This document shows, one piece after another, positions 1 to 64,000 of a stretch of DNA of 64,000 nt. The stretch covers positions 9,338 to 73,337 of the forward strand of contig CAYXYP010000002.1 in NCBI GenBank assembly GCA_964469405.1. Direction: 5' to 3'. The notes under the pieces are model-generated. The model made no database searches, was not told the DNA's origin, and saw nothing but the letters and a program-made list of their open reading frames with translations. Both the position numbers and the translations under genes were made by a program. Position 1 is the stretch's first letter; every line of letters starts with the position of its first letter. Source of the stretch: an uncultured Candidatus Saccharibacteria bacterium (GTDB lineage Bacteria > Patescibacteriota > Minisyncoccia > Phycocordibacterales > Phycocordibacteraceae).

Positions 1-1262
1 ACAATATCACCGACAACCTTCACTACGCGACCGCCTGTCTCAAGACGAAGCGGGTTTGCAGAGAGATCCCACGATACAGTGCTGTCGACTGCGTCGAGAG
101 TTGCTGCACCGCCAGTTTGCACACCGTCTATGTAGAGGCGGAGGTTCGAGATATCAGAGTTCTTGATAGAACCGATATTGCGAAGCTGGAATGCGCGAAG
201 CGTCACTGCGCGTGTCCCAATCGTTACCGTGTTCTGCCAGACTGTGTAGTCATTCTGGGGGCTCACTGAAGACGAAGAAGGGAGCGTCGTTGTGTTGAAG
301 TCAACTGTAGCGAGCGTCGCTGCAGAAACTGTCTGTGTGTACCCATTGACTGGGAACGACACCGACGAGTCGAGCGTGCCAGTCGAACTCACCGAGACGA
401 GCTGTGCACCAACCTGTTGACCCGATGTGGAGCCTGCGATATCAGCCACGACTGAGACCACGAAGGTCTGTCCTGCTGGAACCGTGAAGAGTCCTGTCGA
501 ATCATTGAAGTTGAATGCGCTGCTGCTTACGCCTGCAGAATCAGTGAGACGCTTTGTCCCATTGTAAATGTAGACGTTTGCAAGTGTCGAGTCGTTGCTA
601 ACGCCAATACGCTTGAAACCAAGATTTGTAACCTTGATGTCAGCACCAGTTGGGTTCGCGAAAGTAAATTTCGCGAGTGTGCCAACTGCCTGGCCTTGCA
701 CGAGAGCGACATTGTTCGGAGAATCCGGTGAGAGCATGACCTTGAGGCCGTTGCCCGTTACTGGAGTCGTCGAAGGTCCAGTTGAAGGACCGGTCGAGAC
801 CGAGCCACTGAACGCTGCGCGCGACTTAGCGCCGAAGTAGCCGGCTGCAGGTGTGACACCCATAGCCTTCTGCCACGCAATAACGCCAGCCTTCGTGAGG
901 GCACCGAAGTAGCCCGTCGCGTTTGCTGACATGTAGCCGCCTGCCTTAAGAGAATTCTGAAGGCAAGTGACCGCTGCACCTGTCGAACCGATCGTGAGAT
1001 CGCCAGTGAAGGAGCAAGCCGAAGATGAAGATGACGGCGTTGTCATTACTGGTGCGCTTCCTGTGAGGGATGCGTTGACGTTTGCGATCGTTGCGCTATC
1101 CGCACCGAACGAAGAGAGGAGCGAGAGAATCGACTGGACCTGCGCTGAGGTCAAAGCCGCTGCGTGCGCCATAGGCGCAAGTGCGAGCATTGACGTCGCC
1201 ATCGCGAGTCCGGTCGCCACTGCTGCGATCTTCGCGATCGCTTTTGTAGTTACCGTTTGCAT
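1..1262 (-). CDS. Secreted cell-surface protein, N-terminal part (signal peptide, peptidoglycan-binding domain, Ser/Thr-rich region); ORF runs off the window start
   Basis: My translation of the minus strand from ATG at 1262 gives MQTVTTKAIAKIAAVATGLAMATSMLALAPMAHA (signal peptide, AHA cleavage site), then CSFTGDLTIGSTGAAVTCLQNSLKAGGYMSANATGYFGALTKAGVIAWQKAMGV (PG_binding_1-like). The frame stays open to position 1. It is absent from the ORF track because it is edge-truncated. Confidence 0.6.
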   Translation of the reverse strand, partial: MQTVTTKAIAKIAAVATGLAMATSMLALAPMAHAAALTSAQVQSILSLLSSFGADSATIANVNASLTGSAPVMTTPSSSSSACSFTGDLTIGSTGAAVTCLQNSLKAGGYMSANATGYFGALTKAGVIAWQKAMGVTPAAGYFGAKSRAAFSGSVSTGPSTGPSTTPVTGNGLKVMLSPDSPNNVALVQGQAVGTLAKFTFANPTGADIKVTNLGFKRIGVSNDSTLANVYIYNGTKRLTDSAGVSSSAFNFNDSTGLFTVPAGQTFVVSVVADIAGSTSGQQVGAQLVSVSSTGTLDSSVSFPVNGYTQTVSAATLATVDFNTTTLPSSSSVSPQNDYTVWQNTVTIGTRAVTLRAFQLRNIGSIKNSDISNLRLYIDGVQTGGAATLDAVDSTVSWDLSANPLRLETGGRVVKVVGDI

Positions 1263-1308
1263 AACAATTGTTAAGAATTTAGGGAGCACATAATAAGCAA
1301 GTAAGGGA

Positions 1309-1336
1309 GTTGTAATTCGCTAAAGCGAATTACAAC
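1309..1336. promoter_or_regulatory. Perfect palindrome GTTGTAATTCGC-TAAA-GCGAATTACAAC about 50 nt upstream of the truncated surface-protein gene; candidate operator or leader hairpin
   Basis: 12-bp arms and a 4-nt loop, read directly from the sequence. Confidence 0.3.
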
Positions 1337-1751
1337 TAACACTCACGTCGCATTATTTTTTGCTAGGTTTCCCCGCGAAAAAAATGAGACGCTGTGTTGA
1401 AGCACGTTCACTTTCACACTACCCCACAGCGCACGGCATCGACCAGTACGCCATGGGTTAGTTGGCAAGAGTTGATGTTCGTCGTTTGACGAACTATTCA
1501 TTTATCAAAGTACGCCCTACCGGGAACTAAATAGTGCCCGCAAGGACTATGCCTAGTATATAGCGGAAACGAATATTTTCCGATATCGGCATGTGGATAA
1601 CAGCTAGGAAATAGGTACGTAAAATAGGCCGTTTCCGGCCTTTACAACGTTCCTATGCCCCAGTCGCTACCACAGGCCACATACTATCAAATGAGACACT
1701 TTTAGTCAAAAACATGCTGACTTTGGACTAAGTTACTTCACTGCACGATGT

Positions 1752-2543
1752 CTAAGAGAGAGAATAGGTACTCCAACGACGTTCACCCTGCTTCAGTACA
1801 ATTCCGGCCTCAATAAGAGAAATGAGCTCTCGTTGTATGGTTTTTTCAGAAACATTCCTTATAAGTGTCGAGATGTCCTTTATACTTGCATTGCCTTTAC
1901 TTCTTATTACGGACAATACGGCTTCACGTCTGTCCTTTACAACGCTAGCAGCCCCAGCAGTGTCCTTTATATGTCCTTTATCCGTATTTCGGGTCGGTCG
2001 GGCATTGTTCTTCAACGTCATGAAGTTTGATTTCGGACTCTGGAGAACTTCCCTTCTCGATGCACTCTTAGCAATATCGGAGAGTGTCGGAGCTTCATCT
2101 AAATGGAACCGCGGCTCTTCATAGGCGGCAACTTCTTGCAATAGGATATGGGCCTCATGGGCGATGATCTCGGCGTTCATAGAAGAAAGAAGATTGCCCG
2201 TGCGAGCCATAGAGAGGAACGAGGAAAGTGCAAGAAGTTCGCGCGAGAGTGCTACTCGAGCGACAGCCGGTGGAAGTACCGCAGCATCAACAAGACCGAT
2301 CGCTATCGTATCGATACGATTTCTTAAAGACAACGAGCCAGAGAACGCGGGGGCCACCAGATGGACCGCTTTCGCGAGTCTTTCGGCCTTTTTGTATATA
2401 AATACTCTACGTATGTCCTTTTCGAATATGTTCGTAAATATGCTTTTTTCTAAGACGAAATCTTCTGTGATTGCATCCTTGCCCCGAACCTGACTTTGTC
2501 GGATTTCGGTGCTATGTCCTATATCTGATTGTCCTTGTCCCAT
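1752..2543 (-). CDS. Hypothetical protein with C-terminal winged-helix-like DNA-binding region
   Basis: 263-aa ORF. The C-terminal segment IKDISTLIRNVSEKTIQRELISLIEAGIVLKQGERRWSTYSL resembles a wHTH recognition helix plus wing. Confidence 0.45.
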   Translation of the reverse strand: MGQGQSDIGHSTEIRQSQVRGKDAITEDFVLEKSIFTNIFEKDIRRVFIYKKAERLAKAVHLVAPAFSGSLSLRNRIDTIAIGLVDAAVLPPAVARVALSRELLALSSFLSMARTGNLLSSMNAEIIAHEAHILLQEVAAYEEPRFHLDEAPTLSDIAKSASRREVLQSPKSNFMTLKNNARPTRNTDKGHIKDTAGAASVVKDRREAVLSVIRSKGNASIKDISTLIRNVSEKTIQRELISLIEAGIVLKQGERRWSTYSLS

Positions 2544-2616
2544 ACTATATAGGACAGTATACGTCTCGGGAACCCCGGTGCAAGTCTGTCTTGCCTTCGA
2601 TTAGGCTTCACCCAGA

Positions 2617-4887
2617 ATGATTGGGTGGCTGAAATGCTACAATATACGTATGAGTCGCAGAAATGGCAACGGGAAACGCGGGCGCGGGCGGGAAGAAGAT
2701 GTCAAAAATTACGGCACGCTTGTCCGCTACGCTTCAGCAATTGTACTCCTCGCGGCGGGCGTCCTACTTACGCTTGCGGTATTTGGCGGAGCAGGTCCTG
2801 TAGGCACGACGATTTTCAACACGAGTTATGCGATTGTCGGCATTGGTGCATTTCTTCTACCAATCGCGTTAATTTCAGTCGGTCTTTATGCTGGCTTCAG
2901 ACGACCCGTGCTTGAGCCTTTGACCACTTCCGGCCTGCTTATCATCTGCGCTTCTGTACTCGCTTTTGTTGGACTCTTCCCTACTACCAACCTTGGTGGA
3001 ATAGCCGGAACATGGGAAGGAGAAATGCTCGCTGGGTTCTTCGGCTTCTGGGGTGCGGTAGTGCTACTACTCGCAGTAATCGCTATTGGTATCGCTATTG
3101 TGAGTGATATCGAAGCAATCGGGATATTCCTCGGTGAAAACATTCTTTCGCTCTGGCAGCGAATACGTGCACGCAAAGAGAATGAGGAAGAACTTTTTGA
3201 GGAGGAGCTCGCAGTCGTCGGTATACCTGAAGATGGCGGGGTGCACGACGATCAGGAAGAATATGAAACGGAAAATGAAACTCCTCTGCGACCAGAACAT
3301 GAACCAGTGGTGACGATCTTCAATCGTGCTAGCGGCGCTCAAGGAACGGGCATAGCAAACTTCGATGCGGAGTATGAAGCGCCGCCGCTCTCAATTCTCG
3401 GTGCTGACCGAGGAAAGCCGGGTGTAGGTGATATCAAAGCAAATGCGAACATCATTAAACGTACATTTCAAAACTTCGGCATCAATCTTGAAATGGATGA
3501 GGTGTCGGTCGGCCCCACGGTCACACGCTACGCCGTGAAGCCAGCCGAAGGAGTACGCCTCTCAAAGATCGTGTCGCTCGCAAACAATCTCGAACTCGCG
3601 CTTGCTGCGCATCCGGTACGCATCGAAGCGCCCATCCCAGGGAAATCACTCGTCGGTATCGAGGTGCCAAATACAGTCAAGGCAATGGTCGGACTCGGCG
3701 GAATCCTCGGAGCTCCCGAGTGGAGCGATAGCACTAAGCCCCTACTCGCCGCCCTCGGTCGCGATATTACCGGTACGCCGCATTACGTGAACATTGCAAA
3801 AATGCCGCACGGCCTCGTCGCAGGTGCGACAGGGTCTGGCAAATCGGTTGCTATTCATGCAATCATCACCTCTCTCCTCTACCGAAACGGTCCAAACCAA
3901 TTGCGCTTCATCATGATTGATCCGAAACGCGTCGAGCTCACTGCCTATAACGGCATTCCGCACCTTCTTACGCCGGTGATTACCGACCCGAAGAAGGCCA
4001 TCTTCTCTCTCAAGTGGGCAGCCAAAGAAATGGAGCGCCGATACAATATTCTTGAGAAAGAAAAAGTGCGTGACATTGACTCCTACCATGCAACCATTTA
4101 TGAACCGGCGAAGAAAAAAGACGCCGAAGAGATGCCCGAGGCACTCCCGTATATCGTCATTGTCATCGATGAGCTCGCGGATATCATGCACAGTTACCCG
4201 CGAGAACTCGAAGCCTCTATCGTCCGACTTGCGCAAATGTCACGCGCCGTCGGTATCCATTTGGTACTCTCTACGCAACGCCCATCAGTAAACGTCATTA
4301 CCGGCCTCATTAAGGCAAACGTACCGACACGCATGGCACTCCAGGTCGCTTCTCAAATAGATTCCCGCACCATTCTTGATGGTGCTGGTGCGGAGTCACT
4401 TCTCGGTGCGGGTGACATGCTCTATCTCTCGAGTGATATGCAGAAACCGGTGCGCATCCAAACGGCATACATTAGTGAGAATGAGGTAAAGAAAGTAGTG
4501 AGCTATATCAGGAGCCATAATGCAGGAGACCTCTCGAGTATCGATTTTGGTGGGAGCGGTAGCGGGTCCACGACAGAGCCGAGCGACCTTATCGGACTCG
4601 CAAACGGTAGTTTCGATGATACTGATGACATTGACGACGATCTGTACGCGGGTGCCCGCACGGCAGTGGAGGAAGCAGGTAAAGCTTCGACTTCCTATTT
4701 GCAACGCAAACTTAAAATCGGATACTCTCGAGCGGCGCGACTGATGGATGTACTTGAAGCAAAGGGAGTTATTGGTGCAGCGGACGGATCAAAGCCTCGC
4801 GAAGTACTCACCGGCATACCCGCCGGAAGACAAGGAAATGCAGCAATTCTGGATGAGTCAGGTGAGAACGAGAAGTCTGTCTTCTAG
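2617..4887 (+). CDS. ftsK: DNA translocase FtsK/SpoIIIE
   Basis: N-terminal TM helices; Walker A motif GATGSGKSV; C-terminal gamma winged-helix domain (STSYLQRKLKIGYSRAARLMDVLEAKGVI). The true start may be the internal Met at 2653. Confidence 0.95.
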   Translation: MIGWLKCYNIRMSRRNGNGKRGRGREEDVKNYGTLVRYASAIVLLAAGVLLTLAVFGGAGPVGTTIFNTSYAIVGIGAFLLPIALISVGLYAGFRRPVLEPLTTSGLLIICASVLAFVGLFPTTNLGGIAGTWEGEMLAGFFGFWGAVVLLLAVIAIGIAIVSDIEAIGIFLGENILSLWQRIRARKENEEELFEEELAVVGIPEDGGVHDDQEEYETENETPLRPEHEPVVTIFNRASGAQGTGIANFDAEYEAPPLSILGADRGKPGVGDIKANANIIKRTFQNFGINLEMDEVSVGPTVTRYAVKPAEGVRLSKIVSLANNLELALAAHPVRIEAPIPGKSLVGIEVPNTVKAMVGLGGILGAPEWSDSTKPLLAALGRDITGTPHYVNIAKMPHGLVAGATGSGKSVAIHAIITSLLYRNGPNQLRFIMIDPKRVELTAYNGIPHLLTPVITDPKKAIFSLKWAAKEMERRYNILEKEKVRDIDSYHATIYEPAKKKDAEEMPEALPYIVIVIDELADIMHSYPRELEASIVRLAQMSRAVGIHLVLSTQRPSVNVITGLIKANVPTRMALQVASQIDSRTILDGAGAESLLGAGDMLYLSSDMQKPVRIQTAYISENEVKKVVSYIRSHNAGDLSSIDFGGSGSGSTTEPSDLIGLANGSFDDTDDIDDDLYAGARTAVEEAGKASTSYLQRKLKIGYSRAARLMDVLEAKGVIGAADGSKPREVLTGIPAGRQGNAAILDESGENEKSVF

Positions 4888-4896
4888 CGACAACAT

Positions 4897-5292
4897 ATGA
4901 TTAGATACTTTACCCTCGCAATCCTCACAGTCCTCATTGGATACGGCCTTCAGGAGGCTTGGCCGCTCATGGCGGGACCAACTCTCTCTATCGATTCCCC
5001 CATCAATAACGCCTCCTTAGAGAACGGTATTGTGACCATCTCTGGGAAAGCAGTCCGCGCCGCTGAGATTACACTTAATGGTGCCACAGTCCTCCACAAA
5101 GAGGATGGTAGCTTCTCAACGATTCTAACTTTTCCCCATGGGGGCTCTATACTTACCTTCAGAGCCACCGACCGATTCGGCAGGACTCTAACCTCCACAC
5201 GCACTATTTTTGTACCCGATTTTGTACCCGAAAAAGTATCGATCTTCACCAAATCCTCAATAGATCCATCTACAGATTCACCCGGTAGGTGA
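4897..5292 (+). CDS. Hypothetical membrane-anchored small protein
   Basis: 131 aa with an N-terminal TM helix; it starts 10 nt after the ftsK stop. Confidence 0.45.
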
Positions 5293-5339
5293 TTCTGCCA
5301 AATCAAGTTATCCTGCTACATCGACTAACAAACACCAAC

Positions 5340-6389
5340 ATGGCCTTCAAAAAATCAGCGAAAGAAAAAGTGCTCAAAACTGTTACCGCAGCGACTGCGG
5401 ATATGAGCGAAAAGCAAAAATCGATTGACCAGGCGCTGAAAGAAATCCGTACTAAATTTGGCGACGAAGCGATTGCAACCTATGGTACTGGTACTCCACA
5501 AAAAATACCGACGATATCAACGGGATCTATCGGCCTTGACGCTATTCTCGGTGTAGGCGGCCTCCCGCGCGGACGTATCATCGAAATATTTGGGCCAGAA
5601 TCCTCGGGGAAAACAACGCTCGCACTCCATGTCATCGCTGAAGCGCAAAAAGCCGGAGGTATCGCAGCATTCATCGACGCCGAGCACGCGCTCGACCCAG
5701 AATACGCCCAGCGAATCGGCGTGAAGCTACCTGAACTTCTCATTTCGCAGCCGGACACAGGAGAACAAGCTCTTGATATCGTTGAAAGTCTGGTACGAAG
5801 CGGGAATGTTGATGTTATCGTCATTGATTCCGTTGCTGCACTCACACCAAAGGACGAAATTGAAGGAGAGATGGGCCAGCAACACATGGGCAAACAAGCC
5901 AGACTTATGAGCCAAGCGCTCCGGAAACTTACTGCCATCGCTGCACGTAGTAAGACTATCGTCATCTTCATCAACCAGATCCGCATGCAAATAGGCGTCA
6001 TGTTCGGTAATCCCGAAACAACACCGGGCGGGAAAGCTCTTAAGTTTTATACTTCGGTGCGCCTCGATATTCGTCGTATCGCGTCAATAAAGAAAGGCGA
6101 GGAGATCGTAGGCGGTCGCGTACGCGTGAAAGTGGTTAAAAATAAAGTCGCGGCACCTTTCAAAACCACCGAGTTTGATCTTCTCTATAATGAAGGAATA
6201 AGTCGTGAGGGAGAACTCATTGCTCTTGGTGAAAAATTTGACCTTGTGGCGAAGTCAGGTGCCACCTATAAGATGGGTGATACGAAGCTTGGCGTCGGTT
6301 ACGATGCCTCACGCGTATACCTGCGTGAGAACAAACCGATCTCAAAGGATCTTCTCAAACGAATCCAAGAAAAACTCGCGGACAGCTAA
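5340..6389 (+). CDS. recA: Recombinase RecA
   Basis: Walker A motif GPESSGKTT plus the canonical RecA core. The ORF track starts it at 5289; MAFKKSAKE at 5340 or MSEKQKS at 5405 are more plausible starts. Confidence 0.95.
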
Positions 6390-6727
6390 CCTCGCGCCGG
6401 AATAAGGATGGAGGAAATGATGCGCGCAGTTTCGCGCGCAAGATAGACAAGGGAAATGATTGTGAGCACCGAAAGAGCCTGCACGACAATATGTGTGTGA
6501 TTGAAAGCGGCTACATAGAAATTAGGGAGGTTGGTGAAATCGCTCGGAGCATTCTGGAATACTTGCGCGACCCATACTTCCCTCCCAATACCCCACAGTG
6601 CGAGCAAGAGCGCGAGCGCGGCAAGAGATTCGAGTGAAATAAGCGGACGCAATATACGGATGATATACACACGCCGCATCACAATACGTTCGATATTTGA
6701 TTGATTATTCATAGTGTTGTTTGTCAT
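6386..6727 (-). CDS. Small two-TM membrane protein, putative anti-sigma factor partner of the upstream ECF sigma
   Basis: 113 aa; overlaps the sigma-factor stop by 23 nt (operonic) and overlaps the recA stop by 4 nt. Confidence 0.4.
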
Positions 6728-7301
6728 AGGATTGTTTGAAAAGTTTTTTCGCGCGGTGAATGCGAGTCTTTACTGCGGGAATTGAAATTTTTTCCACTGC
6801 GGCGACCTCCTCCTGGCTTTTACCTTCGATGAACTGTAACCGCAATATCTTCGATGCGGTTTCAGGAATTTTCGCGAGCGCGGCCAGAACTTCGCTTCTG
6901 AGCGAGAGATCTTCAAGAAATTCTGCTTGTGCATCCGGCAATGATTCGTAGTGCTCAGGAAGAAGCTCGGCCCGCTTCCCTCGCTCGATACTCGCTGCGC
7001 GATATTTCGTATACGCAACCCGATTGAGAATGATGTAGGCCCACGAAGAAAAACTAGCACCATCCTGAGGACGATACTTATCCGCGTAAAGGTACATCTT
7101 GGTAAACGCGTCCTGTACCGCCTCCTCTGCGTCCTCAGGAGAGGACAAAATGCGTCGTGCACGACGCAGGAGTGCCGCTTCATAGCGATGGACGAGAATG
7201 GAGAAGAGCCCCGGCTCCTTCGCGACGCGCGCAAGCACTTCAGCGTCTGAAAGTGCGCCCGGGTCCTCTATAGTTGAAAAACTCATAATGCCCTGTATCA
7301 T
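6705..7301 (-). CDS. RNA polymerase sigma factor, ECF (sigma-24) family
   Basis: Region-2-like segment LVHRYEAALLRRARRIL...AEEAVQDAFTKMY and region-4 HTH segment SQEEVAAVEKISIPAVKTRIHRAKKLF. Confidence 0.85.
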   Translation of the reverse strand: MIQGIMSFSTIEDPGALSDAEVLARVAKEPGLFSILVHRYEAALLRRARRILSSPEDAEEAVQDAFTKMYLYADKYRPQDGASFSSWAYIILNRVAYTKYRAASIERGKRAELLPEHYESLPDAQAEFLEDLSLRSEVLAALAKIPETASKILRLQFIEGKSQEEVAAVEKISIPAVKTRIHRAKKLFKQSYDKQHYE

Positions 7302-7448
7302 ACGCCTATCCCCGTTAGATAAGAACTTTTAAGGTCCTGCGGCACAAGCAGAGGCTAGTAATAATCTCGACTTACTGCTGTGCCCTAAGTTCGTTATCTA
7401 ATAGGGTACTTTTTATAACAAATCTTATCAATCTTTAGTTTCAGAACC

Positions 7449-8024
7449 ATGGCCGTACTGTCATACAACGAAATTCTCAAGGGCAGCATCATCAACTACA
7501 ACAATGAACCGTACGAAGTACTTTCGGCGCATATCTTCCGCATGCAACAAAGGAAGCCTGTGAACCAGACGAAGCTCCGCCACCTTATTTCTGGAAAAGT
7601 CACTGAAATCTCTTTCCACCAAAATGAAACCGTGACCGAGGCAGACATCGGGAAGATGCAGGCACAGTATCTTTACACTAATAAAGACGAGAGCTGGTTT
7701 GCCGAGGAAGGTAACGCGAAGAACCGTTTTTCATTTCCAGAGGATGCGGTGCACGATAAAGTTCAATGGCTCACACCAAACTCCACTGTCGAGATACTGA
7801 CCTACGAAGACAAGCCGATGACGGTTAAAATACCGGTAAAAGTTGACCTGGAAGTTAAGGATGCTCCGCCTGCAGTGAAGGGCAACACGGTCTCGGGTGG
7901 CAACAAGCTTGCGGTGCTTTCTACTGGCGCAAAAGTAAACGTCCCCCTCTTCATCAATACAGGCGATATTATTCGCATCAATACCGATTCGGGCGACTAC
8001 ACTGAACGAGTCGAGAAGAAGTAA
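7449..8024 (+). CDS. efp: Elongation factor P
   Basis: 191-aa EF-P family sequence with the KPVNQTKLRHLISGK loop region. Confidence 0.9.
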   Translation: MAVLSYNEILKGSIINYNNEPYEVLSAHIFRMQQRKPVNQTKLRHLISGKVTEISFHQNETVTEADIGKMQAQYLYTNKDESWFAEEGNAKNRFSFPEDAVHDKVQWLTPNSTVEILTYEDKPMTVKIPVKVDLEVKDAPPAVKGNTVSGGNKLAVLSTGAKVNVPLFINTGDIIRINTDSGDYTERVEKK

Positions 8025-8063
8025 GGTCTAAAAAAACCGCTCGGAGCGGTTTTTTTAGACCTT
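8025..8063. terminator. Bidirectional rho-independent terminator between convergent efp and rpsR
   Basis: GGTCTAAAAAAACCGCTCGGAGCGGTTTTTTTAGACC; GC stem flanked by an A-run and a T-run. Confidence 0.75.
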
Positions 8064-8077
8064 ACTCACAAACTTTC

Positions 8078-8284
8078 TTATGCAGCAACGTAGGGAAGAA
8101 GTGCCATGTAACGTGCGTGCTTGATAGCTTGCGCGATGTCGCGCTGCTTCCCTGCCGGAATGCCGGTGCGCTTTTTTGCAAGAATTTTCGCATGCGGGCT
8201 CGTGAACAACTTAAGATAAGCTACATCCTTGTAGTCAATAAATTTCTTGATTTCGATCTCTTCACGCTCTGATTGATAGGCCAT
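8078..8284 (-). CDS. rpsR: 30S ribosomal protein S18
   Basis: 68-aa S18 pattern FIDYKD...KRTGIPAGKQRDIAQAIKHARYMALLPY. Confidence 0.9.
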   Translation of the reverse strand: MAYQSEREEIEIKKFIDYKDVAYLKLFTSPHAKILAKKRTGIPAGKQRDIAQAIKHARYMALLPYVAA

Positions 8285-8293
8285 AAAAATAAT

Positions 8294-8746
8294 TTAAAAA
8301 GGAATATCTTCCGGATTAATTTCTTCATCCGGGTACTTAATTTCGTCCGCACCCTTTGGCGCAGGTTGCTCCTCATGGGTACCGCCTTGTGTACCAGCAG
8401 ACGAACCGCCCTTACTGCCATCGGCGCCGAACTGGAACGTATCTACAATGATTTCGGTACGATAATTTTTCTTTCCATTTTCTTTATCGTCCCACGACCG
8501 TGTCTGGAGGCGACCTTCAATAAAGACCGGTCGACCTTTCTTGCAATACTGTGCGATGACTTCTGCCGTACGTCCGAATGCGACGACATTATGAAACTCT
8601 GTTGTCTCCTGCTTGGCTCCGTTTTTGTCCTTGAAGGTACGGTTCGTTGCAAGGCCAAAATTCGCAACCTGGCTTCCAGACGGGAGCGCCTTTAGCTCCG
8701 GGTCACGAGTGAGATTGCCATAGAGAAGTACTTTGTTGAGATACAT
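8294..8746 (-). CDS. ssb: Single-stranded DNA-binding protein
   Basis: OB-fold SSB sequence; Gly-rich linker and acidic C-terminal tip ending DIPF. Confidence 0.9.
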   Translation of the reverse strand: MYLNKVLLYGNLTRDPELKALPSGSQVANFGLATNRTFKDKNGAKQETTEFHNVVAFGRTAEVIAQYCKKGRPVFIEGRLQTRSWDDKENGKKNYRTEIIVDTFQFGADGSKGGSSAGTQGGTHEEQPAPKGADEIKYPDEEINPEDIPF

Positions 8747-8751
8747 ACTCT

Positions 8752-9243
8752 TTATATTGTGGCACTCTCGAGCGCTACATCGAGCTCAGCGCCAAGAACC
8801 GCTTCTGGGTCCTCCACATGCTCTGGGGCTTTCATAGCAAGCTCGCGCATCTCAACGGAATGACGCGCGGCGTCCTTTGTAGTACCGAGATCGATAAAAC
8901 GAATGATGCGCTTATCGGCGCTTGCGGCCTGTACTATTTCAGCATGATTTTCTGCCGAAGTTTCGTAAACAATCCAAGCGAAGTGAGCGGAGTCGAAGTC
9001 GCGACGACCGGCAACTTCTTGACGAGAGATAGTGTAAGCGAGCTGAATCTTTACCGGTTCGCCTTCAGCAACGACAGCGCCTTTCTCGGAAATAACGCTA
9101 CGCATCACTTGATATGCCTTCTTCACTTCCTCAGTAGGTAGCTCGGGATCGAGATGGAAACCAAGTTCGTAGACGCGTGACTCCGAGCCCTCGTTATCGA
9201 GAGCCTCGTCTGTATGCATCTTCCCGTCCTGATTCTTAGCCAT
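8752..9243 (-). CDS. rpsF: 30S ribosomal protein S6 with N- and C-terminal extensions
   Basis: Core segment RVYELGFHLDPEL...VKIQLAYTISRQEVAG; conserved rpsF-ssb-rpsR gene order. Confidence 0.7.
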   Translation of the reverse strand: MAKNQDGKMHTDEALDNEGSESRVYELGFHLDPELPTEEVKKAYQVMRSVISEKGAVVAEGEPVKIQLAYTISRQEVAGRRDFDSAHFAWIVYETSAENHAEIVQAASADKRIIRFIDLGTTKDAARHSVEMRELAMKAPEHVEDPEAVLGAELDVALESATI

Positions 9244-9303
9244 AATAGCGGCATCCTAGCACGAGATTTTTACGTCCGCAAGAGTTACGTTTGACCCTCA
9301 CAA

Positions 9304-10116
9304 TTAAGATAATGCGAACAGACGCTGTGCGTTGGCGAGGAGTGTTGCACGAACGGTTTCCGGATCTTCACGCCGAATCTCTGCGATCTTCTGTACGACT
9401 TCTATAACCGCAAGAGGGTCGTTACGGGTCCCACGACGGGACACAGGTGCGACGTACGGTGCGTCGGTTTCAGATAGAATACTCGTAAGTGGAACCGATT
9501 TGATGACTTCATCATAGTCGCGAGCAAATGTAATGACTGCGGTGAAAGAAATGGTGAAATCAAGCGCAATGAGAGCCTTTGCTTCTTCCAAGCCGCCAAC
9601 AAAAAAATGAATGTCGCCGCGCAGGCGGGGATACTTAATTTTTTCCTCTTTCAATACATCGATAACTTCGCGATATGCGTCCATCGACCCTTTTGAAGGG
9701 CGCGCATGAATGATGAGTGGTTTATCGAGAACGGTGGCGAACTCGATGTGTTTTTTTAAAAGTTCTTTCTGTGCGCGCTTCACTTCCTCATTTACTTCAG
9801 CAGGGCGAAAGAAATCAAGTCCGCACTCCCCTATCGCCACAACTTTTGGATGCTTCGTAAGCGCGCGGTATTCATCTTCATGAAATAATTCATCCCCCGC
9901 ATGATTCGGATGGAGTCCGACAGAGGCGTAAAGATGTTCATGTTTCTCTGCTAGGGCAAGAGCCTTCATCGATGACGAGTGGTCGACTCCGACAACAATT
10001 CCCGAGACATTCTCTTCGCCCATTCGATTAATAAGCTCTGTTTCGTCGTGTGCATACTGGTCAAATTGAATATGGCAATGCGCATCCACATAGCGAGCGT
10101 CTCTAACAGGGTTCAT
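9304..10116 (-). CDS. tatD: TatD-family metal-dependent hydrolase
   Basis: YVDAHCHIQFD start motif and TIM-barrel TatD histidine and aspartate motifs. Confidence 0.9.
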   Translation of the reverse strand: MNPVRDARYVDAHCHIQFDQYAHDETELINRMGEENVSGIVVGVDHSSSMKALALAEKHEHLYASVGLHPNHAGDELFHEDEYRALTKHPKVVAIGECGLDFFRPAEVNEEVKRAQKELLKKHIEFATVLDKPLIIHARPSKGSMDAYREVIDVLKEEKIKYPRLRGDIHFFVGGLEEAKALIALDFTISFTAVITFARDYDEVIKSVPLTSILSETDAPYVAPVSRRGTRNDPLAVIEVVQKIAEIRREDPETVRATLLANAQRLFALS

Positions 10117-11546
10117 AGTCGAGGAAAGAGATTTGTAGGTTTTTTATTAGACCGTACTGCTTCGATAATGAGGGTCGCGGTGTGCGGCATTGCAGGAGCG
10201 AGATGCATGGCGATACTCGCAAGCTGTCGCACTAGATACTCGATATCGTGACGGGCAGAAACCTGTTCCTCTACGATGAGGCTCTTGATTTTCTTATATG
10301 GCATACGCTCTGTCATGAAGACATCAGCGGCTGAGACTTTCGCAAAGACAAAATCCATTGCTTCGTTGAAATGAAACGTCTCGACAGTATCGAAAAATGA
10401 TTTCTCTATCTTTTCATCACCGTCTTCAAGAACGACCGGCTGCGACAGATGTGTTTCGGCAAGTGTCATCACGCGCGCGACGAGATTCCCCAGACCATTG
10501 GTAAGATGGGCGGTATAGTGTTCATGAATCACTTCGAGTGTAAGGTCCGAATCCTCCCTATGACTCGCGTGGCGCATAAGAACATATCGGAGGGCATCGA
10601 CGCCATATATTTTGACGAGATCCAGGGGATTGATGACATTCCCCAATGATTTGCTCATCTTCTGCCCCCCTGAAGTAATGAACCCGTGTATGAAAATATT
10701 TCGCGAGAATGGAAGGCCTGCCGAGAGAAGCATTGCCTGCCACATAGCTGCCTGCTGGCGCAAATTATCCTTCCCCGCCAACTGTGTCACCGGCCACCAT
10801 TTCAAAAAACGCTGGTTATCCTGCGGCCAGCCAATCGCCGATACATAATTTACAAGCGCATCAAACCAGACATACATAACGTGTTCCGAATCATCGGGAA
10901 CAGGCACCCCCCATGCGAGTTTTTCCCGTCGGCGCGAAATGCTGAAGTCCTTCAATCCTGCCGCAACGAAGGACATGAGTTCGTGCATACGTTCTTCCGG
11001 AATGACAAAGTCCTGCTGTGCCGCATACTGAGCGAGCAATACATCCTGATATTTGGAGAATCTGAAGTAGTAATTTTCTTCTTCGCGAATCTCTATATCC
11101 ACATTAGGATGAAGCGGGCAGCGTCCATCGACAAGCTCCGAGTCGGTCTTCGGAAGCTCGCAACCAACACAATATTTCACTTCATAGATTGCCTTGTAGA
11201 TATCATCCGCCTCGACACATTTCTTCCAGAACATTTGTGCAGCGGCAACATGTAAAGGGTCAGTAGTACGAACAAATGAATCGTAAGAAATATCTAGTTG
11301 GTCAGCGAACGTCTTGAAACGCGCAGCATACTCATCGACATATGCTTGGGGACTCTTCCCTTCTTCCTCTGCCTTCCGTTCAATTTTTGCACCATGTTCA
11401 TCGGTACCAATATTGAGAAAAACTTCGACACCTCTTGCACGTAGAGTGCGCGCAAGAACATCGGCCTCGACAAATTCGAGTGCGTGTCCAAGATGCGGAT
11501 CCGCATTCACATAGGGCAGCGTCGTGGTGAGATAGCGCGCACTCAT
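10113..11546 (-). CDS. metG: Methionyl-tRNA synthetase (short form)
   Basis: HLGH-type motif PHLGHALE, KMSKS motif, and MetRS-like sequence throughout. Confidence 0.9.
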   Translation of the reverse strand: MSARYLTTTLPYVNADPHLGHALEFVEADVLARTLRARGVEVFLNIGTDEHGAKIERKAEEEGKSPQAYVDEYAARFKTFADQLDISYDSFVRTTDPLHVAAAQMFWKKCVEADDIYKAIYEVKYCVGCELPKTDSELVDGRCPLHPNVDIEIREEENYYFRFSKYQDVLLAQYAAQQDFVIPEERMHELMSFVAAGLKDFSISRRREKLAWGVPVPDDSEHVMYVWFDALVNYVSAIGWPQDNQRFLKWWPVTQLAGKDNLRQQAAMWQAMLLSAGLPFSRNIFIHGFITSGGQKMSKSLGNVINPLDLVKIYGVDALRYVLMRHASHREDSDLTLEVIHEHYTAHLTNGLGNLVARVMTLAETHLSQPVVLEDGDEKIEKSFFDTVETFHFNEAMDFVFAKVSAADVFMTERMPYKKIKSLIVEEQVSARHDIEYLVRQLASIAMHLAPAMPHTATLIIEAVRSNKKPTNLFPRL

Positions 11547-11554
11547 ACAAAAAT

Positions 11555-12613
11555 CTAAGATTGTCCGGATAGACGACGCTTCTTCTTGTCGAAATCCGAG
11601 ATGAATTCAAGAGCTACTGCTGCAACTGGAACCGAAAGCATGGCGCCCAAGAAACCAGCAAGAGTATAGCCTGCGATAAGAGCGACGATGACCAAGAGTG
11701 GCGGAACACCGACAATTTTTTTTACGATGAGCGGGTAGATGAGATTTGCTTCGAATTGATTAACAACAACGTAGAGACCGAGAACAATCGCTGCGAGCGA
11801 GATTCCGCCATCAGAATATCCAACCGTGACCGCTATCGCTCCCGCTATCAAAGACCCGAAGATGGGGATGATTTCCGCAAGTGCGGTAAAAACAGATATA
11901 AGAAGCGCGTATGGAATGCCTATGATAAGAAGTCCGAGATACACGAGTATGGCGACGATTACAGAAAGAAGTATTTGCCCTTGCATCCAGAGCCCTATTT
12001 TCTTCTGCGAGCGCTTCCAGAGATCGACAGCATATTCCTCATGCTCAGCCGGCATCACCAGACGAAGAAAGTCGTCAACGCCCGTATCTTGGAGCGCGAA
12101 GTAGAAAGAGAGTGTGATGACCAAAACAAGAGAGAAGATACCACCGAAAAAAGTAACGAAGAGCTGCAATACACCGCCCGAGCTCGCTGCGAAAACAGAC
12201 TGGAACGAGAGGAGCGTTTGCATAAATGATTGCATCCCCGATTGCCCGTTCACAAAACCTGTCGCTTGTGCGATGTTCGATAATGAAGTGGGAACATTTA
12301 TGATATCGAGATACCGCGGCATTGCGGAGAGGAAATTCGTCGCATCAGCGATAATCGGCGGGAAAAAGAAATACAGGAGACAGAAGACAGACCCGAAAAC
12401 GAGTACGTAGACTAGCAGCGCGGCAGCAAAGCGCGGTATGTTCTGCCGGATGAAAAATGCGATTTGAGGCTCTATGGCCGATGCGATGACAATCGCGGTC
12501 AGCACAAGGAGCACAAGATCCCAAAGCAGCCAGAATACATATGCCCCAGCGACGATGAATAGCGTAGCGAGGATTGTGCCCGGCGTGATGGAAACGCGGA
12601 TTTCCTTACCCAT
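11555..12613 (-). CDS. AI-2E family transporter (PerM/UPF0118)
   Basis: 352 aa, polytopic membrane protein with a typical AI-2E family profile. Confidence 0.8.
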   Translation of the reverse strand: MGKEIRVSITPGTILATLFIVAGAYVFWLLWDLVLLVLTAIVIASAIEPQIAFFIRQNIPRFAAALLVYVLVFGSVFCLLYFFFPPIIADATNFLSAMPRYLDIINVPTSLSNIAQATGFVNGQSGMQSFMQTLLSFQSVFAASSGGVLQLFVTFFGGIFSLVLVITLSFYFALQDTGVDDFLRLVMPAEHEEYAVDLWKRSQKKIGLWMQGQILLSVIVAILVYLGLLIIGIPYALLISVFTALAEIIPIFGSLIAGAIAVTVGYSDGGISLAAIVLGLYVVVNQFEANLIYPLIVKKIVGVPPLLVIVALIAGYTLAGFLGAMLSVPVAAVALEFISDFDKKKRRLSGQS

Positions 12614-12718
12614 ACGGGCATCGTAACATACGATACTTCATCTGTGACACATCGTTACCCTCAAATCAGCGAATTCGCCTACAGAGCTACTGGCTGAGCC
12701 CCATAATAAGCAAGTCTT

Positions 12719-14044
12719 CTATTGGATTGCAGAGCGTATACGCTCTGCAACTTCGGAGATAGTGAGACGTTCCTGCTCGCCAGTATCGCGATGACGCAGA
12801 GTGACTGTATCTTTGAGCTCTGGTGTTTCGCCAAGAGTATCGAAATCGACCGTAACGCAGAATGGCGTACCGATTTCGTCTTGACGACGATAACGCTTGC
12901 CAATATTGCCATTGTCATCCCAGGCGATTGCTGAATGTACTTTCTTAAGCTCTGCGCGCACTTCGCGAGCCTTTGCAACGAGCTCTGGTTTGTTTTTCAA
13001 CAGAGGAGAGACCAGTGCTTTCACTGGCGCTATACGCGGAGCGAGCGCGAGATACGTACGTACTTCCCCACCTATATCATCTTCGCGATACGCACTCGCA
13101 AGTACTGCGAGCACAGTGCGATCAACACCCAACGACGGCTCGATGACATGCGGAATGAATTTTTCTTTCGTCTCTTCATTAAGATACGAGAGCTCAATGT
13201 TAGTTGCGCGCGAGTGAACAGCAAGATCAAAATCGCCACGATATGCGAGACCCCAGAGCTCCTTGCGGCCAAATGGATAGTCGAATTCAAAATCGATAGT
13301 GCGCTTACTGTAGTGCGCACGGTCGGCATCAGAGACCTCCAACTCATGCACCATGCCCTGGGGTAGTCCGAGCGACTCAGCAAAGAGATGCATCGTCTTC
13401 CGCCATTCCTCAAATGCCGATTCCCAGATAGAAGGATGTACAAAATATTCCACCTCCATTTGTGAGAGTTCACGCAAGCGGAAAATAAAGTCACGTGGTG
13501 CAATCTCATTACGGAATGCCTTCCCTATCTGCGCAATACCGAACGGAAGTTTCGGATGGAGTGAGTCAACAACATGTTTAAAGTTCGTAAAAATACCGCC
13601 GGCGGTTTCAGGTCGTAGATACACAACTGCCGAAGTGTCTTCGGTGGAGCCCGCATGCGTTTTAAACATCATATTAAATTGCCGAACATCACCTAACGAC
13701 CCCTTACATTCGGGGCACTTCTTTGAACCATCAAGGTGATCCGCACGGAAACGTCTTTTGCACTCCTCACATTCAACAAGAGGATCGGAGAACCCGGAGA
13801 CGTGTCCACTCGCTTCCCACACTTTCGGATTCATCAGAATTGTCGCATCGACGCCATATATATCATCGCGATCATCGCGGAACATTTGCAACCAAAGATG
13901 CTCTACATTTTCTTTAAGGACAACCCCTAGAGGTCCGTAGTCAAAAGTGCCAGCAAGCCCGCCATAAATCTCGGAGCCGGGAAAAATGAACCCGCGACGC
14001 TTCGCAAGAGAGATAATCTTTTCCATCAGATTTTGATCAGCCAT
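12719..14044 (-). CDS. glyQS: Glycyl-tRNA synthetase, alpha2 (eukaryote/archaeal-like) type
   Basis: MADQNLMEKIISLAKRRGFIFPGSEIYGG class II GlyRS N-terminus. The ORF extends to 14083; the internal Met at 14044 is the likelier start. Confidence 0.9.
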   Translation of the reverse strand: MADQNLMEKIISLAKRRGFIFPGSEIYGGLAGTFDYGPLGVVLKENVEHLWLQMFRDDRDDIYGVDATILMNPKVWEASGHVSGFSDPLVECEECKRRFRADHLDGSKKCPECKGSLGDVRQFNMMFKTHAGSTEDTSAVVYLRPETAGGIFTNFKHVVDSLHPKLPFGIAQIGKAFRNEIAPRDFIFRLRELSQMEVEYFVHPSIWESAFEEWRKTMHLFAESLGLPQGMVHELEVSDADRAHYSKRTIDFEFDYPFGRKELWGLAYRGDFDLAVHSRATNIELSYLNEETKEKFIPHVIEPSLGVDRTVLAVLASAYREDDIGGEVRTYLALAPRIAPVKALVSPLLKNKPELVAKAREVRAELKKVHSAIAWDDNGNIGKRYRRQDEIGTPFCVTVDFDTLGETPELKDTVTLRHRDTGEQERLTISEVAERIRSAIQ

Positions 14045-14054
14045 AGGGGTGGAA

Positions 14055-15953
14055 TTATTGCACAATTGCGTTTGCAGCGACATACCCCGGATCTCCTTTC
14101 GTTTCGGTTGTCGCTGGATCTGCCGTCGCGGTGACCGTCACACCCGCGAAGCGATCATAGCCCGAGAAAGATACCGCCCCCGTAAGAGCTGGTACGCTAC
14201 CCTTCTGCGAAGAAGAAGGAGTAAGAGAAACTTGAAACGCACCCTGCACTGAAGATCCTTGAGCAAGATCGCCCGTATTCCACGAGACGGTGTGCGATGA
14301 CGTATCGTACGAGAAAGATCCGGCACCAGAAGTCGCTCCCGTATAGGCGACGTAGCCCGGCAAGGTCGCACTAGCGGAACCACCAGCAACCGCACTTCCT
14401 TTATTTTGCAGGTTCCAGACAATGGTGTAAGTCGTCGGTGTGTTAGCGCGTGGAGGAACAGGACCACTGGTACTCAAAGATCCCGAACTATGAAGCGATG
14501 AGGCACCTAGCGCAACTGTCGTTGCGACTTTTGCAGTCTTGGTTACAGAAGAACTTATCTGTTCTGGTACATTCGTCTGTCCCACGCGCGTACCCGATAC
14601 GGAAATCGTGAACATTATTGTCGGAGCAGAAACGAAAGTACTGAGTGGCAATGTCGAAAAAGTGAACGCTCCGATACCAGAAGCACCAGGTGCCAGCATC
14701 GCGAGAACCGAATCACTATCCCTGCTAAACACAATCGTGTGGTCAGCAGACCGATAGAACCCACTCTGGGCACGAATGCTTTCGTAATCAACAGCCGTGC
14801 CCGAAATTGCGATTTCAACTGTCGCGTTTGTAATACTCGTAGAAAGAGTATTGGCATAAGAAATCGTGACGTTCTGATTGCTTCCGGGAGAAACAACTGC
14901 ATTTTCTCTTGTGTCACCATTGATTGCGATACTCGTATTGATAAAGGGCGCCGTAATCGCAATCGTCGATTCTTGAGTCATATAGGAGACGGCGAGCGTA
15001 TGGTCTTTCGCAGACTTCGCAGTCCCAATAGTGAAGTGGAAGACTCGTTGTTCTTTGTCCTGTCCCACAAGCGTGCCGGTAAGCGTTATCGTCTTCTGTG
15101 CGCCAGGCAACATAGTGCCGATAAAGAAACTTGAGTTACTGAGAGGGATCGATGATGAAACTACCGAAAACCCGAAAGGGAACGCCCCCGTAAGGACCAC
15201 GTCCGGAAGTGGTGTTGTTGCATTCGAACGAAGCAGGAGAGTAAGCGTGATTGGTTTGCCTGACACAGTTTCGGCGAGAGTATCAACCGAGAGCGAGAGC
15301 GGGGTTGAAGAGATCGTAAGTCCATAGGAAGATTTTTTCACGAAGACAGCATTTGAACCAAGCGTACTGTAGGAAAGAGATGTAGGTAGGGCGAGACTCT
15401 GCCCCTCCCGACCGAACATAATCGCTTTCACTGAGCGAGTCACTGTCGCACCACTCGCGAGCGTACCAAGATTCTCGACATACCGCGGATACGCACTCAA
15501 GACATCAGTCGCGTTCCTTGTACCATTCGGAAAATCAATCTCGATGGTCGCATTTTCTATCGCAACCGAGTTCTTATTTGTAATAGTGAGCAAGAGTGGG
15601 ACCGTATCGCCGCCAGCGATTGTTGTTGGGCCCTGGATATCGGTGATAATTTTATCTACCGACACTGAATTGCCCCCAAAATAGAAGAAGTAGGCAACGC
15701 CACCAAGTGAAACGAGGAAGAAAAGGAGTGCGACTATAAAAAATATTCCCGCGAAATGTACTTGCTGTCGACCACGATGCGGAAGAGGAGTGTCTGGAAG
15801 TGGAACTTCTTCCCAAGCATGAGGCAGAGACCTCGTATCAGAGTCGGCCAGTGGCGCTCGCATATTTTGCACGGGGGCACCGGGAACGTAGAGGCGTGCG
15901 CGTGCACGCTCAAGCGAGCCAGTATCATCATCTTCGGGGCGAGGTAGCATCAC
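14055..15953 (-). CDS. Large membrane-anchored extracellular Ser/Thr-rich repeat protein
   Basis: 632 aa with a single N-terminal TM helix, then repetitive beta-rich Ser/Thr-rich modules. Confidence 0.7.
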   Translation of the reverse strand: MMLPRPEDDDTGSLERARARLYVPGAPVQNMRAPLADSDTRSLPHAWEEVPLPDTPLPHRGRQQVHFAGIFFIVALLFFLVSLGGVAYFFYFGGNSVSVDKIITDIQGPTTIAGGDTVPLLLTITNKNSVAIENATIEIDFPNGTRNATDVLSAYPRYVENLGTLASGATVTRSVKAIMFGREGQSLALPTSLSYSTLGSNAVFVKKSSYGLTISSTPLSLSVDTLAETVSGKPITLTLLLRSNATTPLPDVVLTGAFPFGFSVVSSSIPLSNSSFFIGTMLPGAQKTITLTGTLVGQDKEQRVFHFTIGTAKSAKDHTLAVSYMTQESTIAITAPFINTSIAINGDTRENAVVSPGSNQNVTISYANTLSTSITNATVEIAISGTAVDYESIRAQSGFYRSADHTIVFSRDSDSVLAMLAPGASGIGAFTFSTLPLSTFVSAPTIMFTISVSGTRVGQTNVPEQISSSVTKTAKVATTVALGASSLHSSGSLSTSGPVPPRANTPTTYTIVWNLQNKGSAVAGGSASATLPGYVAYTGATSGAGSFSYDTSSHTVSWNTGDLAQGSSVQGAFQVSLTPSSSQKGSVPALTGAVSFSGYDRFAGVTVTATADPATTETKGDPGYVAANAIVQ

Positions 15954-15963
15954 ACGTAGTATA

Positions 15964-16533
15964 TCAAAGACCCGAAGCTGTAATGCCGCGATTGATACGT
16001 GCTATATACCGTATGCGCTCAGCCTCGACCGAAACAAGGAGCGGTGCGGTAAATAGGGATGAGTTACCTGGAATCTCGCCTGCATCAAGTCCGAGGGCCG
16101 CGAGCGTACGAAGAGCCGCGAGCATTTCAGCGGCTTCGTGCGCAGTGTCAGGAAGCAGAACGAGCGCTTCAAAGAAGCCTCTGATAATCGGAAAAAGTTC
16201 GGGATTATGTTCCTCTCCAGCGACAAGCCGCAGCAAGAGACCCGAGACACGTGCCGCTCGCCGGCGCGATCCAGACTGATCCATTTTCGTGAACCACGCC
16301 TCTTCAAGCACCGCTCCAACAACACGCCACCCTTCTTTCCCTCGTACAAGTACCACATCACTCTCTGCGAGAGTTACGAGTGCGGCAGCGAGTTTCGCGC
16401 CGGGACGGCGCAAACCTTGTGCACGAGCACGCACGATACCAAGCCCGGGAGTGAGGAGTGTTACAAATGCGTTCGCCTCTCCAACAGAAGTCCGGGAGAG
16501 CACAATGCCGCGCGTCTCGTATTTATGCCGCAT
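15964..16533 (-). CDS. recO: DNA repair protein RecO
   Basis: MRHKYETRGIVLSRTSVGEANAFVTLLTPGLGIV RecO N-terminal OB-fold. The ORF extends to 16683 but the internal Met gives an 11-nt overlap with the ileS stop. Confidence 0.8.
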   Translation of the reverse strand: MRHKYETRGIVLSRTSVGEANAFVTLLTPGLGIVRARAQGLRRPGAKLAAALVTLAESDVVLVRGKEGWRVVGAVLEEAWFTKMDQSGSRRRAARVSGLLLRLVAGEEHNPELFPIIRGFFEALVLLPDTAHEAAEMLAALRTLAALGLDAGEIPGNSSLFTAPLLVSVEAERIRYIARINRGITASGL

Positions 16534-19321
16534 CGCGAATAAGATTAAACCGCACGATGCCGGTCGAGAGTTGTATGGAGTGCTTCCCTTCTGAAGAAAT
16601 TTCCGTACGGGCCTTATCTCTCGGAGAAAATCCCTCGGTCTTACGCGCTTCAGCGACCGCGCGAGCAAGATCACGCTCATCACCTTCGATAATGAGTTCG
16701 GGCGTAAGTACAGTATCGAGTGCGAGTTCTTTCCCTGTAACTATTTTTTTGACATTCACTTCTTCAACAAGAATTTGCGAGAGTTCCGGAGAAAGCATGT
16801 CCGGTACCGCGAGAGATGCAAGTGGCTGACGCACTTTAATGCCTGCTTTTTGTCTGAGTTGTAATGCCTCCGATGCGAGAGTGCGTATTCGCGCCATTTC
16901 ATCGATGAGTCTAGCGCCTTCCCCTCGAGTAAACATATTCATGATGCTGAACGATTTTTTTGATTCTATCCAATCGGCGAGATGCACGCTTTGTGGATCG
17001 TCTGTAATACGGGTACTCTGGAAAACTTCTTCTGCTATAAAGGGCATCGCTGGTGCCATAACAATAGAAAGAGTATGGAGTACATACCGAAGCGTAGCGA
17101 GTGCTTCAGTCTTCTCTTTTCCCTCTTCTTTAAACCGGTCGCGCGAGCGGCGCAGGTACCACACTGACAAATCATCTATGAATGCCGCGAGCGGCCGAGT
17201 CGCTGTATCCAACTCATATTTCTCGTATCCATTTGTTGTTTCGTTTATCAACTCCTTGAGTCGGGCGAGAATCCATTGATCAAGGATATTTGTACTCCTA
17301 TCCGCCCGATCTGTTTTGTCTTCATATAGCTTATAAAATGAGAGCACGTTATTTAGACGCCCAATATTTTTCTTCGCCATTTCGTCAACACCAGCCTCCA
17401 AGAAGCTCAAGTTTTCTGCCTCCATGACAGGTGACGAAAGCAAGTAGAGACGGAGCGCATCGGCACCGTACTTCTCTACTATATTCATTGGGTCAGGGTA
17501 ATTCTGAAGCCTCTTGGACATTTTCTTCCCATCCTCGGCCAACATAGTGCCATTGACAACAACATTCTGAAAAGTGTTTTTATTGAAAAGTGCGGCGCCA
17601 AGAACATGCAGATAGTAGAACCATGCGCGTGTCTGATCTATCCCCTCGGCAATAAACTGCGCAGGAAATGCAGCTTCGAACTGTTCCTTATGTTCAAAAG
17701 GATAGTGTTTTTCGCCATACGGCATTGAGCCCGAATCAAACCAGGTATCGAGCACATCGGGAATGCGACGCATCTCTCCGCCGCATTGGCACGGCACAAC
17801 AATTTCATCGACAATATGCTTATGCAGGTCGTCGACCTTCTTCCCGCTGGCCGCCTCGAGCTCCACGGCACTCCCAAAAACCTTCTGCTTCTTGCATGTA
17901 CCGCAGACCCACAGAGGGATGACGCTTGCCCAGAAACGCTGACGAGAAATCGACCAGTCACGTGCTCCCTCAAGCCACTTACCGAATCTTCCCTCTTTTA
18001 TGTGCTCCGGTGACCAATTGATATTCTCTGCGTTCTTGAGCAGATCTTCTTTAATTTTCGTCACGGATACGAACCACGAGGTCGTCGCATAATTAAGAAG
18101 TGGTGTATCGCATCGCCAACAATGAGGATATGCATGAACAATATTTTCTTTTGAAAAGAATGTGCCGTTATCCTGAAGGTATTCCAGTATCGCGATGTCT
18201 GTTCCAAGTCGGACTTTGTCATCATCCGATCGTGGCTTGGCCTCCATACCTATAAAATCTTTTACCTCTGACTTGAAAATACCATCCATACCCACATGCT
18301 GAATAAATGGAAGATTTTCTTTCTTCCCGAGCGCCATGTCATCTTCTCCAAACGCAGGAGCGATATGTACGATTCCCGTACCAGAGTCAGAAGTTACGAA
18401 ATCCGCCGCATACATTTTCCATCCGTTTTTGTGATTTTTGAGCGTTGTATCTTTGATGTAATAATCGAAAGGAGGTTTGTATGCTCTTCCGACAAGATAT
18501 TTGCCTGGAAATTCTTCGATAATTTCCCCTGGAAATTTATGCAGGGAGGTCTTCGCTGCAATATACAATTCTCCAGCCCATTTAAATTTTGCATAGACCG
18601 CTTCCGGATTGACTGCTGCGGCAACATTTCCCGGTAGAGTCCATGGCGTCGTCGTCCACGCGATCATAAAAGTTCCTGGCTCGTCGACAAGTTCAAACTT
18701 CACCGTTACAGAAATATCCTTTACCTCCTTATACCCTTCCGCGACTTCTTGCTGCGACAATGTCGTCTCGCAACGCGGGCAAATATGCATCGAACGGTAG
18801 TCCTCGTACACGAGACCCTTATCGTAGATTTGCTTGAATACCCACCACACGGATTCCATGAATGGTTTGTCCATGGTGCGGTACGCATGTTCCATATCCA
18901 CCCAGCGACCAATGCGTGGAATTATTTTCTCCCACTCCTGCGCGTATGTAAGAACCCGTTCTCGACAGCGCTCGTTGAACTTCGCGATCCCGTATTCTTT
19001 TATGTCTTTTTTATGCTTGAACCCTAGCTCTTTCTCTACAATATTTTCTATAGGCAAGCCATGGCAGTCCCATCCCCAAACTCGCGGCACATGGTAGCCC
19101 CGCATAGTCCAGTAACGCGGTACTGCGTCTTTAATGACACTCGCGACGATATGGCCATAGTGCGGAAGTCCAGTCGCAAATGGTGGACCATCATAGAAAA
19201 CGAAATCGCCTTTGGGGGATTCCTTAGCCAGTGATTTCTCAAAAATGCGTTCACGCTCCCAAAAAGCAAGTATCGCTTCCTCGCGTTTCGCAGCTTCTGA
19301 TTTCTCGATACCATCCCCCAT
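16523..19321 (-). CDS. ileS: Isoleucyl-tRNA synthetase
   Basis: 932 aa; HYGH motif PHYGHIV and KMSKS motif KMSKRL; type-2-like IleRS. Confidence 0.95.
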   Translation of the reverse strand: MGDGIEKSEAAKREEAILAFWERERIFEKSLAKESPKGDFVFYDGPPFATGLPHYGHIVASVIKDAVPRYWTMRGYHVPRVWGWDCHGLPIENIVEKELGFKHKKDIKEYGIAKFNERCRERVLTYAQEWEKIIPRIGRWVDMEHAYRTMDKPFMESVWWVFKQIYDKGLVYEDYRSMHICPRCETTLSQQEVAEGYKEVKDISVTVKFELVDEPGTFMIAWTTTPWTLPGNVAAAVNPEAVYAKFKWAGELYIAAKTSLHKFPGEIIEEFPGKYLVGRAYKPPFDYYIKDTTLKNHKNGWKMYAADFVTSDSGTGIVHIAPAFGEDDMALGKKENLPFIQHVGMDGIFKSEVKDFIGMEAKPRSDDDKVRLGTDIAILEYLQDNGTFFSKENIVHAYPHCWRCDTPLLNYATTSWFVSVTKIKEDLLKNAENINWSPEHIKEGRFGKWLEGARDWSISRQRFWASVIPLWVCGTCKKQKVFGSAVELEAASGKKVDDLHKHIVDEIVVPCQCGGEMRRIPDVLDTWFDSGSMPYGEKHYPFEHKEQFEAAFPAQFIAEGIDQTRAWFYYLHVLGAALFNKNTFQNVVVNGTMLAEDGKKMSKRLQNYPDPMNIVEKYGADALRLYLLSSPVMEAENLSFLEAGVDEMAKKNIGRLNNVLSFYKLYEDKTDRADRSTNILDQWILARLKELINETTNGYEKYELDTATRPLAAFIDDLSVWYLRRSRDRFKEEGKEKTEALATLRYVLHTLSIVMAPAMPFIAEEVFQSTRITDDPQSVHLADWIESKKSFSIMNMFTRGEGARLIDEMARIRTLASEALQLRQKAGIKVRQPLASLAVPDMLSPELSQILVEEVNVKKIVTGKELALDTVLTPELIIEGDERDLARAVAEARKTEGFSPRDKARTEISSEGKHSIQLSTGIVRFNLIRDAA

Positions 19322-19358
19322 AATTCCTCTATCCTAGCGTTTGCAGGGCAAAAAAGGA

Positions 19359-19391
19359 AACGACTGCAAGGAAAGGATCCTTGCAGTCGTT
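19359..19391 (-). terminator. Hairpin with T-run on the minus strand immediately upstream of the ileS RBS
   Basis: 13-bp stem AACGACTGCAAGG/CCTTGCAGTCGTT with a 7-nt loop, followed on the minus strand by TCCTTTTTT. Confidence 0.5.
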
Positions 19392-19407
19392 ATTGAGACC
19401 GAATAGC

Positions 19408-19737
19408 CTATGCGGCTGGGGAAGACAGTCGGGTAAGCTCCCTCGATCTCAAACTTGAGACTGAACTTCGCAATATCATAAATTGTTTATCCGGACTCTT
19501 GCTTGCCAACATCTTGTCAGCAAGAGAGAGGACACATTCCGGAATCTCGTAACCTTCCGGAACGGGCTTTCCAGATACGAAAGCGCCGAAACTCTTAAGT
19601 TCTTCTACCATGTTAAATGGTGGTGGCACTCTTGCGCACCTAGAGTCTCTCGCAACAGCGAAAAACGCCCCCATCGTAGAACAACTTAATCTTATGGCCT
19701 CCTCCACACGACGGGCGGTTGTCTGACCGTTTGACAT
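19408..19737 (-). CDS. Hypothetical small protein
   Basis: 109 aa with a good SD (GAGGGGGT) upstream; no recognisable domain. Confidence 0.35.
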   Translation of the reverse strand: MSNGQTTARRVEEAIRLSCSTMGAFFAVARDSRCARVPPPFNMVEELKSFGAFVSGKPVPEGYEIPECVLSLADKMLASKSPDKQFMILRSSVSSLRSRELTRLSSPAA

Positions 19738-19881
19738 ACTGAGACCCCCTCTCTAATCGAACCGTACGGAATTGTGCAGTCCGTGGAAAACTTTATCGCA
19801 GAGAATGACTCTGTGCAACTTACATTTGCTTCGGGGTGGGGATACCGATTTCAAAAAGACAGCTCACCACTGATGATGAAT

Positions 19882-20601
19882 TTACTTGAACGTAAAGTGC
19901 TTCAATTCGTATATAGTATCTTTTCTCTCAACAATGATGGTCCATTTTTTCTTTTTTGCATGCTGTGCCAGTTTTTTGTTCGGATTGAACGCAATAGGAC
20001 GCCCCACCATTTCAAGAAAACAAATATCCCCTTCAGTATCTCCTACACCAACCGAATTTTGCCAATCAACAAGCATATTTTCTTCTTTAACAAAAGCCCG
20101 CAATAGACTGTCTTTGTTATACAAAGACGTAAAATCAATGTCCTTCCCAGTGAAAATTCCTTCTTTTACTTCGGCATGAGAACCAAATGAAGCATCAAAG
20201 TTAAACTGTTTGCAAAACATTCTTACTATGTCATCGAGTGATCCCGAGATCGCAATTGTATAATATCCTTCCTTTTTTAATCGATGAATTAGATCCCTAG
20301 TGAAGCGGTATACTTTGTTTTTTTGAGTCGAAATTATTTCTTTCGCAATAGCATCAATATCTGTTTTTTTCTTTCCTTTGATATATTTTGTATATAACTG
20401 TATGACTTCATCCCTATACCGATTAAATTCCCCTGTTCTGTGAAACCACGGGAGATAATATTTTTCTATTTCCTTTTCAGCTTTCTTGGGAAATATGCCA
20501 CGATTGACCAAAGCATGAAAGAGTTCAAAAAATAAAGCGGAACGGAAGATCGTGCCATCGATATCGAATACAGCCAATCTAATTTTTTTAGCTTTTTTCA
20601 T
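19882..20601 (-). CDS. HAD-superfamily hydrolase (phosphatase)
   Basis: Motif I AVFDIDGTIF and motif IV GDTEGD. Markedly AT-rich compared with its neighbours. The likely start is MKKAKK at 20601. Confidence 0.75.
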   Translation of the reverse strand: MKKAKKIRLAVFDIDGTIFRSALFFELFHALVNRGIFPKKAEKEIEKYYLPWFHRTGEFNRYRDEVIQLYTKYIKGKKKTDIDAIAKEIISTQKNKVYRFTRDLIHRLKKEGYYTIAISGSLDDIVRMFCKQFNFDASFGSHAEVKEGIFTGKDIDFTSLYNKDSLLRAFVKEENMLVDWQNSVGVGDTEGDICFLEMVGRPIAFNPNKKLAQHAKKKKWTIIVERKDTIYELKHFTFK

Positions 20602-20608
20602 ACGGAAA

Positions 20609-22273
20609 TTACATTCTCTCCGGTGTTGGAATACCAAGAACAGTAAGACCGTTCGTCATGGTGACCACAAATGCGCGAGCGAGCATGAGTTTATGTACTT
20701 CATAGTCGCCACCCACAATACGTTCTTGTGCATAAAAAGAGTTCCACTCTCCCGCCAGTTCGGTGAGATAGTTCACGAGTAGATTTGGCATACGAAAATC
20801 TGCTGCACGAGCGACCACCTCGGGGAAATGCAAAATAATTCTCTCGATTTTGTAGGGCTGTTGTGGCGCTCCTGTTGCTGGAGCGCCACCCTTCTCTGCT
20901 GCTTGAGCCAAGACTGACTTTGCTCGCACGAGCGCATACTGCAGATACGGCCCCGAATCTCCGTCGAGCGAGAGCGATTTTTCTTCATCAAAAATAATGT
21001 CCGAACCTGGCGCTTGCCGCAGAATCATGTACTTGATTGCGCCGATTGCGACCTGTTCTGCAATAAGCGGATCTTCATTCTTCCCGCCCGCCTTCTTGAT
21101 GACGTCTTTAATGAAACCTGCAGCAGTAATAACATTCCCTTCGCGCGAAGACATTTTCCCTGAGGAGAGTTTCAAAAAACCGGTCGCAAGATGCTCGGTC
21201 TTCGCTGCAAGAAGAGGAGTCATCTCAGAGAGTGCTGCGAGTACTGTCTTGAAACGACCGGTCTGCTCATTGCCCGTAACAATGATGACTTTGTCCGAGG
21301 ACCACCGTTCTTCTTTGAGAAACGCGAGTCCGATATCCTTCGCTTCGTAGGTTGGTGTGTTGTGTGACGTGATAAACACCATCGTGTGTACGCCCTTCTT
21401 CTCCCCGTTATAAATAATAGCGCCATCGCTTTTCTCGAAGATTCCTTTTGCGAGCCCGTCATGCACGATGCGCACACCCGTCTCGGTCGTGTCGCTGTCA
21501 AAAAATTCGAAATCGAAATGCGTACCGAGGATGCGCCAAATGCGCCGGAACTCTGCCACAGAGACGTCACGCCCTTTGCGCCACAACTCCATAAGCGCGG
21601 GATCTGCACCGGCGTATATCGCCTGATTGAGTACATCTATTTCCTCTTTTGATTGAGAGTTATTCTCATACGCATTAGCGCCCTCAGTATATGCCCTACC
21701 TATTTCTTCGGCAGTTGTCGGCTCGCTCACGCCATTTTTCTGCAGCCCCCATAACGCCTTCGCTACGTTTGGGCCGATATCACCGCCAAAAGTGTTGCGT
21801 GCTAGCGTCGCCCCAGAATTCTCGATGAGTCTTGAGACTGATTCACCTATAATTGTCCCAACGAGATGCCCCACGTGCATTTCTTTAAATGCATTTGGGT
21901 TTGAGTACTCAATAATAACTCTGACTCCTTTCGCCATAACCCCCTTCCCCCACTCTGCACCCTTCGCATCTGCTTCTGCAACTATGCATGTTACTGATTC
22001 CCGCGCACAGGTGATATTTATAAACCCTGCTCCAGCGACTTCAATTTTCGAAATGGAGTCGCCGAGAGCGTTCTTGAGTTCCTCTGCTAATTCCGCTGCT
22101 AATTCACGAGGATTCTTATGCAAAAGATTTGCCTTCACAAGTGCAGCGTTGGTGTAGTAATCCCCATGAGACATTTCGGCCGGCCTATCGAGTGCAAACG
22201 GGTAAAGTGCGTGCTGTGGTACACCAGCTTTTGTAAGGGCTCTTTCTACTGCTGTTCTAATCCGTTCCTCCAT
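20609..22273 (-). CDS. argS: Arginyl-tRNA synthetase
   Basis: 554 aa with the class I ArgRS profile. Confidence 0.95.
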   Translation of the reverse strand: MEERIRTAVERALTKAGVPQHALYPFALDRPAEMSHGDYYTNAALVKANLLHKNPRELAAELAEELKNALGDSISKIEVAGAGFINITCARESVTCIVAEADAKGAEWGKGVMAKGVRVIIEYSNPNAFKEMHVGHLVGTIIGESVSRLIENSGATLARNTFGGDIGPNVAKALWGLQKNGVSEPTTAEEIGRAYTEGANAYENNSQSKEEIDVLNQAIYAGADPALMELWRKGRDVSVAEFRRIWRILGTHFDFEFFDSDTTETGVRIVHDGLAKGIFEKSDGAIIYNGEKKGVHTMVFITSHNTPTYEAKDIGLAFLKEERWSSDKVIIVTGNEQTGRFKTVLAALSEMTPLLAAKTEHLATGFLKLSSGKMSSREGNVITAAGFIKDVIKKAGGKNEDPLIAEQVAIGAIKYMILRQAPGSDIIFDEEKSLSLDGDSGPYLQYALVRAKSVLAQAAEKGGAPATGAPQQPYKIERIILHFPEVVARAADFRMPNLLVNYLTELAGEWNSFYAQERIVGGDYEVHKLMLARAFVVTMTNGLTVLGIPTPERM

Positions 22274-22291
22274 GCGGCGAGTGTACCAGAT

Positions 22292-23560
22292 TTAGTCGAC
22301 GAACGACTCTGGAATAGGGTGCTCGAACGCAAGTTTTTTCACTTTTTGTTTCGCGAGTTCAACAATCGCGTCGTCGCGTTTCGTAAGTACGTCAATCATT
22401 ATCTCTGCTACTTGCGCGGATTCGGCTTCGTGCAGTCCGCGCGTTGTCATCGCGGGTGTGCCGAAGCGAATGCCGGAAGGGTCCATCGGTGCACGTGTGT
22501 CATCCGCAATCACATTCTTGTTGAGCGTGATGCCCGCGCGATCCAAGAGTCTTTCGGCCTCTCCGCCTGAAATACCGAACGATGCCCAGGCATCGAGCAA
22601 GATGAGATGGTTGTCTGAACCGCCGGTAATCATTCTTGAGTTGTGCTCTTTAAACACTCTCTCCATCGCTTTCGTATTTGCGATGATCTGTTTCGCGTAT
22701 GTTGCAAACGAAGGATGGAGTGCTTCGTGGAATGAAATAGCCTTTGCGGCGATCTGATGCATATGCGGACCACCCTGGAATCCAGGAAATACTGCTTTAT
22801 CTATTTTCTTTGCGATCTCTTCACTCTCACGTGTAAGGATCATGCCACCGCGCGGACCGCGAAGTGTCTTATGCGTGGTCGTGGTCATAATATCGAAACC
22901 GAAATCAAAAGGATTCTTCGCTGCCCTCCCCGCAATGAGTCCAGCGACATGTGCGATGTCCATCACTGCGACTGCTCCTACTTCGCGCGCAATATCGACA
23001 AATTTCGCATAATCGAGTTCGCGCGGATATGCCGAGAAGCCCGCGAGGACAATTTTCGGCTTCGCTTCTTTTGCAACGCGCAGCATATCGTTATAATCGA
23101 TTTCACCCGTCTCGATATCTTTCATTTTGTACCGTATGAAATTGAAAACCTTAGTGAGATACGTCACGGGGTGACCATGCGTCAAGTGTCCACCATGCGA
23201 AAGATCCATACTGAGCACAGTATCGCCCGGCTGAAGGAGCGCAAAATACATCGATATATTTGCGTTCGCGCCACCAAGTGGCTGCACGTTCGCATATGCC
23301 GCATTGAAAAGTTTCTTGGCTCGTTCAATAGCGAGCGTCTCAACTTTGTCCGTAAACGCCTGTCCGCCGTAGTAACGCTTGCCGGGATATCCTTCCGCAT
23401 ATTTATTCGTCAGCGAGGACGCTATCGCCTCTTTCACCGCGCGCGACACGTAATTTTCTGATGGGATTAATTCCAACCCCTCTGCTTGCCGCTTATCTTC
23501 CCCTTCAAGCGCCGAAAAAATCTCCGGGTCCTCATCTTTTATATGATCGTAGAAACTCAT
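22292..23560 (-). CDS. glyA: Serine hydroxymethyltransferase
   Basis: SHMT sequence including the PLP-lysine region TTTTHKTLRGPRGG. Confidence 0.95.
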   Translation of the reverse strand: MSFYDHIKDEDPEIFSALEGEDKRQAEGLELIPSENYVSRAVKEAIASSLTNKYAEGYPGKRYYGGQAFTDKVETLAIERAKKLFNAAYANVQPLGGANANISMYFALLQPGDTVLSMDLSHGGHLTHGHPVTYLTKVFNFIRYKMKDIETGEIDYNDMLRVAKEAKPKIVLAGFSAYPRELDYAKFVDIAREVGAVAVMDIAHVAGLIAGRAAKNPFDFGFDIMTTTTHKTLRGPRGGMILTRESEEIAKKIDKAVFPGFQGGPHMHQIAAKAISFHEALHPSFATYAKQIIANTKAMERVFKEHNSRMITGGSDNHLILLDAWASFGISGGEAERLLDRAGITLNKNVIADDTRAPMDPSGIRFGTPAMTTRGLHEAESAQVAEIMIDVLTKRDDAIVELAKQKVKKLAFEHPIPESFVD

Positions 23561-23985
23561 AGGCCAGTCGTTCCAAATCCTTTTCGATCAGGATTACCAA
23601 GAGAGTCAACCTCATCCCAAACAACGCGATCGAATGGCAGAATGATTATTTGTAGGATTCGATCTCCCTTTTTCAATGCAACTGAAGCATGTGTGAAATT
23701 GTAGAGTGCAGCCTGATACTCGTCGTTGTCTCCTGAAAAATCTTCATCTCCTATACCAATGCCGTTCGCCATAGAGAGCCCGCGCTTATGCAGCGAGCTA
23801 CGGGCCGCAAGAAGCACAAAATGCCCTTGCGGCGGCTTCAGGGCGATGTTGAGAGGGACCATAGCAATACTCATTGCGGGAATCTCAATATCTTCGCGTA
23901 CAGAGCAGTCCATTGCCGCCGCTCCAGCCGTCTTGTATTCCGGCAGAGGTATCCCCTTATCAATCCTTCGTACTGATACTTTCAT
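23557..23985 (-). CDS. dut: dUTP diphosphatase
   Basis: 142-aa trimeric dUTPase motifs (AGAAAMD, GIGIGDEDF). Confidence 0.9.
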   Translation of the reverse strand: MKVSVRRIDKGIPLPEYKTAGAAAMDCSVREDIEIPAMSIAMVPLNIALKPPQGHFVLLAARSSLHKRGLSMANGIGIGDEDFSGDNDEYQAALYNFTHASVALKKGDRILQIIILPFDRVVWDEVDSLGNPDRKGFGTTGL

Positions 23986-24079
23986 GCCGGGATTGTATCA
24001 TTCCAATCGAATTTGATTATTTCTCTAGGTTCCGTATGATGCGGCAGGATAACAGTTCACTACTAGAAAGGAGAGCATC

Positions 24080-24967
24080 GTGTACAACTTCTACAAACCG
24101 CTCGACAAACGGACTCCGGACACGCAGTACCAAGACAGACTCAAGTACGTTCTCATCAATGGAGAGCTGGCAAAAAATACCCCTCAAGGCATCGGGGCAC
24201 TGACGTGCTTCGGAACACTTCCACCAATGGTCTTCGACATTTCAAACGGCGTACCGTTAATTACCGAACGGAAAATCGGCTTTTGGAGGAAGGCCGTCGG
24301 CGAAATAATCGCGTTCGTAAACGGCGCAAGAACCCTTGATGAAATTGCATCCTATGGCTGTGATTTTTGGGAGGATTATCGTGGTAAAGGTACCGAACTT
24401 GGTCTCAATCCACATGATATGGGTCCGGGTTCATATGGTGCAGCATTCCATGATTTCGAGACGCCAGTTTTTGGGAAAACACTGAATCAATTTCAGCAGG
24501 TACTTACGCAGATTCAAAAGTATCCAGACCTTCGAACACACCTCGTAACTCCATGGAAGCCGTACTACACGGCACGTGGTCCGAATCGAAAGGTCATCGT
24601 GGCACCCTGTCACGGATGGCTTCATTTTCGAATCCTGAATGGAAAGCTGCACATGCGAATGGACCAACGTTCGGCGGACATGCCAGTTGGGGTGCCGTCC
24701 AACATGATCGAATACTCGGCACTCCTCCTCATGATGTGCCAAGTAACTGGTTACACTCCGGGAAACTATATTCATAGTTTCTCGGATGCACACATCTACG
24801 AAGAACAGCTCGGGAAGGTGCGCGAGCTAGTAAAACGGGGTGCGCACCCTTTCCCCATTCTGCGACTCGACCCTTCGGTAAAAAATCTGTTTGACTTCCG
24901 GATCGAACACTTCTCGCTCGAAGAATACGACCCTCATCCATCCATGACGATGCCGTACAGTCCTTAA
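24080..24967 (+). CDS. thyA: Thymidylate synthase family enzyme (divergent ThyA)
   Basis: Catalytic Cys in VIVAPCHGW; DQRSAD...PSNMIEYSALL corresponds to the ThyA Q-R-S-x-D...N177 block; SDAHIY. GTG start preceded by AAAGGAGAG. Confidence 0.8.
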   Translation: MYNFYKPLDKRTPDTQYQDRLKYVLINGELAKNTPQGIGALTCFGTLPPMVFDISNGVPLITERKIGFWRKAVGEIIAFVNGARTLDEIASYGCDFWEDYRGKGTELGLNPHDMGPGSYGAAFHDFETPVFGKTLNQFQQVLTQIQKYPDLRTHLVTPWKPYYTARGPNRKVIVAPCHGWLHFRILNGKLHMRMDQRSADMPVGVPSNMIEYSALLLMMCQVTGYTPGNYIHSFSDAHIYEEQLGKVRELVKRGAHPFPILRLDPSVKNLFDFRIEHFSLEEYDPHPSMTMPYSP

Positions 24968-25046
24968 TCATTCGATACATGCCGCCCCATACTTGATGGG
25001 GCGGCTCTTCATTTTATGGTCCGACGTGCTATATATCTTGATAGTT

Positions 25047-25511
25047 ATGTCTCCCAAAAAACAGCAAGTTGATACCAAAAACGCCATCGTCGTGAAGCGT
25101 GGCGACTACGCGAATACCCTTAAAGAAATCGTCACGGGCGGTTTCTGCCCATTCTGCGAAGAGCACCTTTCCAAGCATCATCGACAACCTCTTATATACA
25201 AAAGTAAGTACTGGCTCGTTACGAAAAATGCATGGCCCTACGCAGGGGCCCGATTCCATTTTTTATTTATAGCCCGACCACATATCGAAACAACTGAAGG
25301 CATGTTGCCCGTGATGTGGGCAGATTTCCATAAACTCTATCGAAAATTAGTGCAGAGGAACAAAATCAAAGGAGCGACGCTCATGATTCGATCCGGTGAT
25401 ACGAAAATTACTGGAGCATCAGTCAACCATCTGCATGCGCACCTTATAGTCGGTGTTCAGAGGACAAACAAAACAAGGCTAGTCAATGCGCTCGTTGGTT
25501 TTAAGAAATAA
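25047..25511 (+). CDS. HIT-family (histidine triad) protein
   Basis: HxHxHxx motif NHLHAHLIV and CPFC zinc motif; start chosen at MSPKK. Confidence 0.8.
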   Translation: MSPKKQQVDTKNAIVVKRGDYANTLKEIVTGGFCPFCEEHLSKHHRQPLIYKSKYWLVTKNAWPYAGARFHFLFIARPHIETTEGMLPVMWADFHKLYRKLVQRNKIKGATLMIRSGDTKITGASVNHLHAHLIVGVQRTNKTRLVNALVGFKK

Positions 25512-25559
25512 ATAAACCCCCTCGGCCCGGATGGGACGAGGGGGTTAAGGAACAAAAGT

Positions 25560-26417
25560 TCACATCTCGACACGAATTATTTCAACTCCTTTCGCTTGCA
25601 GCACTTCCGCCCCAGAAACAAGTGCATATCCATCAGCGTAATAAAGACGCTGAATGCCTGAAAACGCACAGAGATACGCACAAGGCGGACAAGGGAATGT
25701 TGTGACCCATAAGTAACAACCTTCGGTACATATACCACGCCGAGCGGCTTCCGCAATCACTCCGGCCTCAGCATGTAATGCGGACGAGAATTCAATGCCT
25801 TGCCCAGGTTCAAAATTACTCCTTGGATCACCGTAGCAGTAAACACTTTGTTCACTGGGAATGTGCTGGTTGAATCTCGATACCACGCTTGGATTCAATA
25901 CTTTTGGTCGAGTCGTGAGAACTGCTCCTATTTGTCGCCACCAATCGGGACTTTTTTGAGCAATACCGTAGGCAAGGGACATCATTTCTCGATCAAATTC
26001 ATCAGTTGAAACGAGACGCTCCCCTTCTGGGCGCCGCTTCATTTGAGTAGCGCCCCAGTCCCAGCGAAGCCGCCAGTCCGTGGTAAATTCGACATGAATG
26101 TCAGAAAAATACTTCTTTGACATAACATGCGCCACATCTTCGTCCGGCATGATGATACGTGCGTGACGTATATTCTTGAGTGTCGCTTGAGTGAGAATAT
26201 GAACTTTCGAGAATATGTCGAGAGATTGAATCATCTTCTTTGATTCAGTTGGCGTAACTCCCGGCAAATGTCTCGTGAGCGGTTTGAATTCTCGAATGAA
26301 TTCTTCACCGAGTACATAGAGTTGACTGTCAGCAAACGCCCTAAAAAGCTTGAGATAGCCTGCGTGCGGTACCGGAATATACGCAACAAGCACCTTGTCA
26401 GACTTTGTCGATTTCAT
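25560..26417 (-). CDS. CMP/dCMP-deaminase zinc-binding-domain protein (putative dCMP deaminase) with an N-terminal extension of roughly 100 aa
   Basis: C-terminal HAEAGVIAEA...TFPCPPCAYL (the H-A-E and PCxxC zinc ligands); the N-terminal domain is unassigned. Confidence 0.65.
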   Translation of the reverse strand: MKSTKSDKVLVAYIPVPHAGYLKLFRAFADSQLYVLGEEFIREFKPLTRHLPGVTPTESKKMIQSLDIFSKVHILTQATLKNIRHARIIMPDEDVAHVMSKKYFSDIHVEFTTDWRLRWDWGATQMKRRPEGERLVSTDEFDREMMSLAYGIAQKSPDWWRQIGAVLTTRPKVLNPSVVSRFNQHIPSEQSVYCYGDPRSNFEPGQGIEFSSALHAEAGVIAEAARRGICTEGCYLWVTTFPCPPCAYLCAFSGIQRLYYADGYALVSGAEVLQAKGVEIIRVEM

Positions 26418-27054
26418 CACGTACCTCCTGCAAAGCAACAGAGAGCCGTTTTTCAACATTCACTAATACCTTAACTGCACCATCCATACTAAGCTGTCGA
26501 ACGCGCGCTGTCGTACTCGTTTCCGCCTGCGGTGGAAGATTTACAACGAACGCACATCGCGCCTGTATTTTTTCGAGACTCGGCAGATCCGTCGTCGATG
26601 TTGAGACAACTCGTACATCGTGTTCAATAATTTTGAACAGCTGATCTTCTTCGAACTGTAGCGTGAGAATATCGACTGGCCGTATATGTCCCAGCACCTT
26701 AACGCGTTCTGCTTGTGGGACAATAGGCCGACCTGGACCTTTCCGCTTTTTTGTAATTTCGTCCGTGTCCACCCCCACAACCATGATGACATGGTCGGCT
26801 GTAGGATAACGCATGGCGACTTCGTCTTTCCCAAGCTGAATGTAGTCGCCGTGACCTATATGGAACAAATCCCATGTGCCGGTTGTAAAGCCGATAATAC
26901 AGCCCATTGAACGCAAGACCTCAATCAGCGCAACAAGATCTTTATGGTCCTGAACATACCGATCATCGAATGACGCGGTGCCCTTGAGAATCCGCAGAGC
27001 CCGGTGACGAACGTCGTCCAGCTTGGCTGGTTTGTAAGTACTTCCCTCTTCCAT
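26398..27054 (-). CDS. Cytidylyltransferase-like nucleotidyltransferase
   Basis: GTWDLFHIGHGDYIQ matches the (H/T)xGH motif of cytidylyl/adenylyltransferases; 218 aa. Confidence 0.6.
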   Translation of the reverse strand: MEEGSTYKPAKLDDVRHRALRILKGTASFDDRYVQDHKDLVALIEVLRSMGCIIGFTTGTWDLFHIGHGDYIQLGKDEVAMRYPTADHVIMVVGVDTDEITKKRKGPGRPIVPQAERVKVLGHIRPVDILTLQFEEDQLFKIIEHDVRVVSTSTTDLPSLEKIQARCAFVVNLPPQAETSTTARVRQLSMDGAVKVLVNVEKRLSVALQEVRDEIDKV

Positions 27055-27204
27055 AGTTCTGCCTCCTTTTATTTGTATGATTTTTTAAAATGAACCGTCA
27101 ATCTGCCAGAAGAGTACGCAGAAACACCAGCAGGCGCAAGATTGACTCCCGATAGATTGTGGGTGAATATGTGGAAGGAAAACTGCACAAAAAAGGAGGT
27201 TCTT

Positions 27205-27750
27205 ATGCAAATCAGTCTTTCGCTCATAGTTGCGATGACACCCAACCACATTATCGGAAATAAAGGGAGTCTGCCGTGGGGACGCATCCCAAGTGATATG
27301 GTGCACTTCAAAAACGTAACTATGGAGGCAGGCACCGTCATCATGGGACGCAAGACCTGGGAGTCGATTTCTCCAAAATTTCGGCCGCTTCCTGGAAGGG
27401 TTAATATCGTACTCACGAGAAAACCCATTCCCTCCGATGTTCCCGAATCAGTTCATTTTGTTAAATCAGTCGAGGAAGCCTGCGAGAAAGCCGCCCTCTA
27501 CGGAAAACGCGCTTGTGTTGCTGGCGGAGAAGAAATTTACAGACTTTTCCTTGCGGTTCCGGATTTGGTAAAGGTGTACATTACCACAGTGAATGCACCT
27601 GACTTAACCGGTGATGCGTACTTTCCGAAAATGGAATCGGGCTTGGGAGCGCCCTGGAAGCGCACACGGAAAACGCCGATGTGTTACGTACATCCTAAGG
27701 ACGAATATGAAACCTCAGTAAGCGTATTTGAACGTTTCGGTATTGTTTAA
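27205..27750 (+). CDS. folA: Dihydrofolate reductase
   Basis: ISLIVAM...GNKGSLPW...IMGRKTWESI...PLPGRVNIVLTR; perfect SD AAAAGGAGG before the ATG at 27205. The ORF track starts earlier, at 27142. Confidence 0.85.
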   Translation: MQISLSLIVAMTPNHIIGNKGSLPWGRIPSDMVHFKNVTMEAGTVIMGRKTWESISPKFRPLPGRVNIVLTRKPIPSDVPESVHFVKSVEEACEKAALYGKRACVAGGEEIYRLFLAVPDLVKVYITTVNAPDLTGDAYFPKMESGLGAPWKRTRKTPMCYVHPKDEYETSVSVFERFGIV

Positions 27751-27753
27751 AAA

Positions 27754-27788
27754 AACGGCGCCCCTTAGTGAGGCGCCGTTTCTTTATT
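27754..27788 (+). terminator. Rho-independent terminator after folA
   Basis: AACGGCGCC-(9-nt loop)-GGCGCCGTT followed by TCTTTATTT. Confidence 0.7.
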
Positions 27789-27896
27789 TAATCAGAAGGA
27801 TGTATTTAACGTCGACTCCTTACAGGAGCTGTACACTTTTTGGATATTTTTATTCTCTTCACTCTAAAAATCTCTCAAAAGGTTCATCGATGTTTC

Positions 27897-28316
27897 TTAC
27901 TTCACATCGATGCCCATCGAGCGAGCGGTACCGGCAATCGTACGGGCAGCAGCTTCCGGGGAAACTGCGTTCATGTCGGAAATCTTTTCAGCGACAATAG
28001 TCGCAATCTGCGCCTTGGTAATAGTACCCGCTTTCTCTTCACCCGGCTTGAGTGCACCCTTCTCGAGACCAATTGCCTTCAAAATGAGGCGCGACGCTGG
28101 CGGATTCTTCATGATGAACGTAAACGTACGATCATCGAAGACCGAGAGCTCTATTGGAATGATAGTTCCCCTTTTGTCCTTCGTCGCCTCATTGAACTGA
28201 GACACGAACTGGCCGATGTTTACACCGGCGGGTCCGAGCGCTGTGCCGACCGGAGGAGCCGGCGTGGCCGCGCCACCAGGGATTTGTAACTTGATTTTCT
28301 TAACTATTTTAGCCAT
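27897..28316 (-). CDS. rplK: 50S ribosomal protein L11
   Basis: 139-aa L11 sequence (IKLQIPGGAATPAPPVGTALGPAGVNI). Confidence 0.95.
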   Translation of the reverse strand: MAKIVKKIKLQIPGGAATPAPPVGTALGPAGVNIGQFVSQFNEATKDKRGTIIPIELSVFDDRTFTFIMKNPPASRLILKAIGLEKGALKPGEEKAGTITKAQIATIVAEKISDMNAVSPEAAARTIAGTARSMGIDVK

Positions 28317-28440
28317 AAATGAAATCTATACGAATAAGTACTTTGCGTCAATTTATACGTTTTCTGCGTCCCATTTTTGGCGCCGGGGAATCCCGCCAAA
28401 TAATGTGACATAAGTGTGCGCTTTAATTTCGTAAACGATA

Positions 28441-29082
28441 CTAAAGCTTCCTTATTTGCAAAAAATCGAGCTCGACTGGTGTCTCGCGACCGAACATTGA
28501 GACCATCACCTTCACCTTCCCGCGATCCTCATCGATCTCGCCGACCTTCCCTTCCAAATCTTTAAAAGGTCCATCAGCGATAACGATTGGATCATCTTTT
28601 ACGAGATCAATGCGATGCTTCGGTGCTTCGGCCGTCATGCGCTTCATGAGCGTTTGAACCTCTGACTCTTCCATCGGGACCGGCGTATTACCGGCGCCAA
28701 CAAACCCGGTGACGCGCGGAGTGTTTCGCACTACGAACCACGAGTCATCGTCGACGATCATGCGCACGAGAATATAACCTGGATAGATTTTCTCCTCTTC
28801 GACAATACGTTTCCCTCCTTTTACATGAATTTTCTTTTCGGTCGGGACGATGACACTGAAGATCTTCCCTTCCATACCGAGAGATTCGATACGCTGCTTC
28901 AAGTTGCGCTCGACAGCGTTCTCGTAGCCGGCATAGGTGTGCACAGTGTACCAACGAGCATCCTTCTCCTGCAGCTGCGTCTCGTCACGAATTTCTTTGC
29001 GCGCCATCGGAGCAATATCTGCCATTCCGATTTCTTCTGGCAAATCCATCTCACCACTGTGCATGTGTTGTGGGTTGTCCAT
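28441..29082 (-). CDS. nusG: Transcription termination/antitermination factor NusG
   Basis: NGN domain RWYTVHTYAGYENAVERNL and KOW domain; about 40-aa N-terminal extension. Confidence 0.9.
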   Translation of the reverse strand: MDNPQHMHSGEMDLPEEIGMADIAPMARKEIRDETQLQEKDARWYTVHTYAGYENAVERNLKQRIESLGMEGKIFSVIVPTEKKIHVKGGKRIVEEEKIYPGYILVRMIVDDDSWFVVRNTPRVTGFVGAGNTPVPMEESEVQTLMKRMTAEAPKHRIDLVKDDPIVIADGPFKDLEGKVGEIDEDRGKVKVMVSMFGRETPVELDFLQIRKL

Positions 29083-29088
29083 AAAAAA

Positions 29089-29274
29089 TTATCCGCCGAC
29101 TACATGACTCACTCCGAAGCTGAAGATATAGTCCAGCAAACTGACGATGAGTGCGATAATAACCGCAATAATGATAATGACGAACGTATGCGCCACGGCT
29201 GTATGATTCGTCGGCCAGACGATGTGCGAGAATTCTTCGCGAACGTGCTTAAGATAAGTGAAGGGTGCGTACAT
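29089..29274 (-). CDS. secE: Preprotein translocase subunit SecE
   Basis: 61 aa; KHVREEFSHIVWPT motif followed by a single TM helix; conserved secE-nusG-rplK order. Confidence 0.75.
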   Translation of the reverse strand: MYAPFTYLKHVREEFSHIVWPTNHTAVAHTFVIIIIAVIIALIVSLLDYIFSFGVSHVVGG

Positions 29275-29317
29275 AAGCGTATATGTTCAGGTCAAATAAA
29301 AAAGCCCTACGGGCTTT

Positions 29318-29346
29318 CGATAGCGTCATTGTAGTACAACGCTCGA
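29318..29346 (-). promoter_or_regulatory. Candidate sigma70-type promoter (minus strand) upstream of secE
   Basis: On the minus strand: TTGACG, a 17-nt spacer, then TACAAT. A GC hairpin plus U-run (29291-29307) follows immediately downstream. Confidence 0.35.
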
Positions 29347-29494
29347 AATGCGTCAATGCCTCCCACGTCAGGTAACCCGATGAGAATGTGCTGTCGATAA
29401 TATTTCTATTGTCGAGTTACAAAAAGAAAAAACCCAGGTACCTCACGGCAGCCGGGTTTTCTATAGCTCTTTTTATTTCATCCCTTCTTTTAGA

Positions 29495-29815
29495 TCATTC
29501 ACACAGAAGAGGTAGTGTTTGAATGAGAATCCCATTCAAAGGATCCGAGAGCAATACTTTCTTGTCGCTCGGCGGCGAAGAGTCTTCTCCTGAATACGTG
29601 CAGTTGCTCCTGTCATCGAGACAAATGGGCTTCCCGCACCTTTTGTGTGGACAGGGAATCTCTTCGAGCTTCCCTGAAAACGTCGTCGCAACGAAATACC
29701 TTCTTTCTGAAGACCTTCTCCCAGAAGATAAGGGGCGCTGAGTTGTTTTTTTACCTCTACTCGACAACATGTTGCCCCCTTTCCCCTTCTGGGTAAGCCT
29801 TTTTAAAAGCGACAT
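29495..29815 (-). CDS. Hypothetical K/R-rich small protein (ORF B)
   Basis: SD AAAGGGGG 4 nt before the internal ATG; overlaps ORF A in the +1 frame; followed by a hairpin with T-run at 29437-29465. Confidence 0.25.
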   Translation of the reverse strand: MSLLKRLTQKGKGGNMLSSRGKKTTQRPLSSGRRSSERRYFVATTFSGKLEEIPCPHKRCGKPICLDDRSNCTYSGEDSSPPSDKKVLLSDPLNGILIQTLPLLCE

Positions 29816-30014
29816 TGAATTCGTCTAATGTCTGACGAACGACAGGTGGTGAACCGGTACTGCGTACTGCTCCACGCGTCGTATCTCCTTCAGACTTCTG
29901 TCTCAACTTTCGACCCGGTGTCTCCGGTGAAAGATTCTTTCTGGCGAACAATGACCTCGCCAGAACGTTTTCTCTGACTTGACCGATCTTACCAAGGACT
30001 ATCCTTTTGCGCAT
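29757..30014 (-). CDS. Hypothetical basic small protein (ORF A); weak resemblance to ribosomal protein L33
   Basis: MRKRIVLGKIGQ...ARKNLSPETPGRKLRQKS...PPVVRQTL weakly matches L33 (KNKRNTP.KLELRKY...PVVRQHV); the position upstream of secE is where rpmG often sits. Confidence 0.2.
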   Translation of the reverse strand: MRKRIVLGKIGQVRENVLARSLFARKNLSPETPGRKLRQKSEGDTTRGAVRSTGSPPVVRQTLDEFNVAFKKAYPEGERGQHVVE

Positions 30015-30287
30015 GATCTCTCTCCCATTACAAAACGATTATCTTAAATCATTTCATTTGGAGAGAGTACCTACGGGGACCAATCTTGGCTCATGAGACA
30101 CCTCCTTTCCAGTTGTTTATATCATTAAGGAACTACTGACACTCAGACCACAACATACAGCAAGTGACAAATACTGTCAAGACTCTCCTCCCCTGCACCC
30201 TGTGGATAGGCCATTGTGCGACAATACGACCCTGCGTCTATAGGGTCGTATTTCTTAAAAAGGAGCCCCGCTCGAAGCAAATAATTC

Positions 30288-31094
30288 TTACCGAATCTCG
30301 TACGTAATCGAGACCGATGCGTTATACGTATTCTCACCAACTGGTAAATTCGGTGCTGGCTCCGCCTTTGCATCCGCCCGAGACATACCAAGACCGTACA
30401 TCGGGGACGCATACCCACCTGACGACTCACTGAAATTCACAATCTTCCCGAGATGGACGCCGAGCTGCTTCGCGAGAAGCTTCGCCTGTACTTTCGCTTT
30501 ATCGATTGCGTCAGCTCGAGCAGCGTCGTAACCGGCAGTTGCGTCATCGAGCGCAAACGCGGGGCCGTTTATGTTCTGGACCTCGAGCTTACCAAGCCCA
30601 CCAAGGAGCGTACCTACAGCAGAGAGATCACGCATAGTCACCTGTATTGTTTCAGACACTTGGTAGCCGGTTATTTTAGGTGTGCCACTATAATAATCTG
30701 GACAGACCCCTCCTCGCGGACAAGGATTCGGATATGAGTACTGTGGTGAAATATTGTATGAGAGCGTCTTTACATCCTTTTCATCAACATTCTGCCCTTT
30801 TACATATTCAATTGCGGCATTTGCTTGTTTCGTGGTCACCGCTTGTGCATCGGCAACAGTTGCGGCGATATTTTCAACAGTGAAAGAAATGCGCGCGACG
30901 TCCGGTGGGAGCGTTGCTTGACCAGAACCCTGAACCGTAACCGTATCAGTCGCGGGGACGTCTGGACGACCGAAATTCCCAGCGATGGTTATAGTTTGTG
31001 CGAGCAAAAAAAGCGCAAGAATGCCGAGAGCTCCGATAAGCGCGATGCGTACGCTGCCATTATCGAAAATCTCATAGAGAGGATTGTTGTTCAT
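30288..31094 (-). CDS. SIMPL/DUF541-family periplasmic protein
   Basis: TM anchor then VTVQGSGQATLPPDVARISFTVE... SIMPL-like segment. The ORF track extends it to 31241; the internal MNNNP start is more likely. Confidence 0.7.
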   Translation of the reverse strand: MNNNPLYEIFDNGSVRIALIGALGILALFLLAQTITIAGNFGRPDVPATDTVTVQGSGQATLPPDVARISFTVENIAATVADAQAVTTKQANAAIEYVKGQNVDEKDVKTLSYNISPQYSYPNPCPRGGVCPDYYSGTPKITGYQVSETIQVTMRDLSAVGTLLGGLGKLEVQNINGPAFALDDATAGYDAARADAIDKAKVQAKLLAKQLGVHLGKIVNFSESSGGYASPMYGLGMSRADAKAEPAPNLPVGENTYNASVSITYEIR

Positions 31095-31173
31095 GTCGGA
31101 AAACGAATTATGAATTAATACCGACAGTATAGCATCGAGCTCGTTACCAAACGAGCAGACTCCGGGAGCAAAT

Positions 31174-31821
31174 TTATCCTCCTTGTAGAGTCGTGAGAAG
31201 CTTCCGGAGCGCTGAATGAGCTCGAAGCGTTGAGGTATCAAGGTTCGGATTGGTCCAGTTCATGACTTCTGTATCTAACGCATCGAAACGCAACACGTCG
31301 TTTGCTCGAGCAAGATAATAGGCAGTATCGATAACACCCTCAAACCGTTCTATAGAAACGACCGTGAAGCGATGCGTGCCAAGCACCGTAGAAGAATAGG
31401 CAGTCGCACCAACCGGCTGTCCGGAAGCTCCACCAATGGCTGTTTTTTGAATAGTCATCAGTGCGGTTGAAGATGCGCTAATTTCATGGCGACGGATGAT
31501 GATGCTGGAACGTTTCGTCGACGAAGCTTCGGTAGGCAGTTCATAGGCAGCAATGCTCGCAGCATCGGGGAGCTCGGCTACAACAAAATCCATCGGTATG
31601 GCGAATGCGATGCCGATATCTGATAGTGAAATATTTGGAAGCGGACATTCGGCGAAGACGCAAGAAGGCCCAGTACGCGCGATCGAAGTACCATCAGGAC
31701 ACTGCAGAGCATCAAGAGGGCACGTAATCGGCTTTGTCGGATGTTCAACTGCATTTCGATACACGAATCCGCCAATCCCAATAATGACGATGGCCAAAAG
31801 ACCAAGAAATAAACTCTTCAT
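31174..31821 (-). CDS. Hypothetical secreted Cys-containing protein
   Basis: Signal-anchor MKSLFLGLLAIVIIGIGGFV from the internal Met at 31821. The longer ORF beyond that would overlap tRNA-His. Confidence 0.5.
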   Translation of the reverse strand: MKSLFLGLLAIVIIGIGGFVYRNAVEHPTKPITCPLDALQCPDGTSIARTGPSCVFAECPLPNISLSDIGIAFAIPMDFVVAELPDAASIAAYELPTEASSTKRSSIIIRRHEISASSTALMTIQKTAIGGASGQPVGATAYSSTVLGTHRFTVVSIERFEGVIDTAYYLARANDVLRFDALDTEVMNWTNPNLDTSTLRAHSALRKLLTTLQGG

Positions 31822-31842
31822 TCGCGCATGGTACCACGCAAC

Positions 31843-31918
31843 TGGGGCGACTATCGGGAATCGAACCCGAATTGAGAGCTCCACAAGCTCCAGTGTTAAC
31901 CGTTACACCATAGTCGCC
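31843..31918 (-). tRNA. tRNA-His (anticodon GTG), with G-1 and encoded CCA
   Basis: Manual fold: G-1 pairs with C73, acceptor GCGACTA/TAGTCGC, D-stem GTGT/ACAC, anticodon loop TTGTGGA, T-arm TCGGG-TTCGATT-CCCGA. Confidence 0.9.
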
Positions 31919-31987
31919 ATGTTCATACCTAATCTGTCGATAGGCTCGATATTTTTATAACACGAAAACGGAAAGTGCGCGAAGAAA

Positions 31988-32592
31988 TTAATATCGAGGA
32001 TTTTCCTCTGCGACACCCTTAATATGATTTGCGAGACGTGCAAATGCAAAGAGCAACGACGAAAGACGATTTATGTATGCCATAGTTTCTTTTGTAGGAG
32101 AACATGCTTGCGCTTCTACCGCAGCGATAAGCCTCCTCTCGGTGCGGCGCGCGATGGTCCGCGCGACGTCGAGGAGCGCGGAGAGTTCAGTTCCCCCAGC
32201 AATGGAAAACCCTTTAATCGGGGGATCTCATTTTCTATATTGTTTACCAATTCCTCGACCTCTCGCACAGCAGACTTCCCCACTTTCTTATCTGCGCCAG
32301 CGACCTCCGCTTGAACGATAAAAAGTGTTTCTTGTACGGCACGTAGTCCGCCCTGAATACGCGACTCTCCGACGCTGCGCATTTTCACAAACCCAAGAAA
32401 TGCATTCAGCTCATCAAGCGCACCAAGTGCTTCCGGCACGAGTGATGATTTAGAGATCCGCTGCTGATTGCAGCCGAACGTCTTCGTTGTGCCATCGTCT
32501 CCTTTACCAGTAAAAAGCATATGCGGTGATCGTGCGCTTAGTATACCTTTCCAAGAATGTAAAAACAGAACGGGACGTGTCTTATCAGACAC
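31988..32592 (-). pseudogene. ATP:cob(I)alamin adenosyltransferase, PduO type, interrupted by a 1-nt frameshift near 32205
   Basis: Frame 1 (32592-32116) reads MLFTGKGDDGTTKTFGCNQQRISKSSLVPEALGALDELNAF...IPRLKGF. The C-terminal part continues in another frame to the stop at 31988 as FSIAGGTELSALLDVARTIARRTERRLIAAV...YINRLSSLLFAFARLANH. The shift is at the homopolymer-rich stretch AAAGGGTTTT. Confidence 0.6.
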
Positions 32593-32613
32593 GTCCCGTT
32601 TACGGCTATTGCT

Positions 32614-33507
32614 CTACGCTTGTTCAAGAACAGTTTTGCGAGCTTTTTCTATTTTATCATCAGGAGTTCGCTTAAGGTCTGTGGCCAATCCAAGCTTTGA
32701 CAGTCCAAGAATTATCCACTTGGACGGGTCGAAATTGTACCAAAGTAGACCATTTCGAAAATCTCTCGGGAAGGCATGGTGGTAATTGTGATACCCTTCG
32801 CCGAAAGTAACGAGGGATACAATCCAGCTATCCTGCGACGAATTCGCTCGGGTATATGGTTGACTGCTTCCCCAATGTCTCATGTGGGCAAGGCTATTGA
32901 TGAAGAACGTTGCATGCCACACGAGAATGGATGCGGAAACTCGAGAAATGAAACCTCCAAGAGGATCACCCCAGAGAGACGCAATAAGGACCGGCATGAT
33001 TCCCCAAAAAAAGATGATCAGCAGGTAGTAATTCTTGTGCTGAAAATTCACGAGCTGTGCGGTCCATGAATCCTCAGTGAGATGATCTGCTGCGCTGAAA
33101 TCTCCCTTTTTCCTGTCGGGATCCTTGAAAAGAATCCAACCGATATGTGAGTGCCAAAATCCTCGTGCCGCATTGTAAGGATCCTCGTCTTTGTCGGTTT
33201 TCTGATGGTGAATAACATGGCCAGAAACCCATACCTTGATGGTATTTTCAATAGCGGTTGTTCCGCAGATCGCGAGAATCGTCTGCACTACTTTCCCGCA
33301 TTTGAAAGAACGGTGGGTGAAAAAACGATGGTATCCGACCGTAATTCCAAGTCCACTTATGAAGAACCAGACTACGCCTGAAGCGATAGTCTGCCACTTC
33401 CAGTGACCGAGAGCTAGGGTATAGAAGCCGTAAAACGCGATAACGTGAACTACGCCCATGAAGATGGCGTTCTGCAAATACAGTTTTCCCTTCTTTGGTG
33501 CCATCAT
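32614..33507 (-). CDS. Membrane fatty-acid desaturase (Delta9 acyl-CoA/acyl-lipid desaturase family)
   Basis: Three His boxes HRFFTHRSF, HVIHHQKTD and HNYHHAFP, plus four TM segments. Confidence 0.85.
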   Translation of the reverse strand: MMAPKKGKLYLQNAIFMGVVHVIAFYGFYTLALGHWKWQTIASGVVWFFISGLGITVGYHRFFTHRSFKCGKVVQTILAICGTTAIENTIKVWVSGHVIHHQKTDKDEDPYNAARGFWHSHIGWILFKDPDRKKGDFSAADHLTEDSWTAQLVNFQHKNYYLLIIFFWGIMPVLIASLWGDPLGGFISRVSASILVWHATFFINSLAHMRHWGSSQPYTRANSSQDSWIVSLVTFGEGYHNYHHAFPRDFRNGLLWYNFDPSKWIILGLSKLGLATDLKRTPDDKIEKARKTVLEQA

Positions 33508-33602
33508 TCATTCACCTCCTTCCCCTAATAACAGATTGTTCAATGTGCTCTATCCTCCCCCAAGATAACAGATTGTCAGAAATTCGAAACGAGTTCCCTA
33601 AT

Positions 33603-33695
33603 GGTGCGCCGCTTTGGACAGAATTAGAACTTTATACAACACTCGCGATTCCGAACTCCTCAGGACATTAGCTATTATTCGGGATTTGGAAAGGA
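33603..33695. repeat. Repeat R copy 1: conserved block covering the last 7 codons plus 72 nt of 3' UTR of small paralog 1
   Basis: About 97% identical to 34873-34965 and about 85% to 36001-36095. Confidence 0.8.
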
Positions 33696-33923
33696 GGCAT
33701 CATGGTCGTCGCAAGAATCTGCCAAAGGCGGCGTAGGACGGCCGCTATGTTCGCCGGGTAGCGGACTATAGATAATCAGGTAGAGATTGATGAGGCGGCT
33801 TGCCATTTCCCGAGCCTCTTCCTCCTCAATGATCTTGCCGCACTCTTTTGCGTATATGACTCTAAATTCTTCGATTGATTCTTTTGGTGGATACATCTCT
33901 GGAGCATACGCAGGCACTCCCAA
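33675..33923 (-). CDS. Small conserved protein, paralog 1 of 3 (82 aa)
   Basis: IEEFRVIYAKECGKIIEEEEAREMASRLINLYLIIYSPLPGEH...SFPNPE; paralogs at 34945-35166 and 36072-36293. Confidence 0.6.
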   Translation of the reverse strand: MGVPAYAPEMYPPKESIEEFRVIYAKECGKIIEEEEAREMASRLINLYLIIYSPLPGEHSGRPTPPLADSCDDHDASFPNPE

Positions 33924-33934
33924 AAGGGCAGGAA

Positions 33935-34699
33935 TTACTTCTCAGAGTCTCTGTCTATTCGCTGTGTGCGGCTTCGTGTCAGGGTTTCCTTTCTCATCTC
34001 AAATAGGAGCTCCTTCATAACTTCAGGTTTAACCCGTATGTATGGAACTCCGTTGATAACTTCTTCTTCAATGTACGCCGGTAAGGACTGACGCCGATAC
34101 ACCGCAGGATCGTTCATATCCACACGAATAGTTTCTATTGGTTGATGAAAGAGTCTATTAACTACACAACCTGTAATTTCAGTATTGGTCGAGCTACCTT
34201 CCAATCGTAAGACCCACACACGCCTAAATGGGCCTGGGGAAAGGAGACTCTCTTTCAACTGCTCGACCCACGTCGGGCTTTGCGCGTTATTCAAGTAGAT
34301 AAGGAGATCGTAGTTTGTAGTTGAATAATGGTTTTCAAGTTTCCCTTTAATGATCACTCTTGCCTCCTCAATGCTCGTGCACCGCGGCGGCACCTCAACC
34401 AGTTCTATTTGTGCAAAACCAATACCGGGTGGATTTCCATCAAATACCAGGAGGCTGAAGTCAGGAAATTGATCCTTAACGGGCAACAAGAACCAATCTA
34501 AACCCGTGACCTTCTTCATTGCGACCATAAAGTACATAAGAGCAAAGCTCTCCCTATCTTTCTTTACATTCTCATCGGTGCTCGAGAAAAACTTCTTGGA
34601 ACCAATGCGCTTGAGTGTCGTTTCCATCTTTCTCAGCACCGCAATCCAATCTGAAAGAAGCAAAGAGTTGCTAGAAATGAAGCTTGGTTCCTGGGACAT
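33935..34699 (-). CDS. Hypothetical protein (254 aa), variable partner gene upstream of small paralog 1
   Basis: Ends 12 nt before the paralog-1 start; no recognisable domain. Confidence 0.5.
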   Translation of the reverse strand: MSQEPSFISSNSLLLSDWIAVLRKMETTLKRIGSKKFFSSTDENVKKDRESFALMYFMVAMKKVTGLDWFLLPVKDQFPDFSLLVFDGNPPGIGFAQIELVEVPPRCTSIEEARVIIKGKLENHYSTTNYDLLIYLNNAQSPTWVEQLKESLLSPGPFRRVWVLRLEGSSTNTEITGCVVNRLFHQPIETIRVDMNDPAVYRRQSLPAYIEEEVINGVPYIRVKPEVMKELLFEMRKETLTRSRTQRIDRDSEK

Positions 34700-34750
34700 T
34701 CATACATTGAAGCGAATGTCTGTCGCTTTGACTAGGCGGGGAACGACACA

Positions 34751-34872
34751 GAAAGGTTCGAATCCTGGACAGTGTCAACTGAACGAAACAAAAAATACCG
34801 ACAGTCGCGTAAAAAAGCCCTGAATTACAGGGCTTTTTAACGGCGTGATATTTTGCCTGCGAGACAAGAACT
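34751..34872. repeat. Repeat U copy 1: about 124-nt unit with a tRNA T-arm-like GGTTCGAATCC motif (34755-34765) and a bidirectional hairpin terminator (34811-34838)
   Basis: AAAAAAGCCCTGAATTACAGGGCTTTTT; copies at 35877-36000 and 36341-36465. Confidence 0.8.
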
Positions 34873-34965
34873 GGTGCGCCACTTTGGACAGAATTAGAAC
34901 TTTATACAACACTCGCGATTCCGAACTCCTCAGGACATTAGCTATTATTCGGGACTTGGAGAGGA
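34873..34965. repeat. Repeat R copy 2
   Basis: See R copy 1. Confidence 0.8.
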
Positions 34966-35166
34966 AGCTTGGAGCTCTCCAAGATGATCTTCCGAAGGCG
35001 GCATAGGGTGCTTAGGGATCTCGCCGGGTAGCGGACAGTAGATGATGAAGTAGAGCTCTATCAGACGATCGGTCATCTCAATTGCATCCCTCTCCGATAA
35101 GTACTTCCCGAATTCTTCCTGGTACAACTTCCGGAATTCATCAATGCTGGTTTTGTGTGTATGCAT
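34945..35166 (-). CDS. Small conserved protein, paralog 2 of 3 (73 aa)
   Basis: SIDEFRKLYQEEFGKYLSERDAIEMTDRLIELYFIIYCPLPGE...SSPSPE. Confidence 0.6.
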   Translation of the reverse strand: MHTHKTSIDEFRKLYQEEFGKYLSERDAIEMTDRLIELYFIIYCPLPGEIPKHPMPPSEDHLGELQASSPSPE

Positions 35167-35263
35167 GAGTACGGTCTACCCATGTCTCAGAAATCTTCAA
35201 GGGTTGCCACAAACAAAAAGAGCCAGGTTGTGTAACCTGACTCTTTTGATATAACGTTTACAA

Positions 35264-35587
35264 CTACCGAGCACAGAACTTCCCAGCTGGTTGGTTTTCA
35301 TAAATGGAATAGACTCGTCGTTGGCCATAGATGACCTTTTCGCCTGGTTGGAGATCTTTGCAGACACGTGTGCGACGCAGGAGTTTTCCGTTGCCGTCAT
35401 AATCGTGCCTCACCCACCAAGAGCCACCTGAACACCTGATCTGTCCATCAGTTTTCAAGATGAGCATTCGGCGACCCCAAAGCGGATAGAAATCGTAGCT
35501 ATGGGGCTCATTCTCGTTTCCACTACCCATCTCCCATCCCACAAGATGATCGAGACGAGCAAACACTCTTTGGAGCAAGGTTGTCAT
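35264..35587 (-). CDS. Hypothetical protein (107 aa), variable partner gene upstream of small paralog 2
   Basis: Trp/Gly-rich; no recognisable domain. Confidence 0.4.
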   Translation of the reverse strand: MTTLLQRVFARLDHLVGWEMGSGNENEPHSYDFYPLWGRRMLILKTDGQIRCSGGSWWVRHDYDGNGKLLRRTRVCKDLQPGEKVIYGQRRVYSIYENQPAGKFCAR

Positions 35588-35876
35588 GAACCCTCCTATC
35601 TTTCAATTGGGACAGTTTGAACAATCGTTTTCACACTTTCATGACCTGGTCGATGGGTGAGGATTAGAATTGTGCCGCGTTCCTCTCCTTGGAAATATTC
35701 GACAGTCTCTCCTCGCTTCTGTACTCGAGCCACCCTACCTCCGCCCGCTTTCTTTTCCATGCCATTTCCTTTCTGTGATCCATCAAAGAGCTGTTATGAA
35801 TTGTCTTCGCTGCTGTGGGAAAGTAAAGCACCCATGGTCGAGACTGTCACGAGAGGTGTTTCGGCAGGGTGCGAGA

Positions 35877-36000
35877 AAAAGGTTCGAATCCTATACAGAG
35901 TCGACAGGACAGATTTAGAAAGGCCGGCAATGCAACAAAAAAGCCCTTAGTTACAGGGCTTTTTTGTGTAGTGATATTTTGCCTACGAGGCAACGTGCGG
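35877..36000. repeat. Repeat U copy 2 (T-arm-like motif at 35881-35891; hairpin at 35937-35965)
   Basis: See U copy 1. Confidence 0.8.
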
Positions 36001-36095
36001 GTGCACCGCTTTGGACAGAATCAGAACTTTGTATAACGCTCGCGATCCTGAACTGCTCCACACACTCGCCATTATTCGGGATTTGGAAAGGAAGC
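36001..36095. repeat. Repeat R copy 3 (the most diverged copy)
   Basis: See R copy 1. Confidence 0.7.
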
Positions 36096-36293
36096 ATCAT
36101 ACTCGTCGCAAGAATCTGCCAAAGGCGGCGTAGTGACGTCGTTATGTTCACCGGGCAACGGGCGATACAAAATCTGGTAGAGACCGATCAAGCGTGCTAC
36201 CATCTCGATCGCATCTTCTTCAGATAGGTACTTCCCACACTCCTCCTGGTACAGCTTTCGAAATTCATCAATGCTATTTGTGTGTATGGGCAT
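36072..36293 (-). CDS. Small conserved protein, paralog 3 of 3 (73 aa)
   Basis: SIDEFRKLYQEECGKYLSEEDAIEMVARLIGLYQILYRPLPGEH...SFPNPE. Confidence 0.6.
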   Translation of the reverse strand: MPIHTNSIDEFRKLYQEECGKYLSEEDAIEMVARLIGLYQILYRPLPGEHNDVTTPPLADSCDEYDASFPNPE

Positions 36294-36340
36294 ACCTACT
36301 CTCTACCCGTATATCAAAACTCTTCAAGTTTCTGGCTTCA

Positions 36341-36465
36341 GAAAGGTTCGAGTCCTACACAGAGTCAGCAGAACAGATTTAAAAAAGCTCGTGAAGCAGC
36401 AAAAAAGCCCTGAATTACAGGGCTTTTTTACGGTGTGAAATTTTGCCTGCGAGGCAATGTGCGAG
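36341..36465. repeat. Repeat U copy 3, directly abutting the tRNA-Leu(GAG) 3' end (T-arm-like motif at 36345-36355; hairpin at 36401-36429)
   Basis: See U copy 1. Confidence 0.8.
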
Positions 36466-36549
36466 TGCCCAGGAGAGGACTCGAACCTCCAAGCCCTTTC
36501 GGGCGCTACCACCTCAAGGTAGTACGTCTACCAATTTCGCCACCTGGGC
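36466..36549 (-). tRNA. tRNA-Leu (anticodon GAG), type II with long variable arm; no encoded CCA
   Basis: Manual fold: acceptor GCCCAGG/CCTGGGC, anticodon loop TTGAGGT, variable arm CGCCCGAAAGGGCTT, T-arm GGAGG-TTCGAGT-CCTCT. Confidence 0.9.
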
Positions 36550-36572
36550 AACGGAAACACTATAAACGAAAA

Positions 36573-36605
36573 ACCGCCGATCGCAAAGCGATCGGCGGTT
36601 TTTCC
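36573..36605. terminator. Bidirectional hairpin terminator downstream of rplS
   Basis: ACCGCCGATCGC-AAA-GCGATCGGCGGT flanked by an A-run and a T-run. Confidence 0.7.
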
Positions 36606-36614
36606 TCTTAAAAT

Positions 36615-37067
36615 CTAAGCTGCAACTTCTTCCTTCGCTTCCTCTGCAGGAACGACCGCTTCATCACTCTTCATGTTCATCATGCGTGCGTTGCGCAGCT
36701 GGCGGCGGACCGCTTTGGTTGCCTTCTCACGGATGAAGTAGAGTTTGGCGCGACGGACCTTGGAACGCTTTACAATCTCGATCGAATCAATTGAAGGGGT
36801 ATAGAGTGGAAAAGTCTTCTCAACACCGACACCCGAGAGCGTCGCACGGACAGTAAACATTGCCCCGGCTTCCGTACCGTGCTTGGTCGAGAGGACAAGA
36901 CCTTCGAAAGTCTGTTTACGAACGTTTTTTGTGGTCTTCTCTTTTTTGTCGGTGCCACGACCTTTCTTGAGTTCAACAATATTCTGCACGACGCGCACAG
37001 TATCACCCGAGCGAATGCCGAGCTTCGCGCGTCCTTCTACGTTCACCGGAGTTATAACTTTCTGCAT
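36615..37067 (-). CDS. rplS: 50S ribosomal protein L19 with C-terminal extension
   Basis: L19 core (GDTVRVVQNIVE...RKQTFEGLVLS). Confidence 0.9.
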   Translation of the reverse strand: MQKVITPVNVEGRAKLGIRSGDTVRVVQNIVELKKGRGTDKKEKTTKNVRKQTFEGLVLSTKHGTEAGAMFTVRATLSGVGVEKTFPLYTPSIDSIEIVKRSKVRRAKLYFIREKATKAVRRQLRNARMMNMKSDEAVVPAEEAKEEVAA

Positions 37068-37110
37068 GTGTCGAGCACTCTAGCACGCGTTGTAAGAGAG
37101 AGCAAACTCA

Positions 37111-37821
37111 CTACCCTAGCGAGGAGAGTGTCGCGCTCATACCGGGAAAATGGGCAAATGCGGGTGCAAGATCGTCCGGTATGGGCGCAACAATGCGGAC
37201 GCGGCCACCCGAAGGAAGCGGAATATTCAGCACATACGCATGAAGACCGAGGCGCTTTATACCGAGTGCGGCGGGATGATTCGGAGCATACAAAGGATCA
37301 CCGACAATCGGGTGATGGATTGCTTTCAAATGCACGCGAATCTGATGAGTTCTACCAGTCTCAGGAGTCATCCGCAGAAGTGCATACTCGCCAGTCTCAG
37401 CGAGAACCTCGTAGTGTGTAAGAGCGTCGCGCAAGAGTCCTTTAGCTTTTGGTTGTGCACTTCGAAGACGGAAATCACTGCGCGAACGACCGATATCGAA
37501 ATCAATAGTTCCCTGCTTCTTTTTAGGCGCTCCATACACGAAAGCCAGATACTCCTTCTTCACTTCCCTGTCATGAAATGCTTTCCTTAAGAACTCATAG
37601 GCTACTGCATGTTTCGCAAAGACGAGTACTCCCGAAGTATCACGATCAAGTCGATGTACGTACCCAGAAGAGGGCGGCGTAGTAGTTTCTATTTTATATT
37701 TTGATGTAAACCAATCCTCGGCTGTTTCTTCCTGTGTCCTCCCATCCGAGTGCGTTATAAGCCCTGCGGGCTTCGCAATCGCAACAATGTCGGCATCTTC
37801 ATAGAGAATAGAGAGTTCCAT
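37111..37821 (-). CDS. RluA-family pseudouridine synthase
   Basis: HRLDRDTSGVL catalytic-Asp motif. Confidence 0.85.
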   Translation of the reverse strand: MELSILYEDADIVAIAKPAGLITHSDGRTQEETAEDWFTSKYKIETTTPPSSGYVHRLDRDTSGVLVFAKHAVAYEFLRKAFHDREVKKEYLAFVYGAPKKKQGTIDFDIGRSRSDFRLRSAQPKAKGLLRDALTHYEVLAETGEYALLRMTPETGRTHQIRVHLKAIHHPIVGDPLYAPNHPAALGIKRLGLHAYVLNIPLPSGGRVRIVAPIPDDLAPAFAHFPGMSATLSSLG

Positions 37822-37843
37822 TACCCCACAGTATCATTCCCAA

Positions 37844-38596
37844 CTATTTCCCGCTTCGACGTTCGCGTGTAGAGAATTCTGAGAGAATGGTGTTGAACTC
37901 TTTTTTTGTGAAAGCGGGCCACTTCGTATTGGTAAAAAAAAGTTCGCTATAGATTGACTGCCAGGGAAGAAAATTTGAAAGGCGTTTTTCGCCGCCCGTA
38001 CGGATAATAAGATCCGGATCGGGCATATCATGTGACCAGAGTTTTTGTATAAAATCATCTTCAGTAATCTGTGGTTTTGCGATATCGTGTTTTGCATCTG
38101 CTGAGACACGAGAGGAATCGCGACTCTCCGAAAAAAGAGCATTCACCGCAGACAAAATCTCTGCACGGCCTCCATACGACATCAAGAGATGTAACGTAAT
38201 GTCATACATCGTCGCCGAAACTTTTTCCATGCGATCCATCATCTTTTGCATATCGGTTGAAAAACGCTCCCTATCACCAACAAAACGCACGCGCACGCGC
38301 TCATTGAGCATTTTTTTCGTTTCATTTTCAAGAATAAAACGAAAAAGATTTATCAAGTAGCCAACTTCTTTTTCTGAGCGCTGCCAATTTTCCGTTGAGA
38401 ATGCATACATAGCCACATGAGGAATGCCCGCTTCACGCGCGAAACGCACTATTTCTTTAAGCTTCTTATATCCCTCGGCGTGTCCTTCATATGCTGGCAA
38501 GTTATTCTCCTTTGCCCACCGACGATTACCATCCATAATAATGCCAACACAGGTTACCTGTGACGTACCATTTATTATTTTTTTGCGCTCATTCAT
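37844..38596 (-). CDS. uppS: Undecaprenyl diphosphate synthase
   Basis: HVAIIMDGNRRWA and later cis-prenyltransferase motifs. Confidence 0.9.
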   Translation of the reverse strand: MNERKKIINGTSQVTCVGIIMDGNRRWAKENNLPAYEGHAEGYKKLKEIVRFAREAGIPHVAMYAFSTENWQRSEKEVGYLINLFRFILENETKKMLNERVRVRFVGDRERFSTDMQKMMDRMEKVSATMYDITLHLLMSYGGRAEILSAVNALFSESRDSSRVSADAKHDIAKPQITEDDFIQKLWSHDMPDPDLIIRTGGEKRLSNFLPWQSIYSELFFTNTKWPAFTKKEFNTILSEFSTRERRSGK

Positions 38597-38765
38597 ATTT
38601 ATTTCAACCTACAGATCATTACTTTTGGTTTCAGGTGCACCCTGATGGGCTTGGTCACGTATAATTTCTTGCTAATAATGTGCGCGACTCCGGATCGAAT
38701 CGGCACCCTCCGGCTTTCGAGCCCCACAAAATACGGCGAAAGTATTGTTTTCGTCTCATATTTTG

Positions 38766-38839
38766 TGCACCCTGAGGGGCTCGAACCCCCGACCTTCGCA
38801 GTGTAAATGCGCTGCTCTACCAACTGAGCTAAGGGTGCA
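38766..38839 (-). tRNA. tRNA-Val (anticodon TAC)
   Basis: Manual fold: acceptor GCACCCT/AGGGTGC, anticodon loop TTTACAC, T-loop TTCGAGC. Confidence 0.85.
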
Positions 38840-38862
38840 TCAATACATCATACTGTATTTCG

Positions 38863-39011
38863 TGGGCATGGAGGGACTCGGTCACACTTCGCTCAGTCGC
38901 CTCGCTCCTAAGCGAGGCGCGACCCCGGCTCGCCTGTCCTCACTTCGTTCAGACATAGCTCCGCCTTTCGAGTCCTGCGCACCCTATGTAGATAGGGTGC
39001 GCCCCATGCCC
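38863..39011 (-). ncRNA. 149-nt tRNA-Leu-like element: acceptor stem and T-loop/3' end identical to the adjacent tRNA-Leu(CAG), with about 115 nt of hairpin-rich sequence in place of the D, anticodon and variable arms; pseudo-tRNA, insertion-disrupted tRNA, or novel tRNA-like ncRNA
   Basis: 5' GGGCATG.GGCG and 3' CGAGTCCCTCCATGCCCA are shared with 39033-39114. Internal hairpins: GCGCACCCTAT/ATAGGGTGCGC (11 bp) and CGCCTCGCT/AGCGAGGCG (9 bp). A CTGA(A/G)CGAAGTG motif is repeated. Confidence 0.4.
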
Positions 39012-39032
39012 TCCGCTCATTGCATTTCGCTG

Positions 39033-39114
39033 TGGGCATGGAGGGACTCGAACCCTCAACCCTTACGGGATACGCTTCTGAGACGTACGCGTATACCAGT
39101 TCCGCCACATGCCC
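39033..39114 (-). tRNA. tRNA-Leu (anticodon CAG), type II
   Basis: Manual fold: acceptor GGGCATG/CATGCCC, anticodon loop CTCAGAA, variable arm TCCCGTAAGGGGTT, T-arm GAGGG-TTCGAGT-CCCTC. Confidence 0.85.
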
Positions 39115-39243
39115 GTACGCATACCTTACTATACAAACTATCATCTGTGGCCACAACTCAAAACTTACCGTCACAAATCTTGACCGCGACACAGAGCGGA
39201 ATCTACACACCTCCACCAAGTGATCTGGGCGATAGTTATGTGT

Positions 39244-39318
39244 TGGTGCCCCCAGCAGGAATCGAACCTACATCAACGGCTTAGAAGTCCGCTACTTTAT
39301 CCATTAAGCTATGGGGGC
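39244..39318 (-). tRNA. tRNA-Arg (anticodon TCT), CCA encoded
   Basis: Manual fold: acceptor GCCCCCA/TGGGGGC, anticodon loop CTTCTAA, T-loop TTCGATT. Confidence 0.85.
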
Positions 39319-39344
39319 AATCTATACCCTAGCGCATACAAGCG

Positions 39345-39653
39345 TCATTGCGAAGGGTCAGCGTAACGATAAACGCCTGTCTCATACTTCGCTTCTTCAG
39401 CGACACGATTAGAAAAAATATCGTGAATAGCATCGAGCGAAGAACTCTTAAAAGCCGGCAACGAACTTGGCTCAACTGAACCTATAACTCCTCCGCGCGC
39501 AATAGTATCAAAAGCCCACGCGTTCCAAACAATAACACCTGCTAGCACTATCGCTGAAAATATGAGTGCCATTATCCAATCCCGCATCGGATCCTGGTGT
39601 GCCCCAACACGTAGCCGTTTCAAGAAAACATTGGAAAAATTAAGAATACTCAT
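39345..39653 (-). CDS. Hypothetical membrane protein, last gene of the pilMNO-like operon
   Basis: 102 aa with one TM helix; overlaps the upstream gene by 4 nt. Confidence 0.4.
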   Translation of the reverse strand: MSILNFSNVFLKRLRVGAHQDPMRDWIMALIFSAIVLAGVIVWNAWAFDTIARGGVIGSVEPSSLPAFKSSSLDAIHDIFSNRVAEEAKYETGVYRYADPSQ

Positions 39654-40213
39654 GGGGTGATTTTTATTGGGGCATTTGAATCGCCCTTGCTAGTTGTTGT
39701 ATTCGAGGACAGCGAGCCAACACTCAACTTGAGGACAGCGACCCAACTATTCTTAGAATTCTGCCTAAGAGAGAGTTCAGAAATCGAAAGAGCATAGGGA
39801 GCATATTCGATTGTACCAACAGTGCGCATCACCGCATCGAATGATCCATTTATAGTGAGCGTAAGCACAAGCGTCGGCTGCACAGGAGTGCCACCCGTCG
39901 TAACCGACAGAACGCTTACGGTAGTAGACCCTACTGAATGTCCACGAGCCTCGAGATTGTTGATGAACGCGACCACACCAGCCTCCGGAACAAAATAGCC
40001 CTGCACAACGACCTCGTCGCCAGTAATTTTATCAAGCGTCGCGCGAACGGAAGCAATACGATTCGAGGCCTCAATCGTTGTGGCAATTTGGTTTTCCAAA
40101 TTTGCTACCGTGGTACTTTTTTCTGCAATGATCGCATACCAGGCACCGTACCCTACGAGAGTTGCGGCACATACAATGAGAGCAACAATGAGTCTGAAGA
40201 GAGGCGATTTCAT
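39650..40213 (-). CDS. PilO-like type IV pilus assembly protein
   Basis: N-terminal TM helix then coiled-coil; operonic with pilM/pilN-like genes through 4-nt overlaps. Confidence 0.45.
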   Translation of the reverse strand: MKSPLFRLIVALIVCAATLVGYGAWYAIIAEKSTTVANLENQIATTIEASNRIASVRATLDKITGDEVVVQGYFVPEAGVVAFINNLEARGHSVGSTTVSVLSVTTGGTPVQPTLVLTLTINGSFDAVMRTVGTIEYAPYALSISELSLRQNSKNSWVAVLKLSVGSLSSNTTTSKGDSNAPIKITP

Positions 40214-40764
40214 GGCGCAAGTGTTACGGTAACAACAAATGCGATGTCAGTATCTTTCGCATATGCAGAAATTGGCAAATTAGCGGATTGAATGGACGGG
40301 ACACCCTCTAACGCAAGTTGGTAATTACGAAGCGCATCGCGCGTCGCCGAAGTTCCCGTGATGACAATTGTGCTTGGACTCTTCGGAGTAGCAGCTTTAT
40401 ACCCAAGACTCGAAAGTTTGATGCCCGGACGAGAGACGGCGAGCATTGTGCGAATGATAGTACTTACGGAAGGAATCCTCGCAATAGTCGTTAGAATTGA
40501 CATATTATTCGAGAGTGCCGTGAGGTGTGTAGACAGCGCTGCTTCATCCGCAGCAGAAAGCGTGGATTTCATACTCGCAAGACGCATTTCTTTCGCGTTA
40601 GAACTTGCCGAGAGGAGTACGTAGGTTGGTAACAGTAGTAGCGCAGCGACACACGTAATTGCCGTTAAAAGAACAACGATGACGACACCGAGGCGGAGAA
40701 AATACTCACGGACGAGTGCGTGCTGACGTTCATAAGGAAGCAGGTTTGTAAGTTCGGTATGCAT
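40210..40764 (-). CDS. PilN-like type IV pilus assembly protein
   Basis: Short cytoplasmic N-terminus (LLPYERQ), a TM helix and a periplasmic domain; the 4-nt overlaps follow the usual pilM/N/O operon pattern. Confidence 0.5.
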   Translation of the reverse strand: MHTELTNLLPYERQHALVREYFLRLGVVIVVLLTAITCVAALLLLPTYVLLSASSNAKEMRLASMKSTLSAADEAALSTHLTALSNNMSILTTIARIPSVSTIIRTMLAVSRPGIKLSSLGYKAATPKSPSTIVITGTSATRDALRNYQLALEGVPSIQSANLPISAYAKDTDIAFVVTVTLAP

Positions 40765-40767
40765 ATA

Positions 40768-41853
40768 TTATGCGTGGTCGCGAAGCGCGAGACCGATTGC
40801 CGTTGCATATGAGAGTGATTCAGAATAATCAATTTGTGGAATCCACGTATCACGCGAAGCAAAATTGGTGAAAACATCGCCCGTGGTGACAGGAATCCGA
40901 AATGCACCTTCAAGATATTCAGGGAATCCGCGTATCGAGGCATTCCCACCAGAAAGAATAGCCTGCGATACTTTCTCATGGCCCGCTTTGAGGGTCTCCT
41001 TTTCTTGCCAGTAATCGAGTCGGTGGGAAATCTCATCGCGGATAGCAGAGACCGTTGAGAGCATTGCGGCAAGATATTCTTCATTTCCTGATGCGGGAAC
41101 AATACCCCGTTCAACTTTAACGGCACGAGCTTCTGCTTCGGTAACACCAAAATACTTTTGTACCGCAAGAGTGAGTGCGTGACCTCCTATATTAATCGTC
41201 GTAGCGAAATGAGGTATACGCCCGACAACTATGGCTATCTTTGTCGTTGATTTTCCGACATCGATAATAAGTGTTGTGGAAGTATCACCTTTTGGAAGAA
41301 GTGACCGTGCCATAGCGAAAGTCTCTCCCTCAAGAGCTCTCACGCTGAGATTGGCTTGATCAAATATCGACAGAGTGTCGTCGACAATGCGTCGTGCGAA
41401 ACCGATACCTGCGACGAGCTTATCACCAGGATCTCCATGTCCTGCCTCAACTATATCAAAGGCCGTCTCTGATGGGGGTAGAGGTATAAGCTCATCGAGG
41501 TGCTGCTCAACCGCAGTACGCCACTCAGCCTTACTCGTGCCAGGAGCTGTCGTCTCAAAAAGATACGCCTTTGATTCTGACAGTGTGGCATTGGTGGCAG
41601 AAATACCGGCTGCCCGAGTCGCGGCTTCGAGAGCCTCCACAATTGCAGCTCGATCAACTATTTCGCCATCGGTAAATGCGCCTACTGGCAAAAATTGCTC
41701 ACTATAGCTCGCCAACGTGAGACCATGAGTACCCTCGACAAGACGCACTGCCTTGACCCCACTCGTGGAGAGGTCAACTCCAGCAAGAGGAAACGCTAAA
41801 TATCGCGGGGGTGCGAAAGCAATACGCAGACGCTTACTGAAAACGGAAGACAT
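40768..41853 (-). CDS. pilM: Type IV pilus assembly protein PilM (actin-like ATPase fold)
   Basis: 361 aa with an FtsA/PilM-like profile (GVDLSTSGVKAV...IIDVGKSTTKIAIV...GGNASIRG). Confidence 0.8.
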   Translation of the reverse strand: MSSVFSKRLRIAFAPPRYLAFPLAGVDLSTSGVKAVRLVEGTHGLTLASYSEQFLPVGAFTDGEIVDRAAIVEALEAATRAAGISATNATLSESKAYLFETTAPGTSKAEWRTAVEQHLDELIPLPPSETAFDIVEAGHGDPGDKLVAGIGFARRIVDDTLSIFDQANLSVRALEGETFAMARSLLPKGDTSTTLIIDVGKSTTKIAIVVGRIPHFATTINIGGHALTLAVQKYFGVTEAEARAVKVERGIVPASGNEEYLAAMLSTVSAIRDEISHRLDYWQEKETLKAGHEKVSQAILSGGNASIRGFPEYLEGAFRIPVTTGDVFTNFASRDTWIPQIDYSESLSYATAIGLALRDHA

Positions 41854-41921
41854 GCATTAGAGTATAACCGATTTTTTTGTTGATATTCCATTGGTATCCC
41901 CGTGGAAAAAATCAGCACGCC

Positions 41922-42263
41922 TTAATGTGCACTCGTACCGGAGGGCACCACCCTATCAGGAGTAAGAAATGCAAATGATTCTCCATCCCCAATTGCAAAC
42001 AGCATTCCATCGCTCTCGAGTCCACGTATTGTCCGTGGGGCGAGGTTTGTTACAAATGCGAACTGGCGACCAACGAGCAAGTCGGGGTCCAGAACATGTG
42101 CAGCAATGCCGGAAACAATCTGACGGGGACCAGTCTCTTCGTTAAAGTCGATCATAAATCGAAGAAGCTTGTCTGTCTCAGGTACGCGCTCAACAGAGCG
42201 CACGGTCCCAATCTTCACTTCGATCTTACTGAATTCTTCAATTGAAATGCGTGGTTTATCCAT
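41922..42263 (-). CDS. tRNA-binding domain protein (CsaA/Trbp111-like)
   Basis: ISIEEFSKIEVKIGTVRSVERVPETDKLLRFMIDFNEE OB-fold tRNA-binding motif; internal Met start. Confidence 0.75.
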   Translation of the reverse strand: MDKPRISIEEFSKIEVKIGTVRSVERVPETDKLLRFMIDFNEETGPRQIVSGIAAHVLDPDLLVGRQFAFVTNLAPRTIRGLESDGMLFAIGDGESFAFLTPDRVVPSGTSAH

Positions 42264-42669
42264 GATTAGCGCGTGAGAGATAGCTAGTAAGAATGAGTGC
42301 GGCGGCAGAAGCGTCGACATCAGAATGTCGCTTCATCTTGCGAGACTTAGTTTCTTTTGCGGGCGCGCGCCGAGCTTCCGCACTAGTGAACACTTCGGAT
42401 TCAAAAAATACGGGAATGCCCGCATGTTCGGTAATTAGATTACCGAACATGCGGGCATCTGCTGCGATCGGATTCTCTCCACCTATGAGATTGCGAGATT
42501 CTCCAACTACCACCGCTCCAACATTTTCTTTGGCGATCAGCGCACAAAGTTCGTCAACAAGTCGCGGGGTATTGGAAACGACAGAATGCGGGAATCCCAT
42601 AACACCAGCCTCATCCGAGAGTGCGAGACCTATTTTCTTGCTTCCATAATCAACGCCGAGATATCGCAT
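42256..42669 (-). CDS. yqgF: YqgF/RuvX Holliday-junction-resolvase-like nuclease (pre-16S rRNA nuclease)
   Basis: MRYLGVDYGSKKIGLALSD RNase H-like N-terminus. Confidence 0.85.
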   Translation of the reverse strand: MRYLGVDYGSKKIGLALSDEAGVMGFPHSVVSNTPRLVDELCALIAKENVGAVVVGESRNLIGGENPIAADARMFGNLITEHAGIPVFFESEVFTSAEARRAPAKETKSRKMKRHSDVDASAAALILTSYLSRANHG

Positions 42670-42697
42670 GTCTGCAGTGTATGGTATAATATGATAG

Positions 42698-42994
42698 ATG
42701 TATACGTATCTGCATGACTTTTCACCAATCTACTCCCCCTTTGCTCCTGCCCTCATGCTTGCATTACTCCCTCTCCTTGCTCTCGCAGCAATCTGGACAA
42801 TCGCTATCAAGGGTTACGCACTCTGGCACGCCGCCCGTAATGGGCAGAAGGAGTGGTTCATCGCACTCCTCATTATTAACACGCTCGGCATTCTCGAAAT
42901 CGTATATCTCATTTGGTTCCGTCCAAAAAACTCCAACGCAGAGCAATCGCACATTTCGCATACACCTGCGGTGGATTCATCACCGCAGGTATAG
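42698..42994 (+). CDS. Small two-TM membrane protein
   Basis: 98-aa hydrophobic protein with no recognisable domain. Confidence 0.4.
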   Translation: MYTYLHDFSPIYSPFAPALMLALLPLLALAAIWTIAIKGYALWHAARNGQKEWFIALLIINTLGILEIVYLIWFRPKNSNAEQSHISHTPAVDSSPQV

Positions 42995-43001
42995 ATAACA
43001 C

Positions 43002-43088
43002 GGAGAGGTGGCAGAGCGGTCGAATGCACCGGTCTTGAAAACCGGAGTCCTGGAAACGGGACCGTGAGTTCGAATCTCACCCTCTCCG
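43002..43088 (+). tRNA. tRNA-Ser (anticodon TGA), type II
   Basis: Manual fold: acceptor GGAGAGG/CCTCTCC, anticodon loop CTTGAAA, long variable arm, T-arm GTGAG-TTCGAAT-CTCAC. Confidence 0.9.
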
Positions 43089-43149
43089 CTTGTACACAAA
43101 AAAATATTAGACGATTATTCCGTGACATACTTTCTGCTATTATTCCCAC

Positions 43150-43623
43150 ATGCCCCGCAATGTTGTTTTAGAGTGGAGAGGAACGGAATACGATTACAAC
43201 CCAAAAAGTGCTGATTGGTATTGGGCGCTTGGCATTATCGCAGTCGCTGGCACAATAGCCGCGGTACTCTTCGGCAACTATCTACTTGGGGTTGTTGTTG
43301 TCGTCGCGGCAGTATCGCTTGCGCTCCACGCTGCGAAACGACCTTCCGTGCATCGTTTCCGTCTTGTCGAACAAGGCATCATCATCGGAGAAGAGCTTCA
43401 TACTTTTGAGCGAATGATTTCCTTTTCCGTTCTTGAAGACATCGAGGGGAAGCACCCCCCGATGATCTCCGTCAAGACTGAAAGTTGGCTTTCGCCACAC
43501 CTGATAATCCCACTAGAGGGCGTTAATGCCGACACAGTGTTTAATTATTTCCTGCAACATGTTGAGGAAGATGCCCATCATCACACATTTTCCGACTTGG
43601 TGGCGGCTTGGATTGGATTCTGA
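43150..43623 (+). CDS. Hypothetical membrane protein
   Basis: 157 aa with two TM helices. Confidence 0.5.
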   Translation: MPRNVVLEWRGTEYDYNPKSADWYWALGIIAVAGTIAAVLFGNYLLGVVVVVAAVSLALHAAKRPSVHRFRLVEQGIIIGEELHTFERMISFSVLEDIEGKHPPMISVKTESWLSPHLIIPLEGVNADTVFNYFLQHVEEDAHHHTFSDLVAAWIGF

Positions 43624-43639
43624 TATACATTCAAGTATT

Positions 43640-43711
43640 GCTCTCGTCGTTCAACGGATAGGACACCGGCTTGCGGAGCCGGCAATAGAGGTTCGATTCC
43701 TCTCGAGAGCA
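43640..43711 (+). tRNA. tRNA-Arg (anticodon GCG)
   Basis: Manual fold: acceptor GCTCTCG/CGAGAGC, anticodon stem-loop CCGGC-TTGCGGA-GCCGG, T-loop TTCGATT. Confidence 0.8.
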
Positions 43712-43920
43712 CAAAAAGAGCGTAGTGATTTTTGTGCTCTCGAAGCACGTCGCCTGCGCGACGTGCTTGAGGAATCGAAAGGCGGAGCGATGTTCGGCTA
43801 GCAAGCCGAACCGCGAGCCCTGCCCAGACAAACTTTTGCGACGGCAAAACTTTAGTCGAGGAAGATATGGCGTACTCGCCGGTCCTCTTTGCTATGAGAA
43901 AGTGTTAGTATCGCTAAAAT

Positions 43921-43992
43921 GCTCTCGTCGTTCAATGGATAGGATAGCCCCCTCCGAAGGGGCCGATGCTGGTTCGATTCCAACCGAGAGCA
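43921..43992 (+). tRNA. tRNA-Arg (anticodon CCG)
   Basis: Same acceptor and D-arm as 43640-43711; anticodon stem-loop GCCCC-CTCCGAA-GGGGC. Confidence 0.85.
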
Positions 43993-43994
43993 CC

Positions 43995-44039
43995 AAACAG
44001 CAAAAAAGGCCCCCATATGGGGGCCTTTTTTGCTGTTTG
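43995..44039. terminator. Strong bidirectional terminator between the tRNA-Arg genes and rpsT
   Basis: CAAACAGCAAAAAAGGCCCCC-ATAT-GGGGGCCTTTTTTGCTGTTTG. Confidence 0.8.
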
Positions 44040-44046
44040 GTGCTTT

Positions 44047-44313
44047 TTACTTCTGCCCTCTCTTAATTGCAGCGGCGAGACGGGACTTCTTTCGGTCTGC
44101 GGTATTGCCTTTGATAACTCCACGCTTACGTGCCTTGTCTATTGCAGCAAATGCTGCTGGGAGAAGTTTTTCAGCACCAGAAACATCTGAAGCTGCAAGT
44201 GCTTTCGTAAGAGACTTCACTGCATCATGAAGGGCGTCCTTGCGGCGCAAATTAAAGACATGCTTCCTCGCCGATGAGCGAATCGCTTTCTTTGCAGAAC
44301 TGGTAATAGCCAT
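44047..44313 (-). CDS. rpsT: 30S ribosomal protein S20
   Basis: 88-aa basic helical protein (AITSSAKKAIRSSARKHVFNLRRK...). Confidence 0.85.
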   Translation of the reverse strand: MAITSSAKKAIRSSARKHVFNLRRKDALHDAVKSLTKALAASDVSGAEKLLPAAFAAIDKARKRGVIKGNTADRKKSRLAAAIKRGQK

Positions 44314-44372
44314 ATGTCATCCATATATACGCTATCTCCCGCTCTCTGGCAAATGGTAGTACCATAGCTACT

Positions 44373-44918
44373 ATGATTCGACAGATTCGCGGGGAAGTAC
44401 TTTCGGTGGGGCCAATAAGTGCAGTTATCGAGGTAGCGGGCTTCGGTGTCGAAGTACGTATGAGTGCGCCCCAGACTCTTTCGGTACATAGCGAAGCGAC
44501 TCTCGCGACACATCTCGTGCTCAAACAGGATGGTCTCGAGCTCTACGGATTCCCGAACGTGGCTGACCGCGACTTCTTTGAACTGATTCTATCGGTGTCT
44601 GGAATTGGACCAAAAACGGCACTCTCTGTTTTGCGGCGCTCTCCTCGCGAGGCGCTTGAAGGAGCTATCGGTAAACGCGACTTGTCATACCTCATCAAGG
44701 TCGTTGGGCTTGGCAAGAAAAGCGCCGAGAAAATGCTTCTGGAGCTTGCTGATAAAGTCGGGCCGAGCTCGCATGACAATGCCGATGGCGAAGTGTTCGA
44801 TACGCTCGTCGCCCTCGGATACACCGAGCGTGAAGCCCGTTCGGCATTACAATCAATACCGGACACTATCGCCGGCAAGGACTTGCGTCTTAAAGCAGCA
44901 CTCTCTTCAGGTCATTAA
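44373..44918 (+). CDS. ruvA: Holliday junction DNA helicase RuvA
   Basis: MIRQIRGEV...LYGF...LISVSGIGPKTALSVL with HhH motifs. Confidence 0.9.
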   Translation: MIRQIRGEVLSVGPISAVIEVAGFGVEVRMSAPQTLSVHSEATLATHLVLKQDGLELYGFPNVADRDFFELILSVSGIGPKTALSVLRRSPREALEGAIGKRDLSYLIKVVGLGKKSAEKMLLELADKVGPSSHDNADGEVFDTLVALGYTEREARSALQSIPDTIAGKDLRLKAALSSGH

Positions 44919-44927
44919 TCTTATTCC

Positions 44928-46205
44928 ATGTACGAATTAGTCAATCGTATCGTCCATATCCTGAAAAAGATCGTACCGGAATCGGTAGTACGACTACTGC
45001 GCCCTTTCTATCATCGTGTTCTCGCATATCTCATGGCACTTTCATACGGCTTCCCTGCTAAGAAACTCACTGTTATAGGAATTACGGGGACAAAAGGTAA
45101 GTCGACGACTGCTGAAATGCTTTTTGCAATTCTGTGCCAAGCGGGTTATAGAACTGCTCTCATTTCCACTATTCGATTTGCCATTGGAAACGATTCGGAA
45201 CCGAACCGCTATAAAATGACGCTCCAAGGACGAGGCTTTACGCAGACGTTTATGCGCCGAGCTCTCAAAGCTGGGTGCACACATATTGTCATTGAGATAA
45301 CGTCCGAGAGTGTCTTGCAGTATCGACATTGGTTCCTTGATCTCGACGGACTCATCGTGACAAACATTCAGCGCGAACATATCGAAAGTCACGGTTCGTT
45401 CGAGAATTATGTATCAGCCAAACGCACTATTGTTGATACGTTGGTTCACTCGCCCAAACGCAATAAGGTATTGGTAACCAATGGAGATATTCCTGAAAGT
45501 CGCGCGTTCCTTTCTGCGAAAATTTCAAGAGTAATCGAATTCAGTACGCGCGAACTCAAACATCTGAAAGGAGACGAGAAGGGTGTCAGTTTTATGTATG
45601 CCGACGAGCACTTCTCTCTTCCTGTGCCAGGAACTTTCAATGCGATGAACGCACTCTCTGCAATAAAAATGAGCGAGACACTTGCTATCCCGCTTGCTGT
45701 TACATCGGCAGCTCTCGCGACACTTCCTCCCGTACAAGGTCGGGTAGAGCGTATTGAAGCGGGCCAGAACTTTACGGTTATCGTTGACTACGCGCACACT
45801 CCCGATTCACTTCTTGCTCTCTACGGTGCCTTCCCGACTCAGAGAAAAATTTGCGTTCTCGGAAACACCGGAGGCGGGCGTGATACGTGGAAACGCCCAG
45901 AGATGGGTCGTATCGCGGAACAGTCATGCGAAAAAGTCATTCTTACAAACGAAGATCCTTACGATGAAGACCCTCGTGGGATTATTGATGCCATGACGCG
46001 TGATATGCAGCACACACCCGAGATCATTATGGATCGACGTGAAGCCATTCGACACGCTCTCGCAGCCGCTCGCCCCGGCGACGCAGTCCTCATTTCTGGC
46101 AAAGGCACTGATCCTTTCATCATGGGTGCGAAGGGATCTCAACTTCCCTGGAGCGATGCCGCTGTTGTCCGTGAAGAGCTTGAGCGACTTCTCTCAAATT
46201 TTTGA
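44928..46205 (+). CDS. Mur ligase family protein (MurE/MurT-like)
   Basis: P-loop GITGTKGKSTT; DYAHTPDSL C-terminal-domain motif. Confidence 0.75.
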   Translation: MYELVNRIVHILKKIVPESVVRLLRPFYHRVLAYLMALSYGFPAKKLTVIGITGTKGKSTTAEMLFAILCQAGYRTALISTIRFAIGNDSEPNRYKMTLQGRGFTQTFMRRALKAGCTHIVIEITSESVLQYRHWFLDLDGLIVTNIQREHIESHGSFENYVSAKRTIVDTLVHSPKRNKVLVTNGDIPESRAFLSAKISRVIEFSTRELKHLKGDEKGVSFMYADEHFSLPVPGTFNAMNALSAIKMSETLAIPLAVTSAALATLPPVQGRVERIEAGQNFTVIVDYAHTPDSLLALYGAFPTQRKICVLGNTGGGRDTWKRPEMGRIAEQSCEKVILTNEDPYDEDPRGIIDAMTRDMQHTPEIIMDRREAIRHALAAARPGDAVLISGKGTDPFIMGAKGSQLPWSDAAVVREELERLLSNF

Positions 46206-46217
46206 TACTATGCTCCC

Positions 46218-47168
46218 ATGGGTGATGCACACGACGCGTGGTTTTTTATAGGCGTTTTCGTCTTTATATTTATTATTTGGATAGCGACTGGTGGGCCGCT
46301 ACACCCTCTCGCCTTCACCGGACCAACGCTCGCACAGCCAGGCGAGCTTGGGGGTGGCACATATCTACAATTCCCCCGAGCGTCATTCTCTATTGGGAGT
46401 TCAAAAGTCTCATTACCGGGCTCTTCAAACAATTCAACAAATTCGGGAACATCGATACCTACCTTTATAGGAGGTAGCGTTTTTGGAACACCCTCCCCTT
46501 ATCGCGATATCGTCAGGATGAACCATTACGTCTCGGGCGCTGGCGGAACCGACCCAGGGAACGAATACATTGAAATATCAATTGCGCAGAATGCCAGCGT
46601 ACCCGTCGACATTTCTGGATGGTCGCTCTCCAGCGACGCGACCGGTAGTTCCGTTGTCATTCCCAAGGGAACCGAAGTCCCAACTTCGGGTGTTATAAAC
46701 GCGGCAGAAGAGATCGTACTTACTCCGGGCACTCGAGCGATCATAATCTCTGGACAATCACCTATCGGGGCATCATTCCGCGAAAACAAGTGTATTGGTT
46801 ATTTCAGCACCTTCCAAAAATTCTCCCCTTCTCTACCGCTAAACTGCCCTTCACCCTCCGACGAACTCACTTCTTTTTATGGCCAAAATTACATCCGCGA
46901 CTCATTTTGTATTGACCAGATAAACAAGCTCTCGCGCTGTCAGGTAACACTCACTCCGCCGACTGGTGTTTCAAACGCGTGCCAGAGCTTCGTGGTGAAA
47001 TACCTCAATTACAACGGATGCGTCGATGCTCACAAAAATGATACTGATTTTGCAGGTAGTACGTGGCGCATTTATCTTGGTCGTACGAACTCAATGTGGC
47101 GCACTCGGAATGAACTAGTGAAACTTCACGACATGAATGGAAAGACAGTTGACGCGTTCAGCTACTAG
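46218..47168 (+). CDS. Membrane-anchored protein with a lamin-tail-like domain and a Cys-rich C-terminus
   Basis: N-terminal TM helix; NEYIEISIAQNASVPVDISGWSLSSD is an LTD-like motif. Confidence 0.55.
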   Translation: MGDAHDAWFFIGVFVFIFIIWIATGGPLHPLAFTGPTLAQPGELGGGTYLQFPRASFSIGSSKVSLPGSSNNSTNSGTSIPTFIGGSVFGTPSPYRDIVRMNHYVSGAGGTDPGNEYIEISIAQNASVPVDISGWSLSSDATGSSVVIPKGTEVPTSGVINAAEEIVLTPGTRAIIISGQSPIGASFRENKCIGYFSTFQKFSPSLPLNCPSPSDELTSFYGQNYIRDSFCIDQINKLSRCQVTLTPPTGVSNACQSFVVKYLNYNGCVDAHKNDTDFAGSTWRIYLGRTNSMWRTRNELVKLHDMNGKTVDAFSY

Positions 47169-47314
47169 AAGAAATGGGCTGCAAGTGGTAGAAATAGCAA
47201 TACACGTACGTATGTGTATACGCACGTTCGCGCCCGTATCTTCGAAGACTCGATACGAACGCTCATTCGGAGAGAAAGAATAAGTGAAGACACTCACTCT
47301 TTCTTCCTCATTTC

Positions 47315-47387
47315 GCGCCCGTAGCTCAGTCGGTAGAGCAGCGGCCTTTTAAGCCGTTGGTCGGTGGTTCGAGCCCACCCGGGCGCA
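47315..47387 (+). tRNA. tRNA-Lys (anticodon TTT)
   Basis: Manual fold: acceptor GCGCCCG/CGGGCGC, anticodon loop CTTTTAA, T-loop TTCGAGC. Confidence 0.9.
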
Positions 47388-47395
47388 CATATCTA

Positions 47396-48088
47396 TTATA
47401 TGGAGAGCGTCCATCGTTCAAGCGAGAGAGCTAGATTGAGATTCCCGCGACGAGAATTCTGAAGGAGTTCAATAAGCGAGAGCGACATCTGTCGTGCATC
47501 TTTAGGGGTCCATGCGCGACTCCCTTTGGACATGAGATCCCGAGCTTTCCAATGCAACACTCCGTGAAGCATTTCAGGTGCATCACCTGCACGAAGCGCA
47601 CGATTGACCTCAAGCCACAATGTTTCGTGCGAACGAGAAGCAAGTGCATTCACTAAATTCCCATTAAATCCTCGGGTAATCCCAGGAGGGGTGGTCCTAT
47701 CAAATTTGTATTCCATCTTCGCTTTCGCGGCGAGCTTCTTTGCTTTCGTTGCGGCGAGCTTTGGTGCGAGTATGATGATGGCATTGTCGGAAACAGCAAG
47801 TACTTCGAGATACTCTTCAAGAATGTTGCCACTCGTCTCCTCCTCTTCATCACTTTCTTCCGTGTCTACCCTGCGCGCGACTGGAAATGGGTCGTCAATA
47901 AGTACCAGAAGTCGCTTCACAAAAAGTCCACCAGAAAGCGCCACGTCTTCAAGCACCGCAGCAGTCAATTCTTCACGCGCCAGGCGCACGTATGAGAGAT
48001 TCGATTCCTTCGCACGAGCTTTAGAGATCCACTCGAACGCTTTGGTGCGTGTTTTTTCGACATCAGAACCATGGAAAAGATAGATCAT
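47396..48088 (-). CDS. holA: DNA polymerase III delta subunit-like protein
   Basis: IYLFHGSDVEK...LFVKRLLVLIDDPFP resembles the HolA N-terminal domain; the 4-nt overlap with polA uses the internal Met. Confidence 0.45.
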   Translation of the reverse strand: MIYLFHGSDVEKTRTKAFEWISKARAKESNLSYVRLAREELTAAVLEDVALSGGLFVKRLLVLIDDPFPVARRVDTEESDEEEETSGNILEEYLEVLAVSDNAIIILAPKLAATKAKKLAAKAKMEYKFDRTTPPGITRGFNGNLVNALASRSHETLWLEVNRALRAGDAPEMLHGVLHWKARDLMSKGSRAWTPKDARQMSLSLIELLQNSRRGNLNLALSLERWTLSI

Positions 48089-50526
48089 AGTGGATGCATG
48101 GAACCCCAATCATGACCGGATTTCACCACTGCAAGGATAGGTACATCATATGTTTCTTTGGGAGGTAGCACGGATTCCATGATTTCTTTTATTTTCATAC
48201 CAAGCACAGCAACTCGTTCAGTGCGAATCTCATACACGAGTTCGTCGTGTACCTGTAACAACAGGTAGGCATCTCCCGCATCGGGATACCCGACGGGATG
48301 CTGTGCTTTTTCCTTCTCCAGCATCTCATTCACGCGCACCATCGCGAGCTTGATGATATCCGCTTGTGTTCCTTGGATTGGCGCATTTATGGCCATGCGT
48401 TCTGCTTGCGCACGAACGTACGGAAGAGATGATTTCATTTCTGGAAATTGTCGGCGGCGACCGAAGAAAGTTTCTGTGTATCCGTACTTTCTCGCGAACC
48501 CTTTTGTCTTCTCCAGATATTCAGAAAGTGTCTTAAATGTGGTGAAATACTCTTCAAGATACTGATGTGCCTCTGCAGTGGTCGAACCGAGTTGGGCACG
48601 AAGAGCATTCACTCCCATACCATAGAGAATGCCAAAGTTAATGATCTTCGCTCGGCGTCGCATCTCGGCATCAACTGCCTCGGGAGCGACATGGAACACT
48701 TGTGCCGCGACCTCCCGATGCACATCTCTGCCGTCTTTAAATATCGCGCAGAGTTTTTCATCGCCCGACAGAATCGCTGCCAGCCGCAACTCTATTTGCG
48801 AGTAGTCGAGCGCAACGAGCGTGAACCCGACTGAGGCAACGAACGCATGTCGTATTGCGCGACCCCTTTCACTCCTCATGGGAATATTCTGAAGACCTGG
48901 GTTTTGTGAGGCCATGCGACCGGTTACCGCGCCCGTTTGGAGAAATTCGGCATGGAGACGATTTTTCCCATCAAGCATGAGAGGGAGGTTTTCAATATAC
49001 GTTCCAAGAAGCTTCTTCAGCTCACGGTATTCAAGAATATCATTCACAATCGGGTGTGCATCACGGATTTTTTCAAGCTCGCTTTCGCGAGTCGATCGTT
49101 GTCCTCCCGCAGTCTTCTTCTGTCGTTCCGGTACTATCTTCAATTCATCGAAAAGCACTTCGCCAAGTTGTTTCGGGGAGCTCACATTAAACTCGTGCCC
49201 GACGTGATTGTAAATACTCTTCTCAATAACCTTAAGTTCCGCGTTATATTTTTTTGCGAGACCATTCAATATCTCCGGATCAATAAGAACTCCATGTGCT
49301 CCCATCTGGCGCACTATGGTAATGAGCGGCCTTTCTATCTGCTCGTACACCTCAAGCACTCTGCCCATAGCGGACAACTGTTTTTCGAGTTCGGCACGCG
49401 CAGGAGCAAACATTCTCTGTTTTGTGAATGCAAGAATGTCGTCGAGCGACGGGTTCGTAAACTCAGATGAAATGAGCCAGAGCATCACTTTTGCTTCTGC
49501 GAGCAATGTCGGATCTACCTCCTCGGGAACCGGTTCGACGTATGTGGATTCCGAAACGTCTTCTCCTTCCACATCACTCGATGCATTTGTAAGAATCTTT
49601 TGTGCACGCTCCCGCAATGAACGGAATCCAAATTCATCACACATTGCTTGTACCTTCTGCAGCGCAACTGACTCATGCCACAAATGCTCAGGTAGAACAA
49701 ACGCGATGGGTGCGTCAAGACGTATCGTTGCGAGCGATTTGGAGAAACGAGCATCTTCTTCGTGCTCTTTCAGGAGAGTGATCATTCGAGCTTTCACTCC
49801 TTTTTTAAGAAAGACATCATCTCCCTTCTTAAGTTGCGTATATATGTTCTCAATTGTGCCAAACCCAGTGATGAGTTCGGTCGCAGTCTTTTCTCCGATA
49901 CCGGGAACACCTTTAATATTGTCGGAAGGGTCTCCGCGAAGACCCTTCCAGTCGGGAATAAGCGCCGGGATAAATCCGAAGCGTGCCACGACAGATTTCT
50001 CATCGTACAAGATTGTGTCATTAATACCCTTCTTGAGAGTATAGACGCGAACACGCTCATCATCGACAAGCTGCAATGTGTCCATATCACCCGAAGCAAT
50101 AATGACGTCAACACCTTCTTCACGAAGTTCGTGCGCGATAGTACCAAGAAGATCGTCTGCCTCGTACCCCTCCCGTTCGTACATCGGGATAGAAAAAGCC
50201 TCAAAGACTTTACGCGACTCGTTCAACTGGAGCGCGAGAGCGTCATCGGTTTTTACGCGAGTTCCCTTATAGTCCGCATACGCCTCATGACGAATAGTCG
50301 GCTTCGGCAAGTCAAAACAGGCAGCAATGTAGTCCGGCTTGAGGTCAGTAACAATTTTAAGCAACATTGAGACAAGACCATAGAGCGCGCCAGTCGGCGC
50401 TCCAGTAGGGCCCGTGAACTCTGGCAACGCATGGTACGCGCGATGAATAATCGCATGAGTATCTAAGAGAACGATACGTTTATTTTTGGAAACTTTTTTA
50501 GTCATATGAAATGGTGCGTGAACCAT
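48085..50526 (-). CDS. polA: DNA polymerase I (5'-3' exonuclease domain plus polymerase domain)
   Basis: 813 aa with N-terminal FEN-like domain and C-terminal family A polymerase motifs (DYSQIELR, QVHDELV). Confidence 0.95.
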   Translation of the reverse strand: MVHAPFHMTKKVSKNKRIVLLDTHAIIHRAYHALPEFTGPTGAPTGALYGLVSMLLKIVTDLKPDYIAACFDLPKPTIRHEAYADYKGTRVKTDDALALQLNESRKVFEAFSIPMYEREGYEADDLLGTIAHELREEGVDVIIASGDMDTLQLVDDERVRVYTLKKGINDTILYDEKSVVARFGFIPALIPDWKGLRGDPSDNIKGVPGIGEKTATELITGFGTIENIYTQLKKGDDVFLKKGVKARMITLLKEHEEDARFSKSLATIRLDAPIAFVLPEHLWHESVALQKVQAMCDEFGFRSLRERAQKILTNASSDVEGEDVSESTYVEPVPEEVDPTLLAEAKVMLWLISSEFTNPSLDDILAFTKQRMFAPARAELEKQLSAMGRVLEVYEQIERPLITIVRQMGAHGVLIDPEILNGLAKKYNAELKVIEKSIYNHVGHEFNVSSPKQLGEVLFDELKIVPERQKKTAGGQRSTRESELEKIRDAHPIVNDILEYRELKKLLGTYIENLPLMLDGKNRLHAEFLQTGAVTGRMASQNPGLQNIPMRSERGRAIRHAFVASVGFTLVALDYSQIELRLAAILSGDEKLCAIFKDGRDVHREVAAQVFHVAPEAVDAEMRRRAKIINFGILYGMGVNALRAQLGSTTAEAHQYLEEYFTTFKTLSEYLEKTKGFARKYGYTETFFGRRRQFPEMKSSLPYVRAQAERMAINAPIQGTQADIIKLAMVRVNEMLEKEKAQHPVGYPDAGDAYLLLQVHDELVYEIRTERVAVLGMKIKEIMESVLPPKETYDVPILAVVKSGHDWGSMHPL

Positions 50527-51022
50527 CAGGGAGCGCAGCGAGTGATACGTGCATCGAAGGCGTCGGCAATGTTTCTGCTACTTTCTCCGGCCACTCGAGC
50601 AGAATGAGATTACTCGTATCTTGCATAAGCTCATCGAAACCGAGAGGATCAAGATCTTTTCCACTTTCGAGTCGATAGGCATCAATATGGATAAGACGCT
50701 TGAATGACTGCCCACCCGGGAGCAGATAGATTTTCTCGAGTACAAAAGTGGGGCTAGTAACCATCTCCTCGACCCCAAGAGTATTCGCAACCGCTTTGGC
50801 AAAAGCAGTCTTCCCTGCCCCAAGCTCGCCAGAGAGAGTAACGAGTGTCGCGCCTCGCGCGCTCGACACGAGCGGCGCGAGTGACCCCACAAAGCGCACG
50901 GCCTCTTCCGCGAGCTCTTCTAGCGTTCGAATAATCTTCTCCATATATAGACATAATTGTACCGCTGAAAATGAAAGTGCGCTCTCTTTATAAAGAGAGC
51001 GCACTTGAAAACGCGACATCAA
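50498..51022 (-). CDS. tsaE: tRNA threonylcarbamoyladenosine biosynthesis protein TsaE (P-loop)
   Basis: GELGAGKT P-loop plus the SPTFVL motif; the likely start is the internal MEKII at 50944. Confidence 0.8.
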   Translation of the reverse strand: MMSRFQVRSLYKESALSFSAVQLCLYMEKIIRTLEELAEEAVRFVGSLAPLVSSARGATLVTLSGELGAGKTAFAKAVANTLGVEEMVTSPTFVLEKIYLLPGGQSFKRLIHIDAYRLESGKDLDPLGFDELMQDTSNLILLEWPEKVAETLPTPSMHVSLAALPDGSRTISYD

Positions 51023-51024
51023 AC

Positions 51025-51372
51025 TTACCAGTAACGCCCGGAGCCACCGTACATGTACGGATAGCCGCCGTAGCCGTATGGATAGTAACCATAATAGGGC
51101 TGGTTCCAGTAAGGATAGCTCGTGACCGAATCAGGCGTACCGCACACCATTTTCCCATTCGTCCACATCCAGTGTGCTGGATCTTTGCATCCTATCTGAG
51201 ATAGCAGCAGAGGTTGTGCTGGTACTTTGTTTTTTATATCTTCCGGCGACTGCGGTTGGTATTGTGGGACGGACGTCACCTTACGAGCCGGCTGATTGTA
51301 CTGCACCACGCATCCACCAAGCAGAACAGAGACCAGAAGGACCGGAGCTACTAAGACATGTATCAACTTCAT
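51025..51372 (-). CDS. Lipoprotein with Tyr/Gly-rich C-terminus
   Basis: Signal peptide with lipobox LLGGC. Confidence 0.55.
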   Translation of the reverse strand: MKLIHVLVAPVLLVSVLLGGCVVQYNQPARKVTSVPQYQPQSPEDIKNKVPAQPLLLSQIGCKDPAHWMWTNGKMVCGTPDSVTSYPYWNQPYYGYYPYGYGGYPYMYGGSGRYW

Positions 51373-51517
51373 ACACGCCTCCTTTCTTTGATTTATAATT
51401 CATTATCTAGCAACAGCATATCTTGATAGATTATACTACCACTTATAGCAAGTTGTCAAGTCTTGCTCCTTATATTCATTTCAGGGTGGTACTATCACTC
51501 TGATATCATTTATACGT

Positions 51518-53188
51518 ATGGATTCCCGTTTTGATACTAAACACGAGGATACGGAGCTCGCTCGCGTACGCGAACGAGAAGAGGAGGATGTGGCGCATAT
51601 CCTCTCTGAAAAGTACGACTTATCCTATGCCGACCTCTCACTGAAAGAAATAGATAATGAGGCGCTCCGAGTCGTTCCTGAGGAGCAGGCGCGTCTATGC
51701 GAAGCAGCTGCTTTCATGAAAACGGCGAAGGTGCTTTCGATCGCCATCCACAATCCGAACAATCCAGAACTTGCGAAACTTATTGAGGAACTTATTGGTC
51801 GTGGATTTCTATTGCAAAAATTCATGGTCTCGAAAAAAAGTCTCGACAAGGTATTCGCCCGTTATAGTGACCTCTCCTTCACGACAAAATCAAAAGCGGG
51901 CGTATTTATCGTTACTCCCGAAGCACTCGAGAACATAACTCATGAAGATCGATCAAGGAAGACTCTTGAGCAGGAACTTGACGCTGCAATGAACCTCAAA
52001 TCAATTGATCGTGTTTCCCATTTGCTTGAGCTCGTTCTAGCGGGTGCGTTTGCTCTCCGTGCTTCTGACATCCATTTCGAGCCAAGCGAAGAAAAGACTC
52101 TTCTCCGTTTACGCATCGATGGCCTCCTGTCAGATATATACCATTTCGACCCAGGAACCTACCACCAAATCAATTCACGTATCAAACTCCTCTCGGGAAC
52201 GAAATTTAATATCACCAACCGAGCACAAGACGGCCGCTTCAGTATTGAAAAAGGGAAAAATCAGATTGAAATGCGCGTCTCATTCATCCCTGGGAACTAC
52301 GGAGAGTCTATTGTTATGCGTATTCTCGATCCCGAGGCCACAAAAGTTTCCTATAAAGAGCTCGGCATCCATCCAAAACTTCTCGCCCGGCTTGAGACCG
52401 AAATCCGACGACCGAACGGGATGCTCCTCACGACCGGTCCTACCGGAAGCGGGAAGACGACGACTCTCTATTCGTTCCTTCGAGAAATCCATTCTCCGGA
52501 AATAAAAGTAATCACTATCGAAGACCCGGTTGAATACCACCTCGACGGCATCGTGCAAACACAAGTTGAGGGAGAAAAATATACGTTTGCCGAAGGGCTC
52601 AAGTCAATTGTGCGTCAGGACCCGGACATCATCATGGTCGGCGAAATCCGAGATGGCGAAACAGCCAATATCGCCATCCAAGCAGCGCTCACTGGGCATT
52701 TTGTATTCTCCACACTCCACACAAACAACGCTGCCGGCACATTCCCGCGCCTCGTAGATCTTGGCGCGGATTCGAGATCCTTTGGTTCAGCGGTTACCGT
52801 CTCGATGGCACAACGTCTGATACGCAAACTCGATCCAAACAAAAAGAAAGAACGCCCGCTTACGGACGAGGAGAAAAATATGATCGCGAAAATATTCGAA
52901 CCACTTACTGACAAATCGCTCGTACCTTCCAAAATAGAGACGGTATGGGAGCCAGCGCCTCTCGACACCGATGAAACTGGTTATAAGGGGCGTGTTGGCC
53001 TCTATGAGGCTATATTCATGGACGACGAGCTCGCGACTTTTTTGCGCGATAATCCGTCCGAGAATGACATTGCGCGACTTGCAGCGAAGCAGGGCTATCT
53101 CACAATGGCACAAGATGGCATCATCAAAGCACTTGCCGGTATCACTTCCCTCTCTGAGGTTGCTGCTACTGTCGATCTCCCACGTTAA
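51518..53188 (+). CDS. pilB: Type IV pilus / type II secretion assembly ATPase (PilB/GspE family)
   Basis: Walker A GPTGSGKTTT plus Asp box, Walker B and His box. Confidence 0.9.
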   Translation: MDSRFDTKHEDTELARVREREEEDVAHILSEKYDLSYADLSLKEIDNEALRVVPEEQARLCEAAAFMKTAKVLSIAIHNPNNPELAKLIEELIGRGFLLQKFMVSKKSLDKVFARYSDLSFTTKSKAGVFIVTPEALENITHEDRSRKTLEQELDAAMNLKSIDRVSHLLELVLAGAFALRASDIHFEPSEEKTLLRLRIDGLLSDIYHFDPGTYHQINSRIKLLSGTKFNITNRAQDGRFSIEKGKNQIEMRVSFIPGNYGESIVMRILDPEATKVSYKELGIHPKLLARLETEIRRPNGMLLTTGPTGSGKTTTLYSFLREIHSPEIKVITIEDPVEYHLDGIVQTQVEGEKYTFAEGLKSIVRQDPDIIMVGEIRDGETANIAIQAALTGHFVFSTLHTNNAAGTFPRLVDLGADSRSFGSAVTVSMAQRLIRKLDPNKKKERPLTDEEKNMIAKIFEPLTDKSLVPSKIETVWEPAPLDTDETGYKGRVGLYEAIFMDDELATFLRDNPSENDIARLAAKQGYLTMAQDGIIKALAGITSLSEVAATVDLPR

Positions 53189-53436
53189 TATAGAAACGAA
53201 AACATCCCATACATAATCCTCCAGGCAAAAACCCGCAATAAAGCGGGGAGAACGAGACACCTGAGGAGATTCCCAGCGCCAGTACCGGAGTACCAGACCA
53301 GAAAGCCCTTGGGGAAACGTCCAAAGCCGTCAAGCCTTGCCTAGAGGAGTATGGAAAGGATCTAATTGGCCTGTCTTCCTTTGATCAATAACAGGACGTC
53401 GAAACTATGGTAATATGTTAGCATCATACTATTTTT

Positions 53437-54432
53437 ATGTCAACCCCTTCGGAAGCTCTCCTCCCTCTCTCGAAATCTCTCGATGCGGCACTACGTCCTT
53501 CTCATTGGGATGACTACGTTGGACAAAAACAGGTGAAAGCGAATGTTCGTATTGCCATTGACGCGGCAAAAAAACGCGGCGGCATGCCTGAACATATCCT
53601 CTTCTACGGCCCTCCGGGCGTCGGCAAAACTACACTCGCTCATCTGGTCGCAGCGACACTTGAATCGCCTTTGAAAAGCACGTCCGGTGTCGCCATCGAG
53701 CGGTCGGGAGATCTCGCTGCGATACTCACCAACCTCGAACCGAACACGGTGCTCTTCATCGACGAAATTCATCGTCTCTCGCGCAAAATAGAAGAGCTTC
53801 TCTACCCCGCACTCGAATCGGGACATCTCGACATCATTCTTGGGAAAGGGCCTTCTGCACGCACGGTCGAACTTGCGCTTCCCTCTTTCACGCTTGTCGG
53901 TGCAACCACACGCATTGCTGAGCTTTCAGGACCGCTCCGCTCGCGCTTCGGCGGTGGTACCTATCAACTCGATTTTTATGGCGAAGACGACCTCAAAGAT
54001 ATCGTCCGTCGCTCGGCGCTCTGTCTCGATCTCAAGGCGCCCGAAGAAGTTATTGACCGTATCGCAGCAAGAAGTCGCGCAACCCCCCGCGTCGCGAACG
54101 CGCTTCTGAAGCGCGTTCGCGACTTCTCTGAGGTACATGAACGCGAACTCTCTGCCAAGCTTTGCGATGAAGCGTGTGAGCTATTTGGTATTGATGCATT
54201 CGGACTTACGAAGGATGATCGTCGCTATCTTGAAACTCTTTTGAAGAGCTTCCGAGGCGGGCCAGCAGGCGTTCGCGCGCTCGCAGCCGCAATTCATGAG
54301 GACCCAGACACGGTCGAATATATATATGAGCCATACCTGCTTCGTCTTGGATTTATTGAGCGATCCTCGCGCGGTCGCATACTTACACCAAAAGGTCGCG
54401 CTTTCCTCCGCGGAGAAACGCCAGCAGCCTGA
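53437..54432 (+). CDS. ruvB: Holliday junction DNA helicase RuvB
   Basis: AAA+ GPPGVGKTTLA plus the RuvB C-terminal winged helix. Confidence 0.95.
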   Translation: MSTPSEALLPLSKSLDAALRPSHWDDYVGQKQVKANVRIAIDAAKKRGGMPEHILFYGPPGVGKTTLAHLVAATLESPLKSTSGVAIERSGDLAAILTNLEPNTVLFIDEIHRLSRKIEELLYPALESGHLDIILGKGPSARTVELALPSFTLVGATTRIAELSGPLRSRFGGGTYQLDFYGEDDLKDIVRRSALCLDLKAPEEVIDRIAARSRATPRVANALLKRVRDFSEVHERELSAKLCDEACELFGIDAFGLTKDDRRYLETLLKSFRGGPAGVRALAAAIHEDPDTVEYIYEPYLLRLGFIERSSRGRILTPKGRAFLRGETPAA

Positions 54433-54516
54433 ATTCTTTAGAAGAGGCGCATTTGCCTAACGAGCAGTGGTAGCAAGCAACAACTTTTTTAAAATACGGT
54501 ATATCATGTAGCTACC

Positions 54517-57402
54517 ATGAAAAAACTTCTACACCTCCCCTTTCTCGTATTCATCTTCGGGTTCGTACCCCACGCCCATGCCAGTGTTCAGTTAGTACAA
54601 TCCTCAACAACAAACGTCGATGGTACGAGTGCCACCTGCACACTCTCACCGACATCTGCCGGGAACCTGCTTCTCGTTCTCTATCGAGTCAATTTCCAAG
54701 GTGTCAGTACATTCTCAGACACCAAAGGAGATTCTTTCATCAAAGTTGTATCCGCATCTAATGCATACCTAGGAGCAGCTTATGCTTTCAATACTCTCGC
54801 GGGGAACACTTCGATAACCATGTCGGGGTTCGCCTCGACGGTCGTGAGTATGTCGTGCTTTGAATACAGTGGCGTACTCAACACAGCTGACCCGTTTGAT
54901 GGAGGGAAATTGGCGGTTAGCGCTGCGACAACCATGTATCAGAGTGGCCCCGTCACAACCACCGGAACCAATGACTTGCTTGTTGGACAGATAAAATCAA
55001 ACACCGCATCCATCGCTCCTAACTCTCCTTTCTCACAAATTATACAGAATGTGTACTCCGGACACGGATGGACTACCTACACTACCCAAGCCCTCAATCA
55101 ACCGGCAGGGGCATACAACAACAGCGGTACCACTGCTTCTTTTAGCGGAGAGGCGAACATTCTTGCATTCAAGACAGGGGTCACCTCTTCATCTTCTGAC
55201 ACCACCGCCCCCAACACTCCCACCAACCTTACTGCGACTGTCATCTCCTCATCCCAGAGCAACCTTTCGTGGAGTGCATCCACCGACACGGTGGGAGTTA
55301 CTGGATATCGGATCTATCGCGATGGGACACTTATTGCTTCCCTCACAACCACGTCTTATTCAGATACCGGTCTCTCATCAGCAACGAGCTATGCATACAC
55401 TGTGACTGCAATTGATGCTGTGGGGAATGAATCTGCGCAGTCAGCATCGACATCAGCAACCACTTCGATAGCGATAGTAGCTTCTAGCCAACCACTGACC
55501 CCAACCTATTACGTAGATCAGGCCAATCCCGTAGCAAGCGATACTAATGCCGGAACAGCGGCAATGCCTTTCAAGACGATACAACGCGCGGCCAACATTG
55601 CTGTCGCTGGCGACACAGTGATTGTCAAGGCGGGTATCTATCATGAAACCGTCACTGCCCCACGATCGGGAACTGCCGGTAACTTAATAACATTCAAAGC
55701 AAGCGACGGAGAGTCTGTCGTCATCAACGGCGATGGGGTCAGACAGTGGGGGTTTTCTCTTAACGGAAGAAACTTCATTCGAGTGCAGGGTTTTGAGCTC
55801 ACTGGGCTGACCGGACATCCTATGTTCGTCGGGTGGTCGAGCGCTGGAGGTACAGGTATCGAAATTATTGGTAATTCCATTCACGACAATCCTACTGTTC
55901 TCTATGGCGCTGGTGTATACATGAATTCTCCAACAGCGCAGCAACTACTTATCGAAGGAAATCATATTTACAACAACGCCGGCGATGGAATTGGCATACC
56001 TAGCGCCCGTTCATTTACCCTGCGCGCCAATACTATCCATGATAATGGGGTGGACGGCTTCAAAGGTGGAGCTTCTGAGCTTGCCATCATCGAAGGGAAC
56101 ACTATCCACTCCATGACGAGTGGGGTAAATCACGGTGACTGCATGCAACTCATGGGAATGATCGGCACAACCATCGTCAGAAACAACACGACATGGGATT
56201 GTACGCAAAACATCTTCCTTTCCGACTACTCCGTAATTCCGGGTTCCAGCCCGTGGGGCGATGTATATATTTACAACAATGTGGTCATCAATACTCAACC
56301 AGGAGTAAATGGTTTAGGAGGGTGGTACAACGGGATCGTCGCGGGGACACGCTATAATAACTTGCGGTCATTGTCCATCTACGGAAATACACTTATCAAT
56401 CTCAATAACGGCAATGGCGGTATAGCCGTGCGGAATGTTAGTCCTGCGTTCAGTATTGGAACCTTAAGGGTATTCAACAACCTTTTTTACAACTCAATCA
56501 ACGGTGTCGATACCTCCTCAGCAACCTCAACTGCCATGGATTACAACGCATACTTTAATCAGTATCGTCCTTGGTATCTTTCTGGATTTAGAAGCTTCAC
56601 CCAGTTTCGAACCGTATTCCCTGCCTATGAGCAGCACGGCTTTTACGCGCCAATTTCATTTATTAACTATCCTTCCGCTACGCCCGACTTCCACTCGACG
56701 TCCAATTCTCCAATAATCGGTAAAGGAATCCCTCTTCCTCCTCAAGGTTCGGTTGATTTCGCGACGGACCGAGATTCTCGACCTCGTCCTCAAGGAGCCG
56801 CTTGGGACATTGGAGCGTATCAGTATGTTTCTCCTGCGTCCGCCACCGTTGCCCCAACTCCCACCACATTTCCCACACTAACTCCCATCCCTACCCAAAC
56901 TCCCGAACTTACTCCTGTTCCAACACCAACCTCCTCGCCCACACCAGACACCGAGGGAGATCCTATCTCTCAATTGCCGCCTTTGCCAGATGGAAGTCAA
57001 GGGAGCGTCACCACCACACCCCCAACCACACCCTCACCCATCACTCGTCCCCTCTATCGAGGCACTAAAGGAGATGATGTGAAGACCCTCCAGACTCTCC
57101 TTATCCACAAAGGACATCTTCCTCCTTCTAACGACACTGGCTTCTTCGGACTTCTCACTCGAGCTGCAGTACAGAAGTACCAATGTTCACAAAACATCAT
57201 CTGCGGAGGTACCGAGTCATCAACGGGCTATGGTGTTGCAGGCCCTAAGACTATAGCCAGATTGAGTGGAGGGGCTATCACAAACTCTTCTTCAACTTCT
57301 AACCTCACTCCTGCTCAAGCAGATGCCATTATCTCGATACTCCAATCCTTCAATGCTGATGCGTCTGTTATTGCGAGTGTGAGGAGGGCGTTGGGGAGGT
57401 GA
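54517..57402 (+). CDS. Large secreted cell-surface protein: N-terminal domain, fibronectin-III-like domain, right-handed beta-helix repeats, Pro/Thr linker, C-terminal peptidoglycan-binding domain
   Basis: Signal peptide MKKLLHLPFLVFIFGFVPHAHA; FN3-like TAPNTPTNLTATV...GYRIYRDG; NxxGxGIxI/HDN beta-helix repeats; PTPT linker; C-terminal GTKGDDVKTLQTLLIHKG PG_binding_1. Confidence 0.75.
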   Translation: MKKLLHLPFLVFIFGFVPHAHASVQLVQSSTTNVDGTSATCTLSPTSAGNLLLVLYRVNFQGVSTFSDTKGDSFIKVVSASNAYLGAAYAFNTLAGNTSITMSGFASTVVSMSCFEYSGVLNTADPFDGGKLAVSAATTMYQSGPVTTTGTNDLLVGQIKSNTASIAPNSPFSQIIQNVYSGHGWTTYTTQALNQPAGAYNNSGTTASFSGEANILAFKTGVTSSSSDTTAPNTPTNLTATVISSSQSNLSWSASTDTVGVTGYRIYRDGTLIASLTTTSYSDTGLSSATSYAYTVTAIDAVGNESAQSASTSATTSIAIVASSQPLTPTYYVDQANPVASDTNAGTAAMPFKTIQRAANIAVAGDTVIVKAGIYHETVTAPRSGTAGNLITFKASDGESVVINGDGVRQWGFSLNGRNFIRVQGFELTGLTGHPMFVGWSSAGGTGIEIIGNSIHDNPTVLYGAGVYMNSPTAQQLLIEGNHIYNNAGDGIGIPSARSFTLRANTIHDNGVDGFKGGASELAIIEGNTIHSMTSGVNHGDCMQLMGMIGTTIVRNNTTWDCTQNIFLSDYSVIPGSSPWGDVYIYNNVVINTQPGVNGLGGWYNGIVAGTRYNNLRSLSIYGNTLINLNNGNGGIAVRNVSPAFSIGTLRVFNNLFYNSINGVDTSSATSTAMDYNAYFNQYRPWYLSGFRSFTQFRTVFPAYEQHGFYAPISFINYPSATPDFHSTSNSPIIGKGIPLPPQGSVDFATDRDSRPRPQGAAWDIGAYQYVSPASATVAPTPTTFPTLTPIPTQTPELTPVPTPTSSPTPDTEGDPISQLPPLPDGSQGSVTTTPPTTPSPITRPLYRGTKGDDVKTLQTLLIHKGHLPPSNDTGFFGLLTRAAVQKYQCSQNIICGGTESSTGYGVAGPKTIARLSGGAITNSSSTSNLTPAQADAIISILQSFNADASVIASVRRALGR

Positions 57403-57412
57403 TGCGAAGAAT

Positions 57413-57973
57413 ATGTCTGGACATAGCAAATGGTCACAAATTAAACGCCAGAAGTCAGTCACTGACGCTGCAAAAAGTCGTACCTTCTCGAGATACGCGC
57501 GTCTCATCACGCTTGAGTCAAAAAAAGCGGGCGGGATTCCTGGGGCGCCGGGGCTTTCCGTTGCGATTGCGCGAGCTAAAGCAGTAAATATGCCCAAAGA
57601 CAACATCGAGCGCGCAATCGCGAAAGGAATGTCAAAAGATTCTGGCAATCTCGAACAGACGGTATATGAAGCATATGGTCCAGGAGGCGTTGCTATTCTC
57701 ATCGATGCTCTCACCGACTCTAAGAATCGGACAACTCAAGAAGTGAAGCACCTCCTATCCCTGAAGGGAGTAGAACTCGCGACTCCAGGCGCTGCGAGTT
57801 GGGCGTTTACAAAAACCGGCGATGTATATGTCCCGCGCGAACCTCTTATTGAGATTATGGGTACTGACGAGGAACAACTTTCGAAAATCCTTGAGGACAT
57901 TGATGAGCATGCGGATGTCCAACAAATATTCACGAACGCGCGTGGATACGAGCACGTATCCGAAGATGTCTAG
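57413..57973 (+). CDS. yebC: YebC/PmpR-family transcriptional regulator
   Basis: MSGHSKWSQIKRQK signature. Confidence 0.85.
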   Translation: MSGHSKWSQIKRQKSVTDAAKSRTFSRYARLITLESKKAGGIPGAPGLSVAIARAKAVNMPKDNIERAIAKGMSKDSGNLEQTVYEAYGPGGVAILIDALTDSKNRTTQEVKHLLSLKGVELATPGAASWAFTKTGDVYVPREPLIEIMGTDEEQLSKILEDIDEHADVQQIFTNARGYEHVSEDV

Positions 57974-58445
57974 AGTACTTGCAATTGACCCAGGCTACGA
58001 CCGTCTCGGGATCGCGATTATTGAAGGGGATCCATCGCGACCGACACTCATCATGAGTGACTGTGTGTTGCCCGACAAAGGAGCCCGCGAGAAGCGTCTT
58101 GCACATGTATCGAGCGCTGTTACCAATGCCATTAAGGAGTACTCCCCTACCGCACTTGCTATCGAGACGCTCTTTTTTAGCGCTAACAAAAAAACTGCCA
58201 TTGGGGTCGCCGAAGCACGCGGTGCGATACTCGCCGCCGCCGGCCTTGCTTCGCTCCCAGTGATAGAGTGTTCTCCTCAGCAAGTTAAACTTGCTGTCAC
58301 TGGGTATGGCGGTTCAAATAAGGCATCTGTTGCGACCATGATTCCTCGACTACTTGTCCTCCCCCAAAAAAAGCGCCTCGATGACGAAATGGACGCAATT
58401 GCTATCGGTATCGCAGCACTCGCAGCTGGTCTTCCCAGAGTTTAA
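57966..58445 (+). CDS. ruvC: Crossover junction endodeoxyribonuclease RuvC
   Basis: MSRVLAIDPGYDRLGIAI RuvC N-terminus; internal start overlapping the yebC stop by 8 nt. Confidence 0.85.
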   Translation: MSRVLAIDPGYDRLGIAIIEGDPSRPTLIMSDCVLPDKGAREKRLAHVSSAVTNAIKEYSPTALAIETLFFSANKKTAIGVAEARGAILAAAGLASLPVIECSPQQVKLAVTGYGGSNKASVATMIPRLLVLPQKKRLDDEMDAIAIGIAALAAGLPRV

Positions 58446-58684
58446 TCCCCATATCCTGGCAAACCTACTTGCAGGAATATATATTTTTGTTACATATATC
58501 CGTATGATTGATGATGAAATTAACGACGAGAGCCTCATCTTAGAGGAAGTGCTCGAGGAAGAGGATCTCGCGGAAGAAGAGGATTAATAAATGTAGCTTG
58601 CGTTTGGTACGTAAGCACTCGTTCACCAAAATACGTGGGGACACGATTTGTGATTCACCCACTTGGTAGTAGCATGTATAAGAT

Positions 58685-60844
58685 ATGACTTCCAAGCGGC
58701 GCTTTCCATGGCGGCACTCTCTTCTTGCGTCTATTCTGGCACTTTTGGGTCTCGGGTTCTTTATAGGAGGCGGGGTTCTTCTTGCTGTTGTTGCAACCCC
58801 AGCGCCCGATATTGATTCCTTTTCCTCACGGCAGATTGACCAGTCAACAAAAATATATGATCGTACTGGGCAAATACTTCTCTACGACTACAACCGGGAC
58901 GCCAAACGCAATGTCGTCCCCCTCACCGCAATATCGCCCAACACAATAAACGCAACAATAGCGATTGAAGATTCAAGTTTTTATGCACATGGGGGCATCC
59001 GCCTTACTTCAATAATTCGAGCCACATTCGTCAACGCTGTCGGTGGTGCGATCTCGCAGGGTGGCTCAACCATCACGCAACAAGTTATTAAAAACGAGCT
59101 CCTCACAAACAGAAAAAGTGTTACTCGAAAAATTAAAGAGTGGGTACTTGCGATAAAGCTGGAACAAGTCTACTCAAAAGATCAGATTCTCGAGACATAT
59201 CTTAATACCATTCCCTATGGCGGTACCCTCTATGGTATTGAAGCCGCTTCTGAGGCTTACTTTGGGAAACCCGCAAAGGACCTCTCGCTAGCACAAGCGG
59301 CATACCTTGCGGCTATGATTCAGGCGCCTTCCTATTATTCGCCGTATGGCGCCCATCAAACTGAACTTACAGCCCGTAAAAATCTTGTCCTTGATCGAAT
59401 GTTTGAACTTGGTTTTATAAATAGCTCTGCGCACACATCTGCACAAGCTGAAAAAATTTCTTTCTCCCCTGCGGGCCAGAATGCGGTCATAGCGCCTCAT
59501 TTTGTTTTTTATATCCTCAACCAACTCGAAGAGACTTATGGTTCCAGAGCTCTTACGGCGGGACTAAAAGTCACCACGACACTGGACGCTGAACTTGAGG
59601 TAGAAGCTGAGTCCATCGTTAATCAGTATGCACTCGAGAATGTGAAGAAATTTAAAGCAACAAACGCATCTCTTGTTGCTATAGACCCCCCGACAGGACA
59701 AATTCTTGCTATGGTTGGTTCCCGAAATTTTTTTGATAAAGAAATTGATGGACAATATAACGCCACACTTGCTTCTCGCCAGCCTGGCTCAACAATGAAG
59801 CCTTTTATTTACTCACTTGCCCTTAAGGCTGGCTACACGCGCGACACTATTGTCTTTGATGTTCCGACTCAATTCTCAACGGTATGCAAACCATCGGAAA
59901 CAACAAATAACACCGCACCTTGTTACGCTCCTGTTAACTTTGACGGGGCTTTCCGTGGCCCTATGACCTTTGAAACAGCCCTTGCCCAATCAATCAACAT
60001 CCCAGCTATTAAAACCCTTTATCTTGTTGGGATACAGAACGCGGTAAATCTCGCCAAATCATTTGGCCTTACTACTCTTGGCGACCCAAATCAATATGGC
60101 CTTACGCTTGTGCTTGGTGGAGGTGAAGTACGCCTTCTTGATCTTACTGGCGCATATGCCGCTTTTGCGAATGAGGGAACATTAAATACCCCGACAGGAA
60201 TACTCGAGGTTGATGATGCTGCAGGAAACGTACTCCAACAATTTTCTGCACAATCCTCAATAGTACTCCCAACACTTATTGCACGAGATGTTTCTGCAAT
60301 GCTCTCTGACGCCCGTGCCCGCCTCCCGGAGTATCCACTCAACTCCCCTCTCTCTTTCTCGGGATATGATGTGGCAGTGAAGACAGGAACAACAAATGAT
60401 ACTAAAGATGCATGGATCGTCGGCTATACCCCCTCTATCGCGATTGGTGTATGGACAGGAAACAACGATAACTCCCCTATGGTTAAGTCTGTTGCTGGTT
60501 TTATTGCGGCACCAATGTGGCATGAAGTAATGGCATATGCTCTCTCAAAATACCCAAAAACTTATTTTGGTGAACCGAGCGCTATACTTTCTTCTGTTCC
60601 CCCTATGTTGCAGGGGAACTGGAGTGTCCGTGACATGCAGGGAAATATATTTCCTCATAGTTTATTGTATTGGACTGATAAACATAACCCTCAAGGCCCA
60701 CCTCCTCTTAATCCTTCAGAAGATCCTCAATTCGAATACTGGGAATATGGGGTTTCCGCATGGTATACCGCTCACCCTGATCTTTTTTTAGGTGGAGTGA
60801 TGACTCCTGTACCTCTATCAAATAACGCAACTACAACTTTTTAA
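58685..60844 (+). CDS. Class A penicillin-binding protein (glycosyltransferase plus transpeptidase)
   Basis: GT51 motifs EDSSFYAHGG and GGSTITQQ; transpeptidase STMKPF (SxxK). Confidence 0.9.
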   Translation: MTSKRRFPWRHSLLASILALLGLGFFIGGGVLLAVVATPAPDIDSFSSRQIDQSTKIYDRTGQILLYDYNRDAKRNVVPLTAISPNTINATIAIEDSSFYAHGGIRLTSIIRATFVNAVGGAISQGGSTITQQVIKNELLTNRKSVTRKIKEWVLAIKLEQVYSKDQILETYLNTIPYGGTLYGIEAASEAYFGKPAKDLSLAQAAYLAAMIQAPSYYSPYGAHQTELTARKNLVLDRMFELGFINSSAHTSAQAEKISFSPAGQNAVIAPHFVFYILNQLEETYGSRALTAGLKVTTTLDAELEVEAESIVNQYALENVKKFKATNASLVAIDPPTGQILAMVGSRNFFDKEIDGQYNATLASRQPGSTMKPFIYSLALKAGYTRDTIVFDVPTQFSTVCKPSETTNNTAPCYAPVNFDGAFRGPMTFETALAQSINIPAIKTLYLVGIQNAVNLAKSFGLTTLGDPNQYGLTLVLGGGEVRLLDLTGAYAAFANEGTLNTPTGILEVDDAAGNVLQQFSAQSSIVLPTLIARDVSAMLSDARARLPEYPLNSPLSFSGYDVAVKTGTTNDTKDAWIVGYTPSIAIGVWTGNNDNSPMVKSVAGFIAAPMWHEVMAYALSKYPKTYFGEPSAILSSVPPMLQGNWSVRDMQGNIFPHSLLYWTDKHNPQGPPPLNPSEDPQFEYWEYGVSAWYTAHPDLFLGGVMTPVPLSNNATTTF

Positions 60845-60871
60845 TAAGAAGGATGTGAATTTAAATTACTA

Positions 60872-61972
60872 TTATTGATTCATTGGAGAAACGAGATACA
60901 GGAGTGAGGTATCATTCATTCCTTTTATAATAAGTGGGCGCCCAACTCCAGCCGCAAGAAGTGAGACACTTTCTGATGTGGTGAGAGATAACACTGCTGA
61001 AAGATATCGATGATTAAAAGACAATTCAAGAGCACTTCCTGATATGTTGGCTGGGATTGTCTCTAATGATTCTCCAATATCTGCATTTCGCGCAAAGAAA
61101 GAAAATACATTCTTTTTAGGATCAAAACTAATACGTACTTTCTGAAATAAATCAGAAAAAATAGTTGTTCTCTTGAGTGCATTTTCGAAATCTTTTCGCA
61201 ATATAATTGCTTCAACAATTGATTCTTTTGGTATAATTTGCCTATAATCTGGGTACACAGCATTTGTTAGGCGTGATACCAACATACCCTTATCACTTAC
61301 AAAGGCACATTGATGCTCATCAAATGACATAATAATATCATTATCTGGTAACGCTTGTGCTATATCAAGAGCATTTTTTGCTGGAATAAGAAACTTTCCT
61401 TGAAGTCCTTTATTAATTAAAGGTACTTTTTTCTCAGCAAGTCTGAATGAATCAGTAGCAACAGCGGTTAATATCCCCCCTTCAATAGATATATAAATAC
61501 TGGATAATTCAGGACGGACCGTAGATGTTGATGCGCATGATGCAATAGAGGTAAAAAGTGAACGTAAAAGTATTCCAGGAATTACTATTCTATTTTTTGG
61601 ATTTTCTGGAAATGGAATCGACGGGAAATCATCATAAGGAATGGTTTTTATAGAGCTTTTACTTGTACCACTTGTAATTGAAATAACCTCCCCAATATGC
61701 TCGATTATTATCTTCCCTTCTTGAGTGAATAAGCTTGCTATTTGCTGAAGTATTATCGCAGGAATTGCGACAACGCCTTTTGTAGTGCATTCACCTTCAA
61801 GTTTTAAATCTATACCTGTCTCAAGATTTGTTGCACGCATTTTTATACCCTCATCTCCCGCAATAATAAGTATTGAAGACAGTGCAGGAAGTGTTGCGCT
61901 TTTCTTTTGAGCAAACCGAGACACGATATGCACAGCCTCAGAGAATTTATTTTTTTCTATTAAAATATTCAT
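60872..61972 (-). CDS. dnaN: DNA polymerase III beta sliding clamp
   Basis: 366 aa; three-domain clamp profile; immediately downstream of dnaA. Confidence 0.9.
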   Translation of the reverse strand: MNILIEKNKFSEAVHIVSRFAQKKSATLPALSSILIIAGDEGIKMRATNLETGIDLKLEGECTTKGVVAIPAIILQQIASLFTQEGKIIIEHIGEVISITSGTSKSSIKTIPYDDFPSIPFPENPKNRIVIPGILLRSLFTSIASCASTSTVRPELSSIYISIEGGILTAVATDSFRLAEKKVPLINKGLQGKFLIPAKNALDIAQALPDNDIIMSFDEHQCAFVSDKGMLVSRLTNAVYPDYRQIIPKESIVEAIILRKDFENALKRTTIFSDLFQKVRISFDPKKNVFSFFARNADIGESLETIPANISGSALELSFNHRYLSAVLSLTTSESVSLLAAGVGRPLIIKGMNDTSLLYLVSPMNQ

Positions 61973-62072
61973 ACAATTCTTATTAAGGGTGTTGATAAGT
62001 GGATAACATAAAAATATAAGGAGATTGTTGGATATTTACACACGACTGTTTTATATAATATGTTGATAAGGT
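61973..62072. promoter_or_regulatory. Candidate oriC segment: AT-rich dnaA-dnaN spacer with DnaA-box-like 9-mers
   Basis: TGTTGATAA (61991-61999), AGTGGATAA (62000-62008) and TGTTGATAA (62061-62069), compared with the TGTGGATAA consensus; AT-rich run TTTTATATAATAT. Confidence 0.55.
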
Positions 62073-63428
62073 TCATACAAGAAGGGTTCTAATATTTTGA
62101 ATTTCTTGTGCGAGTTCACTGTCCACAACTATTTCACGCTTTATCTTCTCACAGGAGTGGATAACGGTCGTATGATCACGACCACCAAGTTTTGTACCTA
62201 TGGTTGGGTACGATATTCTAAAATCCTCACGAAGGATATACATTATAATTTGCCGCGGACGAACAACTTCCCTACGTCTAGTTTTCTCATAGATACTCTC
62301 TTCATCGATACCATAAAATTCAGCTACTTTATCAACTACATTTTTTACCGATATATTTTTCTGTGGACGAGTAAAAGAACGTAGAGACTGCCGCACTTCC
62401 GCGATGTCGGGGGCAAAACCCTTTACTTGAGCATGGCAGATTATACTATTTACCATACCTTCTAACTCACGTATTGAGCCATTCATAGATGTTGCTACAT
62501 AATCAACAACCTCATCAGATAGTAGTACACCATGTGAGGCAGCTTTTTTTCTTACAATAGCCATACGGGATTCTGGGTCGGGTTCGCCAATATCTACAGC
62601 CATACCACTCGCTAAACGGCCCTTAAGACGTTCAGCGATGTCTGGAATAGCCGCAGGAGGTCGATCAGAAGAAAAAATAATCTGTTTATTTGTGTCGTAA
62701 AGAGCATTAAAAAGATGGAAAAGCTCCTCCTGAGTCTTTTCTTTTTTAGAGAGAAATTGAACATCATCCATAATAAGAAGGTCATATTGACGATATTTAT
62801 CTTTGAAACGATTTGCAGTACCAGCTTGCACGGAGTCGGTATAGTCGACTGCGAATTTTTCTGACGTTAAATAGAAAACTTTCCGTCCTTGGTACTGTTT
62901 TTTATAATGGTTACCAATAGCTTGAATAAGGTGCGTTTTGCCGCGGCCGGTGTCACCGTAAATAAAGAGAGGGTTATAGGTAATACCAGGGCGTTCGAGT
63001 GCCGCCTGGGCTGCAACATAGGCTAAATTGTTAAAAGAACCGATAACAAACGTATCAAACGTATAGCGGGGATTCAAATTGTCACTTTTGTTGATGTAAA
63101 AATCATCAAGAGGAAGTTCGAGTGCACTACTACGTACGGTTTTGGTCTCCTTGGATAATCTACGATTCTCATCCTTCACAATAAGATACTCAATATTGCG
63201 AAATTCATATGAAACGTCGCGAACAATCTTCAATAGTAAGGTATTAAATTTCTTAAGGTACCAATCCTTAAAGAATTGACTCGGGACACCAATATATACA
63301 ACGCCGTCCTCCCCTATTTTTACGATAAAACTATTACGGAACCATGTGTTGAAATTTGCGGGCGATATAGAAAGTTCAATATGGGTGAGTATGTACTCCC
63401 AAAGTTCTCGAGGATCTCCTTTATTCAT
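62073..63428 (-). CDS. dnaA: Chromosomal replication initiator DnaA
   Basis: AAA+ GDTGRGKTHL; C-terminal DNA-binding domain; divergent from rpmH. Confidence 0.95.
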   Translation of the reverse strand: MNKGDPRELWEYILTHIELSISPANFNTWFRNSFIVKIGEDGVVYIGVPSQFFKDWYLKKFNTLLLKIVRDVSYEFRNIEYLIVKDENRRLSKETKTVRSSALELPLDDFYINKSDNLNPRYTFDTFVIGSFNNLAYVAAQAALERPGITYNPLFIYGDTGRGKTHLIQAIGNHYKKQYQGRKVFYLTSEKFAVDYTDSVQAGTANRFKDKYRQYDLLIMDDVQFLSKKEKTQEELFHLFNALYDTNKQIIFSSDRPPAAIPDIAERLKGRLASGMAVDIGEPDPESRMAIVRKKAASHGVLLSDEVVDYVATSMNGSIRELEGMVNSIICHAQVKGFAPDIAEVRQSLRSFTRPQKNISVKNVVDKVAEFYGIDEESIYEKTRRREVVRPRQIIMYILREDFRISYPTIGTKLGGRDHTTVIHSCEKIKREIVVDSELAQEIQNIRTLLV

Positions 63429-63527
63429 AGTGTTCTGAAAGTATACGCTTTTTATTCATTCAAGATATGTTGGCGTTTCGGGGAGAACCTGTTAGTATCG
63501 TGTGCATAACCTAATTTTCCGTTCACT

Positions 63528-63665
63528 ATGTCCAAACGAACCTATCAACCGAAAAAACGTAAGCGCGCTACGACGCACGGGTTTCTTGCGCGGACAAAAA
63601 CGAGTTCTGGGCGTAAGATAGTGAAAAAACGCCGTCGTATCGGTCGCGCACGACTCGCAGTCTAA
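63528..63665 (+). CDS. rpmH: 50S ribosomal protein L34
   Basis: My translation gives [45 protein letters not shown] (45 aa; below the ORF-track length cutoff). Confidence 0.85.
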
Positions 63666-63671
63666 TTATTT

Positions 63672-63983
63672 GTGTTCTCACGTCGAGAACGTCTTTCTCG
63701 TGCGGCATTCCCTACGGCCCTCTCTACTGGTCGGCGGTTCTCATCGACAAACTTCAGTGTCGTTTTACCAAAAGAATCACGAGGATATGCGGTTGTAGTG
63801 TCAAAAAAAGTCGCTCGCCTCTCGGTCACGAGGCATTTAATTAAGCGGCGAGTGCTTGAGGCCCTTCGAACGCTCCCTCTTCCCTCCTCCATTATTGTTT
63901 TCCCAAAAACAGCGGCTAGCCGGATGTCCTACCAGGACGTCAAAGTGGAGCTCGCAACCCTTCTTTCTAAAATTAGCCGATAG
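63672..63983 (+). CDS. rnpA: RNase P protein component
   Basis: 103-aa basic protein immediately after rpmH, following the conserved rpmH-rnpA order. Confidence 0.8.
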   Translation: MFSRRERLSRAAFPTALSTGRRFSSTNFSVVLPKESRGYAVVVSKKVARLSVTRHLIKRRVLEALRTLPLPSSIIVFPKTAASRMSYQDVKVELATLLSKISR

Positions 63984-64000
63984 AGTAGAATAAATGCATG

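Follow-up and report, generated by a model that had tools for sequence, protein, structure and literature searches.

The cluster of tRNA genes on the minus strand of the 64-kb stretch of DNA analyzed here (64,000 nucleotides; the window) contains a 150-nt element that begins and ends like tRNA-Leu(CAG) and lacks most of a tRNA body. A preliminary description of the locus offered three readings of this feature: a tRNA broken up by an insertion, one that carries a non-canonical intron, or a non-coding RNA that resembles a tRNA. Which of these, if any, explains its tRNA-like ends and the structured sequence between them? We propose another answer. The feature is probably, though far from certainly, a small mobile element, intact and non-autonomous, that inserts site-specifically at the T-loop of tRNA and tmRNA genes. 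It belongs to a widespread and apparently undescribed family.

The order of genes given in the preliminary description, tRNA-Arg(TCT), tRNA-Leu(CAG), the element, and tRNA-Val(TAC), was confirmed (Table 1). The 5′ end of the element, GGGCATGGGGCG, agrees with that of tRNA-Leu, GGGCATGTGGCG, at 12 of the first 14 nucleotides, as had been noticed. The likeness of the 3′ ends is likewise real: the last 19 nt of tRNA-Leu(CAG) are repeated exactly (38862-38880 and 39032-39050), and two matches were found in 0 of 100 shuffled sequences. The T-loop, described as shared, is retained only in part, with identity starting at C56, whereas U54, U55, and the 5′ strand of the T-stem are missing. The element retains only the 5′ acceptor strand and positions 56-73 of the tRNA.

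Table 1 Features of the tRNA cluster and of the three copies of the element in the window.
Feature	Position	Strand	Basis or context
tRNA-Arg(TCT)	39244-39318	minus	first of the tRNA cluster
tRNA-Leu(CAG), putative target gene	39032-39114	minus	ARAGORN; Rfam tRNA 57.5 bits
Upstream repeat copy S′, C56 to 3′ end of tRNA-Leu(CAG)	39032-39050	minus	19-nt exact match to 38862-38880
Whole 170-nt insertion: spacer, element, and downstream repeat	38862-39031	minus	comparison with syntenic relatives
Spacer from tRNA 3′ end to outer arm, no terminator	39012-39031	minus	sequence; terminator scan
Element	38862-39011	minus	between tRNA-Leu(CAG) and tRNA-Val(TAC)
Outer arm GGGCAUGGG, complementary to tRNA positions 64-72, pairs with 38864-38872	39003-39011	minus	MFE fold; layout common to family members
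Hairpin H1, 11 bp, loop CUAC, between outer arm and P1 arm	38977-39002	minus	inverted repeat; MFE fold
P1 5′ arm GGACUCG, reverse complement of tRNA-Leu C56-C62	38969-38975	minus	MFE fold; covariance model R1
Conserved three-way-junction core	38881-38968	minus	R1 match; invariant columns; covariation
Core segment AAAG		minus	
Core segment P2, GGCGGAG...CGAGCC	38927-38965	minus	
Core segment GG		minus	
Core segment P3, GGUCGC...GUGAC	38881-38924	minus	
Tail, downstream repeat of tRNA-Leu C56 to 3′ end, 19/19 identical	38862-38880	minus	repeat search
tRNA-Val(TAC)	38765-38838	minus	followed by uppS
Second copy, decayed, behind tRNA-Val(TAC), without H1 or outer arm	38635-38764	minus	R1 27.4 bits, E 4e-6; tail 38635-38654
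Third copy, behind tRNA-Arg(GCG)	43713-43873	plus	R1 48.2 bits, E 3e-12, over 43765-43873

ARAGORN and Rfam called the three neighboring tRNAs and none at 38862-39011, even at E ≤ 10; the Rfam scan that had been proposed as a check thus returned the flanking tRNAs and neither a tRNA nor an intron in the element. ARAGORN found no tmRNA in the window. Two Rfam models matched below threshold, tmRNA_permuted with 16.1 bits (cut-off 47) and YrlA with 15.2 bits (cut-off 69), and both matches overlap mainly the 3′ end of tRNA-Leu. A disrupted tRNA is contradicted by the intact tRNA-Leu(CAG) directly upstream and by the absence from the element of the D, anticodon, and variable arms and of the 5′ T-stem strand. 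The suggestion of an intron-bearing tRNA fails as well: models of group I and other introns were silent at E ≤ 10, and there is no second tRNA half.

The 150-nt stretch folds to -90.2 kcal/mol with RNA parameters (z -7.6; 0 of 200 shuffles as low) and with a z of -6.4 with DNA parameters. Folding is significant with both parameter sets and on both DNA strands, and the energies were uninformative for telling RNA from DNA. The 11-bp perfect hairpin noticed earlier is present and forms H1, with arms at 38977-38987 and 38992-39002. A second, 9-bp hairpin (GCCTCGCT/AGCGAGGC) can be drawn and is preferred by DNA parameters, but family comparison supports the P3 arm instead. In the window copy, this arm consists of CUUAG-GAGCGAGGCGA-CUGAG on GGUCGC/GUGACC, like in locus L025, and has the conserved G.U pair and the bulged A of the family. 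The repeated motif CTGA(A/G)CGAAGTG, which had also been pointed out, does not exceed chance, as at least two matches with at most one mismatch were found in 10 of 100 shuffles; its two copies occupy different structural contexts. The 170-nt insertion contains no open reading frame.

Judged by its flanking proteins, the window belongs to Patescibacteria (Paceibacteria/Kaiserbacteria-like, from Hainich groundwater). The gene neighborhood of the element is preserved in related genomes, in the order PilM..., a 102-aa gene, tRNA-Arg, tRNA-Leu, tRNA-Val, uppS, rluD, and rplS. Loci L004, L006, and L009 have the same gene order and a Leu/Val junction without the element. The spacer between tRNA-Leu and tRNA-Val is 193 nt long in the window, compared with 23 nt (L006) and 36 nt (L004) in the relatives, and the window sequence past the downstream repeat (GAAATACAGTATGATGTA...) is orthologous to the trailer of tRNA-Leu in L006. 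Therefore, the window carries a 170-nt insert bounded by a repeat of the 3′ part of the tRNA. The flank expected to be joined directly to tRNA-Leu at an empty Leu site reads GAAATACAGTATG. The site behind tRNA-Val is empty in L006 and in L099, whose UppS is 90% identical and whose downstream flank is 100% identical to those in the window, and the gap in the alignment of L099 with the window opens exactly between U55 and C56. A close relative with an empty site is available for the Val copy only, not for the Leu copy. The preliminary description had equated an empty orthologous site with a simple pseudogene; the site is indeed empty in the three relatives, but a pseudogene is the wrong conclusion for a member of a covarying, multi-copy family.

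The window contains three copies of the element, one intact behind tRNA-Leu(CAG) and two decayed behind tRNA-Val(TAC) and tRNA-Arg(GCG). The Leu copy matches the covariance model R1 of the family with 75.2 bits (E 3e-20) over positions 38870-38981. The Val copy, a 130-nt insert, has the blocks GGRCTCGAAAGSCGGAG, CCGGRGTCGCGC, and GTGACC in common with the Leu copy, and its tail agrees with the 3′ end of tRNA-Val at 17 of 20 positions, including 15 of 16 over its 3′ part. The Arg(GCG) copy has an intact spacer hairpin, outer arm, H1, P1 arm, and P2, and its P3 and tail are degenerate. Since two of the three copies have decayed, individual copies are not maintained by the host. A second type of array lies behind tRNA-Leu(GAG) at 34752-36468, and the layout of repeat, spacer, and inverted repeat may be a general signature of such cassettes.

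A search of contigs from one genome per species with the pattern TCGAAAGSCGGAG-N(10-40)-CCGGRGTCGC returned at least 88 stretches, versus about 2 estimated by chance. The hosts are mostly Saccharibacteria, Paceibacterota and their relatives, and Elusimicrobia. A stricter three-block pattern found at least 88 stretches in metagenome contigs. Covariance model R1, which comprises 112 positions and 33 pairs, identified 117 genome and 104 metagenome copies in the retrieved loci, 221 altogether. The sequence of the core is conserved across phyla. Rfam 15 models, including those of known ribozymes, riboswitches, and introns, gave no match over the core in the window (E ≤ 10) or in eight typical members (E ≤ 1), and a full-text literature search that included the conserved core strings found nothing on the element. 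The core pattern was not found in IMG/VR viral contigs, and a typical copy had no match among INPHARED phages and PLSDB plasmids; an origin from phages or plasmids was rejected on these grounds.

Read in the sense of the tRNA, the family layout is composed of the tRNA with S′, a spacer, the outer arm, H1, the P1 arm, AAAG, P2, GG, P3, GUGAC, and the tail. The outer arm is the reverse complement of approximately positions 66-75 of the tRNA, and the P1 arm, with the 3′ end UCG, is that of positions 56-65, so that the whole arm is complementary to positions 56-75 and usually split by H1. Hairpin H1 is optional: most members have it, most often at the 65/66 junction, and it is missing in some, such as L089. 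P2 contains GGC/GCC, a bulged G, tandem G.A pairs, and a variable hairpin. P3 contains GGUCGC/GUGACC with a conserved G.U pair, a bulged A, and a variable hairpin that is often tipped by GAGCGACGGCGA or GAGCGAAGCGA. The tail repeats tRNA positions 56 to approximately 75. The spacer forms a hairpin with a T-run, typical of a terminator, in 65 of 142 distinct cases (46%).

The helices of this layout covary. Among genome loci, 92.7% of the model pairs are paired, versus 31-45% when the pairing is slid, with 747 double-side changes versus 103-170 (0/500 shuffles); the metagenome loci give 95.0% versus 32-44% and 517 versus 64-128 changes (0/500 shuffles), the alignments being fitted to R1, which inflates pairing somewhat. 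In P3, RNAalifold detected 17-26 double changes per pair when applied to a plain MAFFT alignment. P1 changes in step with the T-loop and T-stem of its neighboring tRNA. For its first variable pair, 27 copies have AU, 20 have UA, and 14 have CG, and the T-loop variant UUCAAGU is accompanied by UUG in the arm and CAA in the tail. The pairs are biased by strand, with GU and UG found 139 times versus 62 for AC and CA, an excess that is partly built into the model-fitted alignment. Beside different tRNAs, cores can be 92-95% identical while the arms, H1, and spacers are wholly different.

The copies are located almost exclusively behind tRNA-type genes. Within 160 nt downstream of a tRNA or tmRNA gene on the same strand, or behind another copy, lie 105 of the 117 genome copies (96 and 9, respectively) and 87 of the 104 metagenome copies (79 and 8). 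Most of the remaining copies sit at contig ends, and the association reaches about 90% among copies with enough upstream sequence to judge. The targets cover more than 40 anticodons and seven tmRNA genes. The repeat period is 127-255 nt. Copies also form tandem arrays in the same orientation, as in L022 and L082. In L082, a stretch of 5 kb contains four tRNAs with one to three copies behind each. On balance, we consider it likely that integration takes place in the T-loop of these genes, at the step from position 55 to position 56.

The decay of the repeats indicates which of them belongs to the inserted unit. The identity of the tail to the tRNA is about 0.95 at positions 56-62, where the first eight positions of the profile had served to select the pairs, 0.6-0.75 at positions 66-73, and at background from position 76. 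Where tail and tRNA disagree at a P1 position, the arm is complementary to the tRNA alone in 28 cases and to the tail alone in 4, and it can pair with either in 9. In the Val copy of the window, the arm GGGGCUCG matches the tRNA (CGAGCCCC) and not the tail (CAAGCCCA). Some loci, such as L064 and L098, encode CCA in the tail but not in the tRNA copy, and the tail of L064 contains a terminator in addition. The decay of the tail, the match of the arm to the tRNA, and the CCA in the tail together fit a single unit that runs from the tRNA-3′ copy through spacer and arm to the GUGAC at the end of the core; pairing of the arm with the tRNA version is expected if these parts move together. The observations agree with an insertion between position 55 and position 56 by which the gene's own 3′ part was displaced downstream, where it decays except for its first 8-10 nt.

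The copies are not accompanied by a common enzyme. All-against-all clustering of 831 neighboring open reading frames found no protein family in more than seven loci and, across about 84 loci, no recurrent recombinase, reverse transcriptase, or transposase. Genes for TnpA (Y1 HUH), TnpB, and DEDD transposases are not recurrent within 3.5 kb of the copies, and a crude motif scan of the 64-kb window detected no integrase or reverse transcriptase candidate. SmpB genes near some copies are explained by insertions behind tmRNA genes. Longer units with one or two small genes in the position of the spacer occur in L083, L027, L052, and L133. According to Pfam, the products of this cargo are DUF695, DUF6122, small membrane proteins, or unknowns, with no recombinase among them.

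We hypothesize that the inserted unit brings its own copy of tRNA positions C56 to approximately 75, and the target tRNA would therefore stay whole. In an excised circle or a tandem, GUGAC would directly precede the CGAGTCCCTCC... of this copy. The unit would also bring the spacer, with a terminator in about half of the cases and occasionally one or two small cargo genes, the arm complementary to the 3′ part of the tRNA, usually broken by H1 near 65/66, and the highly conserved three-way-junction core with GUGAC at its end. The 3′ part that the tRNA had before the insertion would become the downstream tail, and it is the tail together with the complementary arm that makes the element look like a tRNA. 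The third reading of the preliminary description, a tRNA-like non-coding RNA, was hence descriptively close, but the likeness derives from a repeat of the target 3′ end and an arm complementary to it. The element is best read as selfish rather than host-serving. In the window, the Leu copy lies within the Arg-Leu-Val tRNA operon and is therefore also transcribed, as a passenger.

In the proposed mechanism, the arm, the core, and the unit's own tRNA-3′ copy would fold as a single strand, most likely of DNA, into a hairpin. Its stem would reproduce the target duplex from C56 onwards, and the conserved core would occupy the end where crossover takes place. The folded strand would serve as the recombination site for a recombinase acting in trans, with the crossover in the T-loop segment CGAnUCC, as with attC or the attP(+) hairpin of phage CTX. 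A trans-acting activity would be needed because the element, which encodes no enzyme, is found at a single defined phosphodiester in dozens of different genes. This activity would recognize features common to all targets, namely the T-loop sequence, together with the core of the element. We infer a DNA-level, single-strand mechanism, which is favored by the tiny units, the terminators between tRNA and element, the GU bias, the conserved G.U pair, and the tandem arrays. Units down to 127 bp would be awkward as double-stranded circles. A point against this reading is that the core is the most conserved part of the element and looks more like a catalytic or protein-binding RNA. Also counting against it are the negative motif scan for an integrase or reverse transcriptase in the window, the folding energies that favor neither RNA nor DNA, the near-identical cores that have entirely different arms beside different tRNAs, and the transcription of the Leu copy, which would allow a role as RNA.

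In a second reading, targeting is programmed by pairing: the approximately 20-nt arm would align the element with the chosen tRNA, and the approximately 90-nt core at 55|56 would catalyze the exchange or recruit a host enzyme. We regard this as unlikely, and give the targeting and chemistry of the element a small but real chance of being new in kind. If the pairing-programmed reading were true, the family would constitute a recombinase-less, retargetable system specific to tRNA genes that has spread to most tRNA species of Patescibacteria and Elusimicrobia.

It is improbable, in our judgment, that the feature is a functional RNA gene of about 150 nt. Its product would mimic the acceptor/T "top half" of tRNA, with H1 replacing nucleotides 8-48 and the core replacing the T-loop, and would be excised by tRNA-processing enzymes to act as a ribozyme, protein sponge, or regulator; its spread near tRNA genes would be secondary. 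The RNA-like covariation with its conserved G.U pair, bulges, and tandem G.A motifs, the position of H1, most often at the 65/66 acceptor/T junction, and the conservation of the core across phyla agree with such a gene. So does the position of the Leu copy in the window between co-transcribed tRNA-Leu and tRNA-Val with no terminator, from which it is certainly transcribed. However, the outer stem often reaches positions 74-79, beyond the discriminator, which leaves no free NCCA-like end, and in 46% of cases a terminator lies upstream of the element without room for a promoter. The integrated-state fold requires the tail, which decays, whereas the arm keeps its complementarity to the tRNA. Genomes tolerate the degeneration of several of their copies (two of three in the window), and the gene neighborhood is inconsistent.

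Integrases of the T-loop class are classically recognized at tRNA and tmRNA genes by a direct repeat that covers the tRNA from the T-loop to the 3′ end. The copies could be remnants or miniatures of integrase-borne islands or prophages that had integrated as double-stranded DNA, with the attP-proximal DNA left behind and possibly mobilizable by resident integrases; the secondary structure would be incidental or represent arm-type binding sites. Besides the direct repeats, the occasional cargo-carrying versions agree with this origin, and the tail-encoded CCA missing from the tRNA copy in L064 and L098 fits a tail that is the original host end. Nevertheless, we find it an unlikely explanation for a family with no integrase near any of about 170 loci and a uniform small size of 127-255 nt. 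Helices that covary with sequence turnover are not expected of protein-binding double-stranded DNA, the more than 40 tRNA targets would call for as many integrase specificities, and the viral contigs, phage genomes, and plasmids scanned gave no match.

Mobility through RNA is a very unlikely variant. Here, a transcript, possibly circular, would insert by arm-guided ribozyme strand exchange and then be copied into DNA. The element encodes no protein, and an arm paired with the 3′ part of the tRNA would put the core at 55|56, a geometry deduced from the proposed pairing. Yet the route needs a reverse transcriptase, and none is linked to the copies; group II introns are reported to be absent from Patescibacteria (PMC13011429). 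The approximately 40 conserved nucleotides are few for such chemistry, and known ribozyme families have no match. Finally, the feature is not a tRNA derivative: a tRNA-Leu paralogue with a replaced core, an intron-bearing tRNA, or a tRNA pseudogene would explain the 5′ and 3′ strands in common with tRNA-Leu(CAG), but these readings, to which we give next to no credence, are refuted by a family with the same core behind more than 40 other tRNAs and tmRNA with arms matched to each gene, by the silence of tRNA-body and intron models, and by the sites that are empty in relatives.

The two systems named in the proposed mechanism, attC sites and CTX attP(+), are folded single strands on which a tyrosine recombinase acts, and replication then fixes the product. 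Integron cassettes resemble our element in being small, promoterless units, either free of cargo or with one to two small genes, and in having an imperfect inverted repeat at the end. The inverted repeat of attC is strand-specific and its structure is kept more than the sequence of its stems; the arm/tail stem of the element is likewise an imperfect inverted repeat, with covariation and an excess of GU over AC that indicate strand-specific folding. As in integron and CALIN arrays, the copies share one orientation and a fixed attachment point, and the enzyme would act in trans. The element differs from attC in attaching at the T-loop of any tRNA or tmRNA, rather than at attI beside intI, and in its tRNA-derived stems and the junction GUGAC|CGA, without the R″/R′ boxes RYYYAAC...GTTRRRY. 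It has a sequence-conserved three-way junction where attC has a variable loop, and no IntI was identified.

One strand of phage CTX similarly contains two inverted copies of the target, separated by about 90 nt, that can fold into a target-like duplex; the phage encodes no recombinase, using host XerCD at dif, and forms tandem copies. The target of the element is the tRNA T-loop rather than dif, its units are 130-250 nt long without phage genes, and both the single-stranded DNA and the host recombinase are presumed. The hairpins of attC and CTX attP have terminal structures that are not conserved in sequence, unlike the core described here.

Islands and prophages at tRNA and tmRNA genes also integrate at the T-loop, generate a direct repeat that extends to the 3′ end, and reconstitute the tRNA from the incoming element. 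The same type of repeat bounds the insert in the window (19/19) and most family members. The element differs in encoding no integrase, in being approximately a hundred times smaller, and in having an inverted repeat copy and a structured core, and a single family serves dozens of tRNA species. MITE- and REP-like repeats, such as Correia elements, REP/BIME with RAYT, and IS200/IS605-derived PATEs, are likewise non-autonomous, multi-copy, hairpin-forming sequences of about 100-200 nt, presumably mobilized in trans and liable to co-transcription with their neighbors. They have terminal repeats of their own and short generic targets, whereas our element is almost confined to the position immediately behind tRNA and tmRNA genes and uses target tRNA sequence as its "terminal repeat". 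It has no open reading frame and is multi-copy, as MITEs are, but its right "repeat" consists of approximately 20 nt of target sequence, different for each tRNA, so that its inverted repeats do not originate from the element itself. We classify the element as related in kind to the integrative elements of tRNA genes and to attC-like and MITE-like structured repeats.

Group I introns have been described in the anticodon loop of Patescibacteria tRNA genes (PMC13011429) and share with the element the host phylum, the home in tRNA genes, and a structured, RNA-like insert. These introns interrupt the tRNA, exceed 200 nt, have a group I core, and are self-splicing; the element follows a complete tRNA gene and is recognized by none of the intron models.

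If the reading as a T-loop-specific mobile element holds, the streamlined CPR genomes and those of Elusimicrobia hold an abundant structured element that is absent from Rfam. It would land in the universally conserved T-loop, restore the gene that it enters, and encode no enzyme. Beside attC and CTX attP, the family would provide a compact model for structure-dependent, site-specific recombination, and the combination of a constant core with target-matched arms makes the retargeting of a mobile element a testable question. The family would explain why these genomes contain "tRNA-like" oddities and tRNA 3′ ends in duplicate, which is relevant to tRNA annotation, to assembly breaks, and to the prediction of genomic islands from tRNA fragments. 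Covariance model R1 is a ready means to map it. The contigs of the closer relatives stop inside tRNA-Leu in L188, where a neighboring protein is 98% identical, and inside tRNA-Arg in L189. A spacer like that of the Leu copy, AGCGAA...UGAGCG, occurs in other copies as well, such as those of L064 and L035.

The window contains a second type of array (34752-36468, minus strand), located behind tRNA-Leu(GAG) (36465-36549). Between its ~127-nt repeats lie ~1.1-kb units with small ORFs. Each of the three repeats is composed of a decayed 3' part of tRNA-Leu(GAG), a hairpin, a terminator, and AGGAYTCGAACC, reverse-complementary to the T-loop region (chance expectation 0). The array shares the order 'repeat - spacer - inverted repeat' with the three-way-junction family to which the insert behind tRNA-Leu(CAG) belongs, but lacks the three-way-junction core. 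Pfam gave no match for the array ORFs, neither the two 73-aa paralogues nor the 254-aa ORF. The relatives' loci L004 and L009 carry a ~235-aa ORF near tRNA-Leu(GAG); in the window this ORF is missing, and the cassette array lies 3' of the tRNA gene instead.

Coordinates of array components, related ORFs, and recurrent hairpin tips
Feature	Sequence	Position	Strand	Remark
~127-nt repeat	window	36342-36468	-	Leu(GAG) array
~127-nt repeat	window	35878-36004	-	Leu(GAG) array
~127-nt repeat	window	34752-34878	-	Leu(GAG) array
73-aa ORF	window	36072-36293		Leu(GAG) array; paralogue of 34945-35166
73-aa ORF	window	34945-35166		Leu(GAG) array; paralogue of 36072-36293
254-aa ORF	window	33935-34699		Leu(GAG) array
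~235-aa ORF	L004	5030-5740		between rplS and tRNA-Leu(GAG); faint LAGLIDADG_3 match
~235-aa ORF	L009	5139-5846		between rplS and tRNA-Leu(GAG)
Hairpin tip	window	38941-38957		GA-NN-GNA-NN-GA or GAGCGACGGCGA
Hairpin tip	window	38898-38910		GA-NN-GNA-NN-GA or GAGCGACGGCGA
Hairpin tip	window	43718-43728		GA-NN-GNA-NN-GA or GAGCGACGGCGA

The extra ~95 nt in the spacer between tRNA-Arg(TCT) and tRNA-Leu(CAG) may be a fourth, badly decayed window copy of the three-way-junction element. The spacer (~39115-39243, minus strand) is 129 nt long in the window and in the related locus L188. Other relatives have a shorter one: L190 about 40 nt, and L004, L006, and L009 only 31-32 nt. A hairpin resembling helix P3 of the core, GUCGCGG...UGUGAC, lies in the additional sequence, which the family covariance model scores at only 9.7 bits (E 0.74).

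The H1 hairpin of the intact Leu copy (38977-39002; GCGCACCCUAU/AUAGGGUGCGC) includes both acceptor-stem strands of the neighboring tRNA-Val gene (GCACCCU/AGGGUGC). The H1 sequences of other family copies are unrelated to this stem. Recombination with a Val-type copy could have left this match, or it may be coincidental.

Two kinds of hairpin tip recur throughout the family, in spacer hairpins, P2, and P3: GA-NN-GNA-NN-GA (GAGCGAAGCGA, GAACGAAGUGA, GAGCGUAGUGA) and GAGCGACGGCGA. GCGAAGC is a DNA mini-hairpin of unusual stability. The tips may serve as a protein-binding or stability module.

The cargo of the family copy behind tRNA-Gln in L133 (120-1500 of the reverse complement) consists of two small membrane ORFs. 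Near-identical terminators (GACCYYGGC...GGGTCTTTTTGTTTGRTAT) follow the first ORF and the tail, and a third lies 3' of the tRNA. There are also two occurrences of the motif CCCGCTGTGTTCAGTWGGGGAGCCAG. The repeated terminators and the motif pair hint at further cassette boundaries.

Upstream of tRNA-Val in L009 (2775-2862), the tRNA-Val 5' end is duplicated. The duplicate (GCACCCTTAGCTCAG) is followed by two short hairpins, which occupy the D-loop position, by TTGGTAGAGCAG, and by the intact tRNA-Val.

The tRNA clusters of the window lie near a probable replication origin, because dnaN-like and dnaA-like ORFs, recognized by eye from their first 50 residues only, are located at its right end (60872-63428).

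Follow-up and report, generated by a model that had tools for sequence, protein, structure and literature searches.

The 208-nt spacer between the tRNA-Arg(GCG) and tRNA-Arg(CCG) genes of an uncultured Candidatus Saccharibacteria bacterium is a 3'-truncated member of a widespread family of structured RNA elements of about 150-190 nt, here named tRNA-tail elements. In this family, a conserved core is framed by an outer adapter that is locus-specific, being composed of a 5' strand, a T-stem strand, a T-loop complement and a tail that copies the adjoining tRNA. The stretch of DNA analysed (64,000 nt, hereafter the window) carries two further members, an intact one behind tRNA-Leu(CAG) and a decayed one behind tRNA-Val(TAC). 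No description of the tRNA-tail family was found in the open-access literature, and it is apparently undescribed.

The window is chromosomal DNA of a groundwater bacterium of the Patescibacteria (Paceibacteria/Minisyncoccia-like). The genes around the spacer are polA, a Mur ligase gene, pilM, rpsT, uppS and ruvA. An identical contig (L001) comes from Hainich aquifer metagenomes, and the best S20 relatives carry the labels Paceibacterota, Minisyncoccota or Kaiserbacteria. ARAGORN places nine tRNA genes between 31.8 and 47.4 kb of the window, including the host tRNAs of the three elements and the gene that follows the spacer:

43640-43712, + strand: tRNA-Arg(GCG), host tRNA of the spacer copy (ARAGORN; Rfam tRNA model, 61.5 bits)
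43921-44044, + strand: tRNA-Arg(CCG), then a perfect palindrome/terminator (ARAGORN; repeat and terminator scans)
39032-39114, - strand: tRNA-Leu(CAG), host tRNA of the intact copy (ARAGORN, Rfam)
38765-38838, - strand: tRNA-Val(TAC), host tRNA of the decayed copy

The palindrome at 43989-44044 is perfect, with 28-nt arms that include the last 6 nt of tRNA-Arg(CCG), and is a bidirectional terminator common to this gene and the convergent rpsT; the strong terminator after tRNA-Arg(CCG), at 43993-44040, probably ends the transcription unit that contains the spacer element. Other assemblies of the window organism break exactly at this palindrome. CGN codons are normally decoded in bacteria by an ACG anticodon deaminated to ICG. 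A tRNA-Arg with the anticodon GCG adjoining tRNA-Arg(CCG) is present in the window and in L008, L011-L013, L063, L084, L112 and L125, an arrangement suggestive of an unusual tRNA set for Arg decoding in these Patescibacteria. Elsewhere in the window, three direct copies of a unit of ~273 nt + 127 nt, 69-82% identical, adjoin tRNA-Leu(GAG) at 33603-36468, each with a terminator-like hairpin AAAAAAGCCCTGAATTACAGGGCTTTTTT, and the G+C content drops from ~0.48-0.51 to 0.39-0.41 over the last 4 kb (60001-64000), an end that may be foreign DNA.

The spacer copy begins 17 nt past tRNA-Arg(GCG). Its parts, together with the inverted repeat that ties it to the tRNA gene, are as follows:

43703-43743, + strand: perfect 15-bp inverted repeat, tRNA 3' end and trailer with the element 5' strand (sequence)
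43743-43768, + strand: hairpin 1, 11 bp with a CUGC (CTGC) tetraloop (sequence, folding)
43769-43792, + strand: T-stem 5'-strand mimic and core motif
43792-43819, + strand: hairpin 2 (variable) and second invariant block
43820-43861, + strand: hairpin 3, subtype-II-like form (CM alignment)
43868-43897, + strand: extra small hairpin GGCG-TACT-CGCC, then decayed 3' tail GTCCTCTTTGCTATGA (alignments)

A 12-bp hairpin that an earlier note on this DNA had placed at 43706-43740 is the core of the perfect 15-bp stem, in which 43703-43717 (TCGAGAGCACAAAAA, i.e. the last 10 nt of tRNA-Arg(GCG) and 5 nt of trailer) pairs with 43729-43743 across an 11-nt loop. The loop, GAGCGTAGTGA (43718-43728), is an instance of a recurrent mini-module, GAnCGnAGyGA, and GCTCTCG at 43736-43742 within the element 5' strand is identical to the 5' acceptor strand of tRNA-Arg(GCG). 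The 11-bp hairpin described at 43743-43768 is likewise present, with its CTGC loop. It is followed by the T-stem mimic GAGGA, which pairs with TCCTC at 43883-43887, and by the core motif GGAATCGAAAGGCGGAGCGATG at 43771-43792. The 14-mer TCGAAAGGCGGAGC, previously noted as a shared motif, occurs exactly at 43775-43788 (+) and 38958-38971 (-), and the similarity around it reaches 24 nt at 92%; it is indeed shared but is not free-standing, as it lies inside the 22-nt core: its first bases, TCGAA, fall in the stretch complementary to the tRNA T-loop, and the remainder opens the invariant core of a three-way junction. Hairpin 2 consists of GTTCGGCT-AGCA-AGCCGAAC and leads into the invariant block CCGCGAGCC, which closes the helices GGC/GCC and GCG/CGC. 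Hairpin 3, CTGCCCAGAC...GCGACGGC...GTCGAGG, has a form also seen in L008 and L125. In these two loci, the tail is preserved as (G/A)TCCTC(T)CGAG(G/A)GCAC, which duplicates the 3' end of tRNA-Arg, whereas in the spacer copy TCCTC alone is left and the acceptor 3' strand is deleted. The spacer is therefore a truncated family member, and its 5' strand is left with a single pairing partner, the 3' end of the tRNA-Arg upstream. The core is intact though the tail is gone, and the copy scores 97 bits (E about 1e-28) with the covariance model (CM) of the family. It has the core together with G[CU]GAGCC (43771-43819), hairpin 1 and a same-strand tRNA gene less than 130 nt upstream; folding of the 208-nt spacer gives -80.5 kcal/mol (z = -4.1 versus shuffles).

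No promoter-like site or terminator was found between tRNA-Arg(GCG) and the terminator at 43993-44040: the scan for intrinsic terminators lists only one weak 5-bp site inside the spacer, at 43868-43881, and the hairpins at 43703-43768 have no U-run behind them. The open reading frames predicted here (43526-43801, 43581-47 and 43725-44066) span tRNA genes and are as implausible as the earlier note held. A small open reading frame starting at the ATG of the core was considered and rejected: in the spacer copy, 3 codons are followed by a stop, the reading frame is not maintained among copies, and the hairpin loops contain indels.

The two other window elements, which also sit between co-oriented tRNAs, are composed as follows:

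38862-39021, - strand: intact family member, the earlier '149-nt tRNA-Leu-like element' (CM, 110 bits, E = 1.4e-32)
39004-39011, - strand: 5' strand GGGCATGG
38977-39002, - strand: hairpin 1, CUAC loop
38954-38975, - strand: core
38935-38953, - strand: hairpin 2
38927-38934, - strand: GGCGAGCC block
38881-38924, - strand: hairpin 3
38862-38880, - strand: tail CGAGTCCCTCCATGCCCAC
38635-38768, - strand: third, decayed copy directly behind tRNA-Val(TAC), before uppS (CM)

The Leu copy begins 11 nt past tRNA-Leu(CAG). Its 5' strand is the acceptor 5' strand of this tRNA, and its tail is identical at 19/19 nt to the last 19 nt of the tRNA, from C56; the core with G[CU]GAGCC (38927-38975), hairpin 1, the tRNA linkage and the tail copy are thus all present in this copy. 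The Leu-Val spacer folds at -96.1 kcal/mol (z = -7.6 versus shuffles). Aligned with the Arg spacer, it has its parts in an identical order, namely a long hairpin (CUAC or CUGC loop), AGGAnTCGAAAGGCGGAGCnATGT, a variable hairpin, GCGAGCC and a further hairpin. The stems of the two long hairpins have different sequences, each complementary, and both kinds of hairpin 3 are represented in the window, by one copy each. The link that had been drawn between the spacer and a tRNA-Leu-like element holds, with the correction that both are members of one family. The Val copy scores 19.1 bits (E = 1.4e-4 with filters off); it keeps hairpin 3, its core is degenerate (TCGAAAGCCGGAGG, with the 14-mer matched with 2 mismatches), and its tail CCAAGCCCATCAGGGTGCAC agrees with the tRNA-Val 3' end (CGAGCCCCTCAGGGTGCAC) at 17/19 positions. 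ARAGORN and the Rfam tRNA model call no tRNA (a cloverleaf with D arm, anticodon arm and 7-nt T-loop) on any of the three elements, and neither ARAGORN nor Rfam calls a tmRNA in the window. Judged on the window alone, the shared repeat is marginal and only suggestive: the 14-mer with at most 2 mismatches is found 4 times versus 0.58 expected, and chance inverted pairs of comparable length exist. The decisive evidence comes from other genomes, together with the CM scores.

One genome per GTDB species was scanned for GGANTNGAAAGGCGNAGCNATG. The 22-nt core, GGAnTnGAAAGGCGsAGCnATG, was detected in at least 119 genome loci versus about 17 expected by chance, the latter being our own estimate for 18 fixed bases, 596 Gb and both strands. 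Among the matches listed, the hosts are nearly all Patescibacteria (Saccharibacteria, Kaiser-, Nomura-, Falkow- and Vogelbacteria, Paceibacterota) or Elusimicrobia; a few listed gut MAGs under other labels carry Elusimicrobia-type sequence and are suspected binning errors. A same-strand tRNA or tmRNA gene ends at most 130 nt upstream in 85 of the 126 listed core occurrences, nine more lie at a locus edge, and many others are second units of tandem arrays. The upstream genes of the listed occurrences cover 17 amino-acid specificities and tmRNA. In 108/126 listed copies, G[CT]GAGCC is found no more than 60 nt from the core, and a copy of the last 16 nt of the tRNA, with at most 2 mismatches, is present 107-155 nt past the core in 47 of 97 elements from the listed loci. 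The concentration of the motif behind tRNA and tmRNA genes across genomes, and a fold kept across two phyla, support the small noncoding RNA family linked to tRNA genes that had been proposed from the window. Copies behind the same tRNA persist across related species, as is the case for tRNA-Tyr, tRNA-Met and tRNA-Ser in many Elusimicrobia and for tRNA-Arg(GCG) in several Patescibacteria. The usual arrangement in Elusimicrobia has an intrinsic terminator separating the element from its tRNA, with no evident promoter, so that co-transcription there would need read-through. In L031, a LOOT RNA (RF03000, 71 bits; 2057-2175, -) lies 65 nt downstream of a tmRNA-linked element, and this tmRNA gene is thus trailed by two orphan structured RNAs in a row.

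The family shares a single order of parts. From the 5' end, an element starts with a 5' strand of 7-10 nt, complementary to the acceptor strand of the tail, followed by A-G and hairpin 1; then come cGu and 1-2 nt, the T-stem 5' strand and 5 nt that complement T-loop positions 56-60 and account for the variable 'n' positions in the core motif; these are followed by AAA, GGC-GsA-GCG-aU, hairpin 2, cGC-GA-GCC, sG and hairpin 3; and the element ends with a copy of the tRNA from C56 to its 3' end (with CCA in Elusimicrobia). Hairpin 1, with 8-11 bp and a CURC tetraloop, directly precedes the core; hypervariable in sequence among family members, its stem is nevertheless always paired. The adapter folds as a continuous helix of ~17 bp that mimics the acceptor/T arm (minihelix) extended by 5 bp. 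The three-way junction (AAAGGCGsAGCgAUG, hairpin 2, CCGCGAGCC and hairpin 3) replaces U54-U55 of the T-loop, and hairpin 1 stands in for the D and anticodon arms. A derivation of hairpin 1 from the anticodon or D arm of the host tRNA was considered and dropped, as inspection revealed no likeness. The origin of the 5' strand, as a copy of the tRNA 5' end or as the complement of the tail, is almost evenly split, at 4 versus 5 informative positions. At several loci in Patescibacteria, the tRNA 3' end and its trailer belong to a long (terminator) palindrome whose descending arm is simply the 5' strand of the element, as at 43703-43743 in the window. At least two subtypes of the element are found together in single genomes. 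The GAnCGnAGyGA module is about 58-fold above background inside the elements, with 24 sense and 0 antisense occurrences. It has the form of a C(GNA)G mini-hairpin flanked by GA/GA and is placed either at the tip of a hairpin or in the linker that joins tRNA and element; the window has it at 43718-43728 and 38940-38950 (-), and many other loci carry it.

The fold is heavily marked by covariation across the two phyla. In a MAFFT alignment of 40 members, RNAalifold detected compensatory changes in 29/39 pairs. A covariance model was then used, which yielded 134 matches in 98 loci, the window and L008, and 33 matches in a further 29 loci, 3 of these 33 being the window's own copies in L001. Many of the CM matches do not carry the exact core pattern, and the CM rejects the two obvious chance matches of the pattern (L122 and L127) along with three of its four viral matches. 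In the alignment of the 134 sequences, 93.7% of cells are paired versus 66.5% in shuffles, compensatory double changes are present in 37/39 pairs, and the covariation score is 0.595 versus 0.17 in shuffles and at most 0.083 with partners slid; this alignment being fitted to the CM, the MAFFT figure of 29/39 is the less biased. Helices 1-2 are 97-98% paired, and all 8 of their pairs have compensatory changes. The unpaired nucleotides are strongly conserved, and G-U pairs outnumber A-C pairs (189 versus 66). This excess, together with the sense-only occurrence of the mini-module, indicates that it is the tRNA-sense strand that is folded, most simply as RNA. A mutual-information scan recovered the nested helices alone, with no further covarying pairs or pseudoknot; indeed, a pseudoknot of the CUGC loop with GCAG-containing segments was rejected, as these show no covariation.

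The loci of relatives were obtained through S20 homologues and scanned with ARAGORN and BLAST. In L008 and L009 (S20 91% identical), an element lies between the Arg tRNAs, 88% identical over 138 nt and bounded by GTGCTCTCG on the 5' side and GATCCTCGAGAGCACC on the 3' side, which form a tRNA-Arg mimic; L125 carries the element too. In L013 and L014 (S20 87%), the Arg tRNAs are separated by 23 nt with no element, and the gap from tRNA-Leu to tRNA-Val is 74 nt. L011 and L012 also have no element, and protein-coding genes occupy their Arg-Arg interval. This patchy presence indicates an insertion gained and lost among close relatives. At the Leu-Val site, the filled and empty states were aligned across differing tRNA-Leu genes, an alignment that does not define the junction. 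The Arg-Arg interval is a hotspot: it measures 23 nt in L013 (10394-10416), 208 nt in the window, 295 nt in L008, 551 nt in L012 (locus 10394-10765), with an AdoMet-decarboxylase-like ORF, and ~1.7 kb in L011 (locus 3429-7671), with a 447-aa ORF. In L013 (and L014), tRNA-Lys is directly followed by the start of a LAGLIDADG-type ORF, and rpsT is neighboured by a HepT/MNT toxin-antitoxin pair (5630-6460 and 9314-9942 in L013).

Near-identical tandem units are found in several lineages, namely in L027, L107, L110 and L116, and a single tRNA is trailed by arrays of mixed subtypes in L080 and L048. One L080 copy behind tRNA-Ser has a Tyr-like tail, and decayed copies are common. The tandem copies of L091 are mosaics that switch inside the conserved core. 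In L079, copies behind tRNA-Gly and tRNA-Pro have in common a block of ~97 nt, 100% identical, which opens with the T-loop complement (GAATCG), spans the three-way-junction core and closes with the T-loop portion of the tail (CGATTC); their 5' strands, hairpins 1, T-stems and the rest of the tails differ, and each adapter fits its own tRNA. The patterns of L079 and L091 indicate that the core module was moved or homogenised among locus-specific scaffolds; the identical core of L079 could be due to gene conversion instead of movement.

Searches in known families gave no relative of the element. With Rfam 15, the window and the best family members gave nothing at gathering score beyond tRNA and tmRNA, with noise at permissive E values; in search spaces of 200-420 nt, no family matched at E values up to 5-10. 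No ribozyme or intron model of Rfam matched the elements, nor did the tmRNA or Y-RNA models, genuine tmRNAs being located upstream of some elements elsewhere. Among 2.9 million viral contigs, only four chance matches of the core pattern were detected, devoid of any other family feature, and blastn against phage and plasmid records gave no match. No integrase, reverse transcriptase or other recurrent ORF family was found in the listed loci (at least 119). A partner protein encoded nearby was also sought and rejected, since the clustering of 1016 locus ORFs returned only pilin-like and syntenic housekeeping families.

With moderate confidence, we favor the reading that the tRNA-tail elements are RNAs that ride in tRNA operons, are cut out by tRNA-processing enzymes, and spread or exchange modules among tRNA loci. 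The window elements appear to lie inside tRNA operons, between co-oriented tRNAs and, for the spacer copy, with no promoter-like site or terminator in between, and would therefore be co-transcribed with the tRNAs. The minihelix mimicry and the real tRNAs that flank the elements suggest their release as stable RNAs by RNase P and the 3' tRNA-processing enzymes: RNase P would cut at the 5' end of the mimic and at the next tRNA, the 3' trimming enzymes would act at the other end, and the excision could proceed, by analogy, as for mascRNA or the tRNA-linked snoRNAs. We also infer a processing role for the tRNA-linked elements, which the earlier note had entertained. The conserved core would carry a putative activity, such as protein binding or catalysis, and comparison of the loci suggests that copies are gained and lost behind tRNA genes and that the core module is exchanged from copy to copy. 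The family would thus behave as a tRNA-hitchhiking, possibly selfish, RNA gene.

That the elements are not selfish, and are kept by the host as a trans-acting tRNA-related regulator or decoy, appears unlikely to us. The left arm of 17-20 nt, made up of the 5' strand, the T-stem strand and the T-loop complement, would then pair with the cognate tRNA in its 3' half, or an enzyme or toxin that recognises acceptor/T arms would be titrated by the minihelix. Such a function could be consistent with the complementarity to the cognate tRNA 3' half, which is precise and varies with the tRNA, with a core conserved across two phyla and intact in the window spacer despite its lost tail, and with the persistence of same-tRNA copies across related species; however, close relatives do well without copies, decayed copies are common, and the left arm is normally taken by the element's own tail.

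A mechanism at the level of DNA was weighed as well, in which the copies would be miniature integrative elements or relics of attachment sites, installed by a tyrosine integrase acting in trans at the T-loop, and the hairpins would be recombination-site architecture or incidental. Recombination at the T-loop would duplicate the segment from the T-loop to the 3' end, and the direct repeat of the tRNA 3' segment is indeed observed, beginning exactly at C56 of the T-loop and running to the end of the tRNA. A repeat of this kind is reportedly the classic mark of integrases that insert into tRNA and tmRNA genes at the T-loop sublocation. The presence of tmRNA among the targets, the tandem and mixed-subtype arrays, the patchy presence among relatives and the Tyr-like tail of the L080 copy behind tRNA-Ser point in the same direction. 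Against it stand the lack of an integrase, reverse transcriptase or recurrent ORF family in the listed loci, inserts of 130-170 nt with no cargo between the repeats in any copy, and the absence of the family from phage and plasmid records and, bar the four chance matches, from the viral contigs. In addition, the conserved unpaired nucleotides, the covarying helices, the 3:1 excess of G-U over A-C and the strand-specific module argue for a folded single strand in the tRNA sense, and the adapter differs for each tRNA, which a fixed attP cannot explain. On balance, we consider this mechanism quite improbable. A bolder proposal, to which we give little credence, is that the invariant junction replacing U54-U55 is itself an active RNA, a new ribozyme or the RNA subunit of a new ribonucleoprotein, that targets the T-loop/acceptor region of tRNA and tmRNA genes or transcripts and installs itself behind new tRNAs with a freshly templated adapter; the family would then be an RNA-based, tRNA-templated mobile element confined to Patescibacteria and Elusimicrobia. 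Finally, the notion of an ordinary tRNA-operon spacer, with processing or terminator structures for hairpins and a 14-mer shared by chance with the Leu-Val spacer, could draw on a repeat only marginally above chance within the window and on the tRNA 3' ends of this genome, which often belong to long palindromes (43989-44044), but is refuted by the at least 119 core loci with the same architecture, the CM scores of 97 and 110 bits, the strong covariation and the hairpins at 43703-43768 without a U-run, and is extremely improbable.

The tRNA-tail family would add a large and phylogenetically broad class of structured RNAs to two poorly understood, genome-reduced lineages, Elusimicrobia and the candidate phyla radiation. 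Its combination of an unchanging core with an adapter fitted anew to every adjoining tRNA is a design without a described counterpart, which poses a testable question, namely how an RNA gene copies a tRNA end. The family also bears on why genomes change so often at the 3' ends of tRNA and tmRNA genes, and may reveal a new RNA-protein machine or ribozyme. For annotation, the elements matter in that their loci yield spurious ORFs, pseudo-tRNA-like signals and possibly assembly breaks.

Several known systems share some of these features. Like the tRNA-tail element, tmRNA, the YrlA Y RNA and viral tRNA-like structures mimic the acceptor/T arm and have the other arms replaced; these mimics retain a genuine T-loop and have, within each family, a single fixed sequence, whereas the tRNA-tail element has a three-way junction in place of the T-loop, copies whichever tRNA is upstream and, unlike tmRNA, has no tag ORF. 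GOLLD, ROOL and LOOT are likewise orphan structured RNAs located next to tRNA or tmRNA genes, but they are larger or prophage-borne, do not copy a tRNA and have no sequence or structure similarity to the tRNA-tail element. The closest likeness in working is probably, by analogy, that of mascRNA (MALAT1), tRNA-snoRNA and tRNA 3'-ETS RNAs, in which a passenger is excised via RNase P/RNase Z; these are single-locus RNAs without homology to the multi-copy tRNA-tail family. Att-site duplications at the T-loop sublocation resemble the element in their direct repeat, their tRNA and tmRNA targets and their tandem arrays; compared with such islands, the insert is only about 130-170 nt, without integrase or cargo, and it has an extra inverted copy of the tRNA segment and a covarying, strand-specific fold. 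The MITE/REP-type repeats Correia, ERIC, RPE and REPIN are, like the tRNA-tail elements, short, multi-copy, non-coding, structured and patchy, with decayed copies. They are scattered or aimed at short motifs and have fixed termini, whereas the tRNA-tail elements lie mostly behind tRNA or tmRNA genes (85/126 listed), on the same strand, with termini re-tailored to each tRNA.
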